Assembly (NCBI GenBank): GCA_035574255.1
Contig: DATLYZ010000031.1
Location: 142,197 to 206,196 of the forward strand
Direction: 5' to 3'
DNA length: 64,000 bases
From: Gemmatimonadales bacterium
Lineage (GTDB): Bacteria; Gemmatimonadota; Gemmatimonadetes; Gemmatimonadales; GWC2-71-9
Shown piece after piece: positions 1 through 64,000 of the stretch. A model generated the notes under the pieces. The model was not told the origin of the DNA. It did not search any database and worked only from the letters and a program-made list of their open reading frames with translations. The translations under genes and the position numbers were made by a program. Within the stretch, counting starts at the first letter, position 1. Every line of letters begins with the position of its first letter.

Positions 1-401
1 ATGTTCCCGCGGGTGCCATTCCGAAGGATGGCCCCTCCGCCGGCGTCACCATGGCGACGGCGCTGGTCTCGGCCCTCTCGGGCCGCCCGGTGCGACACGA
101 CATCGCCATGACCGGTGAGATCACGCTGCGGGGCCAGGTGCTGCCGATCGGCGGCGTGAAGGAGAAGGTCCTGGGCGCCGTCCGGGCGGGGATCACCAAG
201 ATCGTGCTCCCCAAGAAGAACGAGCCCGATCTCGAAGACCTCCCCGAGGAAGTCCGCAAGCAGATCGAGGTCTATCCGGTGGAGGACCTGGGCCAGGTGC
301 TGGCGATCGCCCTCCGGGGCGCCACGTTCAAGGAAGGCCGGCTCCTCTTCGGCGGCGACGATCCGAGGGATGTGGTGCCGTTGAGCCAGTTTCATCACTA
401 G
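1..401 (+). CDS. lon: Lon protease, C-terminal proteolytic domain (5' end cut by window edge)
   Basis: The frame of ORF 51..401 stays open back to nt 3. The translation ..[47 protein letters not shown] carries the Lon catalytic Ser (PKDGPSAG) and Lys (GGVKEK) motifs. TAG stop at 399-401. Confidence 0.9.
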
Positions 402-481
402 CCGGTGAACGGTGAACCGGCCGGCAGGAAGGCACCCAGCCTGCTTTCCGGCCCGTCTCCCGTTGCCCGTTCGCCGTCACC
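399..481. terminator. Long imperfect inverted repeat between convergent lon and tetR-like genes (possible bidirectional terminator)
   Basis: TAGCCGGTGAACGGTGAACCGG ... CCCGTTGCCCGTTCGCCGTCACC. The left arm GGTGAACGG can pair with CCGTTCGCC (one G:U). The same 14-mer TAGCCGGTGAACGG recurs at 14499. No T-tract. Confidence 0.35.
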
Positions 482-1061
482 AGGTACACCCGCGCACTAC
501 CAGGTCCGCGACCCGGTCCCGCCAGGCCAGCGGCTCGCTCCACCGCTCGGCCACCGGCCGGAGGGCGAACCAGCTCAGGTTGAGCGCCAGGGCCAGCCGG
601 GCGTGGTGCAAGGGATCCACGTCGTCCCGGAAAAAGCCGGTGGCCTGGCCTTCGGTGAGGAGTTCGACCACGGGCCGGGTCGCCGCATCGGCCCAGTGGT
701 CGGCCGGCCCGCCGGGGGGCCCCTGGTCCGGCGATTCGGCCTGAACCAGCACCGCCGTGTGATCGGGGTGGGCCAGAAAGAAATCGAACTGGCCGCGCAC
801 CAGGCGCCGGAGCCGCTCCACCGCGGTGAGTCCGACCAGCGGGATCCGCGCCAGCGCGGCGCCGGCCTCCCGGGCGGCCCGGGCGAGCACGGCGGCATAG
901 AGCCCGTCCTTGGTGCCGAAGTAATAGTGGATGAGCTGCTGGTTCACCCCGGCCCGCCTGGCGATGCGGCTGGTGCGGGCCCCGGCGCGGCGGTGCAGCG
1001 CGAACTCGATGAGCGCGGCGGCCGCCAGCCGGTCGGGCGCGGAGGGGGAGCGAAAGGTCAC
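477..1061 (-). CDS. TetR/AcrR family transcriptional regulator
   Basis: HTH segment ..TSRIARRAGVNQQLIHYYFGTKDGLY.. is typical of the TetR N-terminus. The GTG at 1061 overlaps the upstream stop (GTGA), so the ORF-track start at 1205 was trimmed. Confidence 0.85.
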   Translation of the reverse strand: MTFRSPSAPDRLAAAALIEFALHRRAGARTSRIARRAGVNQQLIHYYFGTKDGLYAAVLARAAREAGAALARIPLVGLTAVERLRRLVRGQFDFFLAHPDHTAVLVQAESPDQGPPGGPADHWADAATRPVVELLTEGQATGFFRDDVDPLHHARLALALNLSWFALRPVAERWSEPLAWRDRVADLVVRGCTW

Positions 1062-2689
1062 ACCGGCGGCTGGGCCTGGAACTCCCGGGTGAACTCGATG
1101 CGGTCGCGCCCGCCCGCCTTGGCGCGGTAGAGCGCCTGATCGGCGAGCTGCGCCAGATCGCTCGCCGCGGTAGCATCCTCCGGGTACACGGCGATTCCGA
1201 TGCACACCCGGACCGGGATCGTGTCTCCCCCCTGAACCGTCGCGGGGTTCTCCGCCAGCGCGTTCCGGAGCTTCTGCGCCACCACCCCCGCTCCCGGCCG
1301 GTCGGTCCGCCGGAGGATCATGCCGAACTCTTCTCCGCCGTAGCGCCCGATGAGATCGCTGGCCCGCGCGGTGTTCTGGAACACCCGGGCCACGTGGAGC
1401 AGCACCTGGTCGCCCGCGAGGTGGCCGTAGCGGTCGTTGATCCGCTTGAAGTGGTCCACGTCAATCATGAGAAAGGCGAACGTCTCGCCGTGCCGCCGGG
1501 CGAACTCCACCGTGTGCTCCAGCTCGGCCATCAGGGTGGCGTGATTGAGCAGCCCAGTGAGCCCGTCCCGGTGGACCATCTCCCGGAGCCGCCGGCCCCG
1601 CTCGGCCCGGTTGATCACCAGGTGCGTCAGCAGTTCGCGATCCACCGGCTCCACGAGGAAGTGGTCGGCCCCCGCCGTGAGGGCCTCGATCTGATCGGCG
1701 ACGGTGTCGTGATGGGTGAGGAACACGATGGGCGTGAGCCCGAACCGCGGGTCCTGCCGGACGAGCCTCGCCAACCGGATGCCGTCCAGCCCGGGCAGCC
1801 GGGTGTCCATCAGGATCAGATCGGGTGCGTCACGGTTGAGCGCCTCGCGGGCCGCGATCCCGTCCGCGCAGTGCGTCACCCGGGCGTTGGCCTGCTCCAG
1901 CCAGGAGACCAGGTGTCCGGCCTGCTCGGAATCCGCTTCCACCAGGAGCACCCGGGGAGGCGGGCTGCCGATCCGGGCCAGGGTTTTGGCGTACTTGGGG
2001 AGATCCACGGCCACCCGGTCGGCCGGAAGGATGGTATCCACGCCCGCCGCGAGCGCCCGCACCCGGTCCACCGCCTCATCGGCGGTGACCATGACGATGG
2101 ATCGGGGTCGCACCGCGCCGGCCCCATACCAGGCGGTCGCCGCCTGGAAGGGGTCGTCCTCCTCGTGTTCCGCCACCACGACGACCAAGTCGGGCCGCTC
2201 GGTGAGGCGCATCGCCCGGGGTTCGCTGACCCGGGTCTCGGTCCGCACGTAGAAACCCGAGGCCGCGAGCGCATGGGCGCTGTGGTCGCGGAGGGTGCCG
2301 GGAGTCCCGATGACCAGGGCCCGCCAGCCGAACTCGCTCACGGCAGGGGGGCGCTCGGGAAGGCCGAGTTCCGTGGCCGCCGCGTTGAAGGCGTCGGCGA
2401 GTCGTTCGATGGTCTGTTCCAGCCGCGAGGCGTTCTCGGGCGTGGGGGCCGGCGCATCGTTCGCCAACCAGCGCTCCGCCTCCCGGCTCAGGTCGCTGAT
2501 CACCGGGAACCCGTACGACCCGCCCGAACCGGACAGGCGGTGGAAACGGCGCGTGAGAGACTGGGCCGCGTCAGGCTCGCCCGCCTTGAACGCCGCCACG
2601 TCCTTGCGCAGTTCGGCCAGACGCCCCGGCGCCTCGAGCAGGTACTCCCGCCGGAGCTGCGCCAGCGCCTCCTTGAGAGGATCGGTCAT
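1058..2689 (-). CDS. Response regulator / diguanylate cyclase: HPt - degenerate receiver - receiver - GGDEF
   Basis: HPt-like N-terminus (..FHRLSGSGGSYGF..). Receiver domain (RVLLVEAD..LILMDTRLPGLDG). GGDEF domain with active site GGEEF and an I-site RASD five residues upstream. Start taken at MTDPLKE (ATGA overlap with the upstream gene). Confidence 0.85.
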   Translation of the reverse strand: MTDPLKEALAQLRREYLLEAPGRLAELRKDVAAFKAGEPDAAQSLTRRFHRLSGSGGSYGFPVISDLSREAERWLANDAPAPTPENASRLEQTIERLADAFNAAATELGLPERPPAVSEFGWRALVIGTPGTLRDHSAHALAASGFYVRTETRVSEPRAMRLTERPDLVVVVAEHEEDDPFQAATAWYGAGAVRPRSIVMVTADEAVDRVRALAAGVDTILPADRVAVDLPKYAKTLARIGSPPPRVLLVEADSEQAGHLVSWLEQANARVTHCADGIAAREALNRDAPDLILMDTRLPGLDGIRLARLVRQDPRFGLTPIVFLTHHDTVADQIEALTAGADHFLVEPVDRELLTHLVINRAERGRRLREMVHRDGLTGLLNHATLMAELEHTVEFARRHGETFAFLMIDVDHFKRINDRYGHLAGDQVLLHVARVFQNTARASDLIGRYGGEEFGMILRRTDRPGAGVVAQKLRNALAENPATVQGGDTIPVRVCIGIAVYPEDATAASDLAQLADQALYRAKAGGRDRIEFTREFQAQPPV

Positions 2690-3372
2690 GGCGATGCCCG
2701 CAGATGGTCGAACGTGCACTGCGCTGCGGCCACGAACGAAGCCGCACTGCTCCAGTGGCCCTGCACCTGGCCGCCGCGGCGACTCGCGATCACGGCCCGC
2801 TCGCCGTCCATGATCGCGATGAGCGGAACCCCGGGCCAGCGGTGCCCGCTCGGCATGGCTTCCACCCGGCCGAACGGCAGGGTCACCGGCACTTCCGCAC
2901 AGAGCATCATCTCCAGGCCGGCCGCCGCCACCCGCCGCAGGGCCGGCGACAGCGGCCCATAGGCCTCGGCAGGGGCCAGCAGCCGGAGCGAACGGGTCAC
3001 CCGCCCGATCTCCTGGGTGAGGAGCTGGAGCGCACCCCGGGGCGTGGTCACCTCGATCAGGCTCGGGGACTCGGAGCCGCCGAACCCCTCCAATGCCCGG
3101 CTCAGCCGCTCGAGCGCCTCACCCTGGGCCAGTGCGAGCCGGGCCAGCACACTCCCCGGCGGTTCAGGCCGAAACCGCCGGGGCTCGCCGTCATCCACCC
3201 GCGCGGCCCCCTTGGCGACCAGCCCCTCCAGCGCGCTGTATGCGTTGGCCCGAGCGAGCCCCGCGGATCGAGCCACGGCGTACCCCGTGCCGGGACCAGC
3301 CGACAACAGAACCTCGTAAACTCGACTTTCGGTAGGGGTGAAACCAAACGGAGTGAGGTCAATCGGCGGCAT
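2686..3372 (-). CDS. TrmB-family HTH transcriptional regulator
   Basis: N-terminus ..LTPFGFTPTESRVYEVLLSAGPGTGYAVARSAGLARANAYSALEGLVAKGA.. matches the TrmB winged helix. Start taken at MPPIDL; 3393 is also possible. Confidence 0.7.
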   Translation of the reverse strand: MPPIDLTPFGFTPTESRVYEVLLSAGPGTGYAVARSAGLARANAYSALEGLVAKGAARVDDGEPRRFRPEPPGSVLARLALAQGEALERLSRALEGFGGSESPSLIEVTTPRGALQLLTQEIGRVTRSLRLLAPAEAYGPLSPALRRVAAAGLEMMLCAEVPVTLPFGRVEAMPSGHRWPGVPLIAIMDGERAVIASRRGGQVQGHWSSAASFVAAAQCTFDHLRASP

Positions 3373-3462
3373 GGTAGTAGTATGCGCTACCATCGCCGCA
3401 AGGACAAGAAGGAAACGGTCGCCCGGTACAAGGCCCGAAAAATCGGGCCCGTGTCCCGGCGG

Positions 3463-4614
3463 TCAGGTGTACTCGAGGCTCCAGCCGAGGAGCTTGGCGA
3501 TGAGCGCCAGGCGGAAGGTCACGTCCGCGTGTTTGTACTCGGGGTGCTTGGCCTCGGGGTCGAGCGGGTAATAGTGGTACGTGATCCGGTTGGCGGCCCG
3601 GGGAGCGCTCCGCAGCCCTTTGGGGTTCCATACCCCGCGGTCGTCACAGTCCTTGAGTAGCCGGGCCAGCACCTTGGTGGCGACCGGTGCGGTGTGGAGC
3701 GCCCGGATCCGCGCGAGGAGTTCGATGTAGTGGAGCGCGAGCGGGATGTCCTTCGCGGCCCCCTTGGCATCGGCCTCGATCGGGTCCCCCAGCAGGAGAT
3801 GCTGGGGCTTGAGCTTTTTCTTCCCCACCGCGAGCACGTAGGCCTTCTTCGGTGCCGGCTGAGCCAGATAGTGCCCCAGCCGGTCGGTGAAGCCGGCGCG
3901 CTCCCGCTGGAGGTTCGGCATGGCCGCAATCATCGCGACGGAGTACCAGCTCGGCGGATCCGCCTCGGGGTGGAGCGCGGTCGCGCTGCCGGAGCGGATG
4001 AAGGGCTTCTCCGCGAGGGGGCTCCGCAGGAACTGGGAGACCTGGTTGGCGATGCGGTGGGCCGCGCCCCGGAGCCTCGGGTCTTCGATGTTCCCGGCCT
4101 CCGCCAGTGCCGCGGACGCCGCCTCACGGATTACGTTCCGGGCCCACTCGGTGACCGCCGCATCGCCCCTGGCCGTCTTCTGGAACTCGAAGAGCAGGGC
4201 GGGGTCCTCGTCGCGCGAGAGGAGCCGAAAGAGCAGCCGGTCGCTCAGCTTGAAAGGCCGTGAGGTGATCGGGTAGCCGAGCTGGATGAGCCGGCGATAC
4301 TGTGGGATCGTGCCCACTTCCTTGATGCCCTGGGAGGGCGAGGGCGCCAGCCCGAGCAGGTTGTTCCCCCACACCCCGGTCTCTTTCTGTTTCCGGACCA
4401 CCGACTGCGCCGCCTTGGAGGTCTCGGCGGCGAGCCGCGCGGCCTCGATCTGCTCCGGCGCCACGCTGCCGGGGGCGGCGAGTTCGGTGAGGGTTCGGTA
4501 ACGGATGACCTCGCCGCCGTGGGCGACGAGCCAGGTCAACGGAATGCGGTGCGAAGTGGGAAGCTCCAGAAGGCCCCCGGTGCGGAAGTGAGGCAACCGA
4601 AAAACCGGGCGCAA
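3463..4614 (-). CDS. Hypothetical protein (no recognisable family)
   Basis: 383-codon ORF with protein-like composition. The overlapping ORFs in other frames are Arg/Pro/Gly-rich shadow ORFs. Non-ATG start, so the 5' end is uncertain. Confidence 0.5.
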   Translation of the reverse strand: MRPVFRLPHFRTGGLLELPTSHRIPLTWLVAHGGEVIRYRTLTELAAPGSVAPEQIEAARLAAETSKAAQSVVRKQKETGVWGNNLLGLAPSPSQGIKEVGTIPQYRRLIQLGYPITSRPFKLSDRLLFRLLSRDEDPALLFEFQKTARGDAAVTEWARNVIREAASAALAEAGNIEDPRLRGAAHRIANQVSQFLRSPLAEKPFIRSGSATALHPEADPPSWYSVAMIAAMPNLQRERAGFTDRLGHYLAQPAPKKAYVLAVGKKKLKPQHLLLGDPIEADAKGAAKDIPLALHYIELLARIRALHTAPVATKVLARLLKDCDDRGVWNPKGLRSAPRAANRITYHYYPLDPEAKHPEYKHADVTFRLALIAKLLGWSLEYT

Positions 4615-4749
4615 AAATACTTGCAGGTGGAGGGTTCCGCTACCGCTCGGCGTCAGGCCGGGTTGGAAGGTCCAGGCCGGCCGGCATCTCCACTGTAAGA
4701 GTATGTCCAGCAGTGACTTATGAGCTCGTTGTCCTCCGCGAGCACCCGG

Positions 4750-6423
4750 TCATGGTTGTCGCCGTGCCTCTCCCGCTGCCCGGAACTCCGACGCCCGCTC
4801 CCAGACGGGCTGGGCCGGAGCCTGGGCCACGGCCAGCGCGGTACGGAGCACGACCCGGATCTGCTGCATCGCGCCGTCCATCGAGAACCAGGGAAGGACC
4901 TCGTCCTGGGGTTTGTGGTAGCGCTGCTCGGTGTATTCCGCCCGGCGCTCTCGGCCCCAGCCGGCCGGGCGCCCGATGAAGTCCTCGCCGGGTTCGATCG
5001 AGAGGGCGGGGACCCCGGCCCGGGCGAAGGGGAAGTGATCCGAACGGAAGAAGGCTCCGCGGATCAGAGCGTCCTGGTTCACGCTCACCCGGAGCCGTTC
5101 CGCCGCTGCGGCCGCCTGGAAGACGGGGCCCAGGGAGGACTGATCGAATCCGAGCGCGGCGATGTCCCGGGTGGGGCCGTAGAGGTTGAGCACGTCGAGG
5201 TTCAACACGGCCGCCAGGTCGCGGAGCGGGATCACCGGACGTTCGACCAGGGCCTGAGAGCCGAGCAGGCCCGATTCCTCCGCGCCGAACCCGACGAACA
5301 GGATGGAGCGGCCGGGCCGGACGCCGCTGGTCACGAACGCCTCCGCTGCCACGATGACGGCCGCGGCGCCGGAAGCGTTGTCCTCGGCGCCGTTGTAGAT
5401 CGAGTCGCCGTTCACCGGAGTTCGGATGCCGAAGTGGTCGTAGTGGCCGCCGATCAGGACGGCCTCGTCGGCCCGGGGCCCGCGGCCGCGCAGCCGGGCG
5501 ATCACGTTGTAGGTGGTCGAGCGGCGGATGGCGCTCTTCACCCGGGCCTCGAACCCGAAAGGCAGTTCCACGGCGCGGAAGGCCCGGGTCGCGGCGCGCT
5601 CCGCCAGTGCCGCGTAGTCGAGCCCCGCCTGGCTGAAGAGCAGGGCCACGGCGGTGTCGCGGATCCAGCCCGCGGCGACGAGCGAGGTCGGTGGCGTCTC
5701 GATGCGCACCTGCTCGCCGGTCCAGGAGCCGGTGACGGTGCCCCAGGGGTAGGTGGCACTCTCGGGGCTGTGCACGAGGAGGATCCCGGCCGCGCCCTGC
5801 CGGGCCGCTTCCTCGATCTTGTAGGTCCAGCGCCCGTAATACGTGAGAATCCGCCCGCGGAACAGCGTGGAGTCGCGGAGCCCGGGATCGTTCACGAGGC
5901 AGACCACGATCTTTCCGCGCGGGTCCACGCCCGCGTAGTCGTTCCAGTGCCATTCCGGGGCGACGATCCCGTACCCCACGAAGACGGCCGGAGCGCCCAG
6001 GCTCACCTCCGGGTCGTCGCGCAGGGACCAGAGCACGTAGTCGTCGCGGTAGGCGAGCGCCTTCGGCAGCGCTCCCGTCACGCGGAGCAGAGGGTCTGGG
6101 GTGAGCCCGATGATCGGCACCCGGTGGAAGTACCCGCTGTCGCCGGCGGGCTCGAGACCGAGCCGCTGGAACTGGGTGGCGATGTACTGGGCGGCGAGCA
6201 ATCCGCCTCGGGTGGCTGTCCCCCGCCCCTCGAGCAGATCGCTGGCCAGGAACTCGAGATGCGCCCGATAGCTGGCCGGGCTCGCGGCGCCGGCGAGGCG
6301 GGATCCCGGCGCGGTTGTCTGTGAGGCGAGGCCCGGGGGCCCGGCGGTGGCGAGGGCCAGCGTGCCGAGGAGGAGGGTGGCCGGCCATCCGGCCGAAAGG
6401 GGGGTGAGGAAGCGCGGTGTCAT
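4750..6423 (-). CDS. M28-family aminopeptidase with PA domain, secreted
   Basis: Signal peptide, then ..GAEDNASGAAAV..FVGFGAEESGLLGS.. and ..FFRSDHFPFARAGVPA.. (M28 zinc-ligand blocks). Start taken at MTPRFL. Confidence 0.85.
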   Translation of the reverse strand: MTPRFLTPLSAGWPATLLLGTLALATAGPPGLASQTTAPGSRLAGAASPASYRAHLEFLASDLLEGRGTATRGGLLAAQYIATQFQRLGLEPAGDSGYFHRVPIIGLTPDPLLRVTGALPKALAYRDDYVLWSLRDDPEVSLGAPAVFVGYGIVAPEWHWNDYAGVDPRGKIVVCLVNDPGLRDSTLFRGRILTYYGRWTYKIEEAARQGAAGILLVHSPESATYPWGTVTGSWTGEQVRIETPPTSLVAAGWIRDTAVALLFSQAGLDYAALAERAATRAFRAVELPFGFEARVKSAIRRSTTYNVIARLRGRGPRADEAVLIGGHYDHFGIRTPVNGDSIYNGAEDNASGAAAVIVAAEAFVTSGVRPGRSILFVGFGAEESGLLGSQALVERPVIPLRDLAAVLNLDVLNLYGPTRDIAALGFDQSSLGPVFQAAAAAERLRVSVNQDALIRGAFFRSDHFPFARAGVPALSIEPGEDFIGRPAGWGRERRAEYTEQRYHKPQDEVLPWFSMDGAMQQIRVVLRTALAVAQAPAQPVWERASEFRAAGEARRQP

Positions 6424-6477
6424 CGGGCGAGCGAGGAGAAGATTCGACCTGGTCCGGTTTGGCATGCAACGGGGAAT

Positions 6478-7389
6478 CTACCCGCACCCCGGTCGCGCCA
6501 GAAACGCCCGGAGCTCGTTCAGCACGGTGTCCGGGGCGGTCTGGTGAGGCCGGTGGAGGGCCTGGAGGGTCACGAAGCGGCGGCAGGGGAGTTCGGCGGC
6601 GATCGCTTCGCCGATGGCGAACGGGATGGTGGGGTCCTGCCGGCCCCAGATCAGCAGCACCGGTTGCCGAATCTCCCTGAAGCGGTTCGTGAGGGCGGCA
6701 AAATCGAATTGCAGGAGAACCTGGCGCGCGGCCCGCGCCGCCGCGCTGTCGCCGGCCGGCTGATAGGCGGCCCGCTCCGGCGGCTCGCGCAGCCAGCCCG
6801 GGTCGTGAACCGGCAGGACGTAGGAAATGGCGGAGGCCACCCAGTGCGTGGCCGGCGAGGCAATCCCGGCGGTATCCGCGAAGAGGGGATTGATGCCGTG
6901 ACCGGCGGGCGCCACGAGGACGAGGGCCACGACCCGATCGGGGTGATCCAGGGCGAGGGCCGCGGCGATCTCCCCGCCCATCGAATGGCCGATGACCACG
7001 ACCGGCCCCTGGGTGTGTGCGCGGAGGAAGGCGCCGAGCCGGCGGCGATAGCTGGCGAGATCGTACGTTCCGGCCGGCTTGTCGCTCACTCCGAACCCGG
7101 GCAAGTCCACCGCGACGACGCGGGACTGGCGGGCCAGCCGGTCAATCAGCGGGCGCCAGGTGAGGAGGGACTCCCCGTAGCCGTGGAGCAGGAGCAGCGT
7201 GGTATCGCCGTGTCCGGCGACGAGTGTTCGGAGTTCCACGTCGCCTGCAGCGAGCCACCGCGCCGTGTAGCGGGGCCCCGCGGGGAGCGGTGCTCCCCAG
7301 CCGACCCAGAGCAGCGCGGCGGCGGCGAGGGCGACGGCGAAATGCCTCCGGGCGCGCGTCCACACGGCCGGAACGGGGTGCGGATACAT
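6478..7389 (-). CDS. Alpha/beta-fold hydrolase
   Basis: ..LLLLHGYGES.. (oxyanion HG), nucleophile elbow GHSMGG, and a C-terminal ..ALHRPHQ.. His. Confidence 0.85.
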   Translation of the reverse strand: MYPHPVPAVWTRARRHFAVALAAAALLWVGWGAPLPAGPRYTARWLAAGDVELRTLVAGHGDTTLLLLHGYGESLLTWRPLIDRLARQSRVVAVDLPGFGVSDKPAGTYDLASYRRRLGAFLRAHTQGPVVVIGHSMGGEIAAALALDHPDRVVALVLVAPAGHGINPLFADTAGIASPATHWVASAISYVLPVHDPGWLREPPERAAYQPAGDSAAARAARQVLLQFDFAALTNRFREIRQPVLLIWGRQDPTIPFAIGEAIAAELPCRRFVTLQALHRPHQTAPDTVLNELRAFLARPGCG

Positions 7390-7464
7390 GCTGAATGGTA
7401 GCGAGAGCCGGCGCGGGCCGGTGTGGGGGGGGGCCGAGGGGCCGCGCCCGATGGGTGTTACGGA

Positions 7465-8712
7465 TCAGCGACCGGCCGGGAGCGGTTCGCTTCCCCCGTC
7501 GCGCAGGGCGGTCTGGATCGGGCTCGACGGTCCCTCTCGTCCGAAGATCCTCGGGTCGTAGACGGATCGCGGATTCCAGAGCACCCAGCTTTCGATCCCC
7601 GCGTCCGCCGCCGCCCGGATCTGGGCCCGCACGTGCTCCGGGGTGTAGCGAGGACGGCCCAGCGTGAACGCCTGAAGATAAGGACGGATCTCCGCGGTGG
7701 GCCGGTCGAGTCGCCGGGCCCGTCGCACCCCGTCCTCCAGGGCACTGCGCACGATGCGATAGGGCTCGCTGTTCGGATGCCGGACCCCGTAGATCGGATG
7801 GTAGTAGTGGCTGGGGTAGACCATGGGGAGCACCACATCGGCGGTGGTGACGAGATCCTCCCAGATCTGCCCGATGCCCAGGTCCACTTCGGCGTTGGTC
7901 GTCATGCCGAAGACGTCGAGCGTGAAGGGAACGCCGAGCGGCCGCACCCGGTCCGCGAGGAGGCGCAGATTCCTGGCGACGCCGTCCCGGGCGGTCTCGC
8001 CGGGCCTCCGCGCGGGGAAGACGGCGCGGGCCATCCGCGCCCGGGGCTCGTCGGGGAAGCGCACGTAGTCGAACTGGACCTCGCCGAAGCCGAGCTTCAC
8101 CGCCTCCTCGGCGAGCTGGGCGGCGTAGATCCAGACGGAGTCGTTGAAGGCGTCCACCCAGGCGAAATCCAGCCGGTCGCGCCAGAGTCCACCGTCCCGG
8201 TCCCGCACCGACCAGCCGGGCTTGTGCCGGGCGAGCAGCGGGTCCTTGGCCACGACGATGCGGGCGATGGGATGGATCCCATGCCGGTGCAGTTTCCGCA
8301 GCCGGGCCCCCACGTCCGGCGCCCGGAGCCGGCTGTTCGCCCCGATGGCGATCGCGGTGGGCACGCTCGAGCGGTAGGTGAGGTATCCGGTGTCGTCCTT
8401 GACGTCAATGACGAAGCTGTTGATCTCGGTGGTATCGGCCAGCCGGACCAGGTCATCGAACCGGCGACCGCCGAAAGCCCAGGCGTTGACGTAGAGCGCC
8501 CGGACCGGGCGCGGCGGGTGCAGGATGGGTGGCGGGGGCCAGTCGAGCGGCCCACAGAAGCGCGGCCCGATCGGCGGCGGGCGGTCGGGACGTGCCAGCG
8601 GGGGGAGTTCATCGCCCCAGCCGCGCTGTTGAGCCGGGGCGGCAGCGGGTGTCCCGAGGGCGGTCAGGCCTATTGCCACGGCCACGGCAAGTCGCCGCGT
8701 GATCCGGATCAC
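7465..8712 (-). CDS. Putative glycoside hydrolase, DUF4015/GHL-type TIM barrel, secreted
   Basis: Signal peptide. The blocks ..INSFVIDVKDDTGYLTY.. and ..GFGEVQFDYVRFPDE.. match my recollection of the DUF4015 family. Confidence 0.7.
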   Translation of the reverse strand: MIRITRRLAVAVAIGLTALGTPAAAPAQQRGWGDELPPLARPDRPPPIGPRFCGPLDWPPPPILHPPRPVRALYVNAWAFGGRRFDDLVRLADTTEINSFVIDVKDDTGYLTYRSSVPTAIAIGANSRLRAPDVGARLRKLHRHGIHPIARIVVAKDPLLARHKPGWSVRDRDGGLWRDRLDFAWVDAFNDSVWIYAAQLAEEAVKLGFGEVQFDYVRFPDEPRARMARAVFPARRPGETARDGVARNLRLLADRVRPLGVPFTLDVFGMTTNAEVDLGIGQIWEDLVTTADVVLPMVYPSHYYHPIYGVRHPNSEPYRIVRSALEDGVRRARRLDRPTAEIRPYLQAFTLGRPRYTPEHVRAQIRAAADAGIESWVLWNPRSVYDPRIFGREGPSSPIQTALRDGGSEPLPAGR

Positions 8713-8854
8713 ACGATCTCCGTGGTGCGACGTCAGGCACCGCCGAAGGCAAGGGCGGGGGCGGTGCTGCCTGGTGCCCGGGGCGAACGCCGCCGGAGCA
8801 CCGGACGGCGAGACCGGATCCGGAGCAAGGAGCGTGCAGTGGAGAACGGTGGGG

Positions 8855-10246
8855 TTACGGCGCGGACCGTCGGACGCGGATCTCGGCCCGGCGGTTGGCG
8901 GTTCGGGCGGCGTCGGTGGTGTCGGCGACCAGGAGGGTCGAGGATCCGAGGCCGGCCGCGGTCACGCGGCTGGCCGCGATGCCGCCGGAAAGGATGTAAT
9001 CGCGGACCGCCTGGGCCCGGCGCTCGGAGAGACGGGTGTTGTCGGCCGGCACCAGCCGGTCGTGGGCATAGCCGAGCACCTCGGCCGTGGCGCCGGGGTC
9101 GGCCCGCATGACGGCGACCACGGAGTCGAGCACCGGCCGGGCGGCGGGGCCCAGGGTGAATCCGCGGTAGGGGAAGGCGGTCCCGGGGACCACGAAGACC
9201 TGCTCGAGAACGGTCGGCTCAGGGGTTGCGGCGGGGCAACCCTCGGCGTCCACCGTCGCTCCCGGCCTAGTGCCGGGGCAGCGATCGAGTCCATCCGGCA
9301 CGCCGTCCGCATCCTCGTCCAGCGGGCAGCCGGCCGGATCCACGCGAGCCCCTACGGGCGTGGCCGGGCAGCGATCGAGCCCATCGAGGATCGCGTCCTG
9401 ATCCGTGTCGAGCGGGCAGCCGTCGGCCTGGACGACCGCGCCCCGGGGGGTGTCCGGGCACCGGTCGAAACCGTCGAGCACGCCGTCCGCATCGGTATCC
9501 GAGGTGCAGCCGACAGGGTCTACGGCCGCGCCTGCGGGGGTGCTCGGGCACCGGTCGAGGCCGTCGGGGACGCCGTCGGCATCCTGATCGGTGGGACAGC
9601 CGCGGCGGTCCACCAGGGCACCGCGCGGGGTGCTGGCGCAGCGGTCCGAGCGGTCGTACACGCCGTCCCCGTCGGAATCCGCCAGTGGCCGGCTCGCCAC
9701 CATGAGGCTGAGGCCGGCCTGGAGCCCCAGGTTGACGAACGGCTCGCCGGCCTGCCGGCTGTAGTTCGCGATCCCCTCGGAGCGGAAGAAGAGCGTGGGC
9801 GTGAGGCCCACCCGTATCCCGAGGCCTCCTTGCGCCGCACTGGTCGAGCCGCAGAGGCCGTACCCCGGAATGGACACGTTGGTGGGGCAGGAGCCTCCGT
9901 AGTCGAGCCAGACGAATCCGCCCTTGAAAAAGAGGCTCGCGTGGTACCCCAGTGCGAGGTTCACGAGTGCGGAGGCGCCCGCCTGGCTGACCTTGAGGGA
10001 GCGATGGAGGCTGGTGTTCGTGTGGGTGGGTACGAGGCTCCCCTCCGCCTCGAGTGAGAGCGGGCCCCAGACCCAGAACCCGGCGCGCAGGGTGGGGCCG
10101 AAGCCCCCCTTGATCTCGCTGGCGGTATCGAAGTAGTGGTATCCGCCCGCAGCGCTCACCTCGAGCCGGTAGAGGCGCTGGCCACAGAGGGCCGAGGCGG
10201 TGAGGGCGCAAGCCGCCGCCAGAGCGGGAAGACCAGGTCGGAGCAC
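8855..10246 (-). CDS. OmpA-family outer-membrane protein with thrombospondin type-3 repeats
   Basis: N-terminal beta-barrel-like region. Five D-x-D-x-D-G-x-x-D..DRC repeats (DSDGDGVYD, DQDADGVPD, DTDADGVLD, DTDQDAILD, DEDADGVPD). OmpA C-terminal domain (..NTRLSERRAQAVRDYL..NRRAEIRV). Confidence 0.85.
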   Translation of the reverse strand: MLRPGLPALAAACALTASALCGQRLYRLEVSAAGGYHYFDTASEIKGGFGPTLRAGFWVWGPLSLEAEGSLVPTHTNTSLHRSLKVSQAGASALVNLALGYHASLFFKGGFVWLDYGGSCPTNVSIPGYGLCGSTSAAQGGLGIRVGLTPTLFFRSEGIANYSRQAGEPFVNLGLQAGLSLMVASRPLADSDGDGVYDRSDRCASTPRGALVDRRGCPTDQDADGVPDGLDRCPSTPAGAAVDPVGCTSDTDADGVLDGFDRCPDTPRGAVVQADGCPLDTDQDAILDGLDRCPATPVGARVDPAGCPLDEDADGVPDGLDRCPGTRPGATVDAEGCPAATPEPTVLEQVFVVPGTAFPYRGFTLGPAARPVLDSVVAVMRADPGATAEVLGYAHDRLVPADNTRLSERRAQAVRDYILSGGIAASRVTAAGLGSSTLLVADTTDAARTANRRAEIRVRRSAP

Positions 10247-10428
10247 GCTGGATAGTGGCCCGCTCCGGGAGCCGTCGCAAGGGCTATGACCCGGGGCCGG
10301 GAGCCATTACCGTTCAGCGGGTGAGCGTGGCAGGGTCCGAGCCGTGCCAGCGGCGGGGTGGGGGGGGGCGGGGCGGGGCGCGGGTCCGTCCGGGGAGTAG
10401 GGCGTTCCTAACGTGATGGCAGGGCAGG

Positions 10429-10653
10429 ATGCACATCTCCATCGAATACTGCCTGGTTTGAAACTATGAGCCGCGGGCGACCAGTTTGGCCGCCGAGCTC
10501 AAGCAGGCCTTCCCCGACGCCGAGATCGAACTGATCAAGTCGTCGGGCGGGGTGTTCGAGGTGCGCGTGGACGGGCGGCTGGTCTTCTCCAAGAAGGCCC
10601 TGGGCCGTCATGCGGCGCCGGGAGAGGTCCTCGAGCTGATTCGAAAAGGATGA
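10429..10653 (+). CDS. SelW/Rdx-family selenoprotein (74 codons, TGA 10459-10461 read as Sec)
   Basis: ATG 10429. Translation MHISIEYCLV-U-NYEPRATSLAAELKQAFPDAEIELIKSSGGVFEVRVDGRLVFSKKALGRHAAPGEVLELIRKG. This shows the CxxU redox motif (compare mammalian SelW VVYCGAUGY) and the conserved GGxFEV..dG.l..SKK block after the TGA. The stop overlaps the pfk ATG (ATGA). It is absent from the ORF track because of the in-frame TGA. Confidence 0.75.
10468..10500 (+). promoter_or_regulatory. Candidate bacterial SECIS stem-loop
   Basis: GAGCCGCGGGCGACCAGUUUGGCCGCCGAGCUC begins 6 nt after the UGA. Outer stem GAGC/GCUC, upper stem GGCGACC/GGCCGCC with one mismatch, apical loop AGUUU about 22-26 nt from the UGA. 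Folded by eye only. Confidence 0.35.
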
Positions 10654-11744
10654 GGACGTTGCGGATCGCGATCACGACGGGCGGGGGCGACGCCCCTGGC
10701 CTCAACGCCGTCATCCGGGCGATCGTGCTGTCGGCGCACCAGCGGGGGTGGCAGACGTACGGGATCCGCCGTGGGTTCGGGGGGCTGCTCACCAACGAGG
10801 ACGACGGCATCCTCACGCTCACGCCGGAGCGGGTGCGGGGCATCACCCATCTGGGCGGCACCATTCTCGGCACCACCAATCGAGGGAACCCGTTCCGCTG
10901 GGCGGTCACCGAAGCCGACGGCAAGACCGTCGAGGTCGATCGGTCGGACGAACTGATCGCCGCGTTCATGGCCAGCGGATTCGACGCGCTCATCGCGATC
11001 GGGGGCGAGGGGAGCCTCAAGATCGCGCACGACCTCTGGTGCAAGGGGATGCCGGCGGTGGGCGTTCCGAAGACGATTGACAACGATGTCTCGGGAACCC
11101 TCGCCACCTTCGGCTTCGATACCGCGGTCAACACGGCCACCGACGCGATCGACAAGCTCCACTCCACCACCGAGAGCCACGAGCGGGTGATGGTCGTGGA
11201 GCTGATGGGACGGAACGCGGGCTGGATCGCGCTGCACAGCGGCATCGCGGCCGGGGCGGACGTGATTCTCATCCCCGAAGTGCCGTTCTCCATCGAGAAG
11301 GTCTGCGGGAAGATTCTCGAGCGGGAACAGCGGGGGCGGCGCTTCAGCATCGTCGTGGTGGCCGAGGGGGCGCGGCCGGTGGGCGGCGATGCGGTGCTGA
11401 TCGAACGCCGTGCCGCGGGCACGGTGGATCGGCTGGGCGGCATCGGCTCGCTCGTGGCCCGGGCCATTGCCGACCGGACCGGCAAGGAAACCCGGAGCCT
11501 GGTGCTCGGTCACCTTCAGCGTGGCGGGTCGCCCACCACGTTCGACCGCTTGCTGGGGCTCCGTTTCGGGGCGGCGGCGGTGCGGGCCGTGGCGGATCGC
11601 GCCTTCGGCACGATGGTGGCCCTCACGCCTCCGACCATCAGCCGCATTCCCATGGCCGAGGTCGTGGGCCGCCCCAAGAACGTCCCGCTGGACAGCGACA
11701 CGGTGCTGACGGCGAGAGAGCTGGGGATCAGCCTCGGGGACTGA
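10650..11744 (+). CDS. pfkA: 6-phosphofructokinase (ATP- or PPi-dependent)
   Basis: TTGGGDAPGLNA, GGEGS, PKTIDNDV, TFGFDTA and MGRNAGW motifs. Confidence 0.9.
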   Translation: MRTLRIAITTGGGDAPGLNAVIRAIVLSAHQRGWQTYGIRRGFGGLLTNEDDGILTLTPERVRGITHLGGTILGTTNRGNPFRWAVTEADGKTVEVDRSDELIAAFMASGFDALIAIGGEGSLKIAHDLWCKGMPAVGVPKTIDNDVSGTLATFGFDTAVNTATDAIDKLHSTTESHERVMVVELMGRNAGWIALHSGIAAGADVILIPEVPFSIEKVCGKILEREQRGRRFSIVVVAEGARPVGGDAVLIERRAAGTVDRLGGIGSLVARAIADRTGKETRSLVLGHLQRGGSPTTFDRLLGLRFGAAAVRAVADRAFGTMVALTPPTISRIPMAEVVGRPKNVPLDSDTVLTARELGISLGD

Positions 11745-11818
11745 GCCGGGTTGCGAAGCCGGCGAGACGAGCGGCCAGCCGGCGCCCAGCACCCGGCGCG
11801 GCCCTATCTTCCCACCCC

Positions 11819-13906
11819 ATGTCCCTCCCACCCTACCCGCGGTCTCCCATCAGGCCGGTCGTCGAGGTGCTTCACGGGGAGCCGGTCACTGACCCCTATC
11901 GCTGGCTGGAGGACGGCGACAGCGCCGAGGTCCGGGCCTGGACCGAGGCGCAGAACGCGTACACCCGAGCCTACCTCGAGCAGGTGGCGGAGCGGCCCGC
12001 GCTCCGGGCCCGCCTTGCCGAGCTCCTGGCCATCGGGGCGTTGAGCGCGCCCACCCCGGCCCGGGGGCGCTACTTCTACCAGCGGCGGGACGGGGCGCAG
12101 AACCAGCCGGTGCTTTACGTCCGCGACGGGGTGTGGGCTCCGGATCGGGTGCTGCTGGACCCGAACGCGCTCGATGCGTCGGGGACGACCGCGCTCGACT
12201 GGTATTTCCCGAGCGAGGACGGGAGTCTCCTAGCCTACGGCCTTTCCGAGAACGGGAGCGAGCAGAGCGTGCTCCACGTGCTCGAGGTGGCGACCGGCCG
12301 GGTGCTCGCCGACCGGATTCCGGGGACCCGGGCGGCCGAGGTGGCGTGGCTCCGGGACGGGACGGGCTTCTACTACACCCGGTATCCGAGTCGCGGCGAG
12401 GTGCCTGACGAGGAGCTTCACTACCACCGCGCGATCTACTTTCATCGCCTGGGCCACCACCCGGCTCGCGATCTCTTGGTCTTCAAGCCGGCGCAGAAGG
12501 AGCACTGGCCCGGGGTGGCCCTGTCGTCGGACGGCCGGTGGCTCATCGTGACCGTGGCCCGCACCTTCGACCAGCACGACGTGTTCCTCAAGGACCTGGC
12601 GGCCGGGGGGAACTTCGTCCCCCTGGTGAAGGATCTGCCGTTCGCCTTCGACGTGGCGATCGTGGGCGAGCGGATCTACATCCGCACCAACCTCGACGCC
12701 CCCAATTACCGGTTGTTGCTCGCCGCGCCCGACCGCCTGGCGCGGCGCGACTGGCGCGAGCTTGTTCCGGAACGCCCCGACGCGGTGCTGGACGGGGTGA
12801 TGGCGGTGGGCGGAACGCTCGCGCTGAGCTATCTCGAGCGCGCCAGCTCGCGGCTCCGGCTCGCCGACCTCGAGGGGGGCGGCGTCCGCGAGGTCGAGCT
12901 GCCCACTCTGGGGAGCGTCTTCGGGTGGGGCGGCGAGTGGGACGGCGAGGAGCTCTTCTACGGCTTCTCCTCCTTTACCGTGCCGCCCTCGGTGTACCGG
13001 ATGGACCTGCGGACCGGCGCGCAGGAACTCTGGCGCCGGGTGGAGGCGGACCTCGATCCGGGCGGTTTCGAGGTGCGGCAGGTGTCGTATCCCTCCCGGG
13101 ACGGCACCGCCATCACCATGTTCGTGGTCCATCCGCGCGATCTGATCCGGGACGGGGGGCGCCCGGTCTACCTCACCGGGTACGGCGGATTCGCGATCAG
13201 CATGACCCCGTCGTTTTCACGTTCCCTTCTGCTCTGGCTCGAGCGCGGCGGGGTCGTGGCGGTCCCCAACGTTCGGGGGGGCGGCGAGTACGGCGAGGCC
13301 TGGCATCAGGCGGGGATGCTGGAGCGCAAGCAGAATACCTTCGACGACTTCCTCGCCGCCGCCGAGTGGCTGATCCGGGAGGGGTATACCAACCCCGAGC
13401 GGCTGGCCATCGCGGGCGGGTCCAACGGCGGCCTCCTGGTCGGTGCGGCGATCACCCAGCGACCCGAGCTCTTCCGCGCGGCCGTGATCCAGGTGCCGCT
13501 GCTGGACATGCTTCGCTACCACAAGTTTCTGATCGCCCGGCTCTGGATCCCCGAGTACGGCGACCCGGAAAACCCGGAGCATTTCCGGTGGCTCCGGGCC
13601 TATTCGCCCTACCACCGGGTGGTGGACGGCGTCGCCTACCCGGCCGTCCTTCTCGCCACGGCCGAGAGTGACACCCGGGTGGACCCGATGCATGCGCGCA
13701 AGATGACCGCCCGGCTCCAGGCCGCGAGTTCGAGCGGGCGGCCGGTGCTGCTCCGGCTCGAGACCCGCGCGGGCCACGGCGCCGGCAAACCGGTGTCCAA
13801 GGTGCTCGACGAGCTGGTGGACACCTGGAGTTTTCTGTTTCACGAGTTGGGGGTATCATCAGAGCCCTGGGCGGCGGGCCTCGAGCCTCGGGCCGGTCCC
13901 GGCTAG
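11819..13906 (+). CDS. Prolyl oligopeptidase (S9A family)
   Basis: N-terminal ..DPYRWLED.. and a beta-propeller. Catalytic domain with nucleophile GGSNGGLL. C-terminal ..DTRVDP..HARKM and ..AGHGAG. Confidence 0.9.
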
Positions 13907-13952
13907 GCGCCGGGGCTTCACTCCTGCCACGTCCGGGCCACTGACCGAGGAG

Positions 13953-14501
13953 ATGCTCATGGAACCGCTGGTTCCGACACCGATCGGGATGTCTCACCCG
14001 AGCCGCTGGCTCGCCGTGCTCCGGGTCTGCGTCGGCCTTTACTTCGCGAAGGCGCTCTGGACCAAGATGGATCTCGTCCTCCTGGGCGGGGTCGTTCCGT
14101 GGCTCGGCGTGGAGCCGCGCTGGGTGGAGACCATGCCCGCGCTCGTGGCGCGCCACGCGGCGGAGAATCCTTTTCCCTTCTACAAGCACTTTCTGGAGCA
14201 GACGGTGCTCGCGCATCCCCTCGCCTTCGCCCGGCTGACCGCGTGGGGCGAGGTGCTGGTGGGGCTCAGCCTCACGCTCGGCCTCTTCGCCGGCCTGGGG
14301 GCACTGGGCGGGTTCTGGCTCAGTCTCAACTACGGCATCTCGAGCCAGCACCTCTCCCCGGCCTCGTTCGGGTTTCACTATCTGCTGGTCGTCGTGATGG
14401 CGGTGCTCTTCCTCGCCCGTTCGGGACGAGCGCTGGGGCTCGATGCCTGGATCGCGTGGCGGTGGCCGGGGAGCTGGCTGACCCGCCGGCCGATCGCGTA
14501 G
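13953..14501 (+). CDS. DoxX-family integral membrane protein
   Basis: Four predicted TM helices, about 180 aa, ..RVCVGLYFAKALWTK.. typical DoxX/DoxD-like layout. Confidence 0.65.
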   Translation: MLMEPLVPTPIGMSHPSRWLAVLRVCVGLYFAKALWTKMDLVLLGGVVPWLGVEPRWVETMPALVARHAAENPFPFYKHFLEQTVLAHPLAFARLTAWGEVLVGLSLTLGLFAGLGALGGFWLSLNYGISSQHLSPASFGFHYLLVVVMAVLFLARSGRALGLDAWIAWRWPGSWLTRRPIA

Positions 14502-14585
14502 CCGGTGAACGGGGAAGGGGAACGGGGAGGGAGGGCGCCAGGTCGCTGTGGGCAGTCCCGCCCCGTTCGCCGCTGCCGGTTTACC
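14499..14585. terminator. Inverted repeat between convergent doxX-like and beta-propeller genes; shares a 14-mer with 399..412
   Basis: TAGCCGGTGAACGGGG...CCCCGTTCGCC forms an 11-bp stem (one G:U) around a G-rich loop. Confidence 0.35.
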
Positions 14586-15660
14586 GATTGGCAGGCGCCC
14601 GGCCCACGGCGACGCCCCAGGGAATCGTTCCGGCGGGAATCCGCCGCACCACCTGCAGCGTTTCCGTGTCGACCACGGTGACGTCGTTCCCGGGACCGTT
14701 CGCGGTGTAGAGCTTCCGGCCGTCGGAGGTGAGGGCGATTCCCCAGGGCCGCTCGCCCACCGCGACGGTGGCGACCACCGAGTCGGTCGCGGGGTCGATC
14801 ACCGAGACCGTACCCCCGCGGCCGTTGGACACGTACACCCGCCGGCCGTCAGGCGCCACGGCGATCCCCATGGGTCGCGAGCCCTCGGGCATGGCGATGA
14901 TGCGGGTCACCTCCCGCCGGGTCATGTCAATGACGGAGACCGTGCCGCTCACCTCGTTGGTCACGTAGGCGCGCGAGCCGTCGGGAAGAAACCCGATCGC
15001 GCGGGGCCGCTTTCCCCTCGTGTCGATGGCCGCCACCACCCGGCCCGTGGCCACGTCCACGCCGGTGATGTTGTGATCGGTTTCCCCCGTCACCCAGACC
15101 ACCCGGCCGTCCGGCTGCAGGGTCACGCCTTCCGGCTCCTTCCCCACGCGGACGTTCGCCACCGGCTTGCCGGTGACGAGGTCCACGATGGACGCCGAAT
15201 CGGCATCTTCGTTGGAGACGAAGAGCCGGGTGCCGTCCGGCGAGACGTCGAAGGTCTCGGGGTCGGAACCCGCAGGAAGGACCTTGACCGTGCGCCGAGT
15301 CGCCACGTCCACCACGGCCACCCCGTCCTTGCTCTTGTCGGCCTGAAGCTTCTCGCACTCCTCGTCCGGCATGGTGGGCGGGCACTTGGGCGAGCCGGAG
15401 AGGGCGACGTACACCGTCTTGCCGTCGGGACTCACCTTGACCCCGCGGGGCCGGGTTCCCACTTCGATGGTGGCGACAACCGTGTCGGTGGCGGCGTCAA
15501 TGATGGTCAGGTTGCGGGAATCCTCGTTGCTGACGAACACCCATTCCGCCGGCCCCGTGGAGGCCGGCCCGCCTTCGGCGCCGGATCGGTCTCCCCTGGC
15601 GCCGCAGGCCGTGAGCGAGGCCAGGGCGGCGAGGGTGTATGCGCTGTGTCTCAAGTCCAT
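14581..15660 (-). CDS. YVTN-repeat beta-propeller lipoprotein (PQQ-dehydrogenase-associated type)
   Basis: Lipobox ..LASLTAC. Repeated ..VSPDG..(L)YV.N....VSVID.. units about 7 times. This resembles the beta-propeller that accompanies PQQ alcohol dehydrogenase clusters. Confidence 0.8.
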   Translation of the reverse strand: MDLRHSAYTLAALASLTACGARGDRSGAEGGPASTGPAEWVFVSNEDSRNLTIIDAATDTVVATIEVGTRPRGVKVSPDGKTVYVALSGSPKCPPTMPDEECEKLQADKSKDGVAVVDVATRRTVKVLPAGSDPETFDVSPDGTRLFVSNEDADSASIVDLVTGKPVANVRVGKEPEGVTLQPDGRVVWVTGETDHNITGVDVATGRVVAAIDTRGKRPRAIGFLPDGSRAYVTNEVSGTVSVIDMTRREVTRIIAMPEGSRPMGIAVAPDGRRVYVSNGRGGTVSVIDPATDSVVATVAVGERPWGIALTSDGRKLYTANGPGNDVTVVDTETLQVVRRIPAGTIPWGVAVGRAPANR

Positions 15661-15805
15661 CGAATCGCTCCTGATCAGAGTCGTACTGGTGCGTCCTGCT
15701 GCCGGCCGCCACTCCCGCGGCGGCGCGCGGCACGCCGGAGGCGCCGCGGACCGGGGGCTGGGGCTCGCGGTCTCGTCCGGCTCGGGGCCGCCGGCTCCCG
15801 GCCGG

Positions 15806-17056
15806 TCAGGGCCGGGGTCTCATCACCGCCTTGTCCCGGTTTTTCGCCTGATCCAGGCCCTTGACCTGGTCCAGCCCCTTGGCGCCGACGAAGATGGCCC
15901 CGGACAGGTCGGCGTACGCGAGCGTGGCGCCGGTGAGATCGGCGTCGGTGAGGTCGGCCGCGACCAGCTCGGCGTGGGAGAGTTCCGCGCCGGCGAGTCG
16001 CGCCCCCACCAGCCGGGCGTAGGAAAAGTCCGCCTTGTACAGGTTGGCGCCGGTCAAGTCCGCCCCCGAGAGGTCCGCGCTCACGAACTGGGCCCGCATG
16101 ACGCCCATGGACTGGTTGCCCGGGTCGGCCCCGATGTTGGCGCGCTCCAGCCGAGCTCCGGTCAGCCGGGCTTTTCGCAGATACCCGATAATACGCGTCT
16201 CCCGGAGATCCGCCTCGCTCAGGTCGGCCGCTTCGAGAATGGTGGCGAACAGACTCGCCTTCCGGAGCACCGCCTGGCGGAAGTCGGCGCGCCGGAGGGT
16301 GGCGCCGTCGAGGTTGGCGCCGGTGAGATCGGCCCCGGCGAGCACGGCATCGGTGAGATCGCAGGAGAACAGGTTCGCCCCCGCCAGGTTGGCGCCGGCA
16401 AGCCGGGTCCGGGTGAGATCGGCGCGGCGGAAGTCCACCCCGCGCAGGTCGAGGCCGCTCAGGTCCGCCCCGGCGAGCCCCGCCCCGCCCGCTGCGAGCC
16501 GGCGCTTGACCTCTTCGACCTCCAGCTTCGCGCCCGCCGCATCCGCCCCGTCGAGCGGCGGGAGCGGGGCGGCCCCCAGCGCCTCCGCGATCCGTTGGGC
16601 GAGATACTGGGCACCGCGGAGCACGGCCTCGCGACTCGCCTCACCGAGCTGCACCTTGCGCTCGGCCACGAGCAGGGTGCCGGTGGGGAGCTCCAAGACC
16701 GACGTGACGAGGCGCCAGCCCTGGCCCGCGGGGTTGGCGAGTTCGGTCCATGCCGCCCAGCGCGCGCCCAGCATCTCCCCGGCGGTGCGGACGCACTCGG
16801 GGTCGGCGCACCGTCCCGCGCTGGCGTGCATCGCCGCCATGGCGGCGGTGGCCAGGGAATCGAGCACCTGGAAGGCCTCGTAGCGGCGGAGTTCGCGGCG
16901 GAGGCCGGCCGTGGCGGCGGCGGCCAGGGCCGGGGCCGGGGCGGCCTCCCGGGTGCTCACGTCGAACAGCGCGAGCCGCGGCAGATCCTGGGCTCCGGCG
17001 GGACGAGCGAGGGCCACCAGGCCGGCGGTCACCAGGCGGAACGCGGGAAACCTCAT
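15806..17056 (-). CDS. Exported pentapeptide-repeat protein
   Basis: Signal peptide and an N-terminal domain of about 190 aa (contains CADPEC). This is followed by about 200 residues of A(D/N)LxG pentads (ADLSGADLTGANLYKADFSYARL...). Confidence 0.8.
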   Translation of the reverse strand: MRFPAFRLVTAGLVALARPAGAQDLPRLALFDVSTREAAPAPALAAAATAGLRRELRRYEAFQVLDSLATAAMAAMHASAGRCADPECVRTAGEMLGARWAAWTELANPAGQGWRLVTSVLELPTGTLLVAERKVQLGEASREAVLRGAQYLAQRIAEALGAAPLPPLDGADAAGAKLEVEEVKRRLAAGGAGLAGADLSGLDLRGVDFRRADLTRTRLAGANLAGANLFSCDLTDAVLAGADLTGANLDGATLRRADFRQAVLRKASLFATILEAADLSEADLRETRIIGYLRKARLTGARLERANIGADPGNQSMGVMRAQFVSADLSGADLTGANLYKADFSYARLVGARLAGAELSHAELVAADLTDADLTGATLAYADLSGAIFVGAKGLDQVKGLDQAKNRDKAVMRPRP

Positions 17057-17129
17057 GGGTGTGCCTCCGAAAGACGACGGGACCGCTTGCCGCGGTCCCG
17101 TGCATGACCGGCGACCGGCGCCGGGGCCG

Positions 17130-17558
17130 TCAGCCGTCCCGCACCGCGGGCCGGCCGATGCCGATCTTCCCGTCGGCGCGGCCTTTCAAGTACTTGTAGA
17201 TCTTCTGGATCTTGTCCATCTCCAGGCCCAGGGCGCACCACGACGGCATCCCCTTGTCGGGCCGTCCGGCGCACACCGTCGTGATGAACACCTCGGGGCT
17301 GGGAATCGTGCCGTCGTCCTTGAGCGAGACCACGAGCGCCGGGGCGAACGAGGTGCCGACGCCGAACTCCCCGTGGCACCGGGAGCAGTTGAGTTCGTAC
17401 TGTTTCCACCCGTTGTAGGTGTCCGCGTCCACGGTGTCTTTCGGCGCCCGGTGGTACGGGTCGGTTTGCTGTGCCCGGACGGTGGTGATCGCGCAGGTCA
17501 GGGCCATGCCCAGGAGGGCCGCCGTGCGGCTCACCATGCGAAGAGGGGAACGGCTCAT
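17130..17558 (-). CDS. xoxG: Periplasmic mono-haem cytochrome c (XoxG-like electron acceptor)
   Basis: Signal peptide, single CSRCH haem-binding motif, downstream Met (..DKGMPSW..). Located directly after xoxJ. Confidence 0.75.
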   Translation of the reverse strand: MSRSPLRMVSRTAALLGMALTCAITTVRAQQTDPYHRAPKDTVDADTYNGWKQYELNCSRCHGEFGVGTSFAPALVVSLKDDGTIPSPEVFITTVCAGRPDKGMPSWCALGLEMDKIQKIYKYLKGRADGKIGIGRPAVRDG

Positions 17559-17597
17559 GCGCGGCTCAGTCCTTTCCTGAAAGGAGTTGGGGGTGGT

Positions 17598-18473
17598 TCA
17601 TGGCGCGGGCGTCGCCGCGCCGACGCGCCGGGCCGTGTCGGCCGGGAGCGGGAGGAGCGGTACGCCGAAATCCTGAAGGATCGCGCGCAGCGCCGGACCA
17701 TTGGCGTCGAGGAACTGCTGGAGACTGTCGCGCAGCGCGCGCTCCCGCCGCCGCGTGGCCATCCCCATGCTGAACTGGAACGGGATCCCGCTCACCGAAT
17801 CGTCCTCCAGCGGGGTGAGCACCAGATCGGCCCCAAGCTGCTTGGCGTAATACCCGGCGATCGGCCCCCAGACGATCGCGAGATCCACCTTCCCGTCCAC
17901 GACGGCCTTGACGATGTCTTCCGGGTGATCCTGGCCGCCGAGGTAGACCGTGCCGAACCCTACCAGGTTGCCCACGACCCCGTGCGCCGACAGTGCCATC
18001 GCGGGGGGCGAGTTCTCGGCGTCGTTGGCGTACACATGGACGCCGATCTTGAGCGTCTTGAGCCGGGGGTCGTCGAGCGAGCGGATGTCGAGCCCGCGGT
18101 CGCGCCGGGTCACGATCACGTAGCCGGTGCGGTAGTAGGGCCGGGTAACGCCGGCCAGCTCGTAGCCGGCAGGGGCCTGGATCAGCACGTCGCAGTACTG
18201 GCCGTTCAGCATCCGGGACAGGCCGCGCGGTGCCGCCCACCAGACATATTCCAGCCGGCTGTTCCAGGTGCGGGCCAGGAGTTCGGCCACCTTGTTCTCC
18301 AGACCTTCGCCCTTCTGGTTGGAGAACGGCATGTTCTCGGGGTCGGCGCAGACCCGGAGCAGTCCCGGGGTCAGAGGCGCCGGTCGCTGCGCAGCGGCGG
18401 GGACCGAGGGAATGGCGAGAGCGGCCAGCAGTCCGGCCAGGGCCAGAGCCCCGGCGACGCGAATCGGGTTCAT
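17598..18473 (-). CDS. xoxJ: MxaJ/XoxJ-type periplasmic binding protein
   Basis: Signal peptide MNPIRVAGALALAGLLAALA and a type-3 SBP fold (..LRVCADPENMPFSN..). Position immediately downstream of xoxF. Confidence 0.8.
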   Translation of the reverse strand: MNPIRVAGALALAGLLAALAIPSVPAAAQRPAPLTPGLLRVCADPENMPFSNQKGEGLENKVAELLARTWNSRLEYVWWAAPRGLSRMLNGQYCDVLIQAPAGYELAGVTRPYYRTGYVIVTRRDRGLDIRSLDDPRLKTLKIGVHVYANDAENSPPAMALSAHGVVGNLVGFGTVYLGGQDHPEDIVKAVVDGKVDLAIVWGPIAGYYAKQLGADLVLTPLEDDSVSGIPFQFSMGMATRRRERALRDSLQQFLDANGPALRAILQDFGVPLLPLPADTARRVGAATPAP

Positions 18474-18527
18474 TGGAACTCCTGTACTTCCGCCAGGGCC
18501 GCCTGTACGGCCCCGGCCGGGACGACA

Positions 18528-18619
18528 CAACAGGGGCGAGTCCGAGACCCGCCCCTGTTGATTGTACCCGGGTGCACCGGTGGTGTGTAGGGGCAGGGCC
18601 GTTGCGACCCCGCCCCTAC
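18528..18619 (-). terminator. Two strong GC hairpins between xoxF stop and xoxJ start (attenuator or mRNA-stabilising elements)
   Basis: CAACAGGGGCG-N11-CGCCCCTGTTG (18528-18560, perfect 11 bp) and GTAGGGGCAGGG-N9-CCCCGCCCCTAC (18587-18619, 12 bp with one mismatch). The latter begins 8 nt after the stop. No U-tract. Confidence 0.5.
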
Positions 18620-18626
18620 CGGATGG

Positions 18627-20465
18627 CTAGAGACCGAAGACGGTCAGCACGCCACCCTGGGTGGAGAACTGCCCGGCGTCCCCGAAGGCGCCCAGCGCGC
18701 CCAGACCCGCGGTGGGGTCTTCGGCGCCGATGCCGGCGGCGACACCGATCCCCGCCCAGCCGCCGATGCCCGACAGGACGGCCACATACTGCTTGCCATC
18801 CGGGGCCCGGTAGGTCATCGGGTTGCCGATGATGCCGGACGGAGTCTTGAACTTCCAGAGGACCTTGCCGGTCTTCTGGTCAACGGCCTTGAGCCAGCCT
18901 TCCATCGTGCCGTAGAAGACCAGGCCGCCGGCGGTCGTGAGAGCGCCGCCGTAGGCCGCGAGGTTCTCCTTGATCTCCCACACGACGGACTGCGCCCGGT
19001 CCTTGCCCGGAGTCGGATCCCAGGCGAAGAACCGCCCGCGGTGACCGCCAGGGCCCGGGAACATCCGGACGATGGCGCCCACGTACGGCTGGCCGCGAGT
19101 GTACTTCACCTCCACCCCTTCATAGTCCATGCAGATGTGGTTCGCGGGGACGTAGAAGAGGCCGGTGATGGGCGAGTACGCGGCGGGCTGCTGGTCCTTG
19201 AAGCCGATCGCGGCGGGGCAGATGCCCTCGGTGTTCTTCTTCGAGGTGGTCCCGTACTTGGGATCCCGGATCGGCAGGCCGGTGGTCAGGTCGATCTGCT
19301 CCTTCGCCCAGTTGACCGGCCCGTAGGCCACGGCCTTCACCAGCTTGCCGTTGGTCCGGTCGATGGTGTAGGCGAACCCGTTGCGGTCGAAGTGCTGGAG
19401 CAGCTTCTGGCCGCCCTTCTCGAAGAGGATGTTCTCATTGACGCCGTCGTAGTCCCACTCGTCATGCGGCGTCATCTGATAGATCCACTTCACCTTGCCG
19501 GTGGTCGGGTTGCGGGCGAAGATGGACATGGACCACTTGTTGTCGCCCGGCCGCTGATCGGGGTTCCAGGTCCCCGGGTTCCCGACGCTGTAGTAGAACA
19601 GGTCGAGCTCGGGGTCGTAGCTGTACCAGCCCCAGGTGGTCCCGCCGCCCCGCTTCCACTCGTCACCCTGCCAGGTGGTCACCCCGAGGTCCTTGCCCTT
19701 GTGCGAGGCATAGTTGGCGTTCGCATCGCCCTCGAGCAGGACTTCGCTGTCCGGGCCGGTGGAGTACCCGGTCCACAGGTGCTTGCCGGTGTTGGCATCG
19801 AAGGCCGAGACCCGACCGCGGACCCCGAACTCACCACCGGAGATCCCGGCGATGACGATGTCCTTGATGACGATCGGGGCGTTGGTCATCGTGGCGCCCT
19901 GGGTGTACTTGATGGCCTCTTCCTGGGAGCCGCTCTTCGCCGGGTGCTGCGCCTTCCAGAGCTCCTTGCCGGTCTTGGCATCGAGCGCCAGCAGCTCGCC
20001 CTGCAGCAGCTGGATGTAGATCTTCCCGCTCGGATGATAGGCGGTGCCGCGGTTCACCAGGTCGCAACAGGCGATCGGGATCGCGTCGGGGTTCTGATTG
20101 GGGACATGCTTCCAGATCATCGGCGCGCCCTCCTTGGACAGGTCGAGCGCGTAGACGATGTTCGGGAACGAGGTGTGGACGTACATCACGTTCCCGATCA
20201 CGAGCGGGTTGCCCTCGTGACCGCGAAGGGTACCCGTCGAGAACGTCCAGGCCGCCTTGAGATTGGCGACGTTGGACGTGTTGATCTGGGCCAGCGGGCT
20301 GAAGCGCTGCAGGCTGTAATCCCGGCCCGTCATATGCCATTCGCCCTCGGGCGCATTCCGGGTCCAAGCCCCGGAACGGGCCTGGGCGTCGGCCGACGGG
20401 GCGACCAGGGTCATGAGCCCCAGCACCAGTCCGCCAGACACCATCCTGCGGGTGATACGGTTCAT
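18627..20465 (-). CDS. xoxF: PQQ-dependent methanol/ethanol dehydrogenase, XoxF (lanthanide) type
   Basis: Signal peptide MNRITRRMVSGGLVLGLMTLVAPSADAQ, vicinal-disulfide IACCD, repeated W-motif propeller blades, and ..PHDEWDYDGVNE.. (DYD at about 19446-19454). The ORF-track start 20912 was trimmed to Met150. Confidence 0.93.
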   Translation of the reverse strand: MNRITRRMVSGGLVLGLMTLVAPSADAQARSGAWTRNAPEGEWHMTGRDYSLQRFSPLAQINTSNVANLKAAWTFSTGTLRGHEGNPLVIGNVMYVHTSFPNIVYALDLSKEGAPMIWKHVPNQNPDAIPIACCDLVNRGTAYHPSGKIYIQLLQGELLALDAKTGKELWKAQHPAKSGSQEEAIKYTQGATMTNAPIVIKDIVIAGISGGEFGVRGRVSAFDANTGKHLWTGYSTGPDSEVLLEGDANANYASHKGKDLGVTTWQGDEWKRGGGTTWGWYSYDPELDLFYYSVGNPGTWNPDQRPGDNKWSMSIFARNPTTGKVKWIYQMTPHDEWDYDGVNENILFEKGGQKLLQHFDRNGFAYTIDRTNGKLVKAVAYGPVNWAKEQIDLTTGLPIRDPKYGTTSKKNTEGICPAAIGFKDQQPAAYSPITGLFYVPANHICMDYEGVEVKYTRGQPYVGAIVRMFPGPGGHRGRFFAWDPTPGKDRAQSVVWEIKENLAAYGGALTTAGGLVFYGTMEGWLKAVDQKTGKVLWKFKTPSGIIGNPMTYRAPDGKQYVAVLSGIGGWAGIGVAAGIGAEDPTAGLGALGAFGDAGQFSTQGGVLTVFGL

Positions 20466-20975
20466 AGGGGACCTCGTGATGAAGGGTGAGCCAGCAGCCA
20501 GGAGGCTGCCGATCTGCTCAGGGACGCCCTCGCCGCGGTCGCGCCGGCGAAACACGGCCGCCTCGAGAACACCCTGTTCCTGCAAACTTCCCATGACCAC
20601 AAAGCGCAACGGCCACCCGGCGTCAGCGCCAGGCGGCCGCGGATAGTCCGGACCGGAACGGATAGCAGCCCCGCCACCACGCAGACCGCGAGGCCCGGTG
20701 GCAAGGCTTCCACTGGGTTCCGATGCCCGACGCAGAGGTAATGCGGCAACAAGCGGCCACTGCAACCTCAACATCCGGAGGTCCGCTGGCCGGGACGGCC
20801 CCGCGGACTGGCGGTCAAGTTGTGCTGAGAAAGGGGGCTTGTTATCGGTCGAGGAGAGGCCCCGACTGTTGCGGCCCAACTGGTTCAGTTGGTTGTACCG
20901 TCCAGGGCCCAAAGTGTTCCCCGCCGAGCGGCCCCTGGAGGTGGAGGGCCAGTATACAGCCCACCCGGGAGTGTG

Positions 20976-21965
20976 TCAATCTCGTCCCACCTCGGCCCAG
21001 GCGGCATGCACCAGCGCCCCCCGGGCGGCAAAGCCGGTCTCGTAGACCTGCGCTTCAGGGCCCAGGAGCGCCCGAACCCGGCGGGCCAGATCCCGGGCCG
21101 CATCGGCATCGGGTACTATGGCGTAAGTTGCTGGGCCCCAAGAACTTTGGCCTACTCCACAGGCTCCAAACTCGGCCATTCGCGCAACGAGTTCCGCGGT
21201 GGCCCCGGGAGCGAACCGGCCTCCCTGGGCGGGGGCGAACCACCCCCCGGTGATGCGTTGCACCGTGGTGAGCGCCGCCCCGAAGGCCGGCAAATCGCCC
21301 TCGGCGAGCGCCGGGAGGAGCTGCATGAGAACCAGGTGGGCCACGCGCTCCACCTCGTGCTCGGAGGGCGGCGGCAGGTTGCGAAAGGCCTCGTCCTCCG
21401 CGACCCCGCTCAGTCCCGGCGGGCCCTCCGGGATCGCGATCACGCAGCGCCAGGGGGCGGGGACGGGGAGCCGCGAGATGAGCGGAGCCACCTCGCTGCT
21501 CCCGTCCCGCCGCCCGCCCTCCAGGACGAAGCCGCCCAGGGCGAACGTCCAGGTGCCGATCGCGGATCGCTGGCCGCGGCCCACGGCGCGCGCGAGGGCC
21601 AGCGGCTCCGAGGAGAGCCCGTAGAGTTCCGCGAGTGCCCGGGCCACGGCGAGGGCCAGCTGGGTACCCGACCCCAAGCCCACATGCGCGGGGATGGCCT
21701 GGAGGACCCGCAGATGCGCCCCGCCGGGACGGCCCACCGCTTCGAGGTAGCGCCTGGCGTAGTGCTGCGCCCGCCCGCTGTCGGGCCCCTCGGCGGTGAG
21801 CCCCTCGGCGCGCACCGCTTCGAGCCGGACGGAGGGGACCGGCACGGCCGCCCCGATGCCCCCGAAGCGCCGGCCGAGGTGACCCCGGAGATCCAGCACC
21901 CCGAAGTGGAGTCGCGCCGGCGCTTCCACCGTCACCCGAACGGGGAGTTGCGCGTTCCGGCTCAT
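20976..21965 (-). CDS. mptG: Beta-ribofuranosylaminobenzene 5'-phosphate synthase (H4MPT biosynthesis)
   Basis: ..VEAPARLHFGVLDL....FGGIG.. and the GHMP-like ..GLGSGTQLALAVA.. block. ATGA overlap with the upstream gene. Confidence 0.85.
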   Translation of the reverse strand: MSRNAQLPVRVTVEAPARLHFGVLDLRGHLGRRFGGIGAAVPVPSVRLEAVRAEGLTAEGPDSGRAQHYARRYLEAVGRPGGAHLRVLQAIPAHVGLGSGTQLALAVARALAELYGLSSEPLALARAVGRGQRSAIGTWTFALGGFVLEGGRRDGSSEVAPLISRLPVPAPWRCVIAIPEGPPGLSGVAEDEAFRNLPPPSEHEVERVAHLVLMQLLPALAEGDLPAFGAALTTVQRITGGWFAPAQGGRFAPGATAELVARMAEFGACGVGQSSWGPATYAIVPDADAARDLARRVRALLGPEAQVYETGFAARGALVHAAWAEVGRD

Positions 21966-22537
21966 CCGGCGGCCGTTCCGTTCAGCCGGGCCTGGACGTA
22001 GGCCACGAGGAGCGCCATCGCCTCGCGCTCCGAGGGGCCGGCCGTCTTGTCCACGATGAGCTGGAGCCGCTCGTACTCCCCGCGGAGCTGCTCGGCCGGG
22101 AGCAGATGGACCCGGGTGGCGAGGATGGCGGCTTCGAGCACGGCATGGCGTGCCCGGTTGAAACCGAGAAACTCCCGGCGCACGCCCCGGTGCACTACCC
22201 GGGTCACGATCCGGGCCCGCGGCGGCGTGGCGTCGAACGAGACGACCTCCAGCTCGCGCCAGGAACACGCAGCCTCCAGGACGGCGCCGGGTACCACCTG
22301 GGCGGGGAAGGTGGGGGGGGAGGCGGCCGCCGGGTGATGGATCACGGCCTGCGCGAACAGCAAGGCGTCGTCGGTGAGGTTCACCACGGCGACCCCGGTG
22401 TCGCGGAGGTTCCGGAAGGTCGTCGTCTCGAGATAGGGCTTGATCACGATCTCGTCTTCACCCCACTCCACGCCCATGGGCGCGCAGTTGAGCACACCCT
22501 CCGGGTTCCGGGTGGTGAGGAGTGTTTCGACGATCAT
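21962..22537 (-). CDS. DUF447-family protein (FMN-binding split-barrel-like; H4MPT-cluster associated)
   Basis: Only the last 191 codons of ORF 21962..24412 are used (MIVETLLTTRNPEGVLNCAPMGV..). The family is recalled from H4MPT gene clusters of methylotrophs and archaea. Confidence 0.7.
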   Translation of the reverse strand: MIVETLLTTRNPEGVLNCAPMGVEWGEDEIVIKPYLETTTFRNLRDTGVAVVNLTDDALLFAQAVIHHPAAASPPTFPAQVVPGAVLEAACSWRELEVVSFDATPPRARIVTRVVHRGVRREFLGFNRARHAVLEAAILATRVHLLPAEQLRGEYERLQLIVDKTAGPSEREAMALLVAYVQARLNGTAAG

Positions 22538-24450
22538 CGCGGGCCGGCCAGCACGGGGAGCTCGAGGTGGGACGGGAAGCGGGGGCTCCGCCAGATCCGG
22601 TGGGTCGCGGCGCGGAAATCGCCCGGCCGTGCCTCGAAGATGTTGGGCACGAAGCGCTGCGGGTTCCGGTCGTAAAGCGGAAACCAGGTGCTTTGCACCT
22701 GCACCATGATGCGGTGGCCGCGGAGGAAGCGGTAGCACTGCTGCCGGAGCGGGACGGTGTAGCGGAGCACCCGGCCCGGCGGGATGGGCTCGGGTCGTTC
22801 GAAGCTCCGCCGGTAGCGGCCCCGCAGGATCTCCGAGGCGACCATGAGCTGGTAGCCGCCCATCGAGGGGTCGGCCTCCACGGTATCCGGGTACACGTCG
22901 ATCAGCTTCACCACCCAGTCGGCGTCGCTTCCCGTGGTAGAGGCGAACAGCTGGGCCGCCAGGTCTCCGGCGATGGTGAGGTCGTCCGCCAGCGGCTCGG
23001 TCTGCCAGGTGAGGACGTCCGGCCGGTTGTCCACGAAGCGCTGGTCTTCCACCAGCCAGGTGGACCAGCCGGAGCCGCGGCTGTCGTAGGTCTGCTCGAC
23101 GGGACGGCGGCGGTAGGGGACGGGGTGCGCGGGGTCCGAGACGAACTGATCGTACGGGGCGGTGTCCTGGGGAGCCGGCGGCGCGAACGCGAGCCGGCCG
23201 TTCGGGGCGAAATAGAGGCGCTTGATCTCGGTATCCCGCCGCGGGGGCCAGTGATCGAAGCTGCGCCAGAGGTTGGAGCCCCCTTCGAAGACCAATGCCT
23301 CGAGGAACGGGAGGCCGGGCCGGCCCTTGAGCCAGTGAGCAAACCAGGGAGCCTGGATCTCCCGGCGAAAGGTCCGGCCGGTGGGGCTCCGGAAATGGAT
23401 TCGGCCCAGGGCCTCGGCATCGCCCCGGTTCCAGCCCCCGTGATTCCAGGGGCCGACCACGAGGAAGTTGATCCCCGCCGTATCGAGCCGCTCGAGCGCC
23501 GCGTAGGTCGCGAGCGGGCCGTAGAAGTCCTCCTGGTCCCACCACCCGCCCACGGTCAGCGTGGGCACCGCCAGACGGGTGAGGTAGGTGGGGAGGGCGC
23601 GCGCTTTCCAGAAGCGGTCGTATGCGGGGTGGGCCACGAAGTGGTTCCAGGTCGGTACCCGGCCGCGGAGCAGGGTGCCGATCCGCGAGAGCGGCCCCAG
23701 CTCCCGATACCAGTCGAAGGTGTCGTAGCGATCGATGGGGACCGGCACCGAGCCGTCCTTCGACAGCTCCATGGCGGCGGCGTATTCGAAGCCGTAGGAG
23801 AGGCGGAAGGCGCCGTTGTGGAAGAAGTCGTCCCCCATCCACGTATCGGTCATCGGCGCCTGGGGTGAGACCGCCTTCACCGCGGGATGGGGGGCGATCC
23901 CGGCCATCGCGGCGAGCCAGCCGGGGTAGGAGACGCCGATCACCCCCACGGCGCCGTTGTGGCCGGGCACCTGCCTGACGAGCCAGTCCACGGTATCCCA
24001 GGTATCGGTGCTCTCGTCCACGCCCCCGGAGTCCGCCGGATCGTGGAGCGGCCGATTCATCACGAACTCGCCCTCGGAATCGTACCGCCCCCGGATGTCC
24101 TGGAAGGCGAAGAGGTAGCCGTCCTCCGCCAGCTCCTGGTACTCGCCGCGGAGCGCGCGCGGAGGCCGGCCGGCGATCCCGTAGGGAGTTCTGAGGAGGA
24201 TGATCGGGAGGGGCTCCCGGGCGTCGGTGGGACGGTACACGTAGGTGTGGAGCCGGCGGCCGTCGCGCATCGGGATCATGACCATGTCCGCGGTAAACCC
24301 GTCCACCGGGTCGGCCGGGGCCTGGGCGAGGGCCGGCGCCGCCGGCCCGGCGGCGAGGGTCCCGAGGACCAGGGCGAGGGCCCACCGCAGGCCTGGAACG
24401 GGCGGCGAGCACGGGCGGAGTCGGCTGGGGCAGGACGAGGACAGGGTCAT
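22534..24450 (-). CDS. CocE/NonD-family (S15 X-Pro dipeptidyl-peptidase-like) hydrolase, secreted
   Basis: Signal peptide. ..LLRTPYG.., nucleophile block GVSYPGW, and a C-terminal jelly-roll region. Start taken at MTLSSS. Confidence 0.8.
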   Translation of the reverse strand: MTLSSSCPSRLRPCSPPVPGLRWALALVLGTLAAGPAAPALAQAPADPVDGFTADMVMIPMRDGRRLHTYVYRPTDAREPLPIILLRTPYGIAGRPPRALRGEYQELAEDGYLFAFQDIRGRYDSEGEFVMNRPLHDPADSGGVDESTDTWDTVDWLVRQVPGHNGAVGVIGVSYPGWLAAMAGIAPHPAVKAVSPQAPMTDTWMGDDFFHNGAFRLSYGFEYAAAMELSKDGSVPVPIDRYDTFDWYRELGPLSRIGTLLRGRVPTWNHFVAHPAYDRFWKARALPTYLTRLAVPTLTVGGWWDQEDFYGPLATYAALERLDTAGINFLVVGPWNHGGWNRGDAEALGRIHFRSPTGRTFRREIQAPWFAHWLKGRPGLPFLEALVFEGGSNLWRSFDHWPPRRDTEIKRLYFAPNGRLAFAPPAPQDTAPYDQFVSDPAHPVPYRRRPVEQTYDSRGSGWSTWLVEDQRFVDNRPDVLTWQTEPLADDLTIAGDLAAQLFASTTGSDADWVVKLIDVYPDTVEADPSMGGYQLMVASEILRGRYRRSFERPEPIPPGRVLRYTVPLRQQCYRFLRGHRIMVQVQSTWFPLYDRNPQRFVPNIFEARPGDFRAATHRIWRSPRFPSHLELPVLAGPR

Positions 24451-24614
24451 CGTGTCATCGGGCGGGTGGGCAGCCAGGGTGTGGGGTGGAACATGACCGG
24501 AGTCGCCACCCGCCTCAACCCGGAACCCGCGCCCGGGATCGGGCTGGCGCGGTGTGCAGCGTCCCACGCGCGGCAGGGCGGGCGCGGCGCCAAGCGATCA
24601 TTCCCGTACCCCGA

Positions 24615-25283
24615 TCACCGGACCAGATCGGGCGGTGGTGGCGCCGCGGCCAGGCCGGGTTCGCCGCCGGAGATCGGTACGGAGGCGCCGTCGGCCCGGT
24701 CCGGCAGGTTGACGCCGCGGCCGCCGGTCAGGAACCAGTCGAGCATCCGATAGCCGTACTCGGTGAGGACCGACTCGGGGTGGAACTGAACCCCGGTCAC
24801 CGGGTGCGTCGCGTGCTGCACCGCCATGATCTCCCCGTCGTCGGCGGTGGCGGTCACCGTCAGTTCGGGGGGCACCGACTCCGGCGCGATCACCAGCGAG
24901 TGGTATCGCGTGGCGGTGAACGGGCTGGGAAGGCCGGTGAAGATGCCGGTGCCCCGGTGGTAGATCCGTGACGTCTTGCCGTGCATGGGCCGGGTGGCGC
25001 GGACGATCTCCGCGCCGTAGGCCTGACCGATGGCCTGGTGCCCGAGGCAGACGCCCAGCAGCGGGACGTGGGGACCCAGGCGGCGAATCACCTCGAGCGA
25101 GATCCCGGCCTCGTTCGGCGTGCAGGGGCCGGGGGAGATGATGATATGGCTGGGTGCGAGTGCGGCGATCTCCTCCACGGTCACGGCGTCGTTCCGCCGG
25201 ACCACCGGCTCGGCGCCCAGCTCGGCGACGTAGCGCGCCAGGTTGTACACGAAGCTGTCGTAGTTATCGATGAGCAGGATCAT
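24615..25283 (-). CDS. pabA: Aminodeoxychorismate/anthranilate synthase component II (glutamine amidotransferase)
   Basis: MILLIDNYDSFVYNL.., GVCLGHQ (catalytic Cys), ..FHPES... Confidence 0.9.
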   Translation of the reverse strand: MILLIDNYDSFVYNLARYVAELGAEPVVRRNDAVTVEEIAALAPSHIIISPGPCTPNEAGISLEVIRRLGPHVPLLGVCLGHQAIGQAYGAEIVRATRPMHGKTSRIYHRGTGIFTGLPSPFTATRYHSLVIAPESVPPELTVTATADDGEIMAVQHATHPVTGVQFHPESVLTEYGYRMLDWFLTGGRGVNLPDRADGASVPISGGEPGLAAAPPPPDLVR

Positions 25284-26716
25284 GGCGTCGTCACCGCGCC
25301 GGCGAGCGCCGCCACCAGGGCGCGCGCCTTGTCGAGGGTCTCCTGATACTCGGCTTCGGGGTCGCTGTCCGCCACGATCCCGCCTCCCACCGAGAAGTAC
25401 ACCCGCCCCCCGACCACGAGGCAGGTCCGGATCACGATGCTCGTGTCCATCGCGCCGGTGAGGCTCAGGTACCCGATGGCCCCGCAGTAGACGGCGCGGC
25501 GGGTGGGCTCGAGTTCCGCGATGATCTCCATCGCCCGCACCTTCGGCGCCCCCGTGATGGAGCCGCCCGGGAAGGCCGCCGCGAGGAGGTCGGTGGCGGT
25601 CCGTCCCGGCTCGAGCCGGCCCACGACGGTGGACACCAGATGGTGGACCGTGCGGTAGGGCTCCAGCGCGAAGAGTTCCGGCACGCGGACGGTCCCTGGC
25701 CGGCAGACCCGCGAGAGATCGTTTCGCAAGAGGTCCACGATCATCAGGTTCTCGGCCCGGTCCTTCTCGCTCTCCTGGAGGGCGCGGGAGAGCGCGGCGT
25801 CGTGGAGCGGCGAGAGGCCTCGCGGGCGCGTCCCCTTGATGGGGCGGGTTTCCACCCGGCCCGACGGATCCACCTGGAGGAACCGCTCGGGCGAGGCGCT
25901 GGCCACGACCACCCCCTCGAACTCGAGGTAGGCGGCGAACGGCGCCGGATTCACCTCCCGGAGCCGCCGGTACAGGGCCCACGGATCCTCTTCGAGCGTC
26001 GCCTCCAGCCGCTGCGAGAGGTTGGCCTGGAAGATGTCGCCCGCCACGATGTAGTCCCGCACCCGGGTGACCGCGTCGAGGTAGCCGCGGCGCGTGAAGG
26101 TGGAGCGGAGCCCGATGAGATCCGCCAGCTCCAGACCGCGGACCGGGTAACTGGGGGCGGGGGGGGGCAACTTGCGAGGCGGCAGGAGGCGCCCGGCCGC
26201 GCCGCCGGCCGGCCCGGCCAGCCGGCGCTTCACCCACGCCAGCCGCTCGGCGGCCCGCGCGGGGCGCCGGCTTCCCGCCGCCGGTACGCCGGTGGAGACG
26301 AGCCAGGCCCGGCGCTGCGCGTGATCCCAGGCCAGCACCCAGTCGTAGAGCCCGAGGACGAGGTCGGGGAGGTCGAGATCGTCGTAGCGCGGCGCCGGGA
26401 GCCGCTCCAGGACCGCACCGTAGTCGTAGGCCAGGTAGCCGGCCGCGCCCCCCTGGAACGGCGGCAGGCCGGGGACCGGATCGCTCCGGTGCGCGGCCAG
26501 CAGGGCCGCAACCTGCTCCAGCCCGCTCGGTGCCGCCCGCCCCTTGGTGCGAACCACGGCCACCGGCGCCGCGCTCAGGAACGAGTAGCGGCCCAGGCGG
26601 AGCGGGTCCGCCGCGCTGTCCAGGAAGAGCAGATGGGGCTGGCCTAGCAGGCGCTCCGCGGCGGCGACCGGGTCCGGCGGCGGGACCAGTTCCTCGACCA
26701 GGGGAAGCGGGCTCAT
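25280..26716 (-). CDS. pabB: Aminodeoxychorismate synthase component I
   Basis: Chorismate-binding C-terminal blocks ..SPERFL.., ..GTRPRG.., ..FPGGSITGAPK.., ..YCGAIGY... ATGA overlaps on both sides. Confidence 0.9.
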   Translation of the reverse strand: MSPLPLVEELVPPPDPVAAAERLLGQPHLLFLDSAADPLRLGRYSFLSAAPVAVVRTKGRAAPSGLEQVAALLAAHRSDPVPGLPPFQGGAAGYLAYDYGAVLERLPAPRYDDLDLPDLVLGLYDWVLAWDHAQRRAWLVSTGVPAAGSRRPARAAERLAWVKRRLAGPAGGAAGRLLPPRKLPPPAPSYPVRGLELADLIGLRSTFTRRGYLDAVTRVRDYIVAGDIFQANLSQRLEATLEEDPWALYRRLREVNPAPFAAYLEFEGVVVASASPERFLQVDPSGRVETRPIKGTRPRGLSPLHDAALSRALQESEKDRAENLMIVDLLRNDLSRVCRPGTVRVPELFALEPYRTVHHLVSTVVGRLEPGRTATDLLAAAFPGGSITGAPKVRAMEIIAELEPTRRAVYCGAIGYLSLTGAMDTSIVIRTCLVVGGRVYFSVGGGIVADSDPEAEYQETLDKARALVAALAGAVTTP

Positions 26717-28137
26717 TCTCGGTGTGGCCCTGGGGCCCGCCGCCGCCCGGTGCGGGTCCGGCGCGGGGCCGGCTTGAAGTGCTCCCGCCGGGGTTCCTCC
26801 GGCGGCGTGAGGTACCCCCAGGCGAGCTGGCCCTCCTGCCGGTAGGTCTTGCCCAGCGTGATGGCCAGCTTGGCCTTCATCAGCTCCTTGCCGAGATAGA
26901 AGGCGTGCGACGGATCGTCCACGCCGAGCTGATCGAAGATCGCCTGAATGTCGGTCCCCTGCACGAAGCGCTCGTGGTTGAAGACCGTGATGATCCCGCG
27001 CTCCGCGTAGATGCGAAAGTTCGGATCGGTGATCGAGGCCTGGAGACGGCGCAGCTCGGCATCGCCGTACTCGAGGATCTCCGGGTCCTTCACGGTGAGC
27101 AGCCGGTCGTCCACGTGCTTGGGAAGGGTGCGCTGAGTGACGGCGTAGTGCATGAGCCGGCGCGCGATGTCGATCTCCCGCACCGCCCCCCGGGCCCAGG
27201 GGATGACCTCGGTGGTGAGCACGGCCTTCACGCCGAGTTCCTGGGCCAGCGCCACCAGAATGGCGTTGACCCCGGTCGAGTCGGCGCTCGTAAGTTCGGT
27301 GATGTTCCCGATCCCCATGAGCTGCGGCACGGCGGGGTAGCGGCGGTGGATTTCCGCGTAGCGTTCCAGCGAGGCCATGAAGCCGAAGCCGATCGGTTCG
27401 ATCACGGGGTCGATCAGATAGCCGACGCCGGCCCGCTCGCAGGCCGCGAGGGTCGGTTCCAGGCTGGCGAGCCCCTGGCCGAAATCGGGGATCGCCACGA
27501 CCCGGGCCCGCGTGCCGCGCAGCTCCTCGAGCACCGCGAGGTTGGAGCCGTTCACGCTCAGGACGAGCTCGGCCCCAGCGGACACCGCGGCAGTGATCTC
27601 GCCCCGGTCGAAGGAATCAATGCTCACCCGGTAGCCGCGGCTCACCAGGTCCTGGACCAGAGCGCCGAGCTCGGGGAACTCGCGACCCGGGGTGCATCCC
27701 ACATCGATGATGTCGGCGCCGCTGGCGCGGAAGTATTCGGCCTCCGCGAGCACCGCTTCCCGGGACAGGCGAGGCGCATTGTTGATCTCCGCCAGGATCT
27801 CGATATCCCAGGCGCCGTAGTCGCCGCCGGCGCGCGCGCGGCCGAAGTAGCGGGGCAGCTCGCGAAGGTCCTTGGGGCCCTTCTCGACCGGGACTCCGAA
27901 CTGCTGGGCGAGCGGCGCCGTGTCTCCCTCCACCAGGCCCGGCAGCATCACGAGGTCCACCCCCGGGGGGACCTGCAGGAATCGGCCGATCCACGGGGTC
28001 GTCATCAGGGCCGCCACGGTGATCTTGAGGACCGCGACGTCCCAGGCGAACTCCGGCTCGAGCTCGGCCAGGACGCGCCGGAGCGCCGGTTCGGCGAGCT
28101 TGCCGGTGACAAAGAGAATCTTCCGGGGCGGGGGCAT
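26713..28137 (-). CDS. Dihydropteroate-synthase-like pterin-binding protein (H4MPT biosynthesis type)
   Basis: N-terminal extension (KILFVTGKLAEP..) plus a pterin-binding barrel (..ASGADIIDVGC..SIDSF..). Start 28137 or 28182. Confidence 0.75.
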   Translation of the reverse strand: MPPPRKILFVTGKLAEPALRRVLAELEPEFAWDVAVLKITVAALMTTPWIGRFLQVPPGVDLVMLPGLVEGDTAPLAQQFGVPVEKGPKDLRELPRYFGRARAGGDYGAWDIEILAEINNAPRLSREAVLAEAEYFRASGADIIDVGCTPGREFPELGALVQDLVSRGYRVSIDSFDRGEITAAVSAGAELVLSVNGSNLAVLEELRGTRARVVAIPDFGQGLASLEPTLAACERAGVGYLIDPVIEPIGFGFMASLERYAEIHRRYPAVPQLMGIGNITELTSADSTGVNAILVALAQELGVKAVLTTEVIPWARGAVREIDIARRLMHYAVTQRTLPKHVDDRLLTVKDPEILEYGDAELRRLQASITDPNFRIYAERGIITVFNHERFVQGTDIQAIFDQLGVDDPSHAFYLGKELMKAKLAITLGKTYRQEGQLAWGYLTPPEEPRREHFKPAPRRTRTGRRRAPGPHRE

Positions 28138-28231
28138 AGCCGGTGGGGGAGGGGTCCGTGCAGTGGTGGGGGCGGCGGCCAACGGTCCAGTCGGGGTACC
28201 CGGCCGGACCGTCGCCCGCCGCCCGGCCCGG

Positions 28232-28591
28232 TCACTTGGCGTCGCCGCCGCGCACCCACTTGTTCGGGGTCCCCTCCAGCGCGCCGCCGCTGGGTCGCCA
28301 GAGCACCGATTCCTCGATCTTGCGCGCCAGCTCGAAGTCCTTGTCGGTGATGCCGCCCGCGGCGTGATTCTGGAGCTTCACCCAGACCTTGGCCCACGTC
28401 ACCGTGAGGTCCGGATGGTGGTACGCCGCCTCGGCCAGGAAGCCGATGGCGTTCACCAAGGCGAGCGTGGTGAGCCAGCCGTCCGTCTTGTACTGGCGCC
28501 GGATCCAGCCATCCTCGTAGTACCACCCCGGCAAATCCTTCAGCTTCTCGGCGATCTCGGCTTCAGTGTAGGTCCGTTCCTTGGTTGCCAT
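28232..28591 (-). CDS. Pterin-4a-carbinolamine dehydratase (PCD/DCoH family)
   Basis: ..LPGW......I.R.Y....W...L..VN.IG.LAE...HHPDL.V.W..V.V.L.NH.. signature. Confidence 0.85.
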   Translation of the reverse strand: MATKERTYTEAEIAEKLKDLPGWYYEDGWIRRQYKTDGWLTTLALVNAIGFLAEAAYHHPDLTVTWAKVWVKLQNHAAGGITDKDFELARKIEESVLWRPSGGALEGTPNKWVRGGDAK

Positions 28592-28606
28592 AGTCAGGTT
28601 CCTCCA

Positions 28607-29395
28607 TCACATCACTTCTCCCCCGTTGACCAGGATCATCTGGCCCGTCATGTAGCGCGCGGCATCCGAGGCGAGGAAGACCGCCGCCGCGGCCACGTCT
28701 TCCGGGGTCCCCCAGCGGCGGAGCGGGATCTGGTCGGTGACCCGCTCCTTGAACCTGGGCGGCGCCTCGGCGCCGAAGGCGGTCTCGATCCAGCCCGGGC
28801 CCAGGACGTTCACCCGGATGGCCGGCGCCAGGGAGCGTGCCAGGGAGCGGCTGAAGCTGAGCACCCCCCCCTTTACGGCGGCGAAGAGTTCGGGGTTCTC
28901 GCCCGCGAGTCCCTGGAGCGCGCCATCCCAGGACATGTTGATGATGACGCCGCCGCCGGAGTTCTCCCGCATCAGCTCCGCCGCGGTCCAGGAGGCGAGC
29001 ATGGTCCCGCGGAGGTCCACCGCGAGGAGGAGATCGAGCTTCGCCACCCGGCCGAGCCGCGCATTGGGGCCGGTCAGGATGTCCGCCCCCGCGTTGTTGA
29101 TCCAGACGTCCACCTGGCCGAATTCCGCCCGCACTACCCCGGCCAAGCGGCGCAGGTCCTCGTCCTGCGCGATGTCGGCGGGGATGACCACCGCGCGGCG
29201 GCCCATCCTCCTCACCTCCTCCGCCACCCGTTCGGCGCCGGCGAGATTGGTCCGGTACGTGGTGGCGATGTCCGCACCGGCCCGGGCGGCGGCCAGCGCG
29301 ATCGCCCGGCCGATGCCGCTCGAGGCACCGGTCACGACCACCCGCTTGCCCGCCAGCGAGTTGAGCGGCAGGTCCGAGATATTGTTCCGCGCCAT
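28607..29395 (-). CDS. Short-chain dehydrogenase/reductase (possible pteridine reductase)
   Basis: TGASSGIGRA, NNAG, and a catalytic region ..S(W)DGAL.. / ..AAVKGG... Only the last 262 codons of ORF 28607..30016 are used. Confidence 0.8.
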   Translation of the reverse strand: MARNNISDLPLNSLAGKRVVVTGASSGIGRAIALAAARAGADIATTYRTNLAGAERVAEEVRRMGRRAVVIPADIAQDEDLRRLAGVVRAEFGQVDVWINNAGADILTGPNARLGRVAKLDLLLAVDLRGTMLASWTAAELMRENSGGGVIINMSWDGALQGLAGENPELFAAVKGGVLSFSRSLARSLAPAIRVNVLGPGWIETAFGAEAPPRFKERVTDQIPLRRWGTPEDVAAAAVFLASDAARYMTGQMILVNGGEVM

Positions 29396-29443
29396 CGTCG
29401 GGCGTAACATACCGGACCGGAATCGGCGAACAAGGGAGCGAGG

Positions 29444-30205
29444 GTGCGGCTGCTCGTCAGCGTATCGGATGCGGCGGAAGCGCGGGCTGCCCTGGCGGGT
29501 GGAGCGCAGATCGTGGATGCCAAGGACCCCGCACGGGGGACGCTGGCTCCCTTGACGCCCGCCCTGCTCCGTGCGGTCCGGGAGGCGGTCCCCGCCGAGG
29601 TGCCGCTCAGCGCCGCGCTGGGCGACGCGGGAACGGTGGCCGAGCTGGCGGCCCGGGTCGAGGGGATCACGGTGACGCTCTCCTTCGTCAAGCTCGGGTT
29701 CAGGGGATTCCCGAGCCCCCGGGCAGCGGCCGCGGTGCTTGCGGGGCTGGCGGAACTGGCCCGAAGCCTGCCCGGGTCCCCCGGCGTGATCGCGGTGGCC
29801 TATGCGGATTGGGAGCGGGTCGGGAGCCTTCCCGTGGAAGTCTTTCCCGCCCTGGTCGGCGAATGCGGTGGGGCTGGTCTCCTGGTGGACACCGCCCTCA
29901 AGGACGGCACCACCCTCTTCGACTGGATGAGCGTGAGCGATCTGGGTCGGGTCGGCGCGGAGGTCCTCAAGGTGGCGCCGGAGTTCGCGCTGGCCGGCAG
30001 CCTCGGTGTCGAGCATCTGGCCCTGGCGCGCTCGGCGGGTGCCACCGTGGTCGGGGTTCGCGGGGCCGCCTGTGACGGAGGCCGCAGGGGCCGGGTGAGC
30101 GAGGCGCGGGTCGCTCAGCTGGCGCGGAGCTTCTCGGCGAGACCGTCCACTTCCTCGAGCCCCACCACCGACCAGGGGATCGCCGCCGCCGCCCGGGAGA
30201 AGTAG
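29444..30205 (+). CDS. mfnB: (5-formylfuran-3-yl)methyl phosphate synthase-like (MfnB/DUF556), methanofuran biosynthesis
   Basis: (M/V)RLLVSV.DAAEA.AAL.GGA.IVDAKDP..G.LA.. then ..FVKLG.. and ..GVRGAAC..G.R. GTG start. Confidence 0.75.
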   Translation: MRLLVSVSDAAEARAALAGGAQIVDAKDPARGTLAPLTPALLRAVREAVPAEVPLSAALGDAGTVAELAARVEGITVTLSFVKLGFRGFPSPRAAAAVLAGLAELARSLPGSPGVIAVAYADWERVGSLPVEVFPALVGECGGAGLLVDTALKDGTTLFDWMSVSDLGRVGAEVLKVAPEFALAGSLGVEHLALARSAGATVVGVRGAACDGGRRGRVSEARVAQLARSFSARPSTSSSPTTDQGIAAAAREK

Positions 30206-30711
30206 GGATCGAGGAGTTCTCGCCCCCCGGCCACCGGCTTCACCAGGACCAGCTCGTCCGCGCCGAGGAGGACCGCGAGGTAGGCGGCCAGACTGTCGCT
30301 CGTCACCTCCCAGCGGTGCGGGAGTTCGTCCGCCGCCCGGAGCCAGCGGGCCGGGGCCAGGATCGGCACCTGGTGCCGCTGCAACGCCTCGGCTACCTCG
30401 CGCGCGTCGGTGACGACCAGGCCGCCGGGGATCCGGTCGCCCAGCACGTACCCGAACTGGTCCATGGCGAGGATCGCCATCCAGTGGGCGGCATCGGGGG
30501 AGAGTCCGGATCGCCGGTCGAACTCCCGCACCGTGTCCGCGAACGGCCCGCCGCCCGGGATCACGACGATCGGGCGCCCAGCCCTGGCCTGGGCCAGGGC
30601 CTTCCCTACCCGCTCCAGGGCCCCGGGCAGCCTCGCCAGGCTACCGCCTACCTTCACGACGGCGAGGCCCGTCGCCCCGGTGGGGGCCGTGGCCTGGTCG
30701 CCGGGTCGCAT
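30115..30711 (-). CDS. Amino-acid-kinase-fold protein (MfnE-like candidate)
   Basis: ..VVKVGGSL.. and ..VVIPGGGPFAD.. glycine-rich AAK motifs. Start uncertain (30711, 30750 or 30810). Confidence 0.65.
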   Translation of the reverse strand: MRPGDQATAPTGATGLAVVKVGGSLARLPGALERVGKALAQARAGRPIVVIPGGGPFADTVREFDRRSGLSPDAAHWMAILAMDQFGYVLGDRIPGGLVVTDAREVAEALQRHQVPILAPARWLRAADELPHRWEVTSDSLAAYLAVLLGADELVLVKPVAGGRELLDPYFSRAAAAIPWSVVGLEEVDGLAEKLRAS

Positions 30712-30837
30712 GGCAGGGGGCCGGGACCGGCCGGGAGATGGAGCGTTCATGGTCCCGTGCCGGAGCACCGGGCGGGGCGCGTTATATTCACGGCGCGCCA
30801 CCCAAGGCAACCTTCCACTTCGCGCTCAGCCCTGTCC

Positions 30838-31581
30838 ATGTTGCTCATTCCCGTTCTCGACCTGGCCGGCGGGCAGGCGGTCCACGCCCGTCGGGGCGAC
30901 CGTGCGCACTACCGCCCTGTCCGCTCCGTGCTCGTCCCGGGGCGACCCGGCGACGCGCTGGCGCTCGCCCGGGCCTATCGGGCCGAGCTCCGGGCCTCGC
31001 ACTGCTATGTGGCCGACGTGGACGCCATCGAGGGGAGACCGCTCCAGGCCGGCCTCCTCGCCGCGCTCGCCGATCCGGTGCAGGGCTTCGGTGCCGGACT
31101 GATGGTGGACGCCGGAATCAACAGCGCAGCCCGGGCGAGGGAGGTGCTCCGTCACGGAGCGACCCAGGTCGTGGTCGGCCTCGAATCGCTCCCCGGTTTC
31201 GCGGTCCTCGAGGACATCGTGGGCGCGGCCCCGTCGGGCCGGGTGGTGTTCAGCCTCGACCTGCGGGCGGGCCGGCCCGTCGCGGGGGAAGGCTTCGACC
31301 CGGACCTGGCGCCCGCCGAGCTCGCCGTCCGGGCGGTGGAGCTGGGGGCTGCGGCGGTGCTGGTGCTCGACCTCGCCGCCGTGGGGTCGAGCGCCGGGCC
31401 CTGGCACCTGGAACTGCTCCGGACCCTCAAGCAGCGGCTGGGCCGGCCGGTGTACGCCGCAGGCGGCGTACGGTCCCGCGAAGACCTCGAGCTGCTGCGC
31501 GAGACCGGCTGTGACGGGGTGCTGGTGGCGACGGCGATCCACGCCGGGGAACTCGGGCCGGCGGATTTCGCCGAAGGCTGA
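30838..31581 (+). CDS. HisA/HisF-family TIM-barrel protein (H4MPT-cluster type)
   Basis: MLLIPVLDLAGGQAVHA.. and ..YAAGGVRS.EDLE.L...G.DGVLVATA.H. Only the last 247 codons of ORF 30316..31581 are used. Confidence 0.8.
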   Translation: MLLIPVLDLAGGQAVHARRGDRAHYRPVRSVLVPGRPGDALALARAYRAELRASHCYVADVDAIEGRPLQAGLLAALADPVQGFGAGLMVDAGINSAARAREVLRHGATQVVVGLESLPGFAVLEDIVGAAPSGRVVFSLDLRAGRPVAGEGFDPDLAPAELAVRAVELGAAAVLVLDLAAVGSSAGPWHLELLRTLKQRLGRPVYAAGGVRSREDLELLRETGCDGVLVATAIHAGELGPADFAEG

Positions 31582-31606
31582 GATCCTCGGCCCCCCCCTG
31601 CCGGGC

Positions 31607-32104
31607 TCAGTCCAGTACCAGCCGGTACGTCGCCGCCTGGCCGAAGCTCTCCTCCACCTCGATTTCGATCGCCGTCAGATTCCGCACCCCGAGCTGGGCC
31701 AGGTCGTCCCGCACCCGGACGGCGAAGTACTGAGCCAGCATCTCCGCCGTGGTGTTCTCGATCGGCACCATCGCGCAGTCCGCGATCGGGAAGCTGTAGG
31801 TCCAGTTCCCGAAATAGTCCACGTGGCGGCGCCCGTCGTCGTCCCGGTAGGCCAGCTTCTTGTTCGTGAGCGGGAGCAGGACCTTGTGGTCAATCTCGTC
31901 GGTCAGCTTGCGGACCACCTTCTTCAGGATGGAAAAGTCCACCACGAACAGGGTCTCGTCGTCCACGTTGCCCTCGACGGTGACCCCGACGCGGTAGTTG
32001 TGGCCGTGGAGCGTCTCGCACTGGTGGCCCTTGAAGGTGATGAAGTGGGCCGACGAGAAGACCAGGTAGTCCTTGCTGACCGAAACCTTGAAGTCACTGC
32101 GCAC
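31607..32104 (-). CDS. 6-pyruvoyl-tetrahydropterin synthase family protein
   Basis: ..FSSAHF......CE.LHGHNY.V.V.V.G.....G.V.DF..LK.. PTPS/QueD signature. The GTG at 32104 is the only plausible start downstream of the upstream stop. Confidence 0.75.
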   Translation of the reverse strand: MRSDFKVSVSKDYLVFSSAHFITFKGHQCETLHGHNYRVGVTVEGNVDDETLFVVDFSILKKVVRKLTDEIDHKVLLPLTNKKLAYRDDDGRRHVDYFGNWTYSFPIADCAMVPIENTTAEMLAQYFAVRVRDDLAQLGVRNLTAIEIEVEESFGQAATYRLVLD

Positions 32105-32981
32105 GCCGGGATCCTCGATCGCCCTGCCAGCCGTCCTCGAGCAGCGCCACGAACACCGCGGCCGCGGTGAGGTCGGCGGTCGTTCCGGGGTTCCGTGAAT
32201 TCTGCGGGTCGCGCAACTCGGCGTCAAACGCGGCCAGCGCCTCCCGTCCAGCCGGGGTCCGGGGCCCCCCGATCCGGAGCAGCTCGCCCGCCCGTTCGCT
32301 GATCCGGGCCGCCTCGGCGGGGCCGAGTTTCCGGGCGATCAGGGTGTCCGGCCGCGCGGCGAGGAGGGCCAGGAAGGCGGCCACCACGGCGTCGGGCCAG
32401 GTGAGGCCGTCGTGCCGGGCAGCGCGGAGGGCCGGGAGGCCGGTCCCGAAGGTGAGATCGAACCCCGACACGTACTCCGAGGCGATCGCGTCCCGCCCGG
32501 CGGCGAGGCCCATGGCCTCGAGCAAGGTCACCGTCGGGGCCTGCCGCACGTCTTCCGCGTCCACCTCACCCAGGCCCCCCGGTTCCGCTTCCCGGATGGC
32601 CGCGTACACCTCGTGGGCATCCGCCACCGTCGTCGCGGCCAGGACCGACTGGAGCCGCTCCCGGAGCGTGCCGCTTCCCACCCGCGCCGCCCGGGCCAGC
32701 GGCCCGAGGAGCAGGATGATGCCGAGGTTGGTGTTGGCCGATGTCCAGGCGCGTGTCACCCGGACCGCCTCCCGGATCGTGCGGCCCAGGGCCACGCCGC
32801 CGGCCGCGCCGAGCACGGGACCGATGGCCACGGCGCTCACCACGAAGTCCTCGTAGGTGGTGTCGCGAAACGGGCGGCCCGGGGCCACGTTCCCGGGTTT
32901 CGGGGCGCTGGCCTCGAGCAGGCAGGCCAGCGTCGCGTAGATGGAAACGTCGTCCGGGGAAAGACCCCGCTGCCGCCTCAC
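32094..32981 (-). CDS. Triphosphoribosyl-dephospho-CoA synthase (CitG/MdcB)-like protein
   Basis: ..LLEASAPKPGNV.. and ..NTNLGIILLLGPLA.. blocks of the CitG family. GTGA overlap with the upstream gene. Confidence 0.75.
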   Translation of the reverse strand: MRRQRGLSPDDVSIYATLACLLEASAPKPGNVAPGRPFRDTTYEDFVVSAVAIGPVLGAAGGVALGRTIREAVRVTRAWTSANTNLGIILLLGPLARAARVGSGTLRERLQSVLAATTVADAHEVYAAIREAEPGGLGEVDAEDVRQAPTVTLLEAMGLAAGRDAIASEYVSGFDLTFGTGLPALRAARHDGLTWPDAVVAAFLALLAARPDTLIARKLGPAEAARISERAGELLRIGGPRTPAGREALAAFDAELRDPQNSRNPGTTADLTAAAVFVALLEDGWQGDRGSRRAQ

Positions 32982-33748
32982 CGGGTCTCGTGTCCGATCA
33001 TGATGATGAATCCGCCGGTGGCGAAGTTGGCCAGGTCGGACGCCACGGTGTGGAACTCGGGGGTGGCGATCCCGCGCCGGAGCGCCTCCGAGTTCGCAAA
33101 ATAGAGCTGGGCCTGGCGGTAGTAGCTTCGCTTCGACCCGTCCAGATTACTCACGAACCTGGTGAGCTCGGCCCGGGTGAAGCCAATCGCGGCAGCGTGG
33201 CGCTGGACCAGAGGGACGTGGGTCGCGGCGTAATACCGCTCGAAGGCGGCCGTGTCGGCCGGCTCCCGGTACAGGACGGTGAAGACCGCTTCCGGCTCGG
33301 CGGCGGGTTCCGTGGGCGGGCTCGTCTCCTCGCCGATCAGCACGGCGAAGCCGCCGCTGGCGAACCTGGGAAGATCGCCGCCGGCCGCCTGGAAGCCCTC
33401 GGTGGCGATCCCGCGCCGGAGCGCTGCCAGGTCCGGGAAGTAAAGTTCCGCCTCGCGGTAGAACTCGGCGGGTTTGCCGTCGGGGGCTGCGTCGAACAGG
33501 ACGAGGTCCGTTCGCACGTGCCCGATCTCCGCCTGGCGCGCCCCGACCAGCGGCAGGTGGGTCGCGCGGTAGTACTGCTCGAAAGCCCCGTGGCTGGTGG
33601 GATGGTGGTACAGCACCGTCACGATCGCGCGGGGAGCCGGCCCGGCCGGGGGCTGGATGGCGGCGGTGGTGTCCCGGGCGGGCCGGTCGGCCGGCCGGGC
33701 ACAGGCGAGAAGCAGGGCAGCGAGCGGAAGCCAGGATGGTCTGGGCAT
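32978..33748 (-). CDS. Lipoprotein with two tandem EthD-like (dimeric alpha/beta-barrel) domains
   Basis: Lipobox LLLAC. Two internally repeated units of about 100 aa (..VTVLYHHPTSHGAFEQYYRATHLPLV.. and ..FTVLYREPADTAAFERYYAATHVPLV..), each ending ..GGF(A/I)(V/I)(L/M)IG(E/H)E. Confidence 0.65.
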   Translation of the reverse strand: MPRPSWLPLAALLLACARPADRPARDTTAAIQPPAGPAPRAIVTVLYHHPTSHGAFEQYYRATHLPLVGARQAEIGHVRTDLVLFDAAPDGKPAEFYREAELYFPDLAALRRGIATEGFQAAGGDLPRFASGGFAVLIGEETSPPTEPAAEPEAVFTVLYREPADTAAFERYYAATHVPLVQRHAAAIGFTRAELTRFVSNLDGSKRSYYRQAQLYFANSEALRRGIATPEFHTVASDLANFATGGFIIMIGHETR

Positions 33749-33818
33749 GGGGTCCACTGTAGTGAAAGGAGTTGGGGGGGGGGCGGCGTGACCCGCCGCG
33801 CGCCGGCACGTCCTGCTC

Positions 33819-34790
33819 CTACGTCTCCGGATAGAGCGACCGGCCCAGCACCTCGACATTGACCGCGCCGGCCTGATAGGTCTTCCCGGAGCTGGCCGAG
33901 GTGAGCCATACCGCGGCCGGGCTGAAGAGGAGGGGGTCGATCCGGTAGAAATCTTTCTCGTACCGTTCGAAAATCTCGTAGAACGGGGTGCCGTAGTCCC
34001 GGGACGAGGAGGAGGGGACCTGGGGCGCCAGGGCGGCGAGTTCGGCGTCGCTGGCCCGCACCAGGAAATGGGCCTGGCCGCCGTAGAGGATGCAATCGTT
34101 GGTGCGCCCGATGGCGCGGGTGTCGTTCCGGGCGGGCGGTGGGACCGGCGCCCAGCCGATGCCGCCGGCGACCCGTCTCACGTCGAAGCCCAGGGTCTCC
34201 ATCTTGTGGAGCGCCGTTTCCAGGATCCGGGCGGCGATCTGGGTGCCGCCCGCGAGGCTCGCCGTGGGGGCCACCACGAACGTCAGCTTGTCCGGCGCAA
34301 GGCCCGCCTTGGCGGCCACGTACTCCGCCACGGCCGGGGTCGGCAACTGGCGGGTTTCCAGCACCAGGACCCCCCGGGGCGCCTGCTCCGCGTAGCCGAG
34401 CTTTTCGTACAGCTCCTTTTCCACCCGCACGTGGGCCCGGAGGGGACCGGATCCCATGGCGAAGTACCGTTCGACCTGGATCGCCCACCCGGCGTACTGC
34501 GAGGCCATGCAGGCGACCGCGGGATGGTCGGTGCGCACCACGACGCCGGGGAAGTTCCGGCCCTCGAGCGCCACGGCGCCGTACTCCACCCGGCCCAGCC
34601 CCCCCATGCAGATCTCGCCCAGCAGGCGGCCCGCCTCGTACCCTCCCTCGACCTCGATTCCTGCGTCGATCACGCGCGCGCCGTTCGGCAGCCGGTGCAC
34701 CGCGACGCGGAGCAGGGCGGCGTCCTCGCACATCCGATCGGCGAGGGACCACGCGCGCTCGTTGAGCGCCAGGCCGGCGACAGGGTTCAT
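33819..34790 (-). CDS. mch: Methenyl-H4MPT cyclohydrolase
   Basis: Full-length match to my recollection of Mch (..VIDAGIEV.GG.EAG....ICMGGLG.. and ..ACMASQYAGW..). Confidence 0.9.
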   Translation of the reverse strand: MNPVAGLALNERAWSLADRMCEDAALLRVAVHRLPNGARVIDAGIEVEGGYEAGRLLGEICMGGLGRVEYGAVALEGRNFPGVVVRTDHPAVACMASQYAGWAIQVERYFAMGSGPLRAHVRVEKELYEKLGYAEQAPRGVLVLETRQLPTPAVAEYVAAKAGLAPDKLTFVVAPTASLAGGTQIAARILETALHKMETLGFDVRRVAGGIGWAPVPPPARNDTRAIGRTNDCILYGGQAHFLVRASDAELAALAPQVPSSSSRDYGTPFYEIFERYEKDFYRIDPLLFSPAAVWLTSASSGKTYQAGAVNVEVLGRSLYPET

Positions 34791-34826
34791 GCGGGCTCCT
34801 CGTTCAGCCGGCAGGCGGCGACCGCC

Positions 34827-35729
34827 TCACCGTCCTCCGTCGGCCAGAATCTTCCGCAAGTGGAAGTGATGCGGTCCCAGCTTGCCGCCGTAGTTGCCGG
34901 CCGTGATCACCCGGACCTGCGGCCGGCACGCGGCCAGCATCCCCACCCGCATGGCGCCTTCCACGGCCGCCGCATCGAGCCCGTTGATCACGATCTCCAG
35001 CACCGAGTTCACCTGGTCCGGCAGGGCGGTCTCGGTGACACGGCGGAGCGTGGGGCAGAACGCGTCGTTGGTGGAGGCGATCATCTTCTTGGATCGCCGG
35101 GAACCGACCTTGCTCCCGCTGCGCACGATGCCGCCGGGGAAAGGAAGGATGATCCCGGGCCGGCCGCTCATCGCCTCGACGGCGGCCTCCGCGGCCTCGA
35201 GGGCCGCCTCGGCGCTCTCGGCGAGGATCAGGAAGTTGCCCCCCCCGACCGCCCTCTGCATCCCGAACTTCTCCTGGACCAGGAACTCGCCTTCCATGAC
35301 CGGGATGCGCCAGTATCGCTCGCCCCCGATGACCTTGCTCGCCTGGAACCCGTCGCCGAAATGGCGGAGCACCGAGCCCACCGGGATCCGGTCGGGAGCC
35401 TGGGGGAGCCCGTCGTAGCAGGCCGTCGTGGGGCAGGTGAGCACGGTCTGCCCGATCCGCTCGACCAGCCGGGCCGGGAGGTCCTCCTTTCCCATGGTCA
35501 TGAGGAGCACGTGCACGCCGGGCCGGCCGTCCGGTGTCTCCTCCGGCCCGACCTCGCGTTCGATCCCCGCCTCGCACTTGCAGCCGATCACCGAGGTGGC
35601 AAAGCCGGTCAGCTTGAGCGCCGCCTCCCGGGCCCAGCGCGCGGTTCGGGCCGTGATCACCACCCGGGCCGCCCGCATGGTGAAGGCTTCGGCGAAGGTA
35701 TCCTCGATCAGGACGTCGCGGATGCGCAC
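34827..35729 (-). CDS. fhcD: Formylmethanofuran:H4MPT N-formyltransferase (Ftr/FhcD), copy 1
   Basis: ..IEDTFAEAF.M.A.R..ITA...WA..AA...TGFATSVIGC.CEAGIE.. and ..GGGNFLILAES... GTG start 2 nt after the fhcC stop. Confidence 0.9.
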   Translation of the reverse strand: MRIRDVLIEDTFAEAFTMRAARVVITARTARWAREAALKLTGFATSVIGCKCEAGIEREVGPEETPDGRPGVHVLLMTMGKEDLPARLVERIGQTVLTCPTTACYDGLPQAPDRIPVGSVLRHFGDGFQASKVIGGERYWRIPVMEGEFLVQEKFGMQRAVGGGNFLILAESAEAALEAAEAAVEAMSGRPGIILPFPGGIVRSGSKVGSRRSKKMIASTNDAFCPTLRRVTETALPDQVNSVLEIVINGLDAAAVEGAMRVGMLAACRPQVRVITAGNYGGKLGPHHFHLRKILADGGR

Positions 35730-35731
35730 GG

Positions 35732-36547
35732 TCAGCTCAGCACCAGGATTTCGCCCCGGCCGTCGTTCGCCAGGTCCCCCACGTACCGCCGGGCCCGGAC
35801 CCGGGTGTCGGGAACGTGGGCGAACCGGCCCGGCAGGTTGCGCCAGGAGCGGGCGAGCAGCGTGAGGAAACCGAGCCGGTGCTCGCCGCAATCGTTGAAC
35901 GTGGGGACCCACTCCGCCGGGGGCCGTTCCAGGATCAGCGTCCCCCGGCGCATCGCCAGGCCGGCGAAGGCGCCGACCCGGCCCGCCACGGCGATGGTCC
36001 CGGCGAGCATCCGGGCGGCGCAGTAGTCGCCGGCGTTGCCCTCGATCAGCACCGTCCCGCGCCGCATGCGGTCGCCCGCGCGGTCGCCCGCGTTCCCCCC
36101 GATCACGATGGTGCCTCCCTGCATCCCGCGCGGGTCGCCGGGAATCGCCGCGGCCAGGAAATCGCCCGCATGGCCGGTCACGTGCAGCAGGCCGCCCCGC
36201 ATTCCGGTTCCCGCGTAGGGCCCGACATTGCCGTGCACCTGGATCTGCCCGCCGCGCATCCCTGCCCCCACGTACGCGCCGGCGTCGCCATGGACCACGA
36301 GGCGGCCGTGACTCATCCCCTCGCCGATCCGGTCCAGCTTGTCGCACGCGTTCCGGATTTCGAGTTCGGCGGCGAAGCTGCCCGCGATATCGAACAGCGC
36401 GTCCACTCGCACCCGCCGGTTGCCGCACTGCAGCTCGATCGCCGCCACCTGGGCGGGGGACTTCCCGGCCAGGCGGTCAATGGAAAGCGGCGCAAGATCG
36501 ACCCGCTGGGAGGGTCGCTCCCGGAGCGTGAGGCTCAGCATGCCCAT
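35732..36547 (-). CDS. fhcC: Formyl-MFR dehydrogenase subunit C-like beta-helix protein (FhcC), copy adjacent to ftr1
   Basis: Repeated G-x-G-x-x-x-G turns (..VHGDAGAYVGAGMRGGQIQVHGNVGPYAGTGMRGGLLHVTGHAGDF..). Confidence 0.85.
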   Translation of the reverse strand: MGMLSLTLRERPSQRVDLAPLSIDRLAGKSPAQVAAIELQCGNRRVRVDALFDIAGSFAAELEIRNACDKLDRIGEGMSHGRLVVHGDAGAYVGAGMRGGQIQVHGNVGPYAGTGMRGGLLHVTGHAGDFLAAAIPGDPRGMQGGTIVIGGNAGDRAGDRMRRGTVLIEGNAGDYCAARMLAGTIAVAGRVGAFAGLAMRRGTLILERPPAEWVPTFNDCGEHRLGFLTLLARSWRNLPGRFAHVPDTRVRARRYVGDLANDGRGEILVLS

Positions 36548-36624
36548 GGCTGGAGTTCCCGACCTGACCGCGCGCGACTAGGGACCCTCGCCACCGCGCT
36601 GCCGGGTGCGAGGCATCGTGGTAC

Positions 36625-37458
36625 TCAGGCCGCCCGCCGGGTGGCCGGCCCGGAGTCGAGGAGGAGAATCTCCCCTCGATTGAGTTCCACGGCGTCGCCG
36701 GACCAGCGCTGATAGCGCCCGGTCATCTGCTCGTCCGTGACCGGGAGCCCCAGGCGGCGGAGGTGGGGAAGATACAGGCGCAGGAAGACCGGCCGGTAGG
36801 TGCAGGCGTAGGCGAAGGTGGGGAGCAGTTCCGCCGGTTCCATCGAGACGATGGTCCCGCGCTTCATCCCGGCGCCGGTGCGCCAACCCAGCCGCCCCAG
36901 CACCACGACGGTGCCGGCCAGCATGTTGACGCCGGTGAAGTCGCCGGCGTCGCGGCCCACGGCCACGACGCCCCGCCGCATCCCGCTCCCCGCCTCGTTG
37001 CCCACACTCCCCAGGACCACGATCTCGCCGCCCCGCATGCCGACGGCGCTCCCCCGGGGCGCGCTGCCCACCATGTGGCCGGCGTTGCCCCGGATCACGA
37101 TCCGCCCGCCGGTCATCTCCGGCCCCACCCAGTCGCCGGCGTCGCCTTCCACGATGATCTCCCCGCCGCTCATCCCGGCTCCCAGGTGCATCCCCACCGG
37201 TCCGTGGATCACGATCCGCCCCTCGGTCATCCCGGCGCCCACCCGCTTCACCCGCGAGAGATCGCCCTCGAGGTGGATCTCGCCATTGGCGGTGCCGGAA
37301 ACCCGGAAGAATTCGCCCAGTTCCGCGGCCTGGTTGCCGTGGACCACCGGGCGCCGGGCCACCTGGTCCGGCGAGAGGCCCGCGAGTCGCGCCGGGCACA
37401 GCGTCTCTGCCTCCAGCGGCACGGCGGGCGGCGTGTGCAGCGTGATCGCGAGGCTCAT
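36625..37458 (-). CDS. fwdC: Formyl-MFR dehydrogenase subunit C, copy adjacent to fwdA
   Basis: The same beta-helix repeats (..IHGPVGMHLGAGMSGGEIIVEGDAGDWVGPEMTGGRIVIRGNAGH..). ATGA overlap with fwdA. Confidence 0.85.
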   Translation of the reverse strand: MSLAITLHTPPAVPLEAETLCPARLAGLSPDQVARRPVVHGNQAAELGEFFRVSGTANGEIHLEGDLSRVKRVGAGMTEGRIVIHGPVGMHLGAGMSGGEIIVEGDAGDWVGPEMTGGRIVIRGNAGHMVGSAPRGSAVGMRGGEIVVLGSVGNEAGSGMRRGVVAVGRDAGDFTGVNMLAGTVVVLGRLGWRTGAGMKRGTIVSMEPAELLPTFAYACTYRPVFLRLYLPHLRRLGLPVTDEQMTGRYQRWSGDAVELNRGEILLLDSGPATRRAA

Positions 37459-39116
37459 GGGGCCGCGGCCGGAGTGCTGGGGACGACGCGGGCGTGAGGG
37501 ACGTAGCGGTCGGCCACGGGGTAGTTGGCGAACCGGATGGTGTAATACTCCTCGAAGAACGGCTCGATCACCCGCTCGATGCCGGGATCGTACCCCGGGG
37601 CCACGTGATAGACCTGGCCCTCGACGTCCGCCCGGAATTCGTGGTCTTCGATGACGAGCTCGCCGCCCTTGATCACGTACCGCGGCGCCGAGAACATCTT
37701 CTCCTTGTCCGGGTCGTCCTCGTAGATCGTGACATCCGCGTCCGCGCCGGCGCCGAGGTGCCCCTTGTCCGTGAGGCCGAGGATGCGGGCCGGCCCGGCG
37801 CGGGTGATGATGGCGATCTCGTACAGGGAGTATTCCCGCTCCTGGCAGTCGCGGAGCCCGCTCCGTTCCAGGGCCCGCTGATTGATCCGGCTCATCTGCT
37901 CCTTCCGGTATTCCCGGTCCATGAGGAGGCGGATGAGCCGCGGGTAGGTCATGAAGGAGCCGCCGTTCGGGTGGTCGGTGGAGAAGACCATCCGCCAGGG
38001 ATCTTCCGACAGGAGGAAGAGCTCCAGCCCGATCGCCCACTGGAGGGCGTTGGTGTACACCCGGTCCTGATAGGTGAACGGGACGATCCCGCAGCCGCTC
38101 TCCATCTCGGTGTCGGCGTTCACCCATTTCGCCCCGCCGAACTGGCGGAGCAGGTAGGCGAGCGGGGCGTCGGCGGTCATGCTGGTCGAGCGCCCGAACA
38201 TCACGGCACCCACGTCGGCCGTGATGTTCGGATGGGTGTTGACGAACTCCGCGATGTCCCGCGCCCTCGAGGTCGGGTTGTCGCGGCTCTTGCCCGCCAC
38301 CGACCCGTAGCTGTGGAACTGGATGTGGGTGATATGGGCCCGGCGGCCCTCGGCGAGCCGCATGGTCTCGAGCGTGGTCTCGTAGTTGCCCGTGTGCCCG
38401 AGGTTGTTGCAGTGAATGTGCACGGGGTGGGGGAGCCCCAGCGCGTTCGCGGCCTCGATGAAGGCGGCGATCACCCGCCGCGGGGTGAGGTCGAAGGGGC
38501 CGATCTTCTCGTCGAGCCGGGTGATGTTGGCGTTGCGCTGCCCCTTCCAGAGCTCATCGGCGCCCGGGTTGACCAGCTTCGGGGCGTAGGCCTTGGTGGC
38601 GCTGAGCCACCAGGCCAGGGCGTGCCGGAACTCCTCGGTCCGGCCCGCCTCGAGCAGCCGGTAGAGGAGCACGTTGTTCCCCACCAGCACGAAAAACCCC
38701 TTGTCGATGACCGGGGTGTCGTGCAGCTCCTCGAGCGTGTGCCGCGCCCCGAGCGGCGTGACCGCCGCTTCCATGGCGGTGGTGTACCCCAGGGCGGCGT
38801 AGCGGTAGCCGGTGGCGAAGGTGGAGGGGACGGTGCCGCCGGTGCCGGAGCGGGTGATCCGGGTCCGGGGGTGCACGTCCAGCCGGTGGTCTTCGGGCTG
38901 GACCTTGCGCGCGAGGTTCACCTTGGGGCCGGCGATGTGGCAATGGATATCCACGCCGCCCGGCATCACGACCATGCCCCGGGCGTCGATCTGGCGCGCC
39001 TCGGGCGGGACCTCCGCGACGATCTTCCCGTCGCGGATGCACACGTCGCGCACCGCGCCGTCAATGCCGTTGGCCGGGTCGTACACCCGCCCGTTGGTGA
39101 TCCGGAGCATCCCCAT
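37455..39116 (-). CDS. fwdA: Formyl-MFR dehydrogenase subunit A (amidohydrolase), copy 1
   Basis: ..ITNGRVYDP.NGIDG...D..I.DGKI.. and the metal-binding ..GGVDIHCHIAGPKVN... The start at Met11 has GAGGGA 4 nt upstream; 39146 (GTG) is also possible. Confidence 0.88.
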   Translation of the reverse strand: MGMLRITNGRVYDPANGIDGAVRDVCIRDGKIVAEVPPEARQIDARGMVVMPGGVDIHCHIAGPKVNLARKVQPEDHRLDVHPRTRITRSGTGGTVPSTFATGYRYAALGYTTAMEAAVTPLGARHTLEELHDTPVIDKGFFVLVGNNVLLYRLLEAGRTEEFRHALAWWLSATKAYAPKLVNPGADELWKGQRNANITRLDEKIGPFDLTPRRVIAAFIEAANALGLPHPVHIHCNNLGHTGNYETTLETMRLAEGRRAHITHIQFHSYGSVAGKSRDNPTSRARDIAEFVNTHPNITADVGAVMFGRSTSMTADAPLAYLLRQFGGAKWVNADTEMESGCGIVPFTYQDRVYTNALQWAIGLELFLLSEDPWRMVFSTDHPNGGSFMTYPRLIRLLMDREYRKEQMSRINQRALERSGLRDCQEREYSLYEIAIITRAGPARILGLTDKGHLGAGADADVTIYEDDPDKEKMFSAPRYVIKGGELVIEDHEFRADVEGQVYHVAPGYDPGIERVIEPFFEEYYTIRFANYPVADRYVPHARVVPSTPAAAP

Positions 39117-39178
39117 CGTTCCCTCGCTCCCGTCGCTCCCCCCCACCCCGGCCTGCCGAGGCCGGCTGCCGGCCCGCG

Positions 39179-40507
39179 CTACGCCGCCGGCGGGATCCGG
39201 TTGCCGCCCAGGAGGGACCGGACCCGGTCACGGATCGCCGTGAGCACCTGCTCGTCGCTCGGATACGGCGACTCGAAGGCCGGGCGCAGGGTGATGGGCA
39301 CGTCGTCCATGCGGTAGACGGTCCCCGCCACGTTGATCCCGTAGGTGGCGGTGGTGAAGGCCACCCGGGCCAGCTGGCTGGTCAGGGTCGCCTTGGGATC
39401 GAGCGTGATCACCGGAATCCGCTTCAGGTGCTCGATCGCTGCCTTGGGGAAGTTCGAGGCGGGGTCGCTCGCGATGACGAGGGCCGCGTCGGCCTCGCCG
39501 CGGACCAGGAGGTCCACCGTGGTGAACTCGCCGGGGTTGAAGCGGGGGAAGCCCCGACTGAAGTTCACCCCGAAGGGGAAGCCGGTCTGCCAGGACACCA
39601 CGTTGTCGGCGCCCGTCACGTTCCCGTGGCCCCGCACCGGCTTGGCCACGAAGTGGGTGAACTGGTTGAGGTCGGTCGCCAACGCGAGCAGGGCGCCCGA
39701 GTTGAAATGACGGCCCCGGTTCATGGTGAGCCCCATGCCGAAGAGCAGGGCTCCGAAGCGGCACGTCTTCATCCGGTGCGCGAGGTCCTCGAGCACCTCC
39801 AGCTTGACCCCGGTCCGCTGCTCCACCGACGGATCCACCGGCCGGCCCTTCACCAGCGCCCGGAGTGCCCACAGCACCTCGAAGTCCGAGCGCGGCTTCA
39901 CCTGGATGAAGATGTCCGCCACCGGGGTGCTCAGCGTGCGCCGCACGTCCACCAGCACCACGGTGCGGTCCTTCTTCCCGTTCGGGACGTACATGCCCTT
40001 GGGCGTCACCGCGTAGCGCGTGAACAGGCGCGGGTGTGCCTCCGCCGGGTTGCCGCCCCAGAACACGATGAGATCCGCCCGGTTCTTGATCTCGCCCAGC
40101 GTCGCGGTGCTCTCGCCCACGCCCTGGAAGGCGATGCCCGACGGGCCATGACAGACCGAGGTGGTGGTATCCACGGTGCCCCCGATCATGTCGGCGATGG
40201 CGACCGCCACCCGCTGCGCCTCGCAGGTGGTGTCGGACAGCCCGTAGACCACCGGGTAGCGCGCCTCGGCGAGGATCCGGGCCGCCTCCTCCACGGCTTC
40301 CTCGGTGGTCGCCTCCCGGCCCCCGATCAGGGCGAAGGGCCGGTCTTCGTGGCTGTGCTCCTTGAACCAGGCCTTGCCCAGGATGCAGGCGTTCTCCGCC
40401 TTCGTGATGCGCTTGTGCTCCAGGTCCACCGTGAGGACCATGTCGTCGCAGACGCACCCGCAGAACGTGCAGGTCGCGTCGGGCACCACCCGGACGTTCT
40501 CGCTCAT
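39179..40507 (-). CDS. fwdB: Formyl-MFR dehydrogenase subunit B, Mo/W-pterin type (Cys-His ligand motif retained)
   Basis: N-terminal CTFCGCVCDD, ..YGLSDTTCEAQ.., and ..TTSVCHGPSG.. (Cys119-His120). GGGGAGGA Shine-Dalgarno before the ATG at 40507. Confidence 0.88.
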   Translation of the reverse strand: MSENVRVVPDATCTFCGCVCDDMVLTVDLEHKRITKAENACILGKAWFKEHSHEDRPFALIGGREATTEEAVEEAARILAEARYPVVYGLSDTTCEAQRVAVAIADMIGGTVDTTTSVCHGPSGIAFQGVGESTATLGEIKNRADLIVFWGGNPAEAHPRLFTRYAVTPKGMYVPNGKKDRTVVLVDVRRTLSTPVADIFIQVKPRSDFEVLWALRALVKGRPVDPSVEQRTGVKLEVLEDLAHRMKTCRFGALLFGMGLTMNRGRHFNSGALLALATDLNQFTHFVAKPVRGHGNVTGADNVVSWQTGFPFGVNFSRGFPRFNPGEFTTVDLLVRGEADAALVIASDPASNFPKAAIEHLKRIPVITLDPKATLTSQLARVAFTTATYGINVAGTVYRMDDVPITLRPAFESPYPSDEQVLTAIRDRVRSLLGGNRIPPAA

Positions 40508-40511
40508 CGCG

Positions 40512-40775
40512 CTATCCTCCCCGGGTCTCCGCCTCCGTCTCGGCGACGGGCTCGACCTGGACATCGAGATTCTTCGAGATCGGCATCCCGCTCGCGGCCG
40601 TGTCGCCCGCCATGAGCTGGCTGGAGACCGGCCCGTAGGTCATGAACAGGATGCCGGGCGGGAGGTCCTTGGACTCCCGGCCCTTGCAGCGGACAATCAC
40701 TTCCCCCACGGCGGACCGGAGCCGCACCTTGCTGTTGTTGGTGAGGCCGAGGCGAGCCATGTCCTCGACGTTCAT
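40512..40775 (-). CDS. fwdD: Formyl-MFR dehydrogenase subunit D (molybdopterin-dinucleotide-binding barrel); ATG-defined part only
   Basis: MNVEDMARLGL..VRLRS..GEV.V.......LPPGILFM.YGP......(T)..SGMP..K...V.VEP. Homology continues upstream to about 40860 with no start codon (see findings). Confidence 0.7.
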   Translation of the reverse strand: MNVEDMARLGLTNNSKVRLRSAVGEVIVRCKGRESKDLPPGILFMTYGPVSSQLMAGDTAASGMPISKNLDVQVEPVAETEAETRGG

Positions 40776-40886
40776 CTCGACCGTCGAGCAGAGGTCGAGG
40801 TACTCCGGGCCGAGCTTCCCGGCGCAGAGCGCGGTGCCCTGTTTGTTCGAGCGCCCGCCGCCCTCCGCCTTCCTAGTATAGCGTCG

Positions 40887-42281
40887 CTACTCGGCGGAGG
40901 AAGAGGGGCCGTCGAGCAATCTCAGCATCTCCACGGTCCGGGTGAACTTCTCCCGCGGTTTTCCCCTGGGGGCGCCCCGAGCGACCTCGGCCTGGTCAAT
41001 GACCAGCCAGTCGTCGTAGCTCACCACCCGGAGCCGGTCCCGCCGGAGGGCCTCGAGCCCCTCCGCGCCGGGCTTCGGCCGGGGGTCGAGCGAGGGCAGA
41101 TCGGCCAAGAGCGAGGTCACCGTGGCCACGCTGTCCGCCCGGTTGGTTCCGATGATACCCGTGGGGCCCCGCTTGATCCAGCCGGAAGCATAGAGCCCCG
41201 GGATCACCTTGCCGCCCGAATCCACGATCCGCCCATCCCGGGTCGGGAAGACGCCCTGCTTGGCGTCGAAGGGGACCCCGGGAATCGCCACGCCCTTGTA
41301 CCCGATGCTCCTGAAAAGGAGCCCGCACGGCTGTTCGATCCGCTCCCCCGTTCCTACGGCCGACTGGTGAAAGGGCGGCCCTTCGAGCCGGTTGCGCTCC
41401 AGCACCACGGATTCCAGGCGGGCCCGGCCTCGGAGCTCCACGGGGCTCAGCAGGAATCGGATGAACACCCGCCGCCGGACGTTCCGCGGACTCCGGGCGG
41501 CGAACCCCTGGAGGATCTCGAGGTTCTTCTTCGCGACCGCGCCGGCGCGCTCGGTGAGTTCGGCCTCGCTGGCGGGGTTGAGCACGAGGTCGGCGGGGTC
41601 CACGATCGGATCGCAGTCGACCAGCTCCCCCAGCTCCCGGAATTCCTTGTTGGTGAACTTGGCCTGGGCCGGGCCGCGCCGGCCGATGAGGTGGATCTCG
41701 CGGATCCGGCTCTGCGCCAGCGATTCGAGCGCGTGCTCGGCGATATCGGTGTGCCGGAGCTCGTCCACCGTCTTGGCCAGGATGCGGCAGACATCGATCG
41801 CCACGTTGCCCTGCCCGATGATCACCGCGATCTCCTGGGACAGGTCGAACCTGCGGTCGCGGTAGTCGGGATGGCCGTTGTACCAGCCGACGAATTCCGT
41901 GGCGGTGTGGCTCCCGGGGAGGTCCTCGCCGGGAATGCCGAGGCGGCGGTCGCTCTCGGCGCCGGAGCAGAAGATCACGGCGTGATACGCCGCCTGGAGC
42001 TCGGCCACGCTCACGTCCCGCCCCACGGCGACGTTGCCGAAGAGCCGGAAGCCGGGGGTGCGGGCGATGGTGTCATAGACCCGGATCGGCTCCTTGAGCT
42101 TGGGGTGGTCCGGGGCCACCCCGTAGCGGACCAGGCCGAAAGGAGCCGGGAGCCGCTCGAACATGTCCACCTGCACCCTGCGGCCCGAGCGGAACAGGGC
42201 CTCCGCCGCGTAGAAGCCGCTGGGCCCGGAGCCCACGATGGCCACCCGGAGCGGGTTCTCTCCCGTGCCGAGCTCGTTCAC
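40887..42281 (-). CDS. FprA/adrenodoxin-reductase-type NADPH:ferredoxin oxidoreductase flavoprotein
   Basis: ..VAIVGSGPSGFYAA.. (FAD GxGxxG), ..FGLVRYGVAPDHP.. (family signature), second Rossmann ..VIIGQGNVAIDV... GTG start with GGAGGTG 6 nt upstream. TAG stop in frame with fwdD. Confidence 0.85.
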   Translation of the reverse strand: MNELGTGENPLRVAIVGSGPSGFYAAEALFRSGRRVQVDMFERLPAPFGLVRYGVAPDHPKLKEPIRVYDTIARTPGFRLFGNVAVGRDVSVAELQAAYHAVIFCSGAESDRRLGIPGEDLPGSHTATEFVGWYNGHPDYRDRRFDLSQEIAVIIGQGNVAIDVCRILAKTVDELRHTDIAEHALESLAQSRIREIHLIGRRGPAQAKFTNKEFRELGELVDCDPIVDPADLVLNPASEAELTERAGAVAKKNLEILQGFAARSPRNVRRRVFIRFLLSPVELRGRARLESVVLERNRLEGPPFHQSAVGTGERIEQPCGLLFRSIGYKGVAIPGVPFDAKQGVFPTRDGRIVDSGGKVIPGLYASGWIKRGPTGIIGTNRADSVATVTSLLADLPSLDPRPKPGAEGLEALRRDRLRVVSYDDWLVIDQAEVARGAPRGKPREKFTRTVEMLRLLDGPSSSAE

Positions 42282-42298
42282 CGAGGCACCTCCACGAT

Positions 42299-43195
42299 TC
42301 AGGCCAGGATCTCGTGCAACCGAAAGTGGTGGCGGCCGAGCTTGCCGCCGTAGTCGCCGGCGCTGATCCGGCGGATCCCGTGCGCGGCACCGAGGCGGAC
42401 CACCGCCTGGATGCCGGCCCGCATGGCGGCCGCCACATCGGCGGCGGTGAGACCGTCAATCACGATCTCCAGCACCGACGCGACCTCGGGGGTGAGCTGG
42501 GTGGCGGTAATGCCCCGCAGCGTGGGACAGAAGGCGTCGTTGGTGGAGGCGCGGAGGGACGTGTATTTGGAGCCGACCTTGGAGCCCGATCGGACGACCC
42601 CGCCGGGAAACGGCAGGATCACGTTGGGGATCTGCCGGATCGCCGCCACCGCACGCTCGCACGCCGCCAGCGCCTGCTCCTGGGACTCCGCCAGCACCAG
42701 GAAGTTGCCGCCCCCCACCCCGTTCGTCATGGCGGTGGTATCCTGGATCAGAAAATCGCCATCCATGACGGGGATCCGCCAGTAGCGGCGCCCGCCGATG
42801 AGCTTGGAGGTCTGGTACCCGTCGCCGAAGAACCGGAGGTACTTGCCGAGCGGGAGCGGGTCGCCCTGCTCGAGGCCGGCGAAGACCGCGCTCGTGGCCG
42901 CCGTGAGGAGGCACTGGCCTACCCGCCGCTCCACCTGCTTGACCAGTTCCTTGGCCGAGACCGCAAAGAGGAGCAGGGCGAGCCCGGGCCGGCCGTCCGG
43001 GGTCTCGGCCGGGTCGAGTTCGCGTTCGATCCCCGCCTCACAGCCGCACCCGATGACCGACGTGGCGAACCCGGTCGCGGCGGTCGCGGCATGATAGGCC
43101 CACTCCAGCGTCTGGGCGGTGACGATGAGGCGCGTCGCCTTCATGTCGAAGGCTTCCGCGAACGCGTCGTCAATGGTGACGCCGTTGAGGTTCAT
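42299..43195 (-). CDS. fhcD: Formylmethanofuran:H4MPT N-formyltransferase (Ftr/FhcD), copy 2
   Basis: MNLNGVTIDDAFAEAFDMKATRLIVTA..TGFATSVIGCGCEAGIE..GGGNFLVLAES.. It is collinear with copy 1 over the full length. Confidence 0.9.
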   Translation of the reverse strand: MNLNGVTIDDAFAEAFDMKATRLIVTAQTLEWAYHAATAATGFATSVIGCGCEAGIERELDPAETPDGRPGLALLLFAVSAKELVKQVERRVGQCLLTAATSAVFAGLEQGDPLPLGKYLRFFGDGYQTSKLIGGRRYWRIPVMDGDFLIQDTTAMTNGVGGGNFLVLAESQEQALAACERAVAAIRQIPNVILPFPGGVVRSGSKVGSKYTSLRASTNDAFCPTLRGITATQLTPEVASVLEIVIDGLTAADVAAAMRAGIQAVVRLGAAHGIRRISAGDYGGKLGRHHFRLHEILA

Positions 43196-44862
43196 GCCAT
43201 TCGGTCCCGGCAGGGGTGGGTCACGACCTCCGCGCCGTGCCCGAACGCCCGCATCTCGTCGTCGCTGATCCGGAAGTTGGCGGCGCGGATCGTATGGAAG
43301 CGCGCGAAGTGATCCGCCACGCGCCGCTCGATCGCCGGGTCGAAGGCGGGGGCCACGGCATGATACCGGCCCCACGTGACCCGGACGATCGCTCCGTCCC
43401 GCACCACCAGCTCGCCGTCCTTGAAGACGAAGAGCGGGGTCCGGAACATCCGCTCCCGGTCCGGGTCGTCCCGGTAGACCGTGATGTCGGCCGCCGCCCC
43501 GGGGCCGAGGTGCCCGCGATCGGCGAGCCCCAGGATCCGGGCCGGCGCCGCCCGGGTGAGGATCGCGATCTCGTAGAGCGTGTACTCGCGTTCGATCGAG
43601 GCGAGCGTCGTCATCCGGCGGGCCTCGGGATGGAGCAGCGCCAGGCGCTCGTTCCGGAAGGTCCGGTCCATCAGGAGCCGGATCAGGTGGGGATAGCTCG
43701 TGAACGGCGCCCCGTTCGGGTGGTCGGTGGTGAGGAAGACGCGCCAGGGATCGTTCACCAGCAGAAAGATCTCGAGCCCGATCGCCCACTGGAGCGCGTT
43801 GACGAAGTTCCGGTCGCGATAGCGGAACGGTACCACCCCGCACCCCGCGTCACACTCGATGTCCATCACCACGAACTTGCGGGGCCGGCCCAGCGGCGCG
43901 TTGCGGTGCTGCGCCATGCTGTCCCCCGAGACGGTCACCGTCTGCCCGAAGAGGACCTGGCCCACGTCGCAGCTCACGTTGGGGAAGCGGTTCACGGCCT
44001 CCGCGATCCGGGCCGCGGCGGAGGAGAACTGGCGATCACCCTCGGTGCCATAGCTGTGGAACTGGATGTGGGTCAGATGGATCGGCAGCCCCTCGGCGGC
44101 ACCCATGGTCGCCAGGGTCGTCTCCGCGTTCCCCGGCACCCCGAGATTGCAGCCGTGGACGTGCAGCGGGTGCGGGAGCCCGAGCTCGTGCACCGCGCGA
44201 GTGAGCGCCCGGAGGACGTCGCGCGGGGTGACTCGGTAATACGGGTGGGGCTCGTCGAGATCGAGGGTCCGCTGGTTGAACTTGAAGGCGGAGATCCCGC
44301 CGGGGTTCACGACCTTGATAGCGAGGCAGCGGGTGGCCTGGAGCATCCAGGCCACGTAATCGTTGATCACCGGCTGCGGTTCCCGAGCGGCGAGCAGCCG
44401 GAGCAGGAAGTCGTCGCTCCCGAGCATCAGGTACCCGCCCTTGTCCACGATCGGCGTGTCGCCCATCTCCAGATGCGCCTGGCGGGCGTTGGACGGTACT
44501 ACCGCCGGCTCGAAACAGGCGGTGTACCCCATCTCCGCGTAGCGATACCCGGTGGCGAGCGTGCCGGGTGCCGCGTGGCCCGCCGAGGCCCGGGTGCGGC
44601 CGGTGCGGGGGACCGGATCGGCCCGGTGATCCTGCGGGAGCAGCGCCCGCGCGATGTTGAGCTTCCCGCCGCCGATGTGGGTGTGCAGGTCGATGGCCCC
44701 AGCCATGACCACCGTGCCTGACAGATTGAACTCCTCGTCGATCCGTTCCTCGGGGCCCGGCGGCGCGATGATCCGGCCGTCGCGCACATAGAGATCGCGC
44801 ACCTCGCCGTCCACGCCGTGCGCCGGATCGTAGACGCGGCCTCCGGTGAGCTTGAGCAGCAT
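43192..44862 (-). CDS. fhcA: Formyltransferase/hydrolase complex subunit A (amidohydrolase), copy 2
   Basis: MLLKLTGGRVYDPAHGVDGEVRDLYVRDGRI.. and ..GAIDLHTHIGGGKLN... ORF-track start trimmed to Met111. Confidence 0.88.
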   Translation of the reverse strand: MLLKLTGGRVYDPAHGVDGEVRDLYVRDGRIIAPPGPEERIDEEFNLSGTVVMAGAIDLHTHIGGGKLNIARALLPQDHRADPVPRTGRTRASAGHAAPGTLATGYRYAEMGYTACFEPAVVPSNARQAHLEMGDTPIVDKGGYLMLGSDDFLLRLLAAREPQPVINDYVAWMLQATRCLAIKVVNPGGISAFKFNQRTLDLDEPHPYYRVTPRDVLRALTRAVHELGLPHPLHVHGCNLGVPGNAETTLATMGAAEGLPIHLTHIQFHSYGTEGDRQFSSAAARIAEAVNRFPNVSCDVGQVLFGQTVTVSGDSMAQHRNAPLGRPRKFVVMDIECDAGCGVVPFRYRDRNFVNALQWAIGLEIFLLVNDPWRVFLTTDHPNGAPFTSYPHLIRLLMDRTFRNERLALLHPEARRMTTLASIEREYTLYEIAILTRAAPARILGLADRGHLGPGAAADITVYRDDPDRERMFRTPLFVFKDGELVVRDGAIVRVTWGRYHAVAPAFDPAIERRVADHFARFHTIRAANFRISDDEMRAFGHGAEVVTHPCRDRMA

Positions 44863-44891
44863 GCGGCGGGTCCGATTCGTGAGAGCCGAGG

Positions 44892-46160
44892 TCAGAGAGC
44901 CCGTTCGATCGCGTCCAGCACCTGGGCCACGCCGGGCAGCGCCGAATCGCGAAGCGAGCGGAGCGGGAGGGCCACCACCCGGTCGGTGCGGAACAGATGC
45001 CCGGCGTGATCCACGCCCGGCGTCCCGACCGGGATGACGACGGCGGGCTCCTCGGCGAAGCGCATGCCCGGCCTCCCCAGCACGATGGCCGGGACCGGGG
45101 CGGCGGGCGGCCCACGCCGCTCGTCGAAGCTCGAGATCCAGACCAGCACATCCGCCTCGCCGCTCGCGAGCAGCCGCTCGGCGGCGAAACACCAGGGGTC
45201 GTACTCCGGATACCCGCGGGCGTACGAGGTCCGCGCCGCGAAACCGGTCTGCCAGAGGTGGACCGCATCCACCGTCACGTCGCCGTCACTGCCGCCCAGC
45301 GGCAGCCCCGCGAAGCGCGTCGTGCGATTCAGGTCCTTGACGAGCTCGCTCAACGCCTGGACGGCCAGATCGGCGTGCGGGAAGTCGAGATCCGCCGCCG
45401 CCCACGCCACGACCCCGTACCGCGCTCGGCGCAGGCGCTGCGCCAGCTCCCGCCAGGTGGCGAGCGGCACCCCCGCCACCGAGCCGACCTCGAGCCGCCG
45501 GCCCGCGACCAGGGCGCGCAAGACCCCCAGCGCCTCGGGCAGCCGGCGCACCTCGCACGGAATCGCGCGGGGGACCAGGCCCGAGACCGCCCCCGCCCCC
45601 TCCGGCGGAGCCGGGCCCAGGAAGACCACCTCCACCGGCTCGGCCGCTTCGAACATTCGCTCCCGCACCAGGCACCGCTCGAGGAACCGCGGAAAACGCC
45701 GGGTCACGTCGCCGATCACGATGAGCAGATCGACCCGGTTGCGGATCTCGGAGAGCGTGGTGGTGATCCACCCGCGATCCTGGAGCGCCAGGGTGTTCCG
45801 AATGGCGGCGGCGGCGTTCATGTGATCCAAGACCCCACCCAGCCGCTCCGCCAGGCGGGCAGCGGCGCGGGCGCCGGCGACATCAGTGCCGAGGCCGGCG
45901 AAGAGCGGCTGGCGTGCCTGGCGCAAGAGCACGGCCGCCTCCTGGACGGCCTGCTCCAGGCTCGCCGCCCGACCCCTGACCCGGGGCTGCTCGAGCTCGG
46001 TTCCGGCCTGATGAGCGAAGGCGGCGGTGCTGATCGAACAACCGTTCGCCTGCACCGCGAGCCGGCCATTCGCCGGGCTCACGACCAGGTCGTCGCAGAG
46101 CAGGCCGCAGAACGGACAGGTGACGTCGCGGGCTTCGGCCGCGAGTGGAGGTGGAGCCAT
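44892..46160 (-). CDS. fhcB: Formyltransferase/hydrolase complex subunit B (FwdB homologue lacking the Cys-His ligand motif)
   Basis: CPFCGLLCDD is retained. Where copy 1 has TTCEAQ and SVCHGPS, this copy reads DVAGAR and AAAAIRN. Confidence 0.85.
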   Translation of the reverse strand: MAPPPLAAEARDVTCPFCGLLCDDLVVSPANGRLAVQANGCSISTAAFAHQAGTELEQPRVRGRAASLEQAVQEAAVLLRQARQPLFAGLGTDVAGARAAARLAERLGGVLDHMNAAAAIRNTLALQDRGWITTTLSEIRNRVDLLIVIGDVTRRFPRFLERCLVRERMFEAAEPVEVVFLGPAPPEGAGAVSGLVPRAIPCEVRRLPEALGVLRALVAGRRLEVGSVAGVPLATWRELAQRLRRARYGVVAWAAADLDFPHADLAVQALSELVKDLNRTTRFAGLPLGGSDGDVTVDAVHLWQTGFAARTSYARGYPEYDPWCFAAERLLASGEADVLVWISSFDERRGPPAAPVPAIVLGRPGMRFAEEPAVVIPVGTPGVDHAGHLFRTDRVVALPLRSLRDSALPGVAQVLDAIERAL

Positions 46161-46290
46161 GAACGCCTGGAAGCAGGACGTAGTAAGATGTACGGATCGT
46201 TCCGCAGTGCAATGGCGCTGTGCGGCGTTGCCCCGATGTCGCTCGCCGCGCGGGCACTCGGCGTCGTACGACGCGCCGGCGGTTGTGCAT

Positions 46291-47070
46291 CACCCCGGCG
46301 AAAGCCGGGGGCCAGGCGGCGCAACGGACCCCCGGGCGCGCGGGCCTGGATTCCCGCGTGCGCGGGAATGACGAGGGGTGGGTGTGTCACCTCGGCGAAA
46401 GCCGGGGTCCAGTCGGCCCACGGGTCCTACTTGTCACCCCGGCGAAAGCCGGGGTCCAGACGGCGCAACGGACCCCCGGGCGCGCGGGCCTGGATCCCCG
46501 CGTGCGCGGGAATGACGAGGGGTGGGTGTGTCACCCCGGCGAAAGCCGGGGTCAAGTCGGCCCACGGGTCCTACTCGTCACCCCGGCGAAAGCCGGGGTC
46601 CAGACGGCGCAACGGACCCCCGGGCACGCGGGCCTGGATTCCCGCGTGCGCGGGAATGACGAGGGGTGGGTGTGTCACCCCGGCGAAAGCCGGGGTCCAG
46701 ACGCCCCACGGGTCCTCCTCGTCACCCCGGCGAAAGCCGGGGTCCAGACGGCGCAACGGACCCCCGGGCGTGCGGGCCTGGATTCCCGCGTGCGCGGGAA
46801 TGACGAGGAGCGCGCGTCGCCTGGCGAAAGCCGGGGTCCAGTCGGCGCAACGGACCCCCGGGCGCGCGGGCCTGGATCCCCGCGTGCGCGGGAATGACGA
46901 GGGGCGCGCGTCGCCTGGTGGAAGCCGGGGTCCAGACGCCCCACGGGTCCTCCTCGTCACCCCGGCGAAAGCCAGGGTCCAGGCGGCGCAACGGACCCCC
47001 GGGCACGCGGGCCTGGATCCCCGCGTGCGCGGGAATGACGAGGGGCGGGTGTGTCACCCCGGGTGAACGG
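46291..47070. repeat. Mosaic tandem array of REP-like hairpin elements (97-nt unit A, 47-nt unit B)
   Basis: 10-11 copies of (T)CACCCCGGCGAAAGCCGGGGTCCAG (7-bp stem, GAAA loop). Unit A adds ..GGCGCAACGGACCCCCGGGCGCGCGGGCCTGGATTCCCGCGTGCGCGGGAATGACGAGG... Order is A B A B A B A A B' A, with an exact 144-nt A+B period from 46434 to 46721. Confidence 0.9.
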
Positions 47071-47118
47071 CGTGGACAGCGCCCCGTGACCTGGTATGTT
47101 CCCCGCGGAGGCAGGCCC

Positions 47119-48237
47119 GTGTCCAGACCATATCTCATCGCCGCCATTACCGGCCGGGCCCTCGCGCAGTCGGCCGCCCGCCGTGGGCACTCCACCGTGG
47201 TGCTGGATTGCTTCGCCGATCGCGACACGCGCGCCGCCGCGACCCAGGCGCGTGCCGTGGTCGGGATGCGAAGCGTGCGGCTCGACGCGCGCGCGCTGCT
47301 GGCCGCTGCCGCGGCCCTGGCGCCGCCCGGCGGGTACGCGGGGGTGGTCTATGGAGCGGGGTTCGAGGGCCGGCCCGACCTCCTTGCCCGCCTCGCTCGG
47401 GGCGGAAGACTGTGCGGCAACGCCCCGGAAACCGTCTCCCAGGTCCGCGACCCGGCCCGCTTCTTCCCGTTGCTCCGGAAGCTCGGGATCCGCCATCCGG
47501 AGGTGCGATTCGCCCCCCCGGCTCGGCCTTCGGGTTGGCTGGTGAAGGACCCGGGGGGCGCCGGCGGTGCCCAAGTCAGGCACGCCCGGCGGGGGCGGGC
47601 CAGGGCGGGATGCTATTACCAGCGGTTCGAGCCCGCCGAAACCCTCTCGGCCATTTTCCTGGCGAATGGCGAGCGGGCCCGGGTACTGGGCTTCAACCGC
47701 CAGTGGAGCACCCCGGCTCGTCCTGGGCGGCCCTTTCTGTACGGCGGTGCGGTGAGCGGGGTAGCGCTTCCCCCCGCGATGGAGGCCGATCTCTCGGCGC
47801 GTCTCGACACCTTGGTGGCTGCGACAGGGCTCGTCGGACTCAATGGTCTGGATTTCCTGCGCCGGGGCGACGAGTGGCTGGCGCTCGAGGTGAACCCCCG
47901 TCCCACGGCCACGATGGACCTGTACGACGCCGACTACGGCGAGGGGCTCTTCACGCTGCATCTCCAGGCGTGCGAGGGGGCCCTGCCGGAGGCTCTGGCC
48001 CCGCGGGCGGCGGTTCGGGCCCACGCCGTCTTCTACGCCTCGACGTTTGGTCGGGTGGGCGGGGACGTCGAGTTCCCCGCCTGGTGCCGGGACATTCCCC
48101 ATCCGGGGTTCCGGTTCGCCCCGGGCGTCCCGGTGTGCACCGTTCACGCGGAGGCGGCCGATCACGATGCCGCCTTGGCGCTTCTCCGGCAGCGGCTTGC
48201 GCGGCTGGAGTCGGCGCTCATCGAGAAGGGAGCCTGA
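47119..48237 (+). CDS. ATP-grasp ligase (H4MPT/MFR-biosynthesis-associated type)
   Basis: The GTG at 47119 is the first start after the repeat array (VSRPYLIAAITGRALAQSAARRGH..). C-terminal ATP-grasp blocks ..GLNGLDFL.....(W)LALEVNPRP... Confidence 0.7.
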   Translation: MSRPYLIAAITGRALAQSAARRGHSTVVLDCFADRDTRAAATQARAVVGMRSVRLDARALLAAAAALAPPGGYAGVVYGAGFEGRPDLLARLARGGRLCGNAPETVSQVRDPARFFPLLRKLGIRHPEVRFAPPARPSGWLVKDPGGAGGAQVRHARRGRARAGCYYQRFEPAETLSAIFLANGERARVLGFNRQWSTPARPGRPFLYGGAVSGVALPPAMEADLSARLDTLVAATGLVGLNGLDFLRRGDEWLALEVNPRPTATMDLYDADYGEGLFTLHLQACEGALPEALAPRAAVRAHAVFYASTFGRVGGDVEFPAWCRDIPHPGFRFAPGVPVCTVHAEAADHDAALALLRQRLARLESALIEKGA

Positions 48238-48238
48238 C

Positions 48239-49171
48239 GTGACGCTCCGCGTCGCCATCATGACGGACGATCCAGGCTGGCACGGCCGGCGGCTGCGCCG
48301 AGCCTTTCTCGCCCGCCGGGTCGAGGCCAGCTTCGCGAGCCTGCGCGAGTGCCGTATTGATCTGGGGCACGGGGTGGACGGAGTGGTCGTTCCCGGCTTC
48401 GAGGACCGACTGCCTGACGGTGTCGTGGTGCGCGGGATCATGGCCGGCACCCTGGAGCAGATCACCCTCCGGCTCGACGTGCTCCACGCCCTCCGCCGCC
48501 TCGGCATCCCGGTGTACAACGAGGCCCGGGCCATCGAGCGGACCGTGGACAAGGCGATGACGAGCTTCCTGCTCCAGCGGGCGGGGCTGGCGACACCGCC
48601 CACTTGCGTCACCGAGGCGGCCGCGCAGGCCCGGGCGTTCCTCCTCCGCGAAACGGCACTCGGCCACGACGTGGTGGCCAAGCCCTTGTTCGGCTCGCAA
48701 GGCGTCGGGCTCCGGCGCCTCAGCGCCGGCATGGACATCCCGGACCCGGCGGAATGCGGTGGCGTCTGGTACCTCCAGCGATACATCGAGACCGGGCCGG
48801 GTGGCTCGGGATGGCACGACTGGCGCGTGTTCGTGATCGGCGGCCAGGCGGTGGCCGCGATGGTGCGGCGGGGCCGCACCTGGGTCAACAACGTGGCCCG
48901 GGGCGGGCGCTGTGAGGCTGCCGTGGCGGGCGGCGAGCTCGCCCGGCTCGCCGTCGCGGCCACCGCGGCCGTCGGGGCGGACTATGCCGGGGTGGACCTG
49001 GTCCGGGACCGCGACGGCCGGCTCCAGGTGCTCGAGGTGAACGGCGTACCGGCCTGGAAAGGCCTCCAGAGTGTGACTCGGGCGAACATCGCCCAGCTTC
49101 TGGTGGACGATTTCCTCGTCCGCCGGGTTGCCACCGCCGCGCCGAGCCGGGCCCGGGGGGCCTCCTCATGA
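48239..49171 (+). CDS. mptN: RimK-family alpha-L-glutamate ligase (MptN-like, H4MPT:glutamate ligase)
   Basis: ..VYNEARAIERTVDK.. ..VVAKPLFGSQG.G.. ..YLQRYI.. ..DWRVFVIGG..AAM.R....W..NVA.GG.. ..AGVDL.....G...VLEVN..P.W. Confidence 0.8.
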   Translation: MTLRVAIMTDDPGWHGRRLRRAFLARRVEASFASLRECRIDLGHGVDGVVVPGFEDRLPDGVVVRGIMAGTLEQITLRLDVLHALRRLGIPVYNEARAIERTVDKAMTSFLLQRAGLATPPTCVTEAAAQARAFLLRETALGHDVVAKPLFGSQGVGLRRLSAGMDIPDPAECGGVWYLQRYIETGPGGSGWHDWRVFVIGGQAVAAMVRRGRTWVNNVARGGRCEAAVAGGELARLAVAATAAVGADYAGVDLVRDRDGRLQVLEVNGVPAWKGLQSVTRANIAQLLVDDFLVRRVATAAPSRARGASS

Positions 49172-49287
49172 TGGCCCGACGCCGCCCGGGGGGTCCGGTC
49201 CGGGCCGCCGGCGTGCGGCCCTGTCGCGATCGGACCGCCTGTCAGGCGCCGGCTGCCTGACCCGGTCCTGACGACCCCGGTCTCGCC

Positions 49288-50286
49288 ATGACCCCGACCC
49301 GTCTGCTCGTGTTCGAGTTCGTCTCCGGCGGCGGGCTCGCCCGGGAGCCGCTCCCGCCGGGCCTGGCTCGCGAAGGCGATCTCATGCTCCGGGCCCTCCT
49401 AGGCGACCTGGCGGAACTGCCCGGCCTGGCGGTCGTCACCACCCGGGACCCCCGGCTGCCGCCCCCGGTCGGGGCTCAGGTTCTCACGGCGGCGCCGGGC
49501 GAAGACATCCACGCGCTCTACCGGCGCGCCCTGGCCCGGGCCGGCGCGGCCTGGCCCATCGCCCCGGAGACCGGCGGTGTGCTCGAGGAGTTGAGCCGGA
49601 TCACGCTGGAGGAGGGGAAAGTGCTGATCGGCTGCCGGCCCGAGGCGGTTCGCCTCGCCGGGAGCAAGCTGGCCACCGTTCGCGCGCTCGAGGCGGCCGG
49701 GGTCCCCGTCGTCCCGACCTTCGGCGTTGCCTCCGAGGTCCCCGCCTGGCCGGGGGCCTGGGTTGTCAAGCCGGACGACGGGGCGGGCGGCTGCGACGCG
49801 GTGGTCGTGGACGGCTGGCGGGTCGCCCGGGAGCGACTCGAGGCCGGGGGGAGCCGGCTCGTCGCCCAGCCCTGGATTCCAGGGGAGGCGCTGAGCCTTT
49901 CCCTGATCTGTCGCGGCGGCCAGGCGCGTCTCCTCGCCTGCAACCGGCAGCGGGTCCGGGTCGAAGAAGGGCGGCCGGTTCTGTCCGGCATCAGCGTGAA
50001 CGCCGTGCCTGACAGCGACGGACGGTATGCCCGGCTGGCCCAGCATATCGCGGCGGCGATCCCCGGCCTGTCAGGCTACGTGGGCGTGGATCTGATCCGA
50101 ACCGGCCAGGGACTCGCCGTGCTGGAGGTCAACCCGCGGATCACGACCTCCTACTGCGGGCTTCGCCGAGCGCTGGGTGTGAACCCCGCAGCGCTGATCC
50201 TCGGTTTCCCGAGCGACCTGGGGTGGCCCGAGTTCCCGCCCGGCCGGTGCGACGAGATCGTCCTGGAGGACGGCTGTGCCGCCTGA
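49288..50286 (+). CDS. ATP-grasp ligase (MfnD-like candidate)
   Basis: MTPTRLLVFEFVSGGG.. N-terminus and ..GYVGVDLI.....L.VLEVNPR.T.SY.. C-terminal ATP-grasp block. Confidence 0.7.
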   Translation: MTPTRLLVFEFVSGGGLAREPLPPGLAREGDLMLRALLGDLAELPGLAVVTTRDPRLPPPVGAQVLTAAPGEDIHALYRRALARAGAAWPIAPETGGVLEELSRITLEEGKVLIGCRPEAVRLAGSKLATVRALEAAGVPVVPTFGVASEVPAWPGAWVVKPDDGAGGCDAVVVDGWRVARERLEAGGSRLVAQPWIPGEALSLSLICRGGQARLLACNRQRVRVEEGRPVLSGISVNAVPDSDGRYARLAQHIAAAIPGLSGYVGVDLIRTGQGLAVLEVNPRITTSYCGLRRALGVNPAALILGFPSDLGWPEFPPGRCDEIVLEDGCAA

Positions 50287-51319
50287 GCCGGTGGTGGGGT
50301 GGGATGTCGGCGGGGCGCATCTCAAGGCCGCACGCCTCGGCGAGACCGGTGCGATCGAACGGGTGATCCAGCTCCCCTGCCCCCTCTGGCAGGGCATGGA
50401 ACGGCTGGAGGCGGCCCTCGCCGAGGCGCTCGCCGCCCTCGGGCCTGCAGGGCTTCACGCCGTCACCATGACCGGCGAGATGGTGGACCTTTTCGCCGGC
50501 CGGAACGAGGGCGTGGCCGCGATCCTGGGGGCGATGCGGAAGGCGCTGGCCGGCGCCACGCTGCGCGTCTGGGCCGGGCGGGCCGGGCTGGTGAGCGCGG
50601 AGGAGGCCCACCGCCTCACAGCCCAGGTGGCGTCGGCCAACTGGCTGGCGAGCGCCACGCTCGTCGCCCAGCGGCTCGACGCGGCCATCCTGGTGGACAT
50701 CGGGAGCACGACCACCGATCTGGTGCCCGTGGCCGGCGGCGCGGTGCTCGCCCGAAGCGCGACCGACGCCGAGCGGCTCGCGGCGGGGGAACTCGTGTAC
50801 ACCGGTGTCGTGCGGACGCCGGTCATGGCGCTGGCCGATCGCGTGCCGTTCGCCGGCGACTGGGTTCCCCTCATGGCGGAGTTCTTCGCCACCGCGGCGG
50901 ATGTGTATCGGCTCACCGGCCGGCTCCCGGAAGGCGTGGACCTCCATCCCGCGGCCGACGGCGGGCCCAAGACCGTTCCCGCCAGCGCCCGGCGGCTCGC
51001 CCGCATGATCGGCCGCGACGTCGAGTCGGCGCCGGAGGCCGCCTGGGAGCGGCTGGCCCGATGGCTCGCCGAGAGGCAGTTGCGCCGGATCCAGGATGCC
51101 TGCGACCGGATCCTCTCCCGTGAAGACCTGCCCGCCGGGGCCCCGCTGGTGGGCGCCGGGGTGGGGCGCTTCCTCGCGGCTGAGCTCGCCGAGCGCCTCC
51201 GGCGGTCGTATCTCGACTTCGGGCGGCTGCTCGGCGGGCCCGAGGCGGAGCGCGCCCGTGGGGCAGACTGCGCTCCGGCCGTGGCGGTGGCGTGGCTGGC
51301 CGGGCGGGGCGGGGACTGA
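50276..51319 (+). CDS. Hydantoinase/ASKHA-like 'H4MPT-linked C1 transfer pathway protein' (MfnF-like candidate)
   Basis: ..VVGWDVGGAHLKAA.. ..VTMTGEMVDLF.. ..ILVDIGSTTTDL.P.. phosphate-binding motifs. GTG start overlapping the previous gene by 11 nt. Confidence 0.7.
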   Translation: MPPEPVVGWDVGGAHLKAARLGETGAIERVIQLPCPLWQGMERLEAALAEALAALGPAGLHAVTMTGEMVDLFAGRNEGVAAILGAMRKALAGATLRVWAGRAGLVSAEEAHRLTAQVASANWLASATLVAQRLDAAILVDIGSTTTDLVPVAGGAVLARSATDAERLAAGELVYTGVVRTPVMALADRVPFAGDWVPLMAEFFATAADVYRLTGRLPEGVDLHPAADGGPKTVPASARRLARMIGRDVESAPEAAWERLARWLAERQLRRIQDACDRILSREDLPAGAPLVGAGVGRFLAAELAERLRRSYLDFGRLLGGPEAERARGADCAPAVAVAWLAGRGGD

Positions 51320-51368
51320 GACGAGAGGGACCGGGAATTGCGATCGCGATCCCTCGCCCGTGTCCGCC

Positions 51369-52415
51369 TCAGATCACCGGTCCGATCCCGAGCCGCTTCC
51401 TCGCGTCGGCCGGGGAGATCACCACCAGGTGGTCGAGCACCGTGCCGCGTGCCTGACGGAGTCGCATGGTCTCGACCAGGGTTGCATGGCGACCCCCGGC
51501 GAGACCGTCGGCGATCAGGGCCGCACCCTGGGCCCCGGCCTTGGCCACGCCGGCAAAACCGCGCAGATGCCGGACCGGTGCGAGGGAGCCGAGCCCGGGT
51601 TCGAGACGCTCCCGCACGCCAGATTCCTCGATCACCCGGCCGGCCAGCAGAATCTCGCGCGGCGACGGAACGGCCACCAGAAGCTGGCGCACCGCCTTGA
51701 GGGCCCCCTCGACCAGGGCCGCGAGCCCCTCCGCGCGGCGGGATCCCGGCAAGTCCGAGAGGCCGCCGCGAAAGAGCATCCGCTTGGTCACCTGGCCGGC
51801 CAGGAACGCCACCTCGCCGTCCCAGGCGCCGGCCGCACGCCGCCCGATGGGTCCGCTGGTCCCACCCAGCCCGTCCACGATGCGCCCCCGGTCCACCGCG
51901 ATCGCGGCCGAGAACGCGCCGCCCAGCTCCAGCAAGAGGAAGGAGGTGTCCTCGGGTTCCACGCCCAGGCGCTCGGCCTGGTCGGCGATGCCGAGCGCGG
52001 CGGCCGCCACCTTGTCCGCGGTCCCGAGGTCCACCCGGTTCAATTTTCGGTAGTCCGGCACGGTATCGAGGTGGATGACCCCGGGCGTGAACACCACCGG
52101 GAGTCCGGAAGCGCCCAGGACCCGGGCCAGTCGCCGGAGGCCGCCGATCCCCCCTTCCTCCTCGGGCGGGGCGAGGAAGGCGAGCCGGAGATCGGCCTCG
52201 GTGGCCTGGGCGGCGGGCACGAGGGGCAGGCCGTAGCCTGACGGGCCCGCGACGAGATCGGGAGGCCCCGCACTCCGGAGGAGCGCGGCGAAACCCTCCG
52301 GGTCGGCCAGGGCGTCCTCGGTGGGAATCGTGCAGTCGAGCACGGGCGCGCCGTCCCCGAGCCCGCAGACGTCTATGCTGACCGTCCCCGGGTCAACGCC
52401 GATGGCGAGAGGCAT
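51369..52415 (-). CDS. DUF1464-family (butyrate-kinase-like ASKHA) protein
   Basis: MPLAIGVDPGTVSIDVCGL.. actin-like ATPase N-terminal motif. The family is recalled from archaeal and methylotroph C1 clusters. Confidence 0.6.
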   Translation of the reverse strand: MPLAIGVDPGTVSIDVCGLGDGAPVLDCTIPTEDALADPEGFAALLRSAGPPDLVAGPSGYGLPLVPAAQATEADLRLAFLAPPEEEGGIGGLRRLARVLGASGLPVVFTPGVIHLDTVPDYRKLNRVDLGTADKVAAAALGIADQAERLGVEPEDTSFLLLELGGAFSAAIAVDRGRIVDGLGGTSGPIGRRAAGAWDGEVAFLAGQVTKRMLFRGGLSDLPGSRRAEGLAALVEGALKAVRQLLVAVPSPREILLAGRVIEESGVRERLEPGLGSLAPVRHLRGFAGVAKAGAQGAALIADGLAGGRHATLVETMRLRQARGTVLDHLVVISPADARKRLGIGPVI

Positions 52416-52463
52416 GGCGCGAACTCGCTCCGGGGGATGCCGCGCGGCGTGCGGCCCCGCCGG

Positions 52464-53345
52464 CTACTTGGCCGCCGACTGCTTCGCCGCCAGCAGCCGG
52501 CGCGCCACGTCGGCGATGGTCTCGGCGTCGAGCACCAGATCGTTCCGGGTGAAGAGTTCGGCCACGCAGGCCTTGTGCAGCTTGGTCTTGAAGTTGCCCA
52601 CCCCGAAGGCGCCGAACGCGATCGTCCCGTGCCGCTCGACGCCGGCATCGTTCAGCTCGATGCCCTCGATGCCGAGCGGTTCCACCGCGTTCAGGTCCAC
52701 GGCGACCTTGATCCCGCGGTTCGCCCAGGCGTTCCGCGGCACCATGAGGACCCCGGCCGCCCCCGCGTTGAGCAGAATGTCCACCCCCTCCAGCAGGGGG
52801 GCCGCCTCGGCGGGGCCGCCCAGGACGGCGGCCTGGACCTGCACGTGAAACCGCTCGCCGATGCTCCGCCGCGCCTTGTCGCCCTGCTCGGGACGCCGGG
52901 AGGTGATCGTCACCTGCGCGCCGTCCCTCGCGAGCAGGCCGGCCGCGCGCTGCCCCACCGGCCCCGTCCCCCCCACCACGAGCACCCGCTTGCCGGCCAC
53001 GGTGCCCAGCGCCTCCTCGATCTTCACGACCGCCGCGACGGCGGTCGTATTCGAGCCGTTGGAGTCGAGCATCACGGAGACCCGGAACGGTCCGAACATC
53101 GAGTCCAGCGCGATGGCCAGCAGGTGTTCCCCCGCGGACATGTTGCTCCCGCCGATCCAGACGGCCGTGTTGTGCAGGTCCTTGGGCCCCCGGGTGAAAA
53201 TGCAGCCATGGATGAGGTCGCGGACGTCGCCCTCGACCACCCCGCCGTAGCTCAGGATGTTGTCCACCCCCGCATCATAGGCCACCACCTGGTCGAACAC
53301 GCTGGGAAGCCGGGAACTGTCCAGCTGGAGGAGAAGCTTGCGCAT
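52464..53345 (-). CDS. mtdB: NAD(P)-dependent methylene-H4MPT dehydrogenase
   Basis: MRKLLLQLD....SVFD.V.AYDAG.D....Y.GV...D...L..G.IFTRG.. and Rossmann VVGGTGPVG. Confidence 0.88.
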   Translation of the reverse strand: MRKLLLQLDSSRLPSVFDQVVAYDAGVDNILSYGGVVEGDVRDLIHGCIFTRGPKDLHNTAVWIGGSNMSAGEHLLAIALDSMFGPFRVSVMLDSNGSNTTAVAAVVKIEEALGTVAGKRVLVVGGTGPVGQRAAGLLARDGAQVTITSRRPEQGDKARRSIGERFHVQVQAAVLGGPAEAAPLLEGVDILLNAGAAGVLMVPRNAWANRGIKVAVDLNAVEPLGIEGIELNDAGVERHGTIAFGAFGVGNFKTKLHKACVAELFTRNDLVLDAETIADVARRLLAAKQSAAK

Positions 53346-53390
53346 CGGAGATTTGTCCGGTCGGGAAAGAGGTTCGGTGTAACCCAACGA

Positions 53391-53421
53391 GAGAGGGGCG
53401 GGGGGAGGCCCCGCCCCTCTC
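53391..53421 (-). terminator. Perfect 13-bp GC hairpin between fae and mtdB (attenuator or stabiliser)
   Basis: GAGAGGGGCGGGG-GGAGG-CCCCGCCCCTCTC, 22 nt after the fae stop. It is followed on the transcript by ..UCGUUGGGUU.. (weak U-tract). Confidence 0.5.
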
Positions 53422-53442
53422 GACTACCGGCACCCGGGTCGC

Positions 53443-53955
53443 TCAGGCGTTGTCCACACCACTGAACGGGTGCTTGGCCGTCTTGGCGCCGGCCAGGACC
53501 GAGTCCACCGTGGGCAAGCCCTTGAGCGCGCGCTCGATCGCCTGCTTGGTGGCCTCGTAGTTGTACTGGAAGATCTTCTTGTTGTCCTCGGCCTGCCAGT
53601 GGATGAAGACCCCGACCAGGATGCACCAATCGTTGGCCTTGTCCTTGGGAATGATCCCGGACGCAACACTGTCCACCACGGCCCGGGCCACCGCGGCCTG
53701 GGCGGGGCCGAACATCTGCACCGCCTGCTTGGCGCCCTTGATGGTGACCTTGTTGAACAGGAGCGTGTCGGGTTTGGCCGGGAGGTTCGGCGTCACGACG
53801 GCGAGCAAGGTGGTGAAGCCGTCCTTGTTGTTGCTGAGGGCGTTGCAGAAGGCGGCGCCGGCATGGCCGCTCTTGCTGCCGATGATCAGATCCACGTGGG
53901 CAACCTCGTTGCCCTCGCCGACCAGCGACTCGCCGATGAAAAAGTCCGCTGCCAT
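53443..53955 (-). CDS. fae: Formaldehyde-activating enzyme
   Basis: 170 aa. ..[20 protein letters not shown].. ..[25 protein letters not shown]...[10 protein letters not shown].. ..VGVFIHW.A.D..KI..YNYEATK... GGAGGG Shine-Dalgarno before the ATG at 53955. Confidence 0.93.
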
Positions 53956-54274
53956 GCTACCCTCCGTCGGGGATTTGAAGAAGGAAAGAATCTGGCGCCA
54001 CATAGACATAGTGGTATCCACGGGCGTGGGGGAATCCGAAGTGCGAGCTGGCGCGGCGCCTGGCGGGGATCGGACCGCGCTCGCAGGGGAGCCAAGTATG
54101 TCGGCCGCTTCGAATGGTGTCAAGGTCGAGCACAGCCGCCCCGGCATGTTTATGCACCCTTCACTCGAGGCGGCCGCCGGTTGGGACAGTCGGCCGGTCG
54201 AGCGTCATCTCCGGGGGACAGCACCGGCGGAGCCCTCGTAGGCTAAGTGGTCATGTTGCCGTGGGTTAGCGATC

Positions 54275-54290
54275 TGGCACGTGCCTGGCT
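54275..54290 (+). promoter_or_regulatory. Sigma-54-like -24/-12 element (or 10-bp palindrome operator)
   Basis: TGGCAC-GTGCC-TGGCT versus consensus TGGCAC-N5-TTGCW (one mismatch), 35 nt upstream of the ATG at 54325. It also contains the palindrome GGCACGTGCC. Confidence 0.3.
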
Positions 54291-54324
54291 CGGTCCGGTG
54301 TTCGACGCCGTCCCGGAGGACCGC

Positions 54325-54732
54325 ATGAAGGCTCCGCTCCCCTGGCTCTTCGCCACGCTCGCCCTGGCCGCGTTCCCGGCAGGCGGCGCGGCCCAGCGCG
54401 TGAGCGTGGACGTCGGGATCCGGCAGGGTCCGCTTTACGGCCGGATCGTCGTCGGCCACCCCTACTTCCACGACCGGCCCTACTATGTGGCGCACCCGTA
54501 CTACCACCCGCGGGTCGTGATCGTAGAGCCCCGGGTGATCGTGGTGAAGACCTTCCACCGGGGGCACGGCTGGTACCGCCACCACGGGTACCGGCGCGTG
54601 ACGGTCTGGTACGACCGGGATCGGGACCGCTGGTACGATCGCTACGATGGGCGTTCCCCCGGTCTGCGCGAAGTCGTGGTTTACGAGCGCGAGGGCCGCT
54701 ACTACTGGCCGGGCGAGGAGGGCGACGACTAG
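54325..54732 (+). CDS. Small secreted His/Tyr/Arg-rich protein, unknown function
   Basis: Signal peptide MKAPLPWLFATLALAAFPAGGAAQ. The mature part is rich in H, Y, R and D (..GHPYFHDRPYYVAHPYYHPR.. ..HRGHGWYRHHGYRR.. ..YDRDRDRWYDRYDGR..). Confidence 0.6.
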   Translation: MKAPLPWLFATLALAAFPAGGAAQRVSVDVGIRQGPLYGRIVVGHPYFHDRPYYVAHPYYHPRVVIVEPRVIVVKTFHRGHGWYRHHGYRRVTVWYDRDRDRWYDRYDGRSPGLREVVVYEREGRYYWPGEEGDD

Positions 54733-54923
54733 CCCGGCCCGGCCTGGCGCCGAGGCCGCGCCTCACGCATGGAGCCAGTCGCCTCCCTCCTATGGCCTCT
54801 CAGTACCGGCGGCTGGCTCAGCAGGGCCCGGGCTCCCCGCCCGGGACCGACGGCAACCCCGCGACGAGCGGGGTTGTTTGTTGCGGGACGGGCCTTCCTG
54901 TGACCTCCGTCGCCAGCCCGCGG

Positions 54924-57431
54924 TCAGGACTCACCGATCGCGGATTCGCCGGGCGGCGACCGGCTCAGCGCCTCGCTCACGCGGCGAACCAGCTCTGCCG
55001 GCGTCCAGGGCTTGCGAAGGAACCTGAACCCGGTCAGGTCGCCACCGGTCGCACCCTCGCGGCTCAGGGGATACCCGCTGGTGAAGAGGAAGGGGAGGGA
55101 GTGCCAGCCGGCCTCGCGGGCGCGCTCATGGAGTTCGATCCCGCCCATGCGGGGCATGACCACGTCGGTCAGGACGAGGTGGATCTCCTCTCCCCGGTGG
55201 CGGAGCAGCTCCAGCGCCTCGACGCCGTCGCCGGCCGGAACCACCGTGAACCCGGCCCGTTCCAGGGTCCGGCAGGCGGTGCGGCGCACCGCGTCCTCGT
55301 CCTCCACCACGAGTACGGTACCGCGCCCCCGGTCCACTCCCGGGGCCGGTGGTTCGGAGGCCGCCGGGATGGTCTCCGGTGCGGGGGGAAAATACAGGGT
55401 GAAGGTCGTGCCCCTCCCGGGCGTGCTCTCCACCTCGACGAAACCGCGATGCTGCTTCATCAGGCCGTACACCATGGCGAGCCCGAGGCCGGTCCCCTGT
55501 CCCGGCGGCTTGGTGGTGAAGAACGGCTCGAAGACGCGCGCCCGTGTCTCCGCATCCATGCCGGAGCCGGTATCCTGGACCGTGATGGTGACATACCGGC
55601 CGGGGGCCAGCCAGGGGTGGGTCCGGTTCTCGGCGGCCCGCTCTTTGACCTGGGTTTGGGCGATGCGAAACGTCAGGCTCCCGCCCCGGGGCATGGCGTC
55701 GCGGGCGTTGGTGGCCAGGTTGAGCAGGATTTGCTGGACGGCCACCGGGTCGGCGTGAAGACTCTCGCCTCCCTCCCCGCCTTCGAGACGTACCTCGATG
55801 GTGGCGGGCAGCAGGTGCCGCAGGATGCCGATCGTCTCGCTCACCACCCGCCGCGCTTCGACCCGCTGGAGGGTGAGGGTCTCGCGCCGGGCGAACGCGA
55901 GGAGCTTGCGAACCATTTCCGCAGCCCGCCGCGCGGCCTGCCGGAGGTCGTCCAGGTCGCCGTGCAGCAGCGGCTGATCGGGCGGCATCTGGGTGGCCAG
56001 CAGTTCCGCGTTGCCCAGGATGGCCGTGAGCAGATTGTTGAGATCGTGAGCGATGCCGCCTGTCAGGCGGCCCACGGCTTCCATCTTCTGAGCCTGGCGC
56101 AGTTGCTCCTCGAGCACGCGCTGCTGGGTCACGTCTTCCACGACGAGATGCAACGAGTCGGGCTCCCCGCCGGGCCCGGGTACCCAGCGCCCGCTCATCC
56201 GGATCCTGAGCGGCCGGCCGTCGCGCCGCTTCCACACCTGCTCGACGCCGTCGAAGTGCCCGCTCCCCGCGAACTCGGCGAGCGGGGACGCGCCCCCGGC
56301 CGGGTCGGTGCAGGCCTCCCGCCACAGATTGAAGCCCCGAAGCTCGTCGGGAGACTGGTACCCGAGCAGCCGGGCCAGCGCCGGGTTGGCGGCCTCGATC
56401 TCACCGGTGGAGGCAACTCGGGCGATTCCGTGGGTGGCATCTTCCACCAGAGCGCGGTACCGTGCCTCGGACTCGCGCAGGGCCGCTTCCGATTCGCGGG
56501 CCCGGGCGGCGAGCCGCCACGAGAGCCAGCCGCCGGTTCCGACCAGGAGGACCGCCGTGCCAATCAAGGAGAGGAGGAGGGTCCGCTTGATCCAGCGTGC
56601 CCCGGCGCCGAGGACCAGGGAGAACCGGTCCTCCAGGGGTCGCAATGCGGTGTTGATGCGGTCCACTTCGGCCAGCCAGGCCGCCACGCGGTCGGGATCG
56701 CGCGCGCCTTGCAGCTCGACCCGCAGCGATTCCGCGGCGGCCGTGAGGCGGGCGATGTAGGCGTCGGCGTCGCGCCAGATCGCGATCGCGTCGCGCATGT
56801 AAGGCGCCCAGGCGAAGCGGCGATAGAGGTTCGCGAGCCCTTCGATATCCCGGGGGTGATTGCCGCCGGCCAGAAAGCCTTCGTACACGGCGTCCCAGTC
56901 GGGATCGGGGCGTTCCAGCTCGAGGCGGGCGCGGCGATCGCCGAGGGGGACGGCGATCGCCTCGCGATAGGCGTCCCAGTCGGCCTCCCGGCCGGTCCGG
57001 GCGTAACGCTGGAGGTGGAAGACGGCGTCCTTCTGGGCCTTCGACCAGAGACCTTCGCCGCCCACGTAGGCCCGGGCGGCCGAGACGGTCTCCAGGCCGA
57101 AGCCGGCCAGGGAGACCACACCCACCACCACGGCGAGGCTGAGCCCCGCGATGATGAGCCGCGGCCGATCGAGGGCGGCGGCCAGTCGTCGGGCCAGGGG
57201 GCGGGACGCCGGGGGCGTTGGAGTCACGGGGCCGGCTGTGTCAGGCTCCCGGCAAGATACGCCAGCGGGCCGGGCTGTTCCAGCAGGACGGCTCGCCGCC
57301 TGCCCAGGGTGCGCGGCGTGACGAGATGCGAGAGGTGGATCCGGAAGAGACGGTGCCAGAACAGCTCCGTGCCGACTCGGAGCGCCAGCCGGCCGTCGAG
57401 GCGGGCAACGGAGCTTCGGCGACTCGGCCAA
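54924..57431 (-). CDS. Hybrid sensor histidine kinase (TM sensor - PAS - HisKA - HATPase - receiver)
   Basis: H-box GGIAHDLNNLLTAI, N-box NLATNARDAM, G-boxes DTGSGM and GTGLGLAMV. C-terminal receiver VLVVEDED..LVLTDVVMPRMGG. The 5' end is uncertain. Confidence 0.85.
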   Translation of the reverse strand: MAESPKLRCPPRRPAGAPSRHGAVLAPSLPDPPLASRHAAHPGQAASRPAGTARPAGVSCREPDTAGPVTPTPPASRPLARRLAAALDRPRLIIAGLSLAVVVGVVSLAGFGLETVSAARAYVGGEGLWSKAQKDAVFHLQRYARTGREADWDAYREAIAVPLGDRRARLELERPDPDWDAVYEGFLAGGNHPRDIEGLANLYRRFAWAPYMRDAIAIWRDADAYIARLTAAAESLRVELQGARDPDRVAAWLAEVDRINTALRPLEDRFSLVLGAGARWIKRTLLLSLIGTAVLLVGTGGWLSWRLAARARESEAALRESEARYRALVEDATHGIARVASTGEIEAANPALARLLGYQSPDELRGFNLWREACTDPAGGASPLAEFAGSGHFDGVEQVWKRRDGRPLRIRMSGRWVPGPGGEPDSLHLVVEDVTQQRVLEEQLRQAQKMEAVGRLTGGIAHDLNNLLTAILGNAELLATQMPPDQPLLHGDLDDLRQAARRAAEMVRKLLAFARRETLTLQRVEARRVVSETIGILRHLLPATIEVRLEGGEGGESLHADPVAVQQILLNLATNARDAMPRGGSLTFRIAQTQVKERAAENRTHPWLAPGRYVTITVQDTGSGMDAETRARVFEPFFTTKPPGQGTGLGLAMVYGLMKQHRGFVEVESTPGRGTTFTLYFPPAPETIPAASEPPAPGVDRGRGTVLVVEDEDAVRRTACRTLERAGFTVVPAGDGVEALELLRHRGEEIHLVLTDVVMPRMGGIELHERAREAGWHSLPFLFTSGYPLSREGATGGDLTGFRFLRKPWTPAELVRRVSEALSRSPPGESAIGES

Positions 57432-57530
57432 GGCCCGGGGGCGGAAGGGTGGGCGTGTCGGCCAGGGCCGTCAGGCAGCGCCGGCGCCGGCGCCCGGCGG
57501 CTCGCGAGGAAGCGGGCGGGTACCGCCGGG

Positions 57531-60077
57531 CTACCGGAGCACCACCTCCAACCCGCTCACCGTAGCCCCCGCTTCGTCCGGGAGCATCGTAAACCGCACG
57601 GTGTCGGCCCGCGCGCCGAGCACGTCGAGACAGCCCCGGTCCACCGCCAGTTCCCAGGCCCCGGGGCGCACCCCCATGGCGTAGAAGGTCCCGTCGCTGA
57701 ACGTGGTGAGCGTCCGGGTCTCGCCGGTGGCCTGCTCGGTGAGGACCAGCACCACGCCGCCCGGCGCCGCTCCCCCGGTCGCGGCGCGCACCACGCGCCC
57801 CTCGATCACGCCACCCGGGGCGAGCGGGATGTCGAGTTCGCGGTAGCGGTTGGGTGACGGCTCCACGCTCGCGGTCGCGAAGGCGGGGACCCAGAGCGGA
57901 GACCGCACGCTGGTCGAGTCCACCGTCACCAGGGCGGGTTCGAAAGGCACCAGGTCCCACACCCGATAGACACCAGCCGAGTCGCTGAGACTCCAGGTCT
58001 GCCCCACCACGACGCGCACGTCCGGCACCGGCCGATCGCCGGTGTCGAAGCGGCCGTTGGCGTTGAGATCGAGGTAGACACGCCCCGCAACCCCGCCGCG
58101 CTCGAGCGAGGGTCCGTGCGCGAGGTTCACGCTGCGCCGGGCCGGGTCGTAGATCACGGAGCCCTGCACATACTGCGTGCCGCTGGCCGGCATGCCGCCG
58201 CCCGCGCTCACCGTCGTATAGGAGCGGACGGTGGGCAGCTCGGCGGCCAGCAGGAACGTCAGGCCGGCCCCGCGCATCCCCCGGCTCCAGCTCGCCCCCG
58301 CCTCGGCGCGAAGCCCGCGGGTGAGGGGGAGGCCCGCGAAGGCCGAGGTGCTGGCGAGGCCGGTCCCGTCCTCGAGCTCGAGCGTGGTCCGAAACGTCAT
58401 CCGCCCGAGCACGGGTCCGAGACCGGCGCGCGGGAGGACGAACGTGTTCAGGCCGTAGAAGAGTCGGGTACCGCCGCCGCTCGCGGGCCGGTCCGCTTGA
58501 AACCGGACCGAGGGAATGAAGCGGACCTCCCTCGTCTGGAAGGAGAGGCCGAACCGGCCGCTGGTGAGGTCACCCGAGCGGGCGGCGATCCGGTCCAGAC
58601 CGGCTTCCACGAAGGTCCCGGTCCACCGCCGGACCGGCCGCGCGAATCCCGAAACGGTCCACTGGCTTCGGCGCCCGTCCACGGTGAGGAGTGGTGCCTC
58701 GGTCCCCCGGGCGAAGCGATTGACCTCCGCCGAGAGCAGGAGGTCCACGCTGGGCTCGAACTGGAGCGCCCCGCGGAGCACAGCGCCCCCCACCGCGTCG
58801 GCCTCGAGGGTCACACTGTTGCCCAGCGCGCCGCTCACCCCGAGATAGGGATGGGTGAGGTCCGCCAGGGTGTCCCGCCAGAACCGATCCACCCCGGCCC
58901 GGAGGGTCCAGCGGGTGTCGAGGCCGTAGCGGAGGTCGAGATTGCCCGTGGCTTGGCATGCCTCGTTACGACACTGGCCGGCCGCGAGGCCGTACTCGAG
59001 GCGCCGCGCCGGAAGGCCGTCCGGCCGCACCCGGTAGGTCCGGTTGAACTCTCGAACCTCGCCGAATGGGCCGTAGGCGACGAACTCCACCGGGTTCTCG
59101 CCGTACTGGACCGGCACATCGAAGGCGAATTCGCCCAGTGCGTTCACCGAGTCGAAGCCGATGAGCCGCCCGCCGCGCCAGGCCTCGACCGTCCACCCCG
59201 GTCCCAGCCGCCCGCCGAAGGGGACCGCGCCGACCCAGGCCGGGCGCACGTAGGGGCTGTTGCTCAGGGAGAAGCCACGGAGCGCTCGTACCCGCGGGCC
59301 GGTGGCGAACCCGTCGCCTAACCGAAGCTGGGTGAAACGAGGATCCTCGCGCCAGATCCCGGTCCAGGACACGTCGGTCCGGGGCCCCCGGCCCGCCCCC
59401 TGGCTCTGGAGCCCGGCGGCGAAGGCCCCGCCCAGGAGATCGAGCCCGAGCGCGGTGGCGTAGGTGGCGCCCTCGAGCGGCTCGCCGGAGGGCGCGAGCA
59501 GCGTGTAATCGAACACGACCCCGTCCAGGCGCGGCCGTTCCAGGGCGAGGCGGAGGCCGGTGGGAACGTCGGGCACCGCACTGGCGGCCAGCCGACTCCG
59601 GAGCGTCGCCTCGCGGCGAAGGCGCCGGGCGATGGGGAGCGAACCGGGTTCGAGGACCACGAGCTGGAGATCGGGCCAGCTCACCGCCCATTCGAGGTCG
59701 AGGAGCTCGCCCAGCACGTGTGAGGCGAGGTAGATTTCGCCGTCGGCCACCAGCAGCTCGCCGGGCCCCAGCGCCCGGCGCTCCCTGCCCAGCCGGACCG
59801 CGCGCGAGGTCGTATCAACGACGAGGCGAATGTTGCCGGGTTGCACCAGGGTTTCGAGCGCCCCGTCCGCCCGGCGGGCCACGCGCATCTCCGCCAGGTC
59901 GAAGAAGTTGCGGAGCGGGACCAGGGCCGTATCACCGATCCGGTAGGCGGGTACGGTCCGTGCGACAAGCCGTCCCAAACCGAGTTCCACCAGGATCGGC
60001 TCCGGGGCCTGCGCTGCCAGGATCGCCGCCTTCGCGGCGAGAAGCACCGTGACGAGGAGCAGCCGGCCCGCATTCAT
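57531..60077 (-). CDS. Large outer-membrane protein, usher-like (putative pilus assembly platform)
   Basis: Signal peptide, an N-terminal soluble domain of about 130 aa, about 450 aa of alternating beta-strand-like sequence, and C-terminal Ig/carboxypeptidase-regulatory-like domains (..GRVYLDLNANGRFD.. ..IEGRVV..). ATGA overlap with the chaperone-like gene. The function is inferred from architecture and context. Confidence 0.5.
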   Translation of the reverse strand: MNAGRLLLVTVLLAAKAAILAAQAPEPILVELGLGRLVARTVPAYRIGDTALVPLRNFFDLAEMRVARRADGALETLVQPGNIRLVVDTTSRAVRLGRERRALGPGELLVADGEIYLASHVLGELLDLEWAVSWPDLQLVVLEPGSLPIARRLRREATLRSRLAASAVPDVPTGLRLALERPRLDGVVFDYTLLAPSGEPLEGATYATALGLDLLGGAFAAGLQSQGAGRGPRTDVSWTGIWREDPRFTQLRLGDGFATGPRVRALRGFSLSNSPYVRPAWVGAVPFGGRLGPGWTVEAWRGGRLIGFDSVNALGEFAFDVPVQYGENPVEFVAYGPFGEVREFNRTYRVRPDGLPARRLEYGLAAGQCRNEACQATGNLDLRYGLDTRWTLRAGVDRFWRDTLADLTHPYLGVSGALGNSVTLEADAVGGAVLRGALQFEPSVDLLLSAEVNRFARGTEAPLLTVDGRRSQWTVSGFARPVRRWTGTFVEAGLDRIAARSGDLTSGRFGLSFQTREVRFIPSVRFQADRPASGGGTRLFYGLNTFVLPRAGLGPVLGRMTFRTTLELEDGTGLASTSAFAGLPLTRGLRAEAGASWSRGMRGAGLTFLLAAELPTVRSYTTVSAGGGMPASGTQYVQGSVIYDPARRSVNLAHGPSLERGGVAGRVYLDLNANGRFDTGDRPVPDVRVVVGQTWSLSDSAGVYRVWDLVPFEPALVTVDSTSVRSPLWVPAFATASVEPSPNRYRELDIPLAPGGVIEGRVVRAATGGAAPGGVVLVLTEQATGETRTLTTFSDGTFYAMGVRPGAWELAVDRGCLDVLGARADTVRFTMLPDEAGATVSGLEVVLR

Positions 60078-60901
60078 GGCAGCGTCACCGTCACCGAGTC
60101 TCGGACCGGCGGCGAGCGGAGCAGGAGCTTGGGATCGAGGTCCTGTCGCTCGCTGGTGAACTCGAGCCGCAGGCCGTAGGTGCCGGCCGGAAGGCCGCGC
60201 ACCGGTAGCGTGAAACGGGGTTCGGCGTGGTAATAGACCGCGATCGGCTCCTCGAACCGCGCCACCACGCGATCGCGCGGATCGGTGAGCGCCCCGCGCG
60301 CGGTCCCGATGTAGGCGGCCCGGCCGGTCCGCTCGAGATGGGGCCGCATGACGAGGGAGTCACCCGCGAGCTCGGTCTCGAGGCCCGCGATCCGGAGGCC
60401 GGTCTCGAGCACCCCCTTGCGATAGGTGACCGGGATGATGGTCCGCAGTTCGAGGGAGAGCCCGATGGTGATCGTTCCGGTGTCGGCGCCCGTCACGGGC
60501 ACGCTGCCGCCGCGGGCGGTCACCACGAGCCGGGCCCAGTATTCTCCGTCGGCGAGCCCGGCCGGCGGGCGGGCCAGCAGGCGGACCGTCTGGCGCGTGA
60601 GCGGGGGCAGCGTCATGCGCCGGGGAAACGCCTCGATGAACCCCGCGGCGGACGGCATGGTGTCGTCCACCGGCTCGGGGGTGGCGAGCGCGAAGTCCCC
60701 CAGGCTGTCGGTGACGGCGTAGCCGTAGAGGAACCCCAGGCTCACCTCCACCGGATCGGCGCCCGGGTTGTAGAGCGTCACGGCGCCGCTCCGGGTGCGA
60801 TGGTCGAGATAGATCGCGTGCGGCGCCACCACCACCCCCTGGGCCGCGGCCGCGCCGCCGAGCCCGCCCGCGAGGAAGGCCGTCAGGGCGATGGCACGCA
60901 T
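60074..60901 (-). CDS. PapD-like periplasmic pilus chaperone candidate
   Basis: Signal peptide, then ..VVVAPHAIYLDHRTRSGAVTLYNPGADPVEVSL.. (resembles the chaperone first-strand motif) and two Ig-like halves. Only the last 275 codons of ORF 60074..61420 are used. Confidence 0.5.
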   Translation of the reverse strand: MRAIALTAFLAGGLGGAAAAQGVVVAPHAIYLDHRTRSGAVTLYNPGADPVEVSLGFLYGYAVTDSLGDFALATPEPVDDTMPSAAGFIEAFPRRMTLPPLTRQTVRLLARPPAGLADGEYWARLVVTARGGSVPVTGADTGTITIGLSLELRTIIPVTYRKGVLETGLRIAGLETELAGDSLVMRPHLERTGRAAYIGTARGALTDPRDRVVARFEEPIAVYYHAEPRFTLPVRGLPAGTYGLRLEFTSERQDLDPKLLLRSPPVRDSVTVTLP

Positions 60902-61359
60902 CAGAAGAAGGTGCAGGTGAGGACGATGGTGCCGGCGTAGCTGCCGGTGGCCTGGATGGCGGACGGCGAGACGCGCCCACCCAGCCAGACGTTGAAATCC
61001 GGGCTCGTGACCAGCCGGAAGTTCGTTACGGCGTTGGGATTGAAGGTGACCGGCACGCTGGCGGGCGAGGTGGCCCGGGCGATGCCGTCGTTGTTCCGGA
61101 AGCCGATGGGCATCGTGGCCCCGCCGCCGATGCGGTTGAGCACGGTGGGGAGGGTGAAGCGCAGCTGCACCCGCCCGCCGATGACGTAGCGCACGTAGAA
61201 CTGCCCGCTCCGGATCGGGTCCGAGGGCGGCACCGTGGTCTGGACCCCGCGGACCACAAAGCCGAAGTTGAGGTCCCGCACCCCGGTCACCGTCTGGGCC
61301 ACGAGCGGCGAAGCGGGCAGGAGAAGGACCAGGCCGAGCAGGGCGCTGCATCGGGACAT
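60901..61359 (-). CDS. DUF4402/spore-coat-U-like secreted fimbrial subunit candidate
   Basis: Signal peptide. ..VRDLNFGFV.. near the N-terminus, about 130 aa mature beta-rich protein, C-terminal ..GSYAGTIVLTCTFF. Confidence 0.6.
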   Translation of the reverse strand: MSRCSALLGLVLLLPASPLVAQTVTGVRDLNFGFVVRGVQTTVPPSDPIRSGQFYVRYVIGGRVQLRFTLPTVLNRIGGGATMPIGFRNNDGIARATSPASVPVTFNPNAVTNFRLVTSPDFNVWLGGRVSPSAIQATGSYAGTIVLTCTFF

Positions 61360-61433
61360 CGGGAGCTCCGGGGGTGGCTCGCGGGCCGTTCAAGTTAGCG
61401 CCCGCGAGCCGCCCGGACACCCAGGTGGCAGGC

Positions 61434-61934
61434 TCAGAAGTACGCGACCGAGAGCGTCACGGTCCCGGTGTAGTTCCCGGCCGCCTGCGCAGCGGCCGGC
61501 GACACCGTGGCGCCGACCCACACGAACAGGGCCCCCGCGCCGCTGAAACTGGCCGCGGTCGGCGCCCCCGAGGGCGTGAAGCTGGTGCAGCCCGCGGTGG
61601 AGTTGGTCGCGTTGTGGCAACCGGTCCAGGTGCCGATCGGCAGGTTGTTCGCGCCGTTCGTCAGGTTGGCCGGCAGGGTAAAGGTCAGGTTCACGTTCGC
61701 GCTCGCCTGCCCGGTGAGGTCGAAGCGACCGCTCGTCGGGTCGGCCACGGCGATCGTCTTGTTGACGCCGGGGAAGACGTTGCCGAAGTCCAGGTCGCGC
61801 GCGCCCGTGATCGTGATCGGCTGGAACACGTTGGCGAGCGCCTGGATGCTGGCACTCTGGGCCCGGAGGCCTCCAGGAGCGGCCAGGCTAATGATTCCAG
61901 CCAGACCGACCGAGAATAGAGATGACTTGCGCAT
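61434..61934 (-). CDS. DUF4402/spore-coat-U-like secreted fimbrial subunit candidate (paralogue)
   Basis: Signal peptide MRKSSLFSVGLAGIISLAAPGGLRAQ. ..ARDLDFGNVFPG.. and C-terminal ..GNYTGTVTLSVAYF. GGAGAGGAAGG Shine-Dalgarno before the ATG at 61934. Confidence 0.6.
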   Translation of the reverse strand: MRKSSLFSVGLAGIISLAAPGGLRAQSASIQALANVFQPITITGARDLDFGNVFPGVNKTIAVADPTSGRFDLTGQASANVNLTFTLPANLTNGANNLPIGTWTGCHNATNSTAGCTSFTPSGAPTAASFSGAGALFVWVGATVSPAAAQAAGNYTGTVTLSVAYF

Positions 61935-62186
61935 TGCCCTTCCTCTCCGTTGGTGTGGTTCGTGACCCGGACTGCATGCGGTACAACCGGGAGGTGCTAG
62001 CTCCCGGTGGGGCCGGAAGGGCAACAGGTGTGCCGCGTGTCTGGACAGCTTCTCGAATACGCGGCAAGTGATTGCCGGGACGTGACTTGGTGGTGTCTAG
62101 CTCCTGTACACCTTGAGTCTTTTCCTGGCCGACTGCTCCGGGCCGCCCGATCGGGGCGGCGCCGCGACCTAACCGGAAGCCCCACA

Positions 62187-62579
62187 ATGGGTTGGATCAG
62201 GTACCGGACCCCCTTGGCCCCTCGCCGCCTCCCCGCCGCGAGGCCAGGTACCCCAAGGCGGACTACGCTGGTCCGGCTCGGGCACCGCGCAGGCCGGGTG
62301 CTCGCCCTCGCCGCCGCGCTGGGTCTGCTTGCCGCCGGACGACTCCTGGCCCAGAGCCGGGGCAGTCTGCAAGCCTCCGCCAGGGTTCTCCCGACCCCGG
62401 CCAGGGTGGTCCTCGACCGTGCGATCGAGCAGGGGATCGCCCTGGCGCGCCGGTCCGACGGCCGCACCGGCCGGCTGGTGAGGGTCACCTGGGCCGCCGC
62501 TCGCATCGAGGCTGACCAGCGCGAGGTCGTCGGCCGGCGGGGGCGGCTCCTGGTGACGGTGAGCTACGTGAGGAACTAG
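62187..62579 (+). CDS. Hypothetical small protein with N-terminal hydrophobic segment
   Basis: ORF 62007..62579 trimmed to Met61. ..VLALAAALGLLAAGRLLAQ.. is signal-like. No family recognised. Confidence 0.35.
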   Translation: MGWIRYRTPLAPRRLPAARPGTPRRTTLVRLGHRAGRVLALAAALGLLAAGRLLAQSRGSLQASARVLPTPARVVLDRAIEQGIALARRSDGRTGRLVRVTWAAARIEADQREVVGRRGRLLVTVSYVRN

Positions 62580-62698
62580 GGCGCCCCTACCGCTCCACTG
62601 CCCGACGGCCTTACCGTCCCTCCGTGCACCCCGCGCGGAATCACCAGCTCCCCCCCGACCCCGAAGCCTTTCGCCGGGCCGCCCACCCTCATGGGCGG

Positions 62699-64000
62699 GT
62701 GATCGTCATTGCGCCGACCCGGGCCGCCTGCGAGACCATCGAGCTTGCCTTCGGGCTCCGGCTCGAAACCCTGCTCGAGCGCGAGCACGGGGAGGAGATC
62801 CGGGCGCTCGCTTCGAGCGGCCAGGGGTTCGGCATCGTGGCCGGCACCGGGACCGGGAAGACGCTCGCCATCCGGCCCATCGCGGAGGCCATCCTCCAGG
62901 AGCCGCTCCGGGTAGGGGTCGTCAACCGGGAACGGGAAGCGACGCCGGAGACGCCCACCTGGAACGTGGTCATCGTGACCACCGGCATCGCGCGGCGGTG
63001 GTTCGAGGACGACCTCATCACCGGCCGCGACACGCTGGTGGTGGACGAGATCCATCAGACCTCCGCCGAACTGGAACTCTGCCTCGCGCTGGGCAAGCGG
63101 GCCGGATGCCGGTTCATCTGGCTTTCGGCCACGGTGGATCCGTCGTTCTACGCGCGCTACCTGGGAAGCGCCGAGGTCCTGGAAACGACTGCGTTCGATC
63201 CGGCGCTGCGGGCCAGGGTGAAGGTGCTGCAGAAGACCGCGCCCGAGTTTCTCGACGACCGGTTCATCCGCCACGTGATCCGGGAGCGCCGCGGTGTCGC
63301 GGTCTTCGTCCCGACCCGGGCCGAGGTGGAACAGCTGGCCAAGGCGCTGGGGGAACGCTGGCCCCGGCTCACCGCGGCGTTCTACCACGGCGGCGAGCCG
63401 ATCCGGGTCATCCGGCCCTTCCTCGAGGGCGATGCGCAGCGGCCCTTCCTGCTCGCGATGACGGCGGCCGGGCAGTCGGCCCTGAACATCCGGGGCCTGG
63501 ACACCGTGGTCATCTATGACGCCCGCTATCACAATGTGGTCGAGCGCGGCCGCAACGTGCTGCACCGCCTCTATCTCGGCGCCAACGAGATCCTTCAGAT
63601 GGCGGGCCGGGTGCATGGGCGGGTGCCGAACGGCGAGGTGTTCATTCTGACCGATCGGGATCTCGTTTTCGAGGAGCTGCGACCCACGCCGCCGGAGTTT
63701 CAGCTCGCGGGCGACGCGGAGCGGGTGGCGATCACCTGCGCCGCGCTGGGGGTGGACGCCTCCGATCTCGACCTCCCGGTACCGCTGGATCGGGGCGCGT
63801 ATCGCCGGGCGGTCGCGCTCCTCACCGAGCGCGGGCTGATCGAAGGGGGGCGCCTGACGAAGTACGGGCGAGAGGTCGAGGCGATGCCGGTCGAGCGGCC
63901 CTGGGGCGAACTCCTGGTGCACGCGGAGAGCGACCTCATCCCGATCGTCGCGGTGTGCTCCAATATCGAATCGCTCCACCGGATGACGCGCGAGGAGCGG
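62699..64000 (+). CDS. DExH-box helicase (3' end beyond window; 5' end uncertain)
   Basis: Open frame from at least 62550 to the window edge, not listed in the ORF track. Walker A AGTGTGKT, motif II VVDEIH, motif III LSAT, ..AMTAAGQSALNI.., ..QMAGRVHG.. (motif VI). Candidate GTG starts at 62699 or 62624. Confidence 0.7.
   Translation, partial: MIVIAPTRAACETIELAFGLRLETLLEREHGEEIRALASSGQGFGIVAGTGTGKTLAIRPIAEAILQEPLRVGVVNREREATPETPTWNVVIVTTGIARRWFEDDLITGRDTLVVDEIHQTSAELELCLALGKRAGCRFIWLSATVDPSFYARYLGSAEVLETTAFDPALRARVKVLQKTAPEFLDDRFIRHVIRERRGVAVFVPTRAEVEQLAKALGERWPRLTAAFYHGGEPIRVIRPFLEGDAQRPFLLAMTAAGQSALNIRGLDTVVIYDARYHNVVERGRNVLHRLYLGANEILQMAGRVHGRVPNGEVFILTDRDLVFEELRPTPPEFQLAGDAERVAITCAALGVDASDLDLPVPLDRGAYRRAVALLTERGLIEGGRLTKYGREVEAMPVERPWGELLVHAESDLIPIVAVCSNIESLHRMTREER

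What the first reader, a model, noticed from the sequence alone, without database searches (positions are those of the whole stretch)
34827..46160. Two paralogous formyl-methanofuran enzyme sets in one operon: a redox-competent Fwd-like set and a degenerate Fhc-like set
The minus-strand collinear block reads fhcB2-fhcA2-ftr2-fprA-fwdD-fwdB-fwdA-fwdC-fhcC-ftr1, followed by mch. Gaps are 0-80 nt and several start/stop pairs overlap as ATGA. Subunits A, B, C and Ftr/D each occur twice. The B paralogues align residue for residue but differ at the metal site. Gene 39179..40507 has ..YGLSDTTCEAQ.. and ..TTTSVCHGPSG.. (Cys119-His120). This is the counterpart of the Sec/Cys-His pair in FdhH (V-U-H-G-P-S) and of the tungsten-ligand Cys of archaeal FwdB, and the gene is preceded by fwdD. 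Gene 44892..46160 reads ..GLGTDVAGAR.. and ..HMNAAAAIRNT.. at the same positions. That matches the non-redox FhcB of methylotrophic bacteria, which only supports hydrolysis to formate. Both copies keep the N-terminal Cys cluster (CTFCGCVCDD and CPFCGLLCDD). The organism may therefore both hydrolyse formyl-MFR to formate and oxidise it directly to CO2, or run the Fwd set reductively. The fprA-fwdDBAC module looks like an insertion inside an fhc operon.
Basis: partly seen in the sequence, partly recalled or inferred. Interest (0 to 1): 0.7.

Follow-up and report, generated by a model that had tools for sequence, protein, structure and literature searches.

The report
Twin formyl-methanofuran enzyme sets, one redox
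A soil Gemmatimonadales methanol-user carries, in one gene block, both the ordinary bacterial enzyme that releases formate and a little-studied, archaeal-type metal enzyme that should burn the same intermediate straight to CO2; in this particular strain a small deletion has clipped one gene of the second set.

Summary
Eleven collinear minus-strand genes (33819-46160) hold two copies each of subunits A, B and C and of Ftr. They also hold one fwdD and one FprA/adrenodoxin-reductase-type flavoprotein.

The B subunit at 39179-40507 aligns to Methanothermobacter FwdB with Cys119-His120 on Cys118-His119. It keeps Arg288 and the four [4Fe-4S] cysteines. The B subunit at 44892-46160 has Ala-Ala and Gly at those sites.

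Three corrections apply:
- The window lacks 88 nt that four near-identical assemblies carry. This removes the fwdD start codon and eight codons, so this strain's redox set may be crippled.
- FhcB2 is a "long" FhcB that keeps the Fe-S cysteines, unlike Methylorubrum FhcB.
- The Fwd cassette is not peculiar to this genome. The genome scan confirmed 554 relatives, and the 80 best loci are all MAGs (Gemmatimonadales, Gamma/Betaproteobacteria including USCγ, Chloroflexota, Planctomycetota). All have the catalytic residues; 72% of loci with wide flanks carry FprA and 53% a 7Fe ferredoxin.

Best reading: Fhc releases formate, and Fwd oxidises formyl-methanofuran to CO2, probably passing electrons to NADP+. 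It is a new variant of a known kind. No biochemistry on it turned up in my searches.

The parts
44892..46160 (-). fhcB2: 'long' non-redox B subunit. It keeps the four [4Fe-4S] cysteines. Cys118/His119 are replaced by Ala/Ala and Arg288 by Gly.
   Evidence: AF2 model pLDDT 82, TM 0.85 to 5t5i_B and 0.82 (target-normalised) to 6s6y_B.
43192..44862 (-). fhcA2: amidohydrolase (formyl-MFR hydrolase). All binuclear-metal ligand motifs are present.
   Evidence: TIGR03121 761 bits; motif alignment.
42299..43195 (-). ftr2 = fhcD: formyltransferase of the Fhc clade. ATGA overlap with fhcA2.
   Evidence: NJ tree.
40887..42281 (-). FprA/adrenodoxin-reductase-type NADPH:ferredoxin oxidoreductase.
   Evidence: 399 bits, full length, to M. 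tuberculosis FprA 1lqt. Adjacent to the fwd cassette in 26 of 36 wide loci.
40855..40861 (.). Junction of an 88-nt deletion relative to four near-identical assemblies. It removes the intergenic hairpin and the fwdD start plus 8 codons.
   Evidence: Alignment A1. The X1 contig carries the deleted form; X2 and X3 loose ends carry the intact form.
40512..40860 (-). fwdD remnant (molybdopterin-cap domain). It has no canonical start before the ATG at 40775. Intact orthologue: 123 aa.
39179..40507 (-). fwdB: Mo/W-bisPGD-type catalytic subunit with Cys119-His120, Arg-Gly-His and four Fe-S cysteines.
   Evidence: dN/dS 0.03-0.12.
37455..39116 (-). fwdA: amidohydrolase of the Fwd clade.
36625..37458 (-). 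fwdC: beta-helix subunit of the Fwd clade, with an Fhc-like C-terminal region.
35732..36547 (-). fhcC: beta-helix subunit of the Fhc clade, separated from fhcBAD by the fprA-fwdDBAC block.
34827..35729 (-). ftr1: formyltransferase of a Gemmatimonadales clade. It is the only Ftr in Fwd-only loci.
33819..34790 (-). mch: methenyl-H4MPT cyclohydrolase, the last gene of the block.
52464..53955 (-). Context: fae and an mtdB-like gene, the upstream steps of the H4MPT formaldehyde oxidation route.
17130..20585 (-). Context: PQQ alcohol/methanol dehydrogenase (XoxF-like), a solute-binding protein and a cytochrome c.

Best explanation
The block is a composite C1-oxidation operon of a Gemmatimonadales methylotroph. 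It encodes two different fates for the formyl group carried by methanofuran.

Set 1 is fhcB2-fhcA2-ftr2 plus fhcC. It is a formyltransferase/hydrolase (Fhc). Ftr2 moves the formyl group from H4MPT to methanofuran, FhcA2 hydrolyses it, and formate is released. FhcB2 and FhcC are scaffolds.

Set 2 is fwdD-fwdB-fwdA-fwdC plus ftr1. It belongs to a conserved bacterial clade of true molybdenum- or tungsten-pterin formyl-methanofuran dehydrogenases. FwdA hydrolyses formyl-MFR. The formate is oxidised to CO2 at the FwdB/FwdD metal site. Electrons leave through the FwdB [4Fe-4S] cluster. The most likely route from there is a 7Fe ferredoxin and then the adjacent FprA reductase to NADP+.

Shown: gene content, catalytic residues, conservation, linkage.
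Inferred: metal cofactor binding, direction, electron path, and Ftr docking on FwdC.

In this particular strain an 88-nt deletion has removed the fwdD start, so set 2 may be impaired or newly inactivated.
For: - FwdB aligns over its full length to archaeal FwdB/FmdB (E 1e-100 to 1e-118), with Cys119-His120 on Cys118-His119.
- In 81 of 82 orthologues from 80+ loci, the four Fe-S cysteines, Cys-His and Arg-Gly-His are invariant; the 82nd is N-terminally truncated.
- fwdD is present in 36 of 36 loci with wide flanks, FprA in 26 and a 7Fe ferredoxin in 19, on either side of the cassette in different phyla.
- FprA scores 399 bits to 1lqt, and the ferredoxin scores 108 bits to Azotobacter FdI.
- FwdB is the most constrained gene (dN/dS 0.03-0.12) and FhcB2 the least (0.24-0.30).
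- FwdB sits on short branches sister to the archaeal enzymes, while FhcB2 groups with Methylorubrum FhcB.
- Both A subunits keep all metal ligands.
- Fwd-only loci (fdx-fprA-fwdDBAC-ftr1-mch) exist in Gemmatimonadales.
- The context is oxidative: XoxF-like dehydrogenase, fae, mtdB, mch.
- The FwdC C-terminus aligns to the FhcC region that docks FhcD, but not to archaeal FwdC (Hemmann 2019, PMC6926001).
Against: - There are no biochemical or expression data; no RNA runs were found.
- No ferredoxin gene lies in this 64-kb window.
- 10 of 36 wide loci lack FprA, including all Chloroflexota loci among them, so the FprA link is not universal.
- fwdD in the window lacks its start.
- Mo/W cofactor biosynthesis and transport genes were not seen, though the window is too small to judge.
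- The AF2 model of FwdB is poor around the active-site loops (pLDDT 66).
- ±10-kb flanks cannot exclude an Fhc set elsewhere in the 'Fwd-only' genomes.
Confidence: 0.6

Rival explanations
1. In this strain the Fwd module is a freshly inactivated relic. Without a translatable full-length FwdD, the pterin site cannot be capped, and only Fhc works.
For: - An 88-nt deletion removes the start codon and 8 codons. The next in-frame start is codon 38.
- The deletion form stands alone in the X1 contig at depth 46.
- Hemmann 2019 (PMC6926001) calls the FwdD domain critical for capping the tungstopterin.
Against: - All other genes of the set are intact and identical in length to those of the intact assemblies.
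- Contigs drop minority variants, so an intact subpopulation is possible. Library or assembly artefacts at a GC hairpin cannot be excluded.
- An 87-aa product from ATG 40775 might retain some function.
Confidence: 0.3
2. The Fwd set is redox-active, but FprA and the ferredoxin are not its partners. Electrons go to another acceptor, and FprA serves something else such as cofactor biosynthesis.
For: - FprA is missing from 10 of 36 wide loci, and the ferredoxin from 17.
- There is no ferredoxin in the window.
- The flanks are rich in H4MPT/methanofuran biosynthesis genes.
Against: FprA keeps its adjacency to the fwd cassette while switching sides between phyla. It lies upstream in Gemmatimonadales and Betaproteobacteria, and downstream in Gammaproteobacteria. 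That pattern argues for functional linkage.
Confidence: 0.25
3. The Fwd set is only a second Fhc isoenzyme. It releases formate, and the conserved Cys-His-Arg and cluster are structural leftovers.
For: - It carries its own Ftr and an Fhc-like FwdC C-terminus.
- The only bacterial enzyme of this family characterised so far is non-redox (PMC6926001).
Against: - The catalytic triad, cluster cysteines and FwdD are invariant across phyla, and dN/dS is very low.
- Real scaffolds (FhcB2, B') lose exactly these residues.
Confidence: 0.1
4. The Fwd set runs reductively, fixing CO2 onto methanofuran.
For: Archaeal homologues do so, and the enzyme chemistry is reversible (PMC11656701).
Against: - By established potentials, CO2/formyl-MFR lies near -530 mV (PMC11656701) and NADPH near -320 mV. 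No bifurcating module, hydrogenase or polyferredoxin FwdF/G is linked.
- The neighbours are oxidative methylotrophy genes.
Confidence: 0.05

Closest known systems
Archaeal tungsten/molybdenum formyl-methanofuran dehydrogenase FwdABCD(FG) (Methanothermobacter wolfeii 5T5I; Ca. Ethanoperedens 8RJA)
   Same: - FwdB has Cys-His, Arg and an N-terminal [4Fe-4S].
- The FwdD cap is a separate gene.
- FwdA is a binuclear amidohydrolase and FwdC a beta-helix.
- Gene order is fwdDBAC.

   Different: - There is no FwdE/F/G polyferredoxin.
- An Ftr gene lies inside or beside the operon.
- The FwdC C-terminus is Fhc-like.
- The linked partners are a 7Fe ferredoxin and an AdR-type NADPH reductase.
- The hosts are bacteria with XoxF-type methylotrophy genes.
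- In this window fwdD is 5'-truncated.
Bacterial formyltransferase/hydrolase complex FhcABCD (Methylorubrum extorquens 6S6Y)
   Same: - Set 1 has the order B-A-D(-C).
- FhcB2 lacks Cys118, His119 and Arg288.
- It has no fwdD of its own.
- FhcA ligands are kept.
- The FhcC C-terminus aligns throughout.

   Different: - FhcB2 is about 60 residues longer and keeps the Fe-S domain with four invariant cysteines.
- fhcC is separated from fhcBAD by the fprA-fwdDBAC block.
fwdDBA-ftr-fwdC operon noted in Hakuba actinobacterial single-cell genomes (Merino et al. 2020, PMC7325909)
   Same: A bacterial operon with fwdD, a Cys118-bearing FwdB with an Fe-S domain, and an embedded ftr.
   Different: That case lies in an anaerobic Wood-Ljungdahl context without H4MPT biosynthesis genes. 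No Fhc paralogues and no FprA/ferredoxin linkage are reported there.
Mycobacterium tuberculosis FprA with 7Fe ferredoxin (1LQT)
   Same: Full-length homology (399 bits). A 7Fe FdI-type ferredoxin is encoded beside it in many related loci.
   Different: Here it is embedded in a formyl-methanofuran operon, and no ferredoxin is encoded in this window.

Membership tests
Redox formyl-methanofuran dehydrogenase (Fwd/Fmd) | Metal-ligand Cys/Sec followed by His in subunit B (FwdB Cys118-His119) | tested here: met
   Cys119-His120 aligns to Cys118-His119 of 5t5i_B and to Sec-His of 9sfi_Q. Invariant in all 82 orthologues.
Redox formyl-methanofuran dehydrogenase (Fwd/Fmd) | Catalytic Arg288 (RGH motif) in subunit B | tested here: met
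   The KPVRGHGNVTG motif is aligned. R-G-H is invariant.
Redox formyl-methanofuran dehydrogenase (Fwd/Fmd) | N-terminal [4Fe-4S] domain with four cysteines | tested here: met
   C13, C16, C20 and C41 are invariant.
Redox formyl-methanofuran dehydrogenase (Fwd/Fmd) | FwdD cap domain encoded and translatable | tested here: inconclusive
   FwdD homology is present, but the window lacks the start codon and 8 codons. It is intact in four sister assemblies and in 36 of 36 wide loci.
Redox formyl-methanofuran dehydrogenase (Fwd/Fmd) | FwdA binuclear-metal ligands (HxH, carboxy-Lys, His, His, Asp) | tested here: met
Redox formyl-methanofuran dehydrogenase (Fwd/Fmd) | Bound Mo/W-bis-pyranopterin cofactor and formyl-MFR-dependent electron transfer | not testable with these tools
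   This needs protein chemistry. No cofactor biosynthesis genes lie in the 64-kb window.
Redox formyl-methanofuran dehydrogenase (Fwd/Fmd) | Polyferredoxin FwdF/G electron wire | tested here: not met
   None is found in the window or in the 80 related loci. A 7Fe ferredoxin and FprA are found instead.
Formyltransferase/hydrolase complex (Fhc) | B subunit without Cys118, His119 and Arg288 | tested here: met
   FhcB2 has Ala, Ala and Gly at these positions.
Formyltransferase/hydrolase complex (Fhc) | B subunit lacks the N-terminal Fe-S domain (as in M. extorquens FhcB) | tested here: not met
   FhcB2 keeps the domain, and the four cysteines are invariant in 32 of 32 relatives. The model superposes on full-length FwdB.
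Formyltransferase/hydrolase complex (Fhc) | Formyltransferase (FhcD) encoded with A and B; C subunit with the Fhc-type C-terminal region | tested here: met
   ftr2 overlaps fhcA2 and falls in the FhcD clade. FhcC aligns to 6s6y_C over residues 6-269.
Formyltransferase/hydrolase complex (Fhc) | Release of free formate | not testable with these tools
   This needs an enzyme assay.
FprA/adrenodoxin-reductase NADPH:ferredoxin reductases | Full-length homology with the two dinucleotide-binding folds | tested here: met
   399 bits to 1lqt_A over residues 10-455. The GSGPSG motif is aligned.

The most novel reading that the evidence does not exclude
The fwdD-B-A-(ftr)-C cassette encodes a bacterial five-subunit formyltransferase/dehydrogenase. 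It takes formyl-H4MPT to CO2 without free formate. It delivers the electrons through a 7Fe ferredoxin and FprA to NADP+.

This would be an evolutionary intermediate between archaeal Fwd and bacterial Fhc. It would also be a hitherto uncounted CO2-forming, NADPH-yielding step in uncultured soil and marine methylotrophs and methanotrophs, including USCγ.
Probability: 0.35. Interest if true: 0.8.

Novelty: new variant of a known kind. Interest (0 to 1): 0.6.

Why it matters
Textbook bacterial methylotrophy ends the H4MPT route with Fhc releasing formate. [quoted passage not shown]

A conserved, catalytically intact Fwd in aerobic-type methylotroph genomes would add a second, formate-free exit that yields low-potential electrons or NADPH. 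It often sits next to Fhc.

This would have three consequences:
- It would change carbon and reductant budgets inferred from metagenomes, where annotation names both kinds 'formylmethanofuran dehydrogenase'.
- It would offer oxygen-exposed relatives of a CO2-fixing enzyme for biocatalysis.
- It would supply living intermediates (long FhcB, B', Fhc-like FwdC) for the Fwd-to-Fhc evolutionary path proposed from structures.

Tried and rejected
- Selenocysteine variants. Eight FwdB orthologues seemed to lack Cys-His. That was an artefact of my regex (CHGPT instead of CHGPS). All have TGT/TGC Cys.
- Readthrough fusion FprA-FwdD. After the deletion the frames coincide across a TAG codon. Intact assemblies show separate genes with a hairpin between them, so this is coincidence.
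- Ferredoxin in the window: none.
- RNA evidence: no runs.
A mixed population therefore remains untested.
- Unsupervised clustering of neighbour ORFs, to find Mo/W cofactor genes: swamped by shadow ORFs of high-GC DNA.
- Intrinsic terminators and sigma-70 promoters: nothing above shuffles.
- AF2 of FwdB: low confidence (pLDDT 66, TM 0.59), so it is not used as evidence.
- Cultured hosts: tblastn of plasmids and chromids found only FhcB-type hits below 30% identity.
- Adam et al. 2019 (Nat Microbiol), which may treat bacterial Fwd/Fhc phylogeny, is not held.
Full report
**What is in the window**

The window has 71% G+C, so open reading frames alone are uninformative. A third-position G+C frame plot and a start-codon survey resolve eleven collinear minus-strand genes between 33819 and 46160.

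Pfam and NCBIfam identify them in the order of transcription:
- a B subunit (44892-46160; TIGR03129 310.8 bits, below the 327.8 cut-off)
- an A subunit (43192-44862)
- Ftr (42299-43195)
- a pyridine-nucleotide flavoprotein (40887-42281)
- FwdD (frame 40512-40886)
- a second B (39179-40507; TIGR03129 503 bits)
- a second A (37455-39116)
- two C subunits (36625-37458 and 35732-36547)
- a second Ftr (34827-35729)
- Mch (33819-34790)

Gaps run from -4 to 77 nt, with two ATGA overlaps. The paralogue pairs match at E 1e-45 to 1e-179.

**Context**

The flanks hold fae, an mtdB-like gene, ATP-grasp and pterin/methanofuran biosynthesis genes, and pabB-like genes. A PQQ alcohol/methanol dehydrogenase with a solute-binding protein and a cytochrome c lies at 17-20.6 kb. 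This is an H4MPT formaldehyde-oxidation island of a probable methanol user. The closest named homologues are Gemmatimonadales MAGs.

**The two B subunits**

The B at 39179-40507 aligns end to end with archaeal FwdB/FmdB structures (E 1e-100 to 1e-118). Cys119-His120 falls on Cys118-His119 of M. wolfeii FwdB and on Sec-His of a selenoprotein homologue. The Arg-Gly-His motif and the N-terminal cysteines are kept.

The B at 44892-46160 aligns more weakly to FwdB (130 bits) and to Methylorubrum FhcB (113 bits). It has Ala-Ala for Cys-His and Gly for Arg288. Hemmann et al. (PMC6926001) define exactly these residues, FwdD and the Fe-S domain as what Fhc has lost.

FhcB2 departs from that definition in one respect: it keeps the N-terminal domain. 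Its four cysteines are invariant in 32 of 32 relatives. A confident model (pLDDT 82) superposes on full-length FwdB (TM 0.85) as well as on FhcB. It is a 'long' FhcB, not a copy of the Methylorubrum type.

**The other subunits**

Both A subunits keep the HxH, carboxy-lysine, His, His and Asp motifs.

Neighbour-joining trees of homologues from related loci give these placements:
- 36625-37458 falls in the Fwd-linked C clade.
- 35732-36547 falls in the Fhc-linked C clade.
- ftr2 falls in the FhcD clade.
- ftr1 falls in a Gemmatimonadales clade that is the only Ftr in Fwd-only loci.

Both C subunits align to Methylorubrum FhcC through the C-terminal region that docks FhcD. Alignments to archaeal FwdC stop near residue 220. 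This suggests, as an inference, that the bacterial Fwd also carries its formyltransferase.

**A deletion in fwdD**

FwdD homology begins 27 codons upstream of the first possible start codon. Alignment with four independent, otherwise 99-100% identical assemblies (L001-L004) shows that the window lacks 88 nt. The missing stretch is a strong GC hairpin plus the fwdD start and eight codons (MAEIMTLI). It is bounded by a CGGCGG microhomology at about 40855-40861.

Intact FwdD (123 aa) aligns over residues 5-117 to solved FwdD chains.

Logan contigs of run X1 reproduce the deleted form at depth 46. Contigs of X2 and X3 end at the junction, with overhangs that match the intact form. The deletion is thus probably real in one sampled population. 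An artefact or a mixed population could not be excluded.

All other genes have the same lengths as in the intact assemblies.

**The cassette elsewhere**

The 80 best are all MAGs. They come from Gemmatimonadales, Gamma- and Betaproteobacteria (including USCg_Taylor, Ca. Methylophosphatis and Ca. Oxydemutatoraceae), Caldilineaceae/Anaerolineae/Ardenticatenia, Planctomycetota and Alphaproteobacteria, at 72-98% identity.

My synteny table shows a core of fwdD-fwdB-fwdA-ftr-fwdC. Of 36 loci with wide flanks:
- 36 have fwdD
- 26 have the FprA homologue
- 19 have a 101-aa ferredoxin
- 16 have a second, non-redox B set

FprA is a full-length homologue of M. tuberculosis FprA/adrenodoxin reductase (399 bits). 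The ferredoxin is of the Azotobacter 7Fe FdI type. The pair lies upstream of fwdD in Gemmatimonadales and Betaproteobacteria, and downstream of fwdC in Gammaproteobacteria. No ferredoxin gene lies in this window.

In gammaproteobacterial loci, fhcB-A-ftr-C is contiguous beside the fwd cassette.

Other Gemmatimonadales carry the Fwd set alone, or the Fwd set plus a third kind of degenerate B (B').

**Constraint**

Across 82 orthologues, the FwdB Fe-S cysteines, Cys-His and Arg-Gly-His are invariant apart from one N-terminally truncated sequence. FhcB2-type and B'-type proteins vary at exactly these sites.

FwdB forms a tight, short-branched clade sister to the archaeal enzymes. FhcB2 groups with Methylorubrum FhcB on long branches.

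All genes are under purifying selection. FwdB is the most constrained (dN/dS 0.03-0.12) and FhcB2 the least (0.24-0.30).

FwdB is 72-83% identical between Gemmatimonadales and Proteobacteria. Mch and MtdB of the same loci are only 33-46% identical. That suggests lateral spread of the cassette, unusually strong constraint, or both.

**Mechanism**

The best-supported reading is a division of labour. Fhc hydrolyses formyl-methanofuran to formate. In model methylotrophs formate is the branch point to assimilation; this is established knowledge and was not tested here. Fwd oxidises the same intermediate to CO2.

By published potentials, CO2/formyl-MFR lies near -0.53 V (PMC11656701). Electron flow to ferredoxin and NADP+ is therefore downhill, and the reverse is not. 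No polyferredoxin or bifurcating module is linked. The oxidative direction is therefore favoured.

Cofactor binding, direction, the FprA route and Ftr docking are inferences. For this strain, the fwdD deletion makes function uncertain.

**Novelty**

Earlier papers noted the following:
- bacterial FwdB homologues (Wells 2023, PMC10100899)
- fwdD in NC10, Firmicutes and Synergistetes (Chistoserdova 2016, PMC5020050)
- one fwdDBA-ftr-fwdC operon with Cys118 in actinobacterial single cells (Merino 2020, PMC7325909)

A 2024 specialist review treats only Fhc as the bacterial relative. My searches found no paper on several points: a redox Fwd beside Fhc in methylotroph-type bacteria, the FprA/7Fe-ferredoxin linkage, the long FhcB, or the Fhc-like FwdC. 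Adam et al. 2019 could not be read.

I file this as a new variant of a known kind.

Noticed in passing
window 46290-47047: The roughly 960-nt gap between fhcB2 and the divergent ATP-grasp gene is filled by a tandem array (periods 144, 94 and 235 nt). It holds six exact copies of TCGTCATTCCCGCGCACGCGGGRATCCAGG, against 0 expected by chance. The sister assembly L001 is 304 nt longer here and has runs of N, so copy number differs or is unresolved.
   Followed up: partly
window 17130-20585: A PQQ alcohol/methanol dehydrogenase (652 aa), a solute-binding protein and a c-type cytochrome lie in a row. This is the layout of xoxF-xoxJ-xoxG, and it points to lanthanide-type methanol oxidation in a Gemmatimonadales genome.
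   Followed up: no
window 44892-46160 (alignment A3): In the FhcB2 family the former active-site stretch is not random. D112-H113-M114-N115 and N122 are invariant in 32 of 32 sequences, as are the four Fe-S cysteines. The 'degenerate' subunit may therefore keep a cluster and a conserved pocket of unknown use.
   Followed up: partly
L010, L012, L014, L019, L020 (about 14.8-18.4 kb in each locus): Other Gemmatimonadales carry a third kind of set, B'-A'-ftr-C', after the fwd cassette. B' is 37-39% identical to FwdB. It keeps the Fe-S cysteines and Arg288 but has Thr/Pro/Ala-Ala for Cys-His. It branches between FwdB and FhcB.
   Followed up: partly
L007 9406-14803 and 19224-21320: An Anaerolineae contig has two Cys-His-bearing fwdD-fwdB-fwdA sets (82% and 58% identical to the window's FwdB) and no FprA.
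   Followed up: no
L002 1-3848: One near-identical NCBI assembly has unrelated sequence upstream of fwdD (no fprA) and a shortened fwdA (362 aa). This is either a contig chimera or a rearranged strain.
   Followed up: no
window 29513-30205 (+), 32978-33748 (-): A methanofuran biosynthesis gene (4HFCP synthase family, by the L001 gene table) and an EthD-domain protein sit within the island. The EthD gene lies directly after mch in all sister assemblies.
   Followed up: no
loci L005-L088 versus the window: FwdB is 72-83% identical between phyla, while Mch and MtdB of the same loci are 33-46% identical. The fwd cassette seems to move, or to be constrained, independently of the H4MPT island.
   Followed up: partly

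Follow-up and report, generated by a model that had tools for sequence, protein, structure and literature searches.

Does the TAG in this stretch of Gemmatimonadales DNA interrupt one gene or separate two? Within the 64,000 nucleotides that were analysed (hereafter the window), an fprA-like reading frame on the minus strand ends at a TAG and is followed, in the same frame, by fwdD codons without a start of their own. At face value this would be a stop-codon-readthrough fusion tethering an NADPH flavoprotein to formylmethanofuran dehydrogenase; we find instead the scar of an 88-nt deletion or a sequencing artefact at a hairpin. With a probability of roughly 0.9, fprA and fwdD lie side by side as separate genes and their fused look is this scar, be it real or artefactual. 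The features at the junction are listed below, where L003 denotes a contig nearly identical to the window and P0001 the intact FwdD protein of such relatives.

40887..42281, minus strand: fprA-like gene, 464 aa, with a GTG start at 42281 and a TAG stop at 40889-40887 (from translation; gene calls in relatives give the same 464 aa).
40861..40886, minus strand: what is left, at its 5' end, of the spacer between fprA and fwdD, CGACGCTATACTAGGAAGGCGGAGGG, identical to L003 9910-9935.
40855..40860, minus strand: deletion junction with the sole remaining CGGCGG copy (relatives have two copies, 88 nt apart).
40512..40859, minus strand: fwdD remnant, codons 9-123 of 123 and the stop (tblastn of P0001 residues 9-123 gives 40859-40515 with 100% identity).
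40773..40775, minus strand: first in-frame ATG, Met37 of intact FwdD and start of an 87-aa ORF (from reading the sequence).

Translation of window:40509-42281(-) confirmed the pattern to which the initial annotation had drawn attention, namely an fprA ORF, its TAG, a start-less run of 37 codons and an in-frame FwdD ORF; the C-terminal end of FprA runs into the fwdD frame as ...GPSSSAE*RRYTRKAEGGGRSNKQGTALCAGKLGPEYLDLCSTVEMNVEDM... The 37 in-frame codons from the fprA TAG to the ATG at 40775, as read from the sequence, are in their first half CGA CGC TAT ACT AGG AAG GCG GAG GGC GGC GGG CGC TCG AAC AAA CAG GGC ACC and in their second half GCG CTC TGC GCC GGG AAG CTC GGC CCG GAG TAC CTC GAC CTC TGC TCG ACG GTC GAG, with no ATG, GTG, TTG, CTG or ATH among them. 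Both other frames around the junction run into stops, with no hidden start or frameshift. The chance of fprA and fwdD sharing one frame is 1 in 3.

The 464-aa fprA product is, as judged from its sequence, an NADPH-ferredoxin reductase of the FprA/adrenodoxin-reductase family. Its homology to Mycobacterium tuberculosis FprA (1LQT, 399 bits; residues 10-455 onto 3-453, end to end) and to mitochondrial adrenodoxin reductase (1CJC, 376 bits) is full-length, and the FAD motif GSGPSG and the segment GVAPDHP both align to 1LQT. Unlike these two counterparts, the window gene sits in a methanofuran/H4MPT C1 island and has no adjacent ferredoxin gene in the window's lineage.

Beyond the TAG, homology to FwdD had been expected to begin upstream of the first ATG, and it does so, 27 codons before 40775; neither the FwdD model nor the PF01568 alignment begins at or after Met 40775. 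The NCBIfam FwdD model NF042908 aligns to the post-TAG translation from its residue 11 (the last G of GGGRSNKQG), at profile position 8, with a score of 65.5 bits, whereas the 87-aa ORF that starts at the ATG reaches 50.5 bits; that 65.5 bits fall short of the equivalog cut-off (175) is what one would expect of a bacterial relative. The PF01568 alignment starts four codons ahead of Met 40775 (41.3 bits, cut-off 26.8), and the window sequence matches the family of FwdD and molybdopterin-dinucleotide-binding domain IV. According to PMC6926001, FwdD is the fourth domain; it forms a cap over the tungstopterin site and is involved in coordinating the cofactor. In the best 120 homologues it is 114-146 aa long, and the aligned ones begin M-x-x-x-M-T-L-I-G-G-R; 22 homologues show no variation at M5, L7, I8, G9, G10 and R11, and the alignment of P0001 with solved FwdD chains begins at residue 5 (E 9e-16 to 1e-9). 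All aligned homologues have both a start of their own and the complete M-T-L-I-G-G-R strand, neither of which is present in the window fwdD.

An intact 123-aa fwdD (MAEIMTLIGGRSNKQG...) with its own ATG is present on contigs that share 99.5-100% identity with the window. The 123-aa product, P0001, is coded on five contigs from five data sets; from GGRSNKQG on, it has 100% identity to the window translation. A further contig, L097, has the same intact fwdD 5' end and ATG in its DNA. In L003, the nearest relative whose contig spans the junction, the intact fwdD begins 91 nt past the fprA stop in a frame that differs from that of fprA: the TAG lies at 9907-9909 and the ATG at 10001, with CGGCGG copies at 9936-9941 and 10024-10029 (from the alignment and the L003 sequence). 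To either side of the gap, window and L003 share 99.5-99.8% identity; the identity to L007 is 100%. The L003 BLAST blocks break off at window position 40852 and resume at 40860, and another contig, L001, departs from the window sequence at 40852.

Compared with these relatives, the window and one Logan contig (L002) miss 88 nt between the two CGGCGG repeats, comprising most of a GC-only hairpin, the remaining spacer, the fwdD ATG and codons 1-8 (MAEIMTLI), and the ribosome-binding region is absent from the remnant as well. The missing start codon is due to this deletion and not to design. What is left of the spacer is non-coding in relatives, and the window frame reads it as RRYTRKAEG. A long GC-only stem, GGCGGCCGGCC-GCG-GGCCGGCCGCC, with flanking pairs, forms when the intact spacer is folded; the fold z-score of the 131-nt piece (-1.25) is unremarkable because the whole region is GC-rich, and a scan of the intact spacer for an intrinsic terminator or promoter gave nothing relevant, the hairpin having no T tract. 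As in slipped-strand (microhomology) deletions at hairpins and in polymerase-jump artefacts, a 6-nt direct repeat bounds the gap with one copy kept, and on its left the gap starts where a very stable GC hairpin is entered. We infer slippage between the repeats. The first CGGCGG lies in the 5' arm of a ~19-bp all-G+C hairpin just past the fprA stop and the second at fwdD codons 8-10; loss of the 88 nt between the copies stripped off the bulk of the hairpin and everything up to and including the conserved first beta-strand, MTLI, and the remaining fwdD codons fell into the fprA frame by accident, giving an apparent fusion.

The initial annotation had proposed that the TAG is read through or suppressed, giving an FprA-FwdD fusion that tethers the NADPH/FAD reductase to the Fwd complex. 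Its sole support is the shared frame of the two ORFs and the absence of a start between them, a state made by the strain-specific 88-nt deletion; in near-identical loci the fwdD ATG lies upstream of the GR..QG segment and, in L003, out of frame with fprA. The would-be linker is the non-coding spacer of the relatives, and the fusion would still be without the conserved first FwdD strand. We surveyed frame, stop and start in 34 loci where fprA lies upstream of fwdD: the relative frame of the two genes is under no constraint (17/12/5), the spacers span -16 to 196 nt, fwdD has its own start (ATG, GTG or TTG) in 34/34, and so has fprA its stop, the type of which is not conserved (TGA 20, TAG 10, TAA 4). 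A tblastn comparison of relatives had been suggested as a way to find uninterrupted fusions or a sense codon at the TAG; there were none, no FprA-FwdD fusion ORF occurs in the 92 loci examined, and no FwdD homologue longer than 146 aa is among the best 120. One locus, L035, taken as a stop-less fusion, was rejected, a TGA being present past which the tblastn alignment had run. The 64-kb window holds no tRNA gene of any kind, suppressor or Pyl tRNAs included. By sequence, the locus is not a case of programmed readthrough or translational fusion, and we hold a functional tether to be as good as refuted. A natural fusion gene broken by a nonsense mutation or an assembly error, which had also been considered, falls as regards the fusion, the orthologues being separate genes, and survives as regards the error, with the 88-nt deletion as its cause.

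Truncation of FwdD at its N-terminus likewise stands, caused by the deletion between the CGGCGG repeats, but it is very improbable that the 87-aa protein from Met 40775 is a normal, working subunit. Such an ORF does exist, exceeds the PF01568 threshold by itself (35.8 bits) and was annotated by the gene caller on L002. Against it, the protein would be 36 residues short, 15 invariant positions among them, and would fall below the length of every one of the best 120 homologues; identical strains carry the full gene, and there is no obvious Shine-Dalgarno sequence ahead of 40775 (GACGGTCGAGATG).

That the two genes are separate and the gap a scar leaves its origin to be weighed. The 88 nt could have been lost in vitro, a polymerase stalling at the GC hairpin and resuming at the next CGGCGG during library amplification, or in consensus or polishing; this is a sub-case of the preferred explanation that differs in origin alone, and the genome would then have a normal 123-aa fwdD. 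Several observations speak for it. Six assemblies of the strain break or degenerate within ~65 nt of the hairpin: L001 stops 14 nt into it, L004 shows poly-G/poly-C junk there, and L005, L006, L007 and L097 start 7-63 nt ahead of the fwdD ATG. A gap that starts at the 5' arm of a hairpin and has direct-repeat bounds is also the classic geometry of polymerase jumping, although in vivo replication slippage leaves the same scar, so that geometry cannot discriminate between the two. The rest of the island is intact, with all genes other than fwdD encoding proteins 100% identical to those of L003, and the junction 24-mer had no match in JGI metagenome contigs; the allele has therefore so far been seen in the window and one sequencing run only. 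On the other side, two different assemblies carry the deletion, the second being L002 of run SRR7882662, with 3024 nt at 100% identity to the window, and this run yielded no intact assembled allele. Since a de Bruijn graph cannot cross a 6-nt repeat, deletion-bearing reads must exist, which excludes a pure assembler mis-join. We consider loss in vitro somewhat less probable than an even chance, and the balance between the two origins tips slightly towards the organism.

The setting is a Gemmatimonadota C1 (H4MPT/methanofuran) gene island, in which the following genes surround the junction.

46160-44892, minus strand: fhcB-like, with the Cys-His replaced by Ala-Ala; this and the next two genes form the upstream Fhc-type set (42299..46160).
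44862-43192, minus strand: fhcA-like, upstream Fhc-type set.
43195-42299, minus strand: ftr, upstream copy.
39179..40507, minus strand: fwdB, 442 aa, catalytic subunit of formylmethanofuran dehydrogenase (TIGR03129, 503 bits; cut-off 327.8).
39116-37455, minus strand: fwdA (gene call; Pfam Amidohydro_3 in the identical locus L003).
37458-36625, minus strand: fwdC (gene call; Pfam GXGXG in the identical locus L003).
36547-35732, minus strand: fhcC-like, downstream of fwdC (gene calls and Pfam in L003).
35729-34827, minus strand: ftr, downstream copy (Pfam FTR in L003).
34790-33819, minus strand: mch (Pfam MCH in L003).

FwdB aligns with archaeal FwdB (8RJA_B, 400 bits; 5T5I_B, 360 bits) and keeps the Cys-His (SVCHGPS) and Arg (VRGH), the catalytic residues named in PMC6926001, as well as the N-terminal CxxCxxxC (CTFCGCVCDD); its curated score, its catalytic residues and its [4Fe-4S] cysteine motif mark it by family as a putative catalytic subunit. 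With archaeal FwdABCD(FG) (Methanothermobacter wolfeii 5T5I; also 8RJA and 7BKB) the window shares the FwdB hallmarks, FwdA and FwdC and, in its relatives, a full FwdD. In contrast to the archaeal systems, its host is bacterial (Gemmatimonadota), the cluster lies beside an Fhc-type paralogous set and fprA, and fwdD is without its start and first eight codons; no FwdF/FwdG polyferredoxin genes were found among the ORFs read and the L003 gene calls around the cluster. The fhcB-like, fhcA-like, ftr, fhcC-like, ftr and mch genes match the methylotroph H4MPT module with FhcABCD of Methylorubrum extorquens (6S6Y), and the FhcB-like protein is without the catalytic Cys-His and Arg, as described for FhcB (PMC6926001). 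It still has the N-terminal CxxCxxxC, whereas M. extorquens FhcB is reported to be without it, and Fhc has no FwdD (PMC6926001); the second set of the window, fwdDBAC, differs from Fhc in keeping all dehydrogenase hallmarks and having FwdD.

If the deletion occurred in the organism, fwdD would be a very recent pseudogene yielding at best an 87-aa fragment from Met37, and the Fwd-type dehydrogenase would probably be dead in this strain; the neighbouring Fhc-type hydrolase set would then still handle formyl-methanofuran. If it came from library preparation or assembly, the FwdD of the organism would be of normal length. In annotation, the window fwdD should be marked as disrupted or suspect, and in metabolic reconstruction of this MAG, Fwd activity should be neither counted nor discounted without a check of the reads.

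Separate genes may still be partners in function. Among loci sampled for containing fwdD, 58 species-level ones were informative, and 46 of these have fprA linked to the bacterial fwdDBA(ftr)C cluster, in several phyla and in two different positions; in 35 of 80 related loci, a 7Fe ferredoxin gene stands directly before fprA. This ferredoxin is of the Azotobacter FdI type (102 bits to 1FRK), the class that FprA reduces in mycobacteria. The window has no 7Fe ferredoxin gene (tblastn E > 0.6), the gene that relatives place between the Fwd and FprA functions. Neither the window nor Chloroflexota loci without fprA showed a ferredoxin or other redox partner; in the latter, the inserted genes are MtdA-like, ATP-grasp, PMT_2 and VIT1. 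The idea that the flavoprotein is the electron outlet of Fwd gains support from the conserved synteny and would not need a fusion; gene order suggests a candidate route Fwd -> ferredoxin -> FprA -> NADP+. A literature search for a link between Fwd and FprA or adrenodoxin-reductase-type enzymes, or for accounts of Fwd from Gemmatimonadota or from the upland soil cluster, returned nothing relevant, the matches to 'FprA' being an unrelated methanogen F420H2 oxidase.

Clusters of fwdDBAC that retain every catalytic hallmark are widespread in bacteria and usually linked to the fdx-fprA pair, which makes this pair a testable candidate for the electron acceptor of bacterial Fwd enzymes. We tentatively propose that fdx, fprA and fwd may form a conserved gene module in two arrangements, not a fusion. 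It is possible, though we would not bet on it, that an FprA-type reductase, normally with a 7Fe ferredoxin encoded upstream, serves as dedicated redox partner of a genuine bacterial W/Mo FwdABCD, whose hosts would oxidise formyl-methanofuran straight to CO2 and NADPH. If so, this direct oxidation of formyl-methanofuran to CO2, which would yield NADPH and bypass free formate, would operate in aerobic bacteria of several phyla, namely Gemmatimonadota and Beta-, Gamma- and Alphaproteobacteria, with an upland-soil-cluster-gamma (USCg) MAG among them.

The features at issue lie on the minus strand of the window, where translation gives:

42281 (GTG) to 40889-40887 (TAG), minus strand: fprA reading frame, 464 aa

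Over its full length, the 464-aa product is homologous to M. tuberculosis FprA (399 bits) and to adrenodoxin reductase (376 bits). Past the TAG, the same frame continues as RRYTRKAEGGGRSNKQGTALCAGKLGPEYLDLCSTVE and then from an ATG at 40775 (MNVEDMARLG...) to its end at 40512, and a codon-by-codon reading of the 37 codons from TAG to ATG found no ATG, GTG, TTG, CTG or ATH. The initial annotation, which described one frame with a TAG and 37 start-less codons, was right in every detail as judged by translation. Its claim that FwdD homology begins upstream of the first ATG was also borne out: the NCBIfam FwdD model matched the post-TAG translation from residue 11 on (profile position 8; 65.5 bits, versus 50.5 bits for the ATG-started ORF), and the Pfam PF01568 alignment started four codons ahead of this Met.

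A search with the post-TAG translation retrieved P0001, an intact FwdD protein of 123 aa (N-terminus MAEIMTLIGGRSNKQGTALCAGK...), 100% identical to the window translation from GGRSNKQG to the end. Five contigs, each from a different data set, encode it, and a sixth contig (L097) has the same intact fwdD 5' end and ATG at the DNA level. On either side of the junction, the intact-fwdD contigs share 99.5-100% DNA identity with the window, and the only one of this strain that spans the fprA-fwdD spot, L003, carries:

L003 9907-9909: TAG stop of fprA
L003 10001: ATG start of fwdD, 91 nt past the fprA stop, in a different frame
L003 9936-9941 and again 10024-10029: CGGCGG hexamer

Only one CGGCGG (40860-40855) is present in the window, where precisely the 88 nt between the two L003 copies are missing: the greater part of a hairpin made solely of G and C (core GGCGGCCGGCC-GCG-GGCCGGCCGCC), the remaining spacer, the ATG and codons 1-8 (MAEIMTLI). 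The supposed linker RRYTRKAEG is what is left of the non-coding spacer at its 5' end. Since the 91-nt spacer and the following 24 nt of coding sequence were together shortened by 88 nt, the fwdD remnant stands in frame with fprA by chance. The flagged pattern is no biological fusion or recoding signal but the scar of an 88-nt deletion, or else an artefact, at a GC hairpin; fwdD, an ordinary gene downstream of an equally ordinary fprA, has lost its 5' end there. The hairpin itself (L003 9931-9968; stem of roughly 19 bp, G and C only, GCG loop) lies directly 3' of the fprA stop, and no T tract was found there. Most short-read assemblies of the strain break at this hairpin, which may serve to stabilise the transcript or as an attenuator.

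Readthrough of the TAG and a natural fusion gene, both previously proposed, were assessed in 34 loci where fprA immediately precedes fwdD. All 34 have an fprA stop (TGA 20, TAG 10, TAA 4) and a separate fwdD start (ATG, GTG or TTG) ahead of M-x-L-I-G-G-R; the spacer measures -16 to 196 nt, and the frame relation is distributed 17/12/5 (11/11/5 at species level). None of the 120 best FwdD homologues exceeds 146 aa, and the 64-kb window contains no tRNA gene. Both proposals are therefore rejected as designed features; the initial annotation had itself named a start upstream of GR..QG and differing frames as contrary evidence, and orthologues have both. One candidate for a stop-less fprA-fwdD, L035, was ruled out by a TGA present in its sequence. 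In two betaproteobacterial MAGs (L045 and L046, around 6001-6014), the stop codon of fprA falls 13-16 nt into fwdD in a different frame, an overlap that suggests translational coupling rather than fusion.

We put the probability that the deletion is a real allele of the organism at roughly 55%, which leaves an artefact as a serious contender at a little under even odds. The same junction occurs in a Logan contig (L002, run SRR7882662) with 100% identity to the window over 3024 nt, and reads with the deletion must exist, because a k-mer graph is unable to jump a 6-nt repeat; moreover, the intact allele is not among the contigs assembled from this run. An artefact is favoured by six other assemblies of the strain, all of which fail, by a break or by degenerate sequence, within roughly 65 nt of the hairpin: L001 stops 14 nt inside it, L005, L006, L007 and L097 start 7-63 nt ahead of the fwdD ATG, and L004 has poly-G/poly-C junk there. 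The intact hairpin is clearly a template that is hard to sequence. The geometry, with the left breakpoint at the hairpin entry and a direct repeat at both ends, fits polymerase stalling and re-priming, although in vivo slippage would leave the same scar. The remaining genes of the island are all intact, and the junction was not found in JGI metagenome contigs, which also speaks for an artefact.

It should be mentioned that L004 (GCA_037024555.1, JBAIGL010003475.1) looks chimeric at the hairpin: at 250-430, just upstream of its intact fwdD, it turns into poly-G/poly-C and then into unrelated DNA (a DUF6458-like ORF) where fprA is expected, while fprA of that assembly is on L001, a contig that stops within the hairpin. 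The fwdA of L004 appears disrupted (split tblastn match, 2201-2782 and 2793-3845).

The window (71% G+C; nearest genome records, Gemmatimonadota/Gemmatimonadales MAGs) carries two paralogous formyl-methanofuran enzyme sets side by side, and methanofuran/H4MPT cofactor genes flank the fhc/fprA/fwd/mch run on both sides:

33819-46160, minus strand, in order: fhcB-like, fhcA-like, ftr, fprA, fwdD, fwdB, fwdA, fwdC, fhcC-like, ftr, mch

FwdB (TIGR03129, 503 bits; archaeal FwdB structure, 400 bits) retains the Cys-His (SVCHGPS), Arg (VRGH) and N-terminal CxxCxxxC motif, residues named for M. wolfeii FwdB (PMC6926001), and the fwd set, with all dehydrogenase hallmarks present, looks catalytically competent. 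The upstream FhcB-like paralogue keeps the CxxCxxxC motif but has Ala-Ala for Cys-His and has lost the Arg, which matches the hydrolase-type Fhc complex. Upstream of fhcB, about 4-5 copies of a 144-nt unit (93% matches) form an intergenic tandem array (46290-47047), which gives rise to long spurious ORFs whose translations repeat PRRKPGSRRRNGPPG...; the array differs in length by about two units from that of the near-identical L003, 457 nt in L003 (3676-4132) corresponding to 153 nt in the window (46667-46819).

As the 'fourth domain', FwdD caps the tungstopterin site (PMC6926001). From residue 5 on, its N-terminal stretch can be aligned with solved FwdD structures, and M5, L7, I8, G9, G10 and R11 are invariant in 22 homologues. 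If the deletion is real, the sole possible fwdD product would be an 87-aa fragment from Met37, without 36 residues and with no evident Shine-Dalgarno sequence ahead of Met37, and the Fwd-type enzyme of this strain would probably be inactive; the adjoining Fhc-type set could still release formate, so that the loss would be tolerable.

The suggestion that the flavoprotein serves as electron outlet still stands once the fusion is set aside. Of 80 species-level loci, all containing bacterial fwdD, 46 have an FprA homologue (60-89% identity to that of the window) inside the cluster, either directly upstream of fwdD (27 loci; Gemmatimonadales, Betaproteobacteria, a few Gammaproteobacteria) or downstream of fwdC at a distance of about 350-1000 nt, in most cases near 430 nt (19 loci; Gamma- and Alphaproteobacteria, including a USCg MAG). 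It is missing from 12 of the 80 with both flanks visible; flanks are incomplete in 22. Many proteobacterial MAGs have genuine fwdD/fwdB genes, contrary to the 2016 listing of fwdD as absent from Proteobacteria (Chistoserdova 2016, PMC5020050).

In 35 loci (among L014-L093), the gene directly upstream of fprA encodes a 101-aa Azotobacter FdI-type 7Fe ferredoxin (102 bits to 1FRK; Pfam Fer4 dicluster), for example:

L079 11413-11718: 7Fe ferredoxin gene, 101 aa, directly upstream of fprA
L021 4242-4547: 7Fe ferredoxin gene, 101 aa, directly upstream of fprA

In the window's lineage no ferredoxin gene was found beside fprA, nor anywhere in the 64-kb window, and both fdx and fprA are missing from Chloroflexota loci and one Gemmatimonadales subgroup. 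The fdx-fprA pair accompanies fwdDBA(ftr)C in two arrangements across Gemmatimonadota, Beta-, Gamma- and Alphaproteobacteria, and these two independent gene orders speak for a functional link. Most economically, formyl-methanofuran would be oxidised at FwdBD, with electrons passing via the 7Fe ferredoxin and FprA to NADP+. With potentials of about -530 mV for CO2/formyl-MFR and -320 mV for NADP+/NADPH, such a route would be strongly downhill in the oxidative direction. Our literature search found no paper linking Fwd to FprA. The fusion as originally posed is of low interest, and the part worth following up is the conserved fdx-fprA-fwd module.
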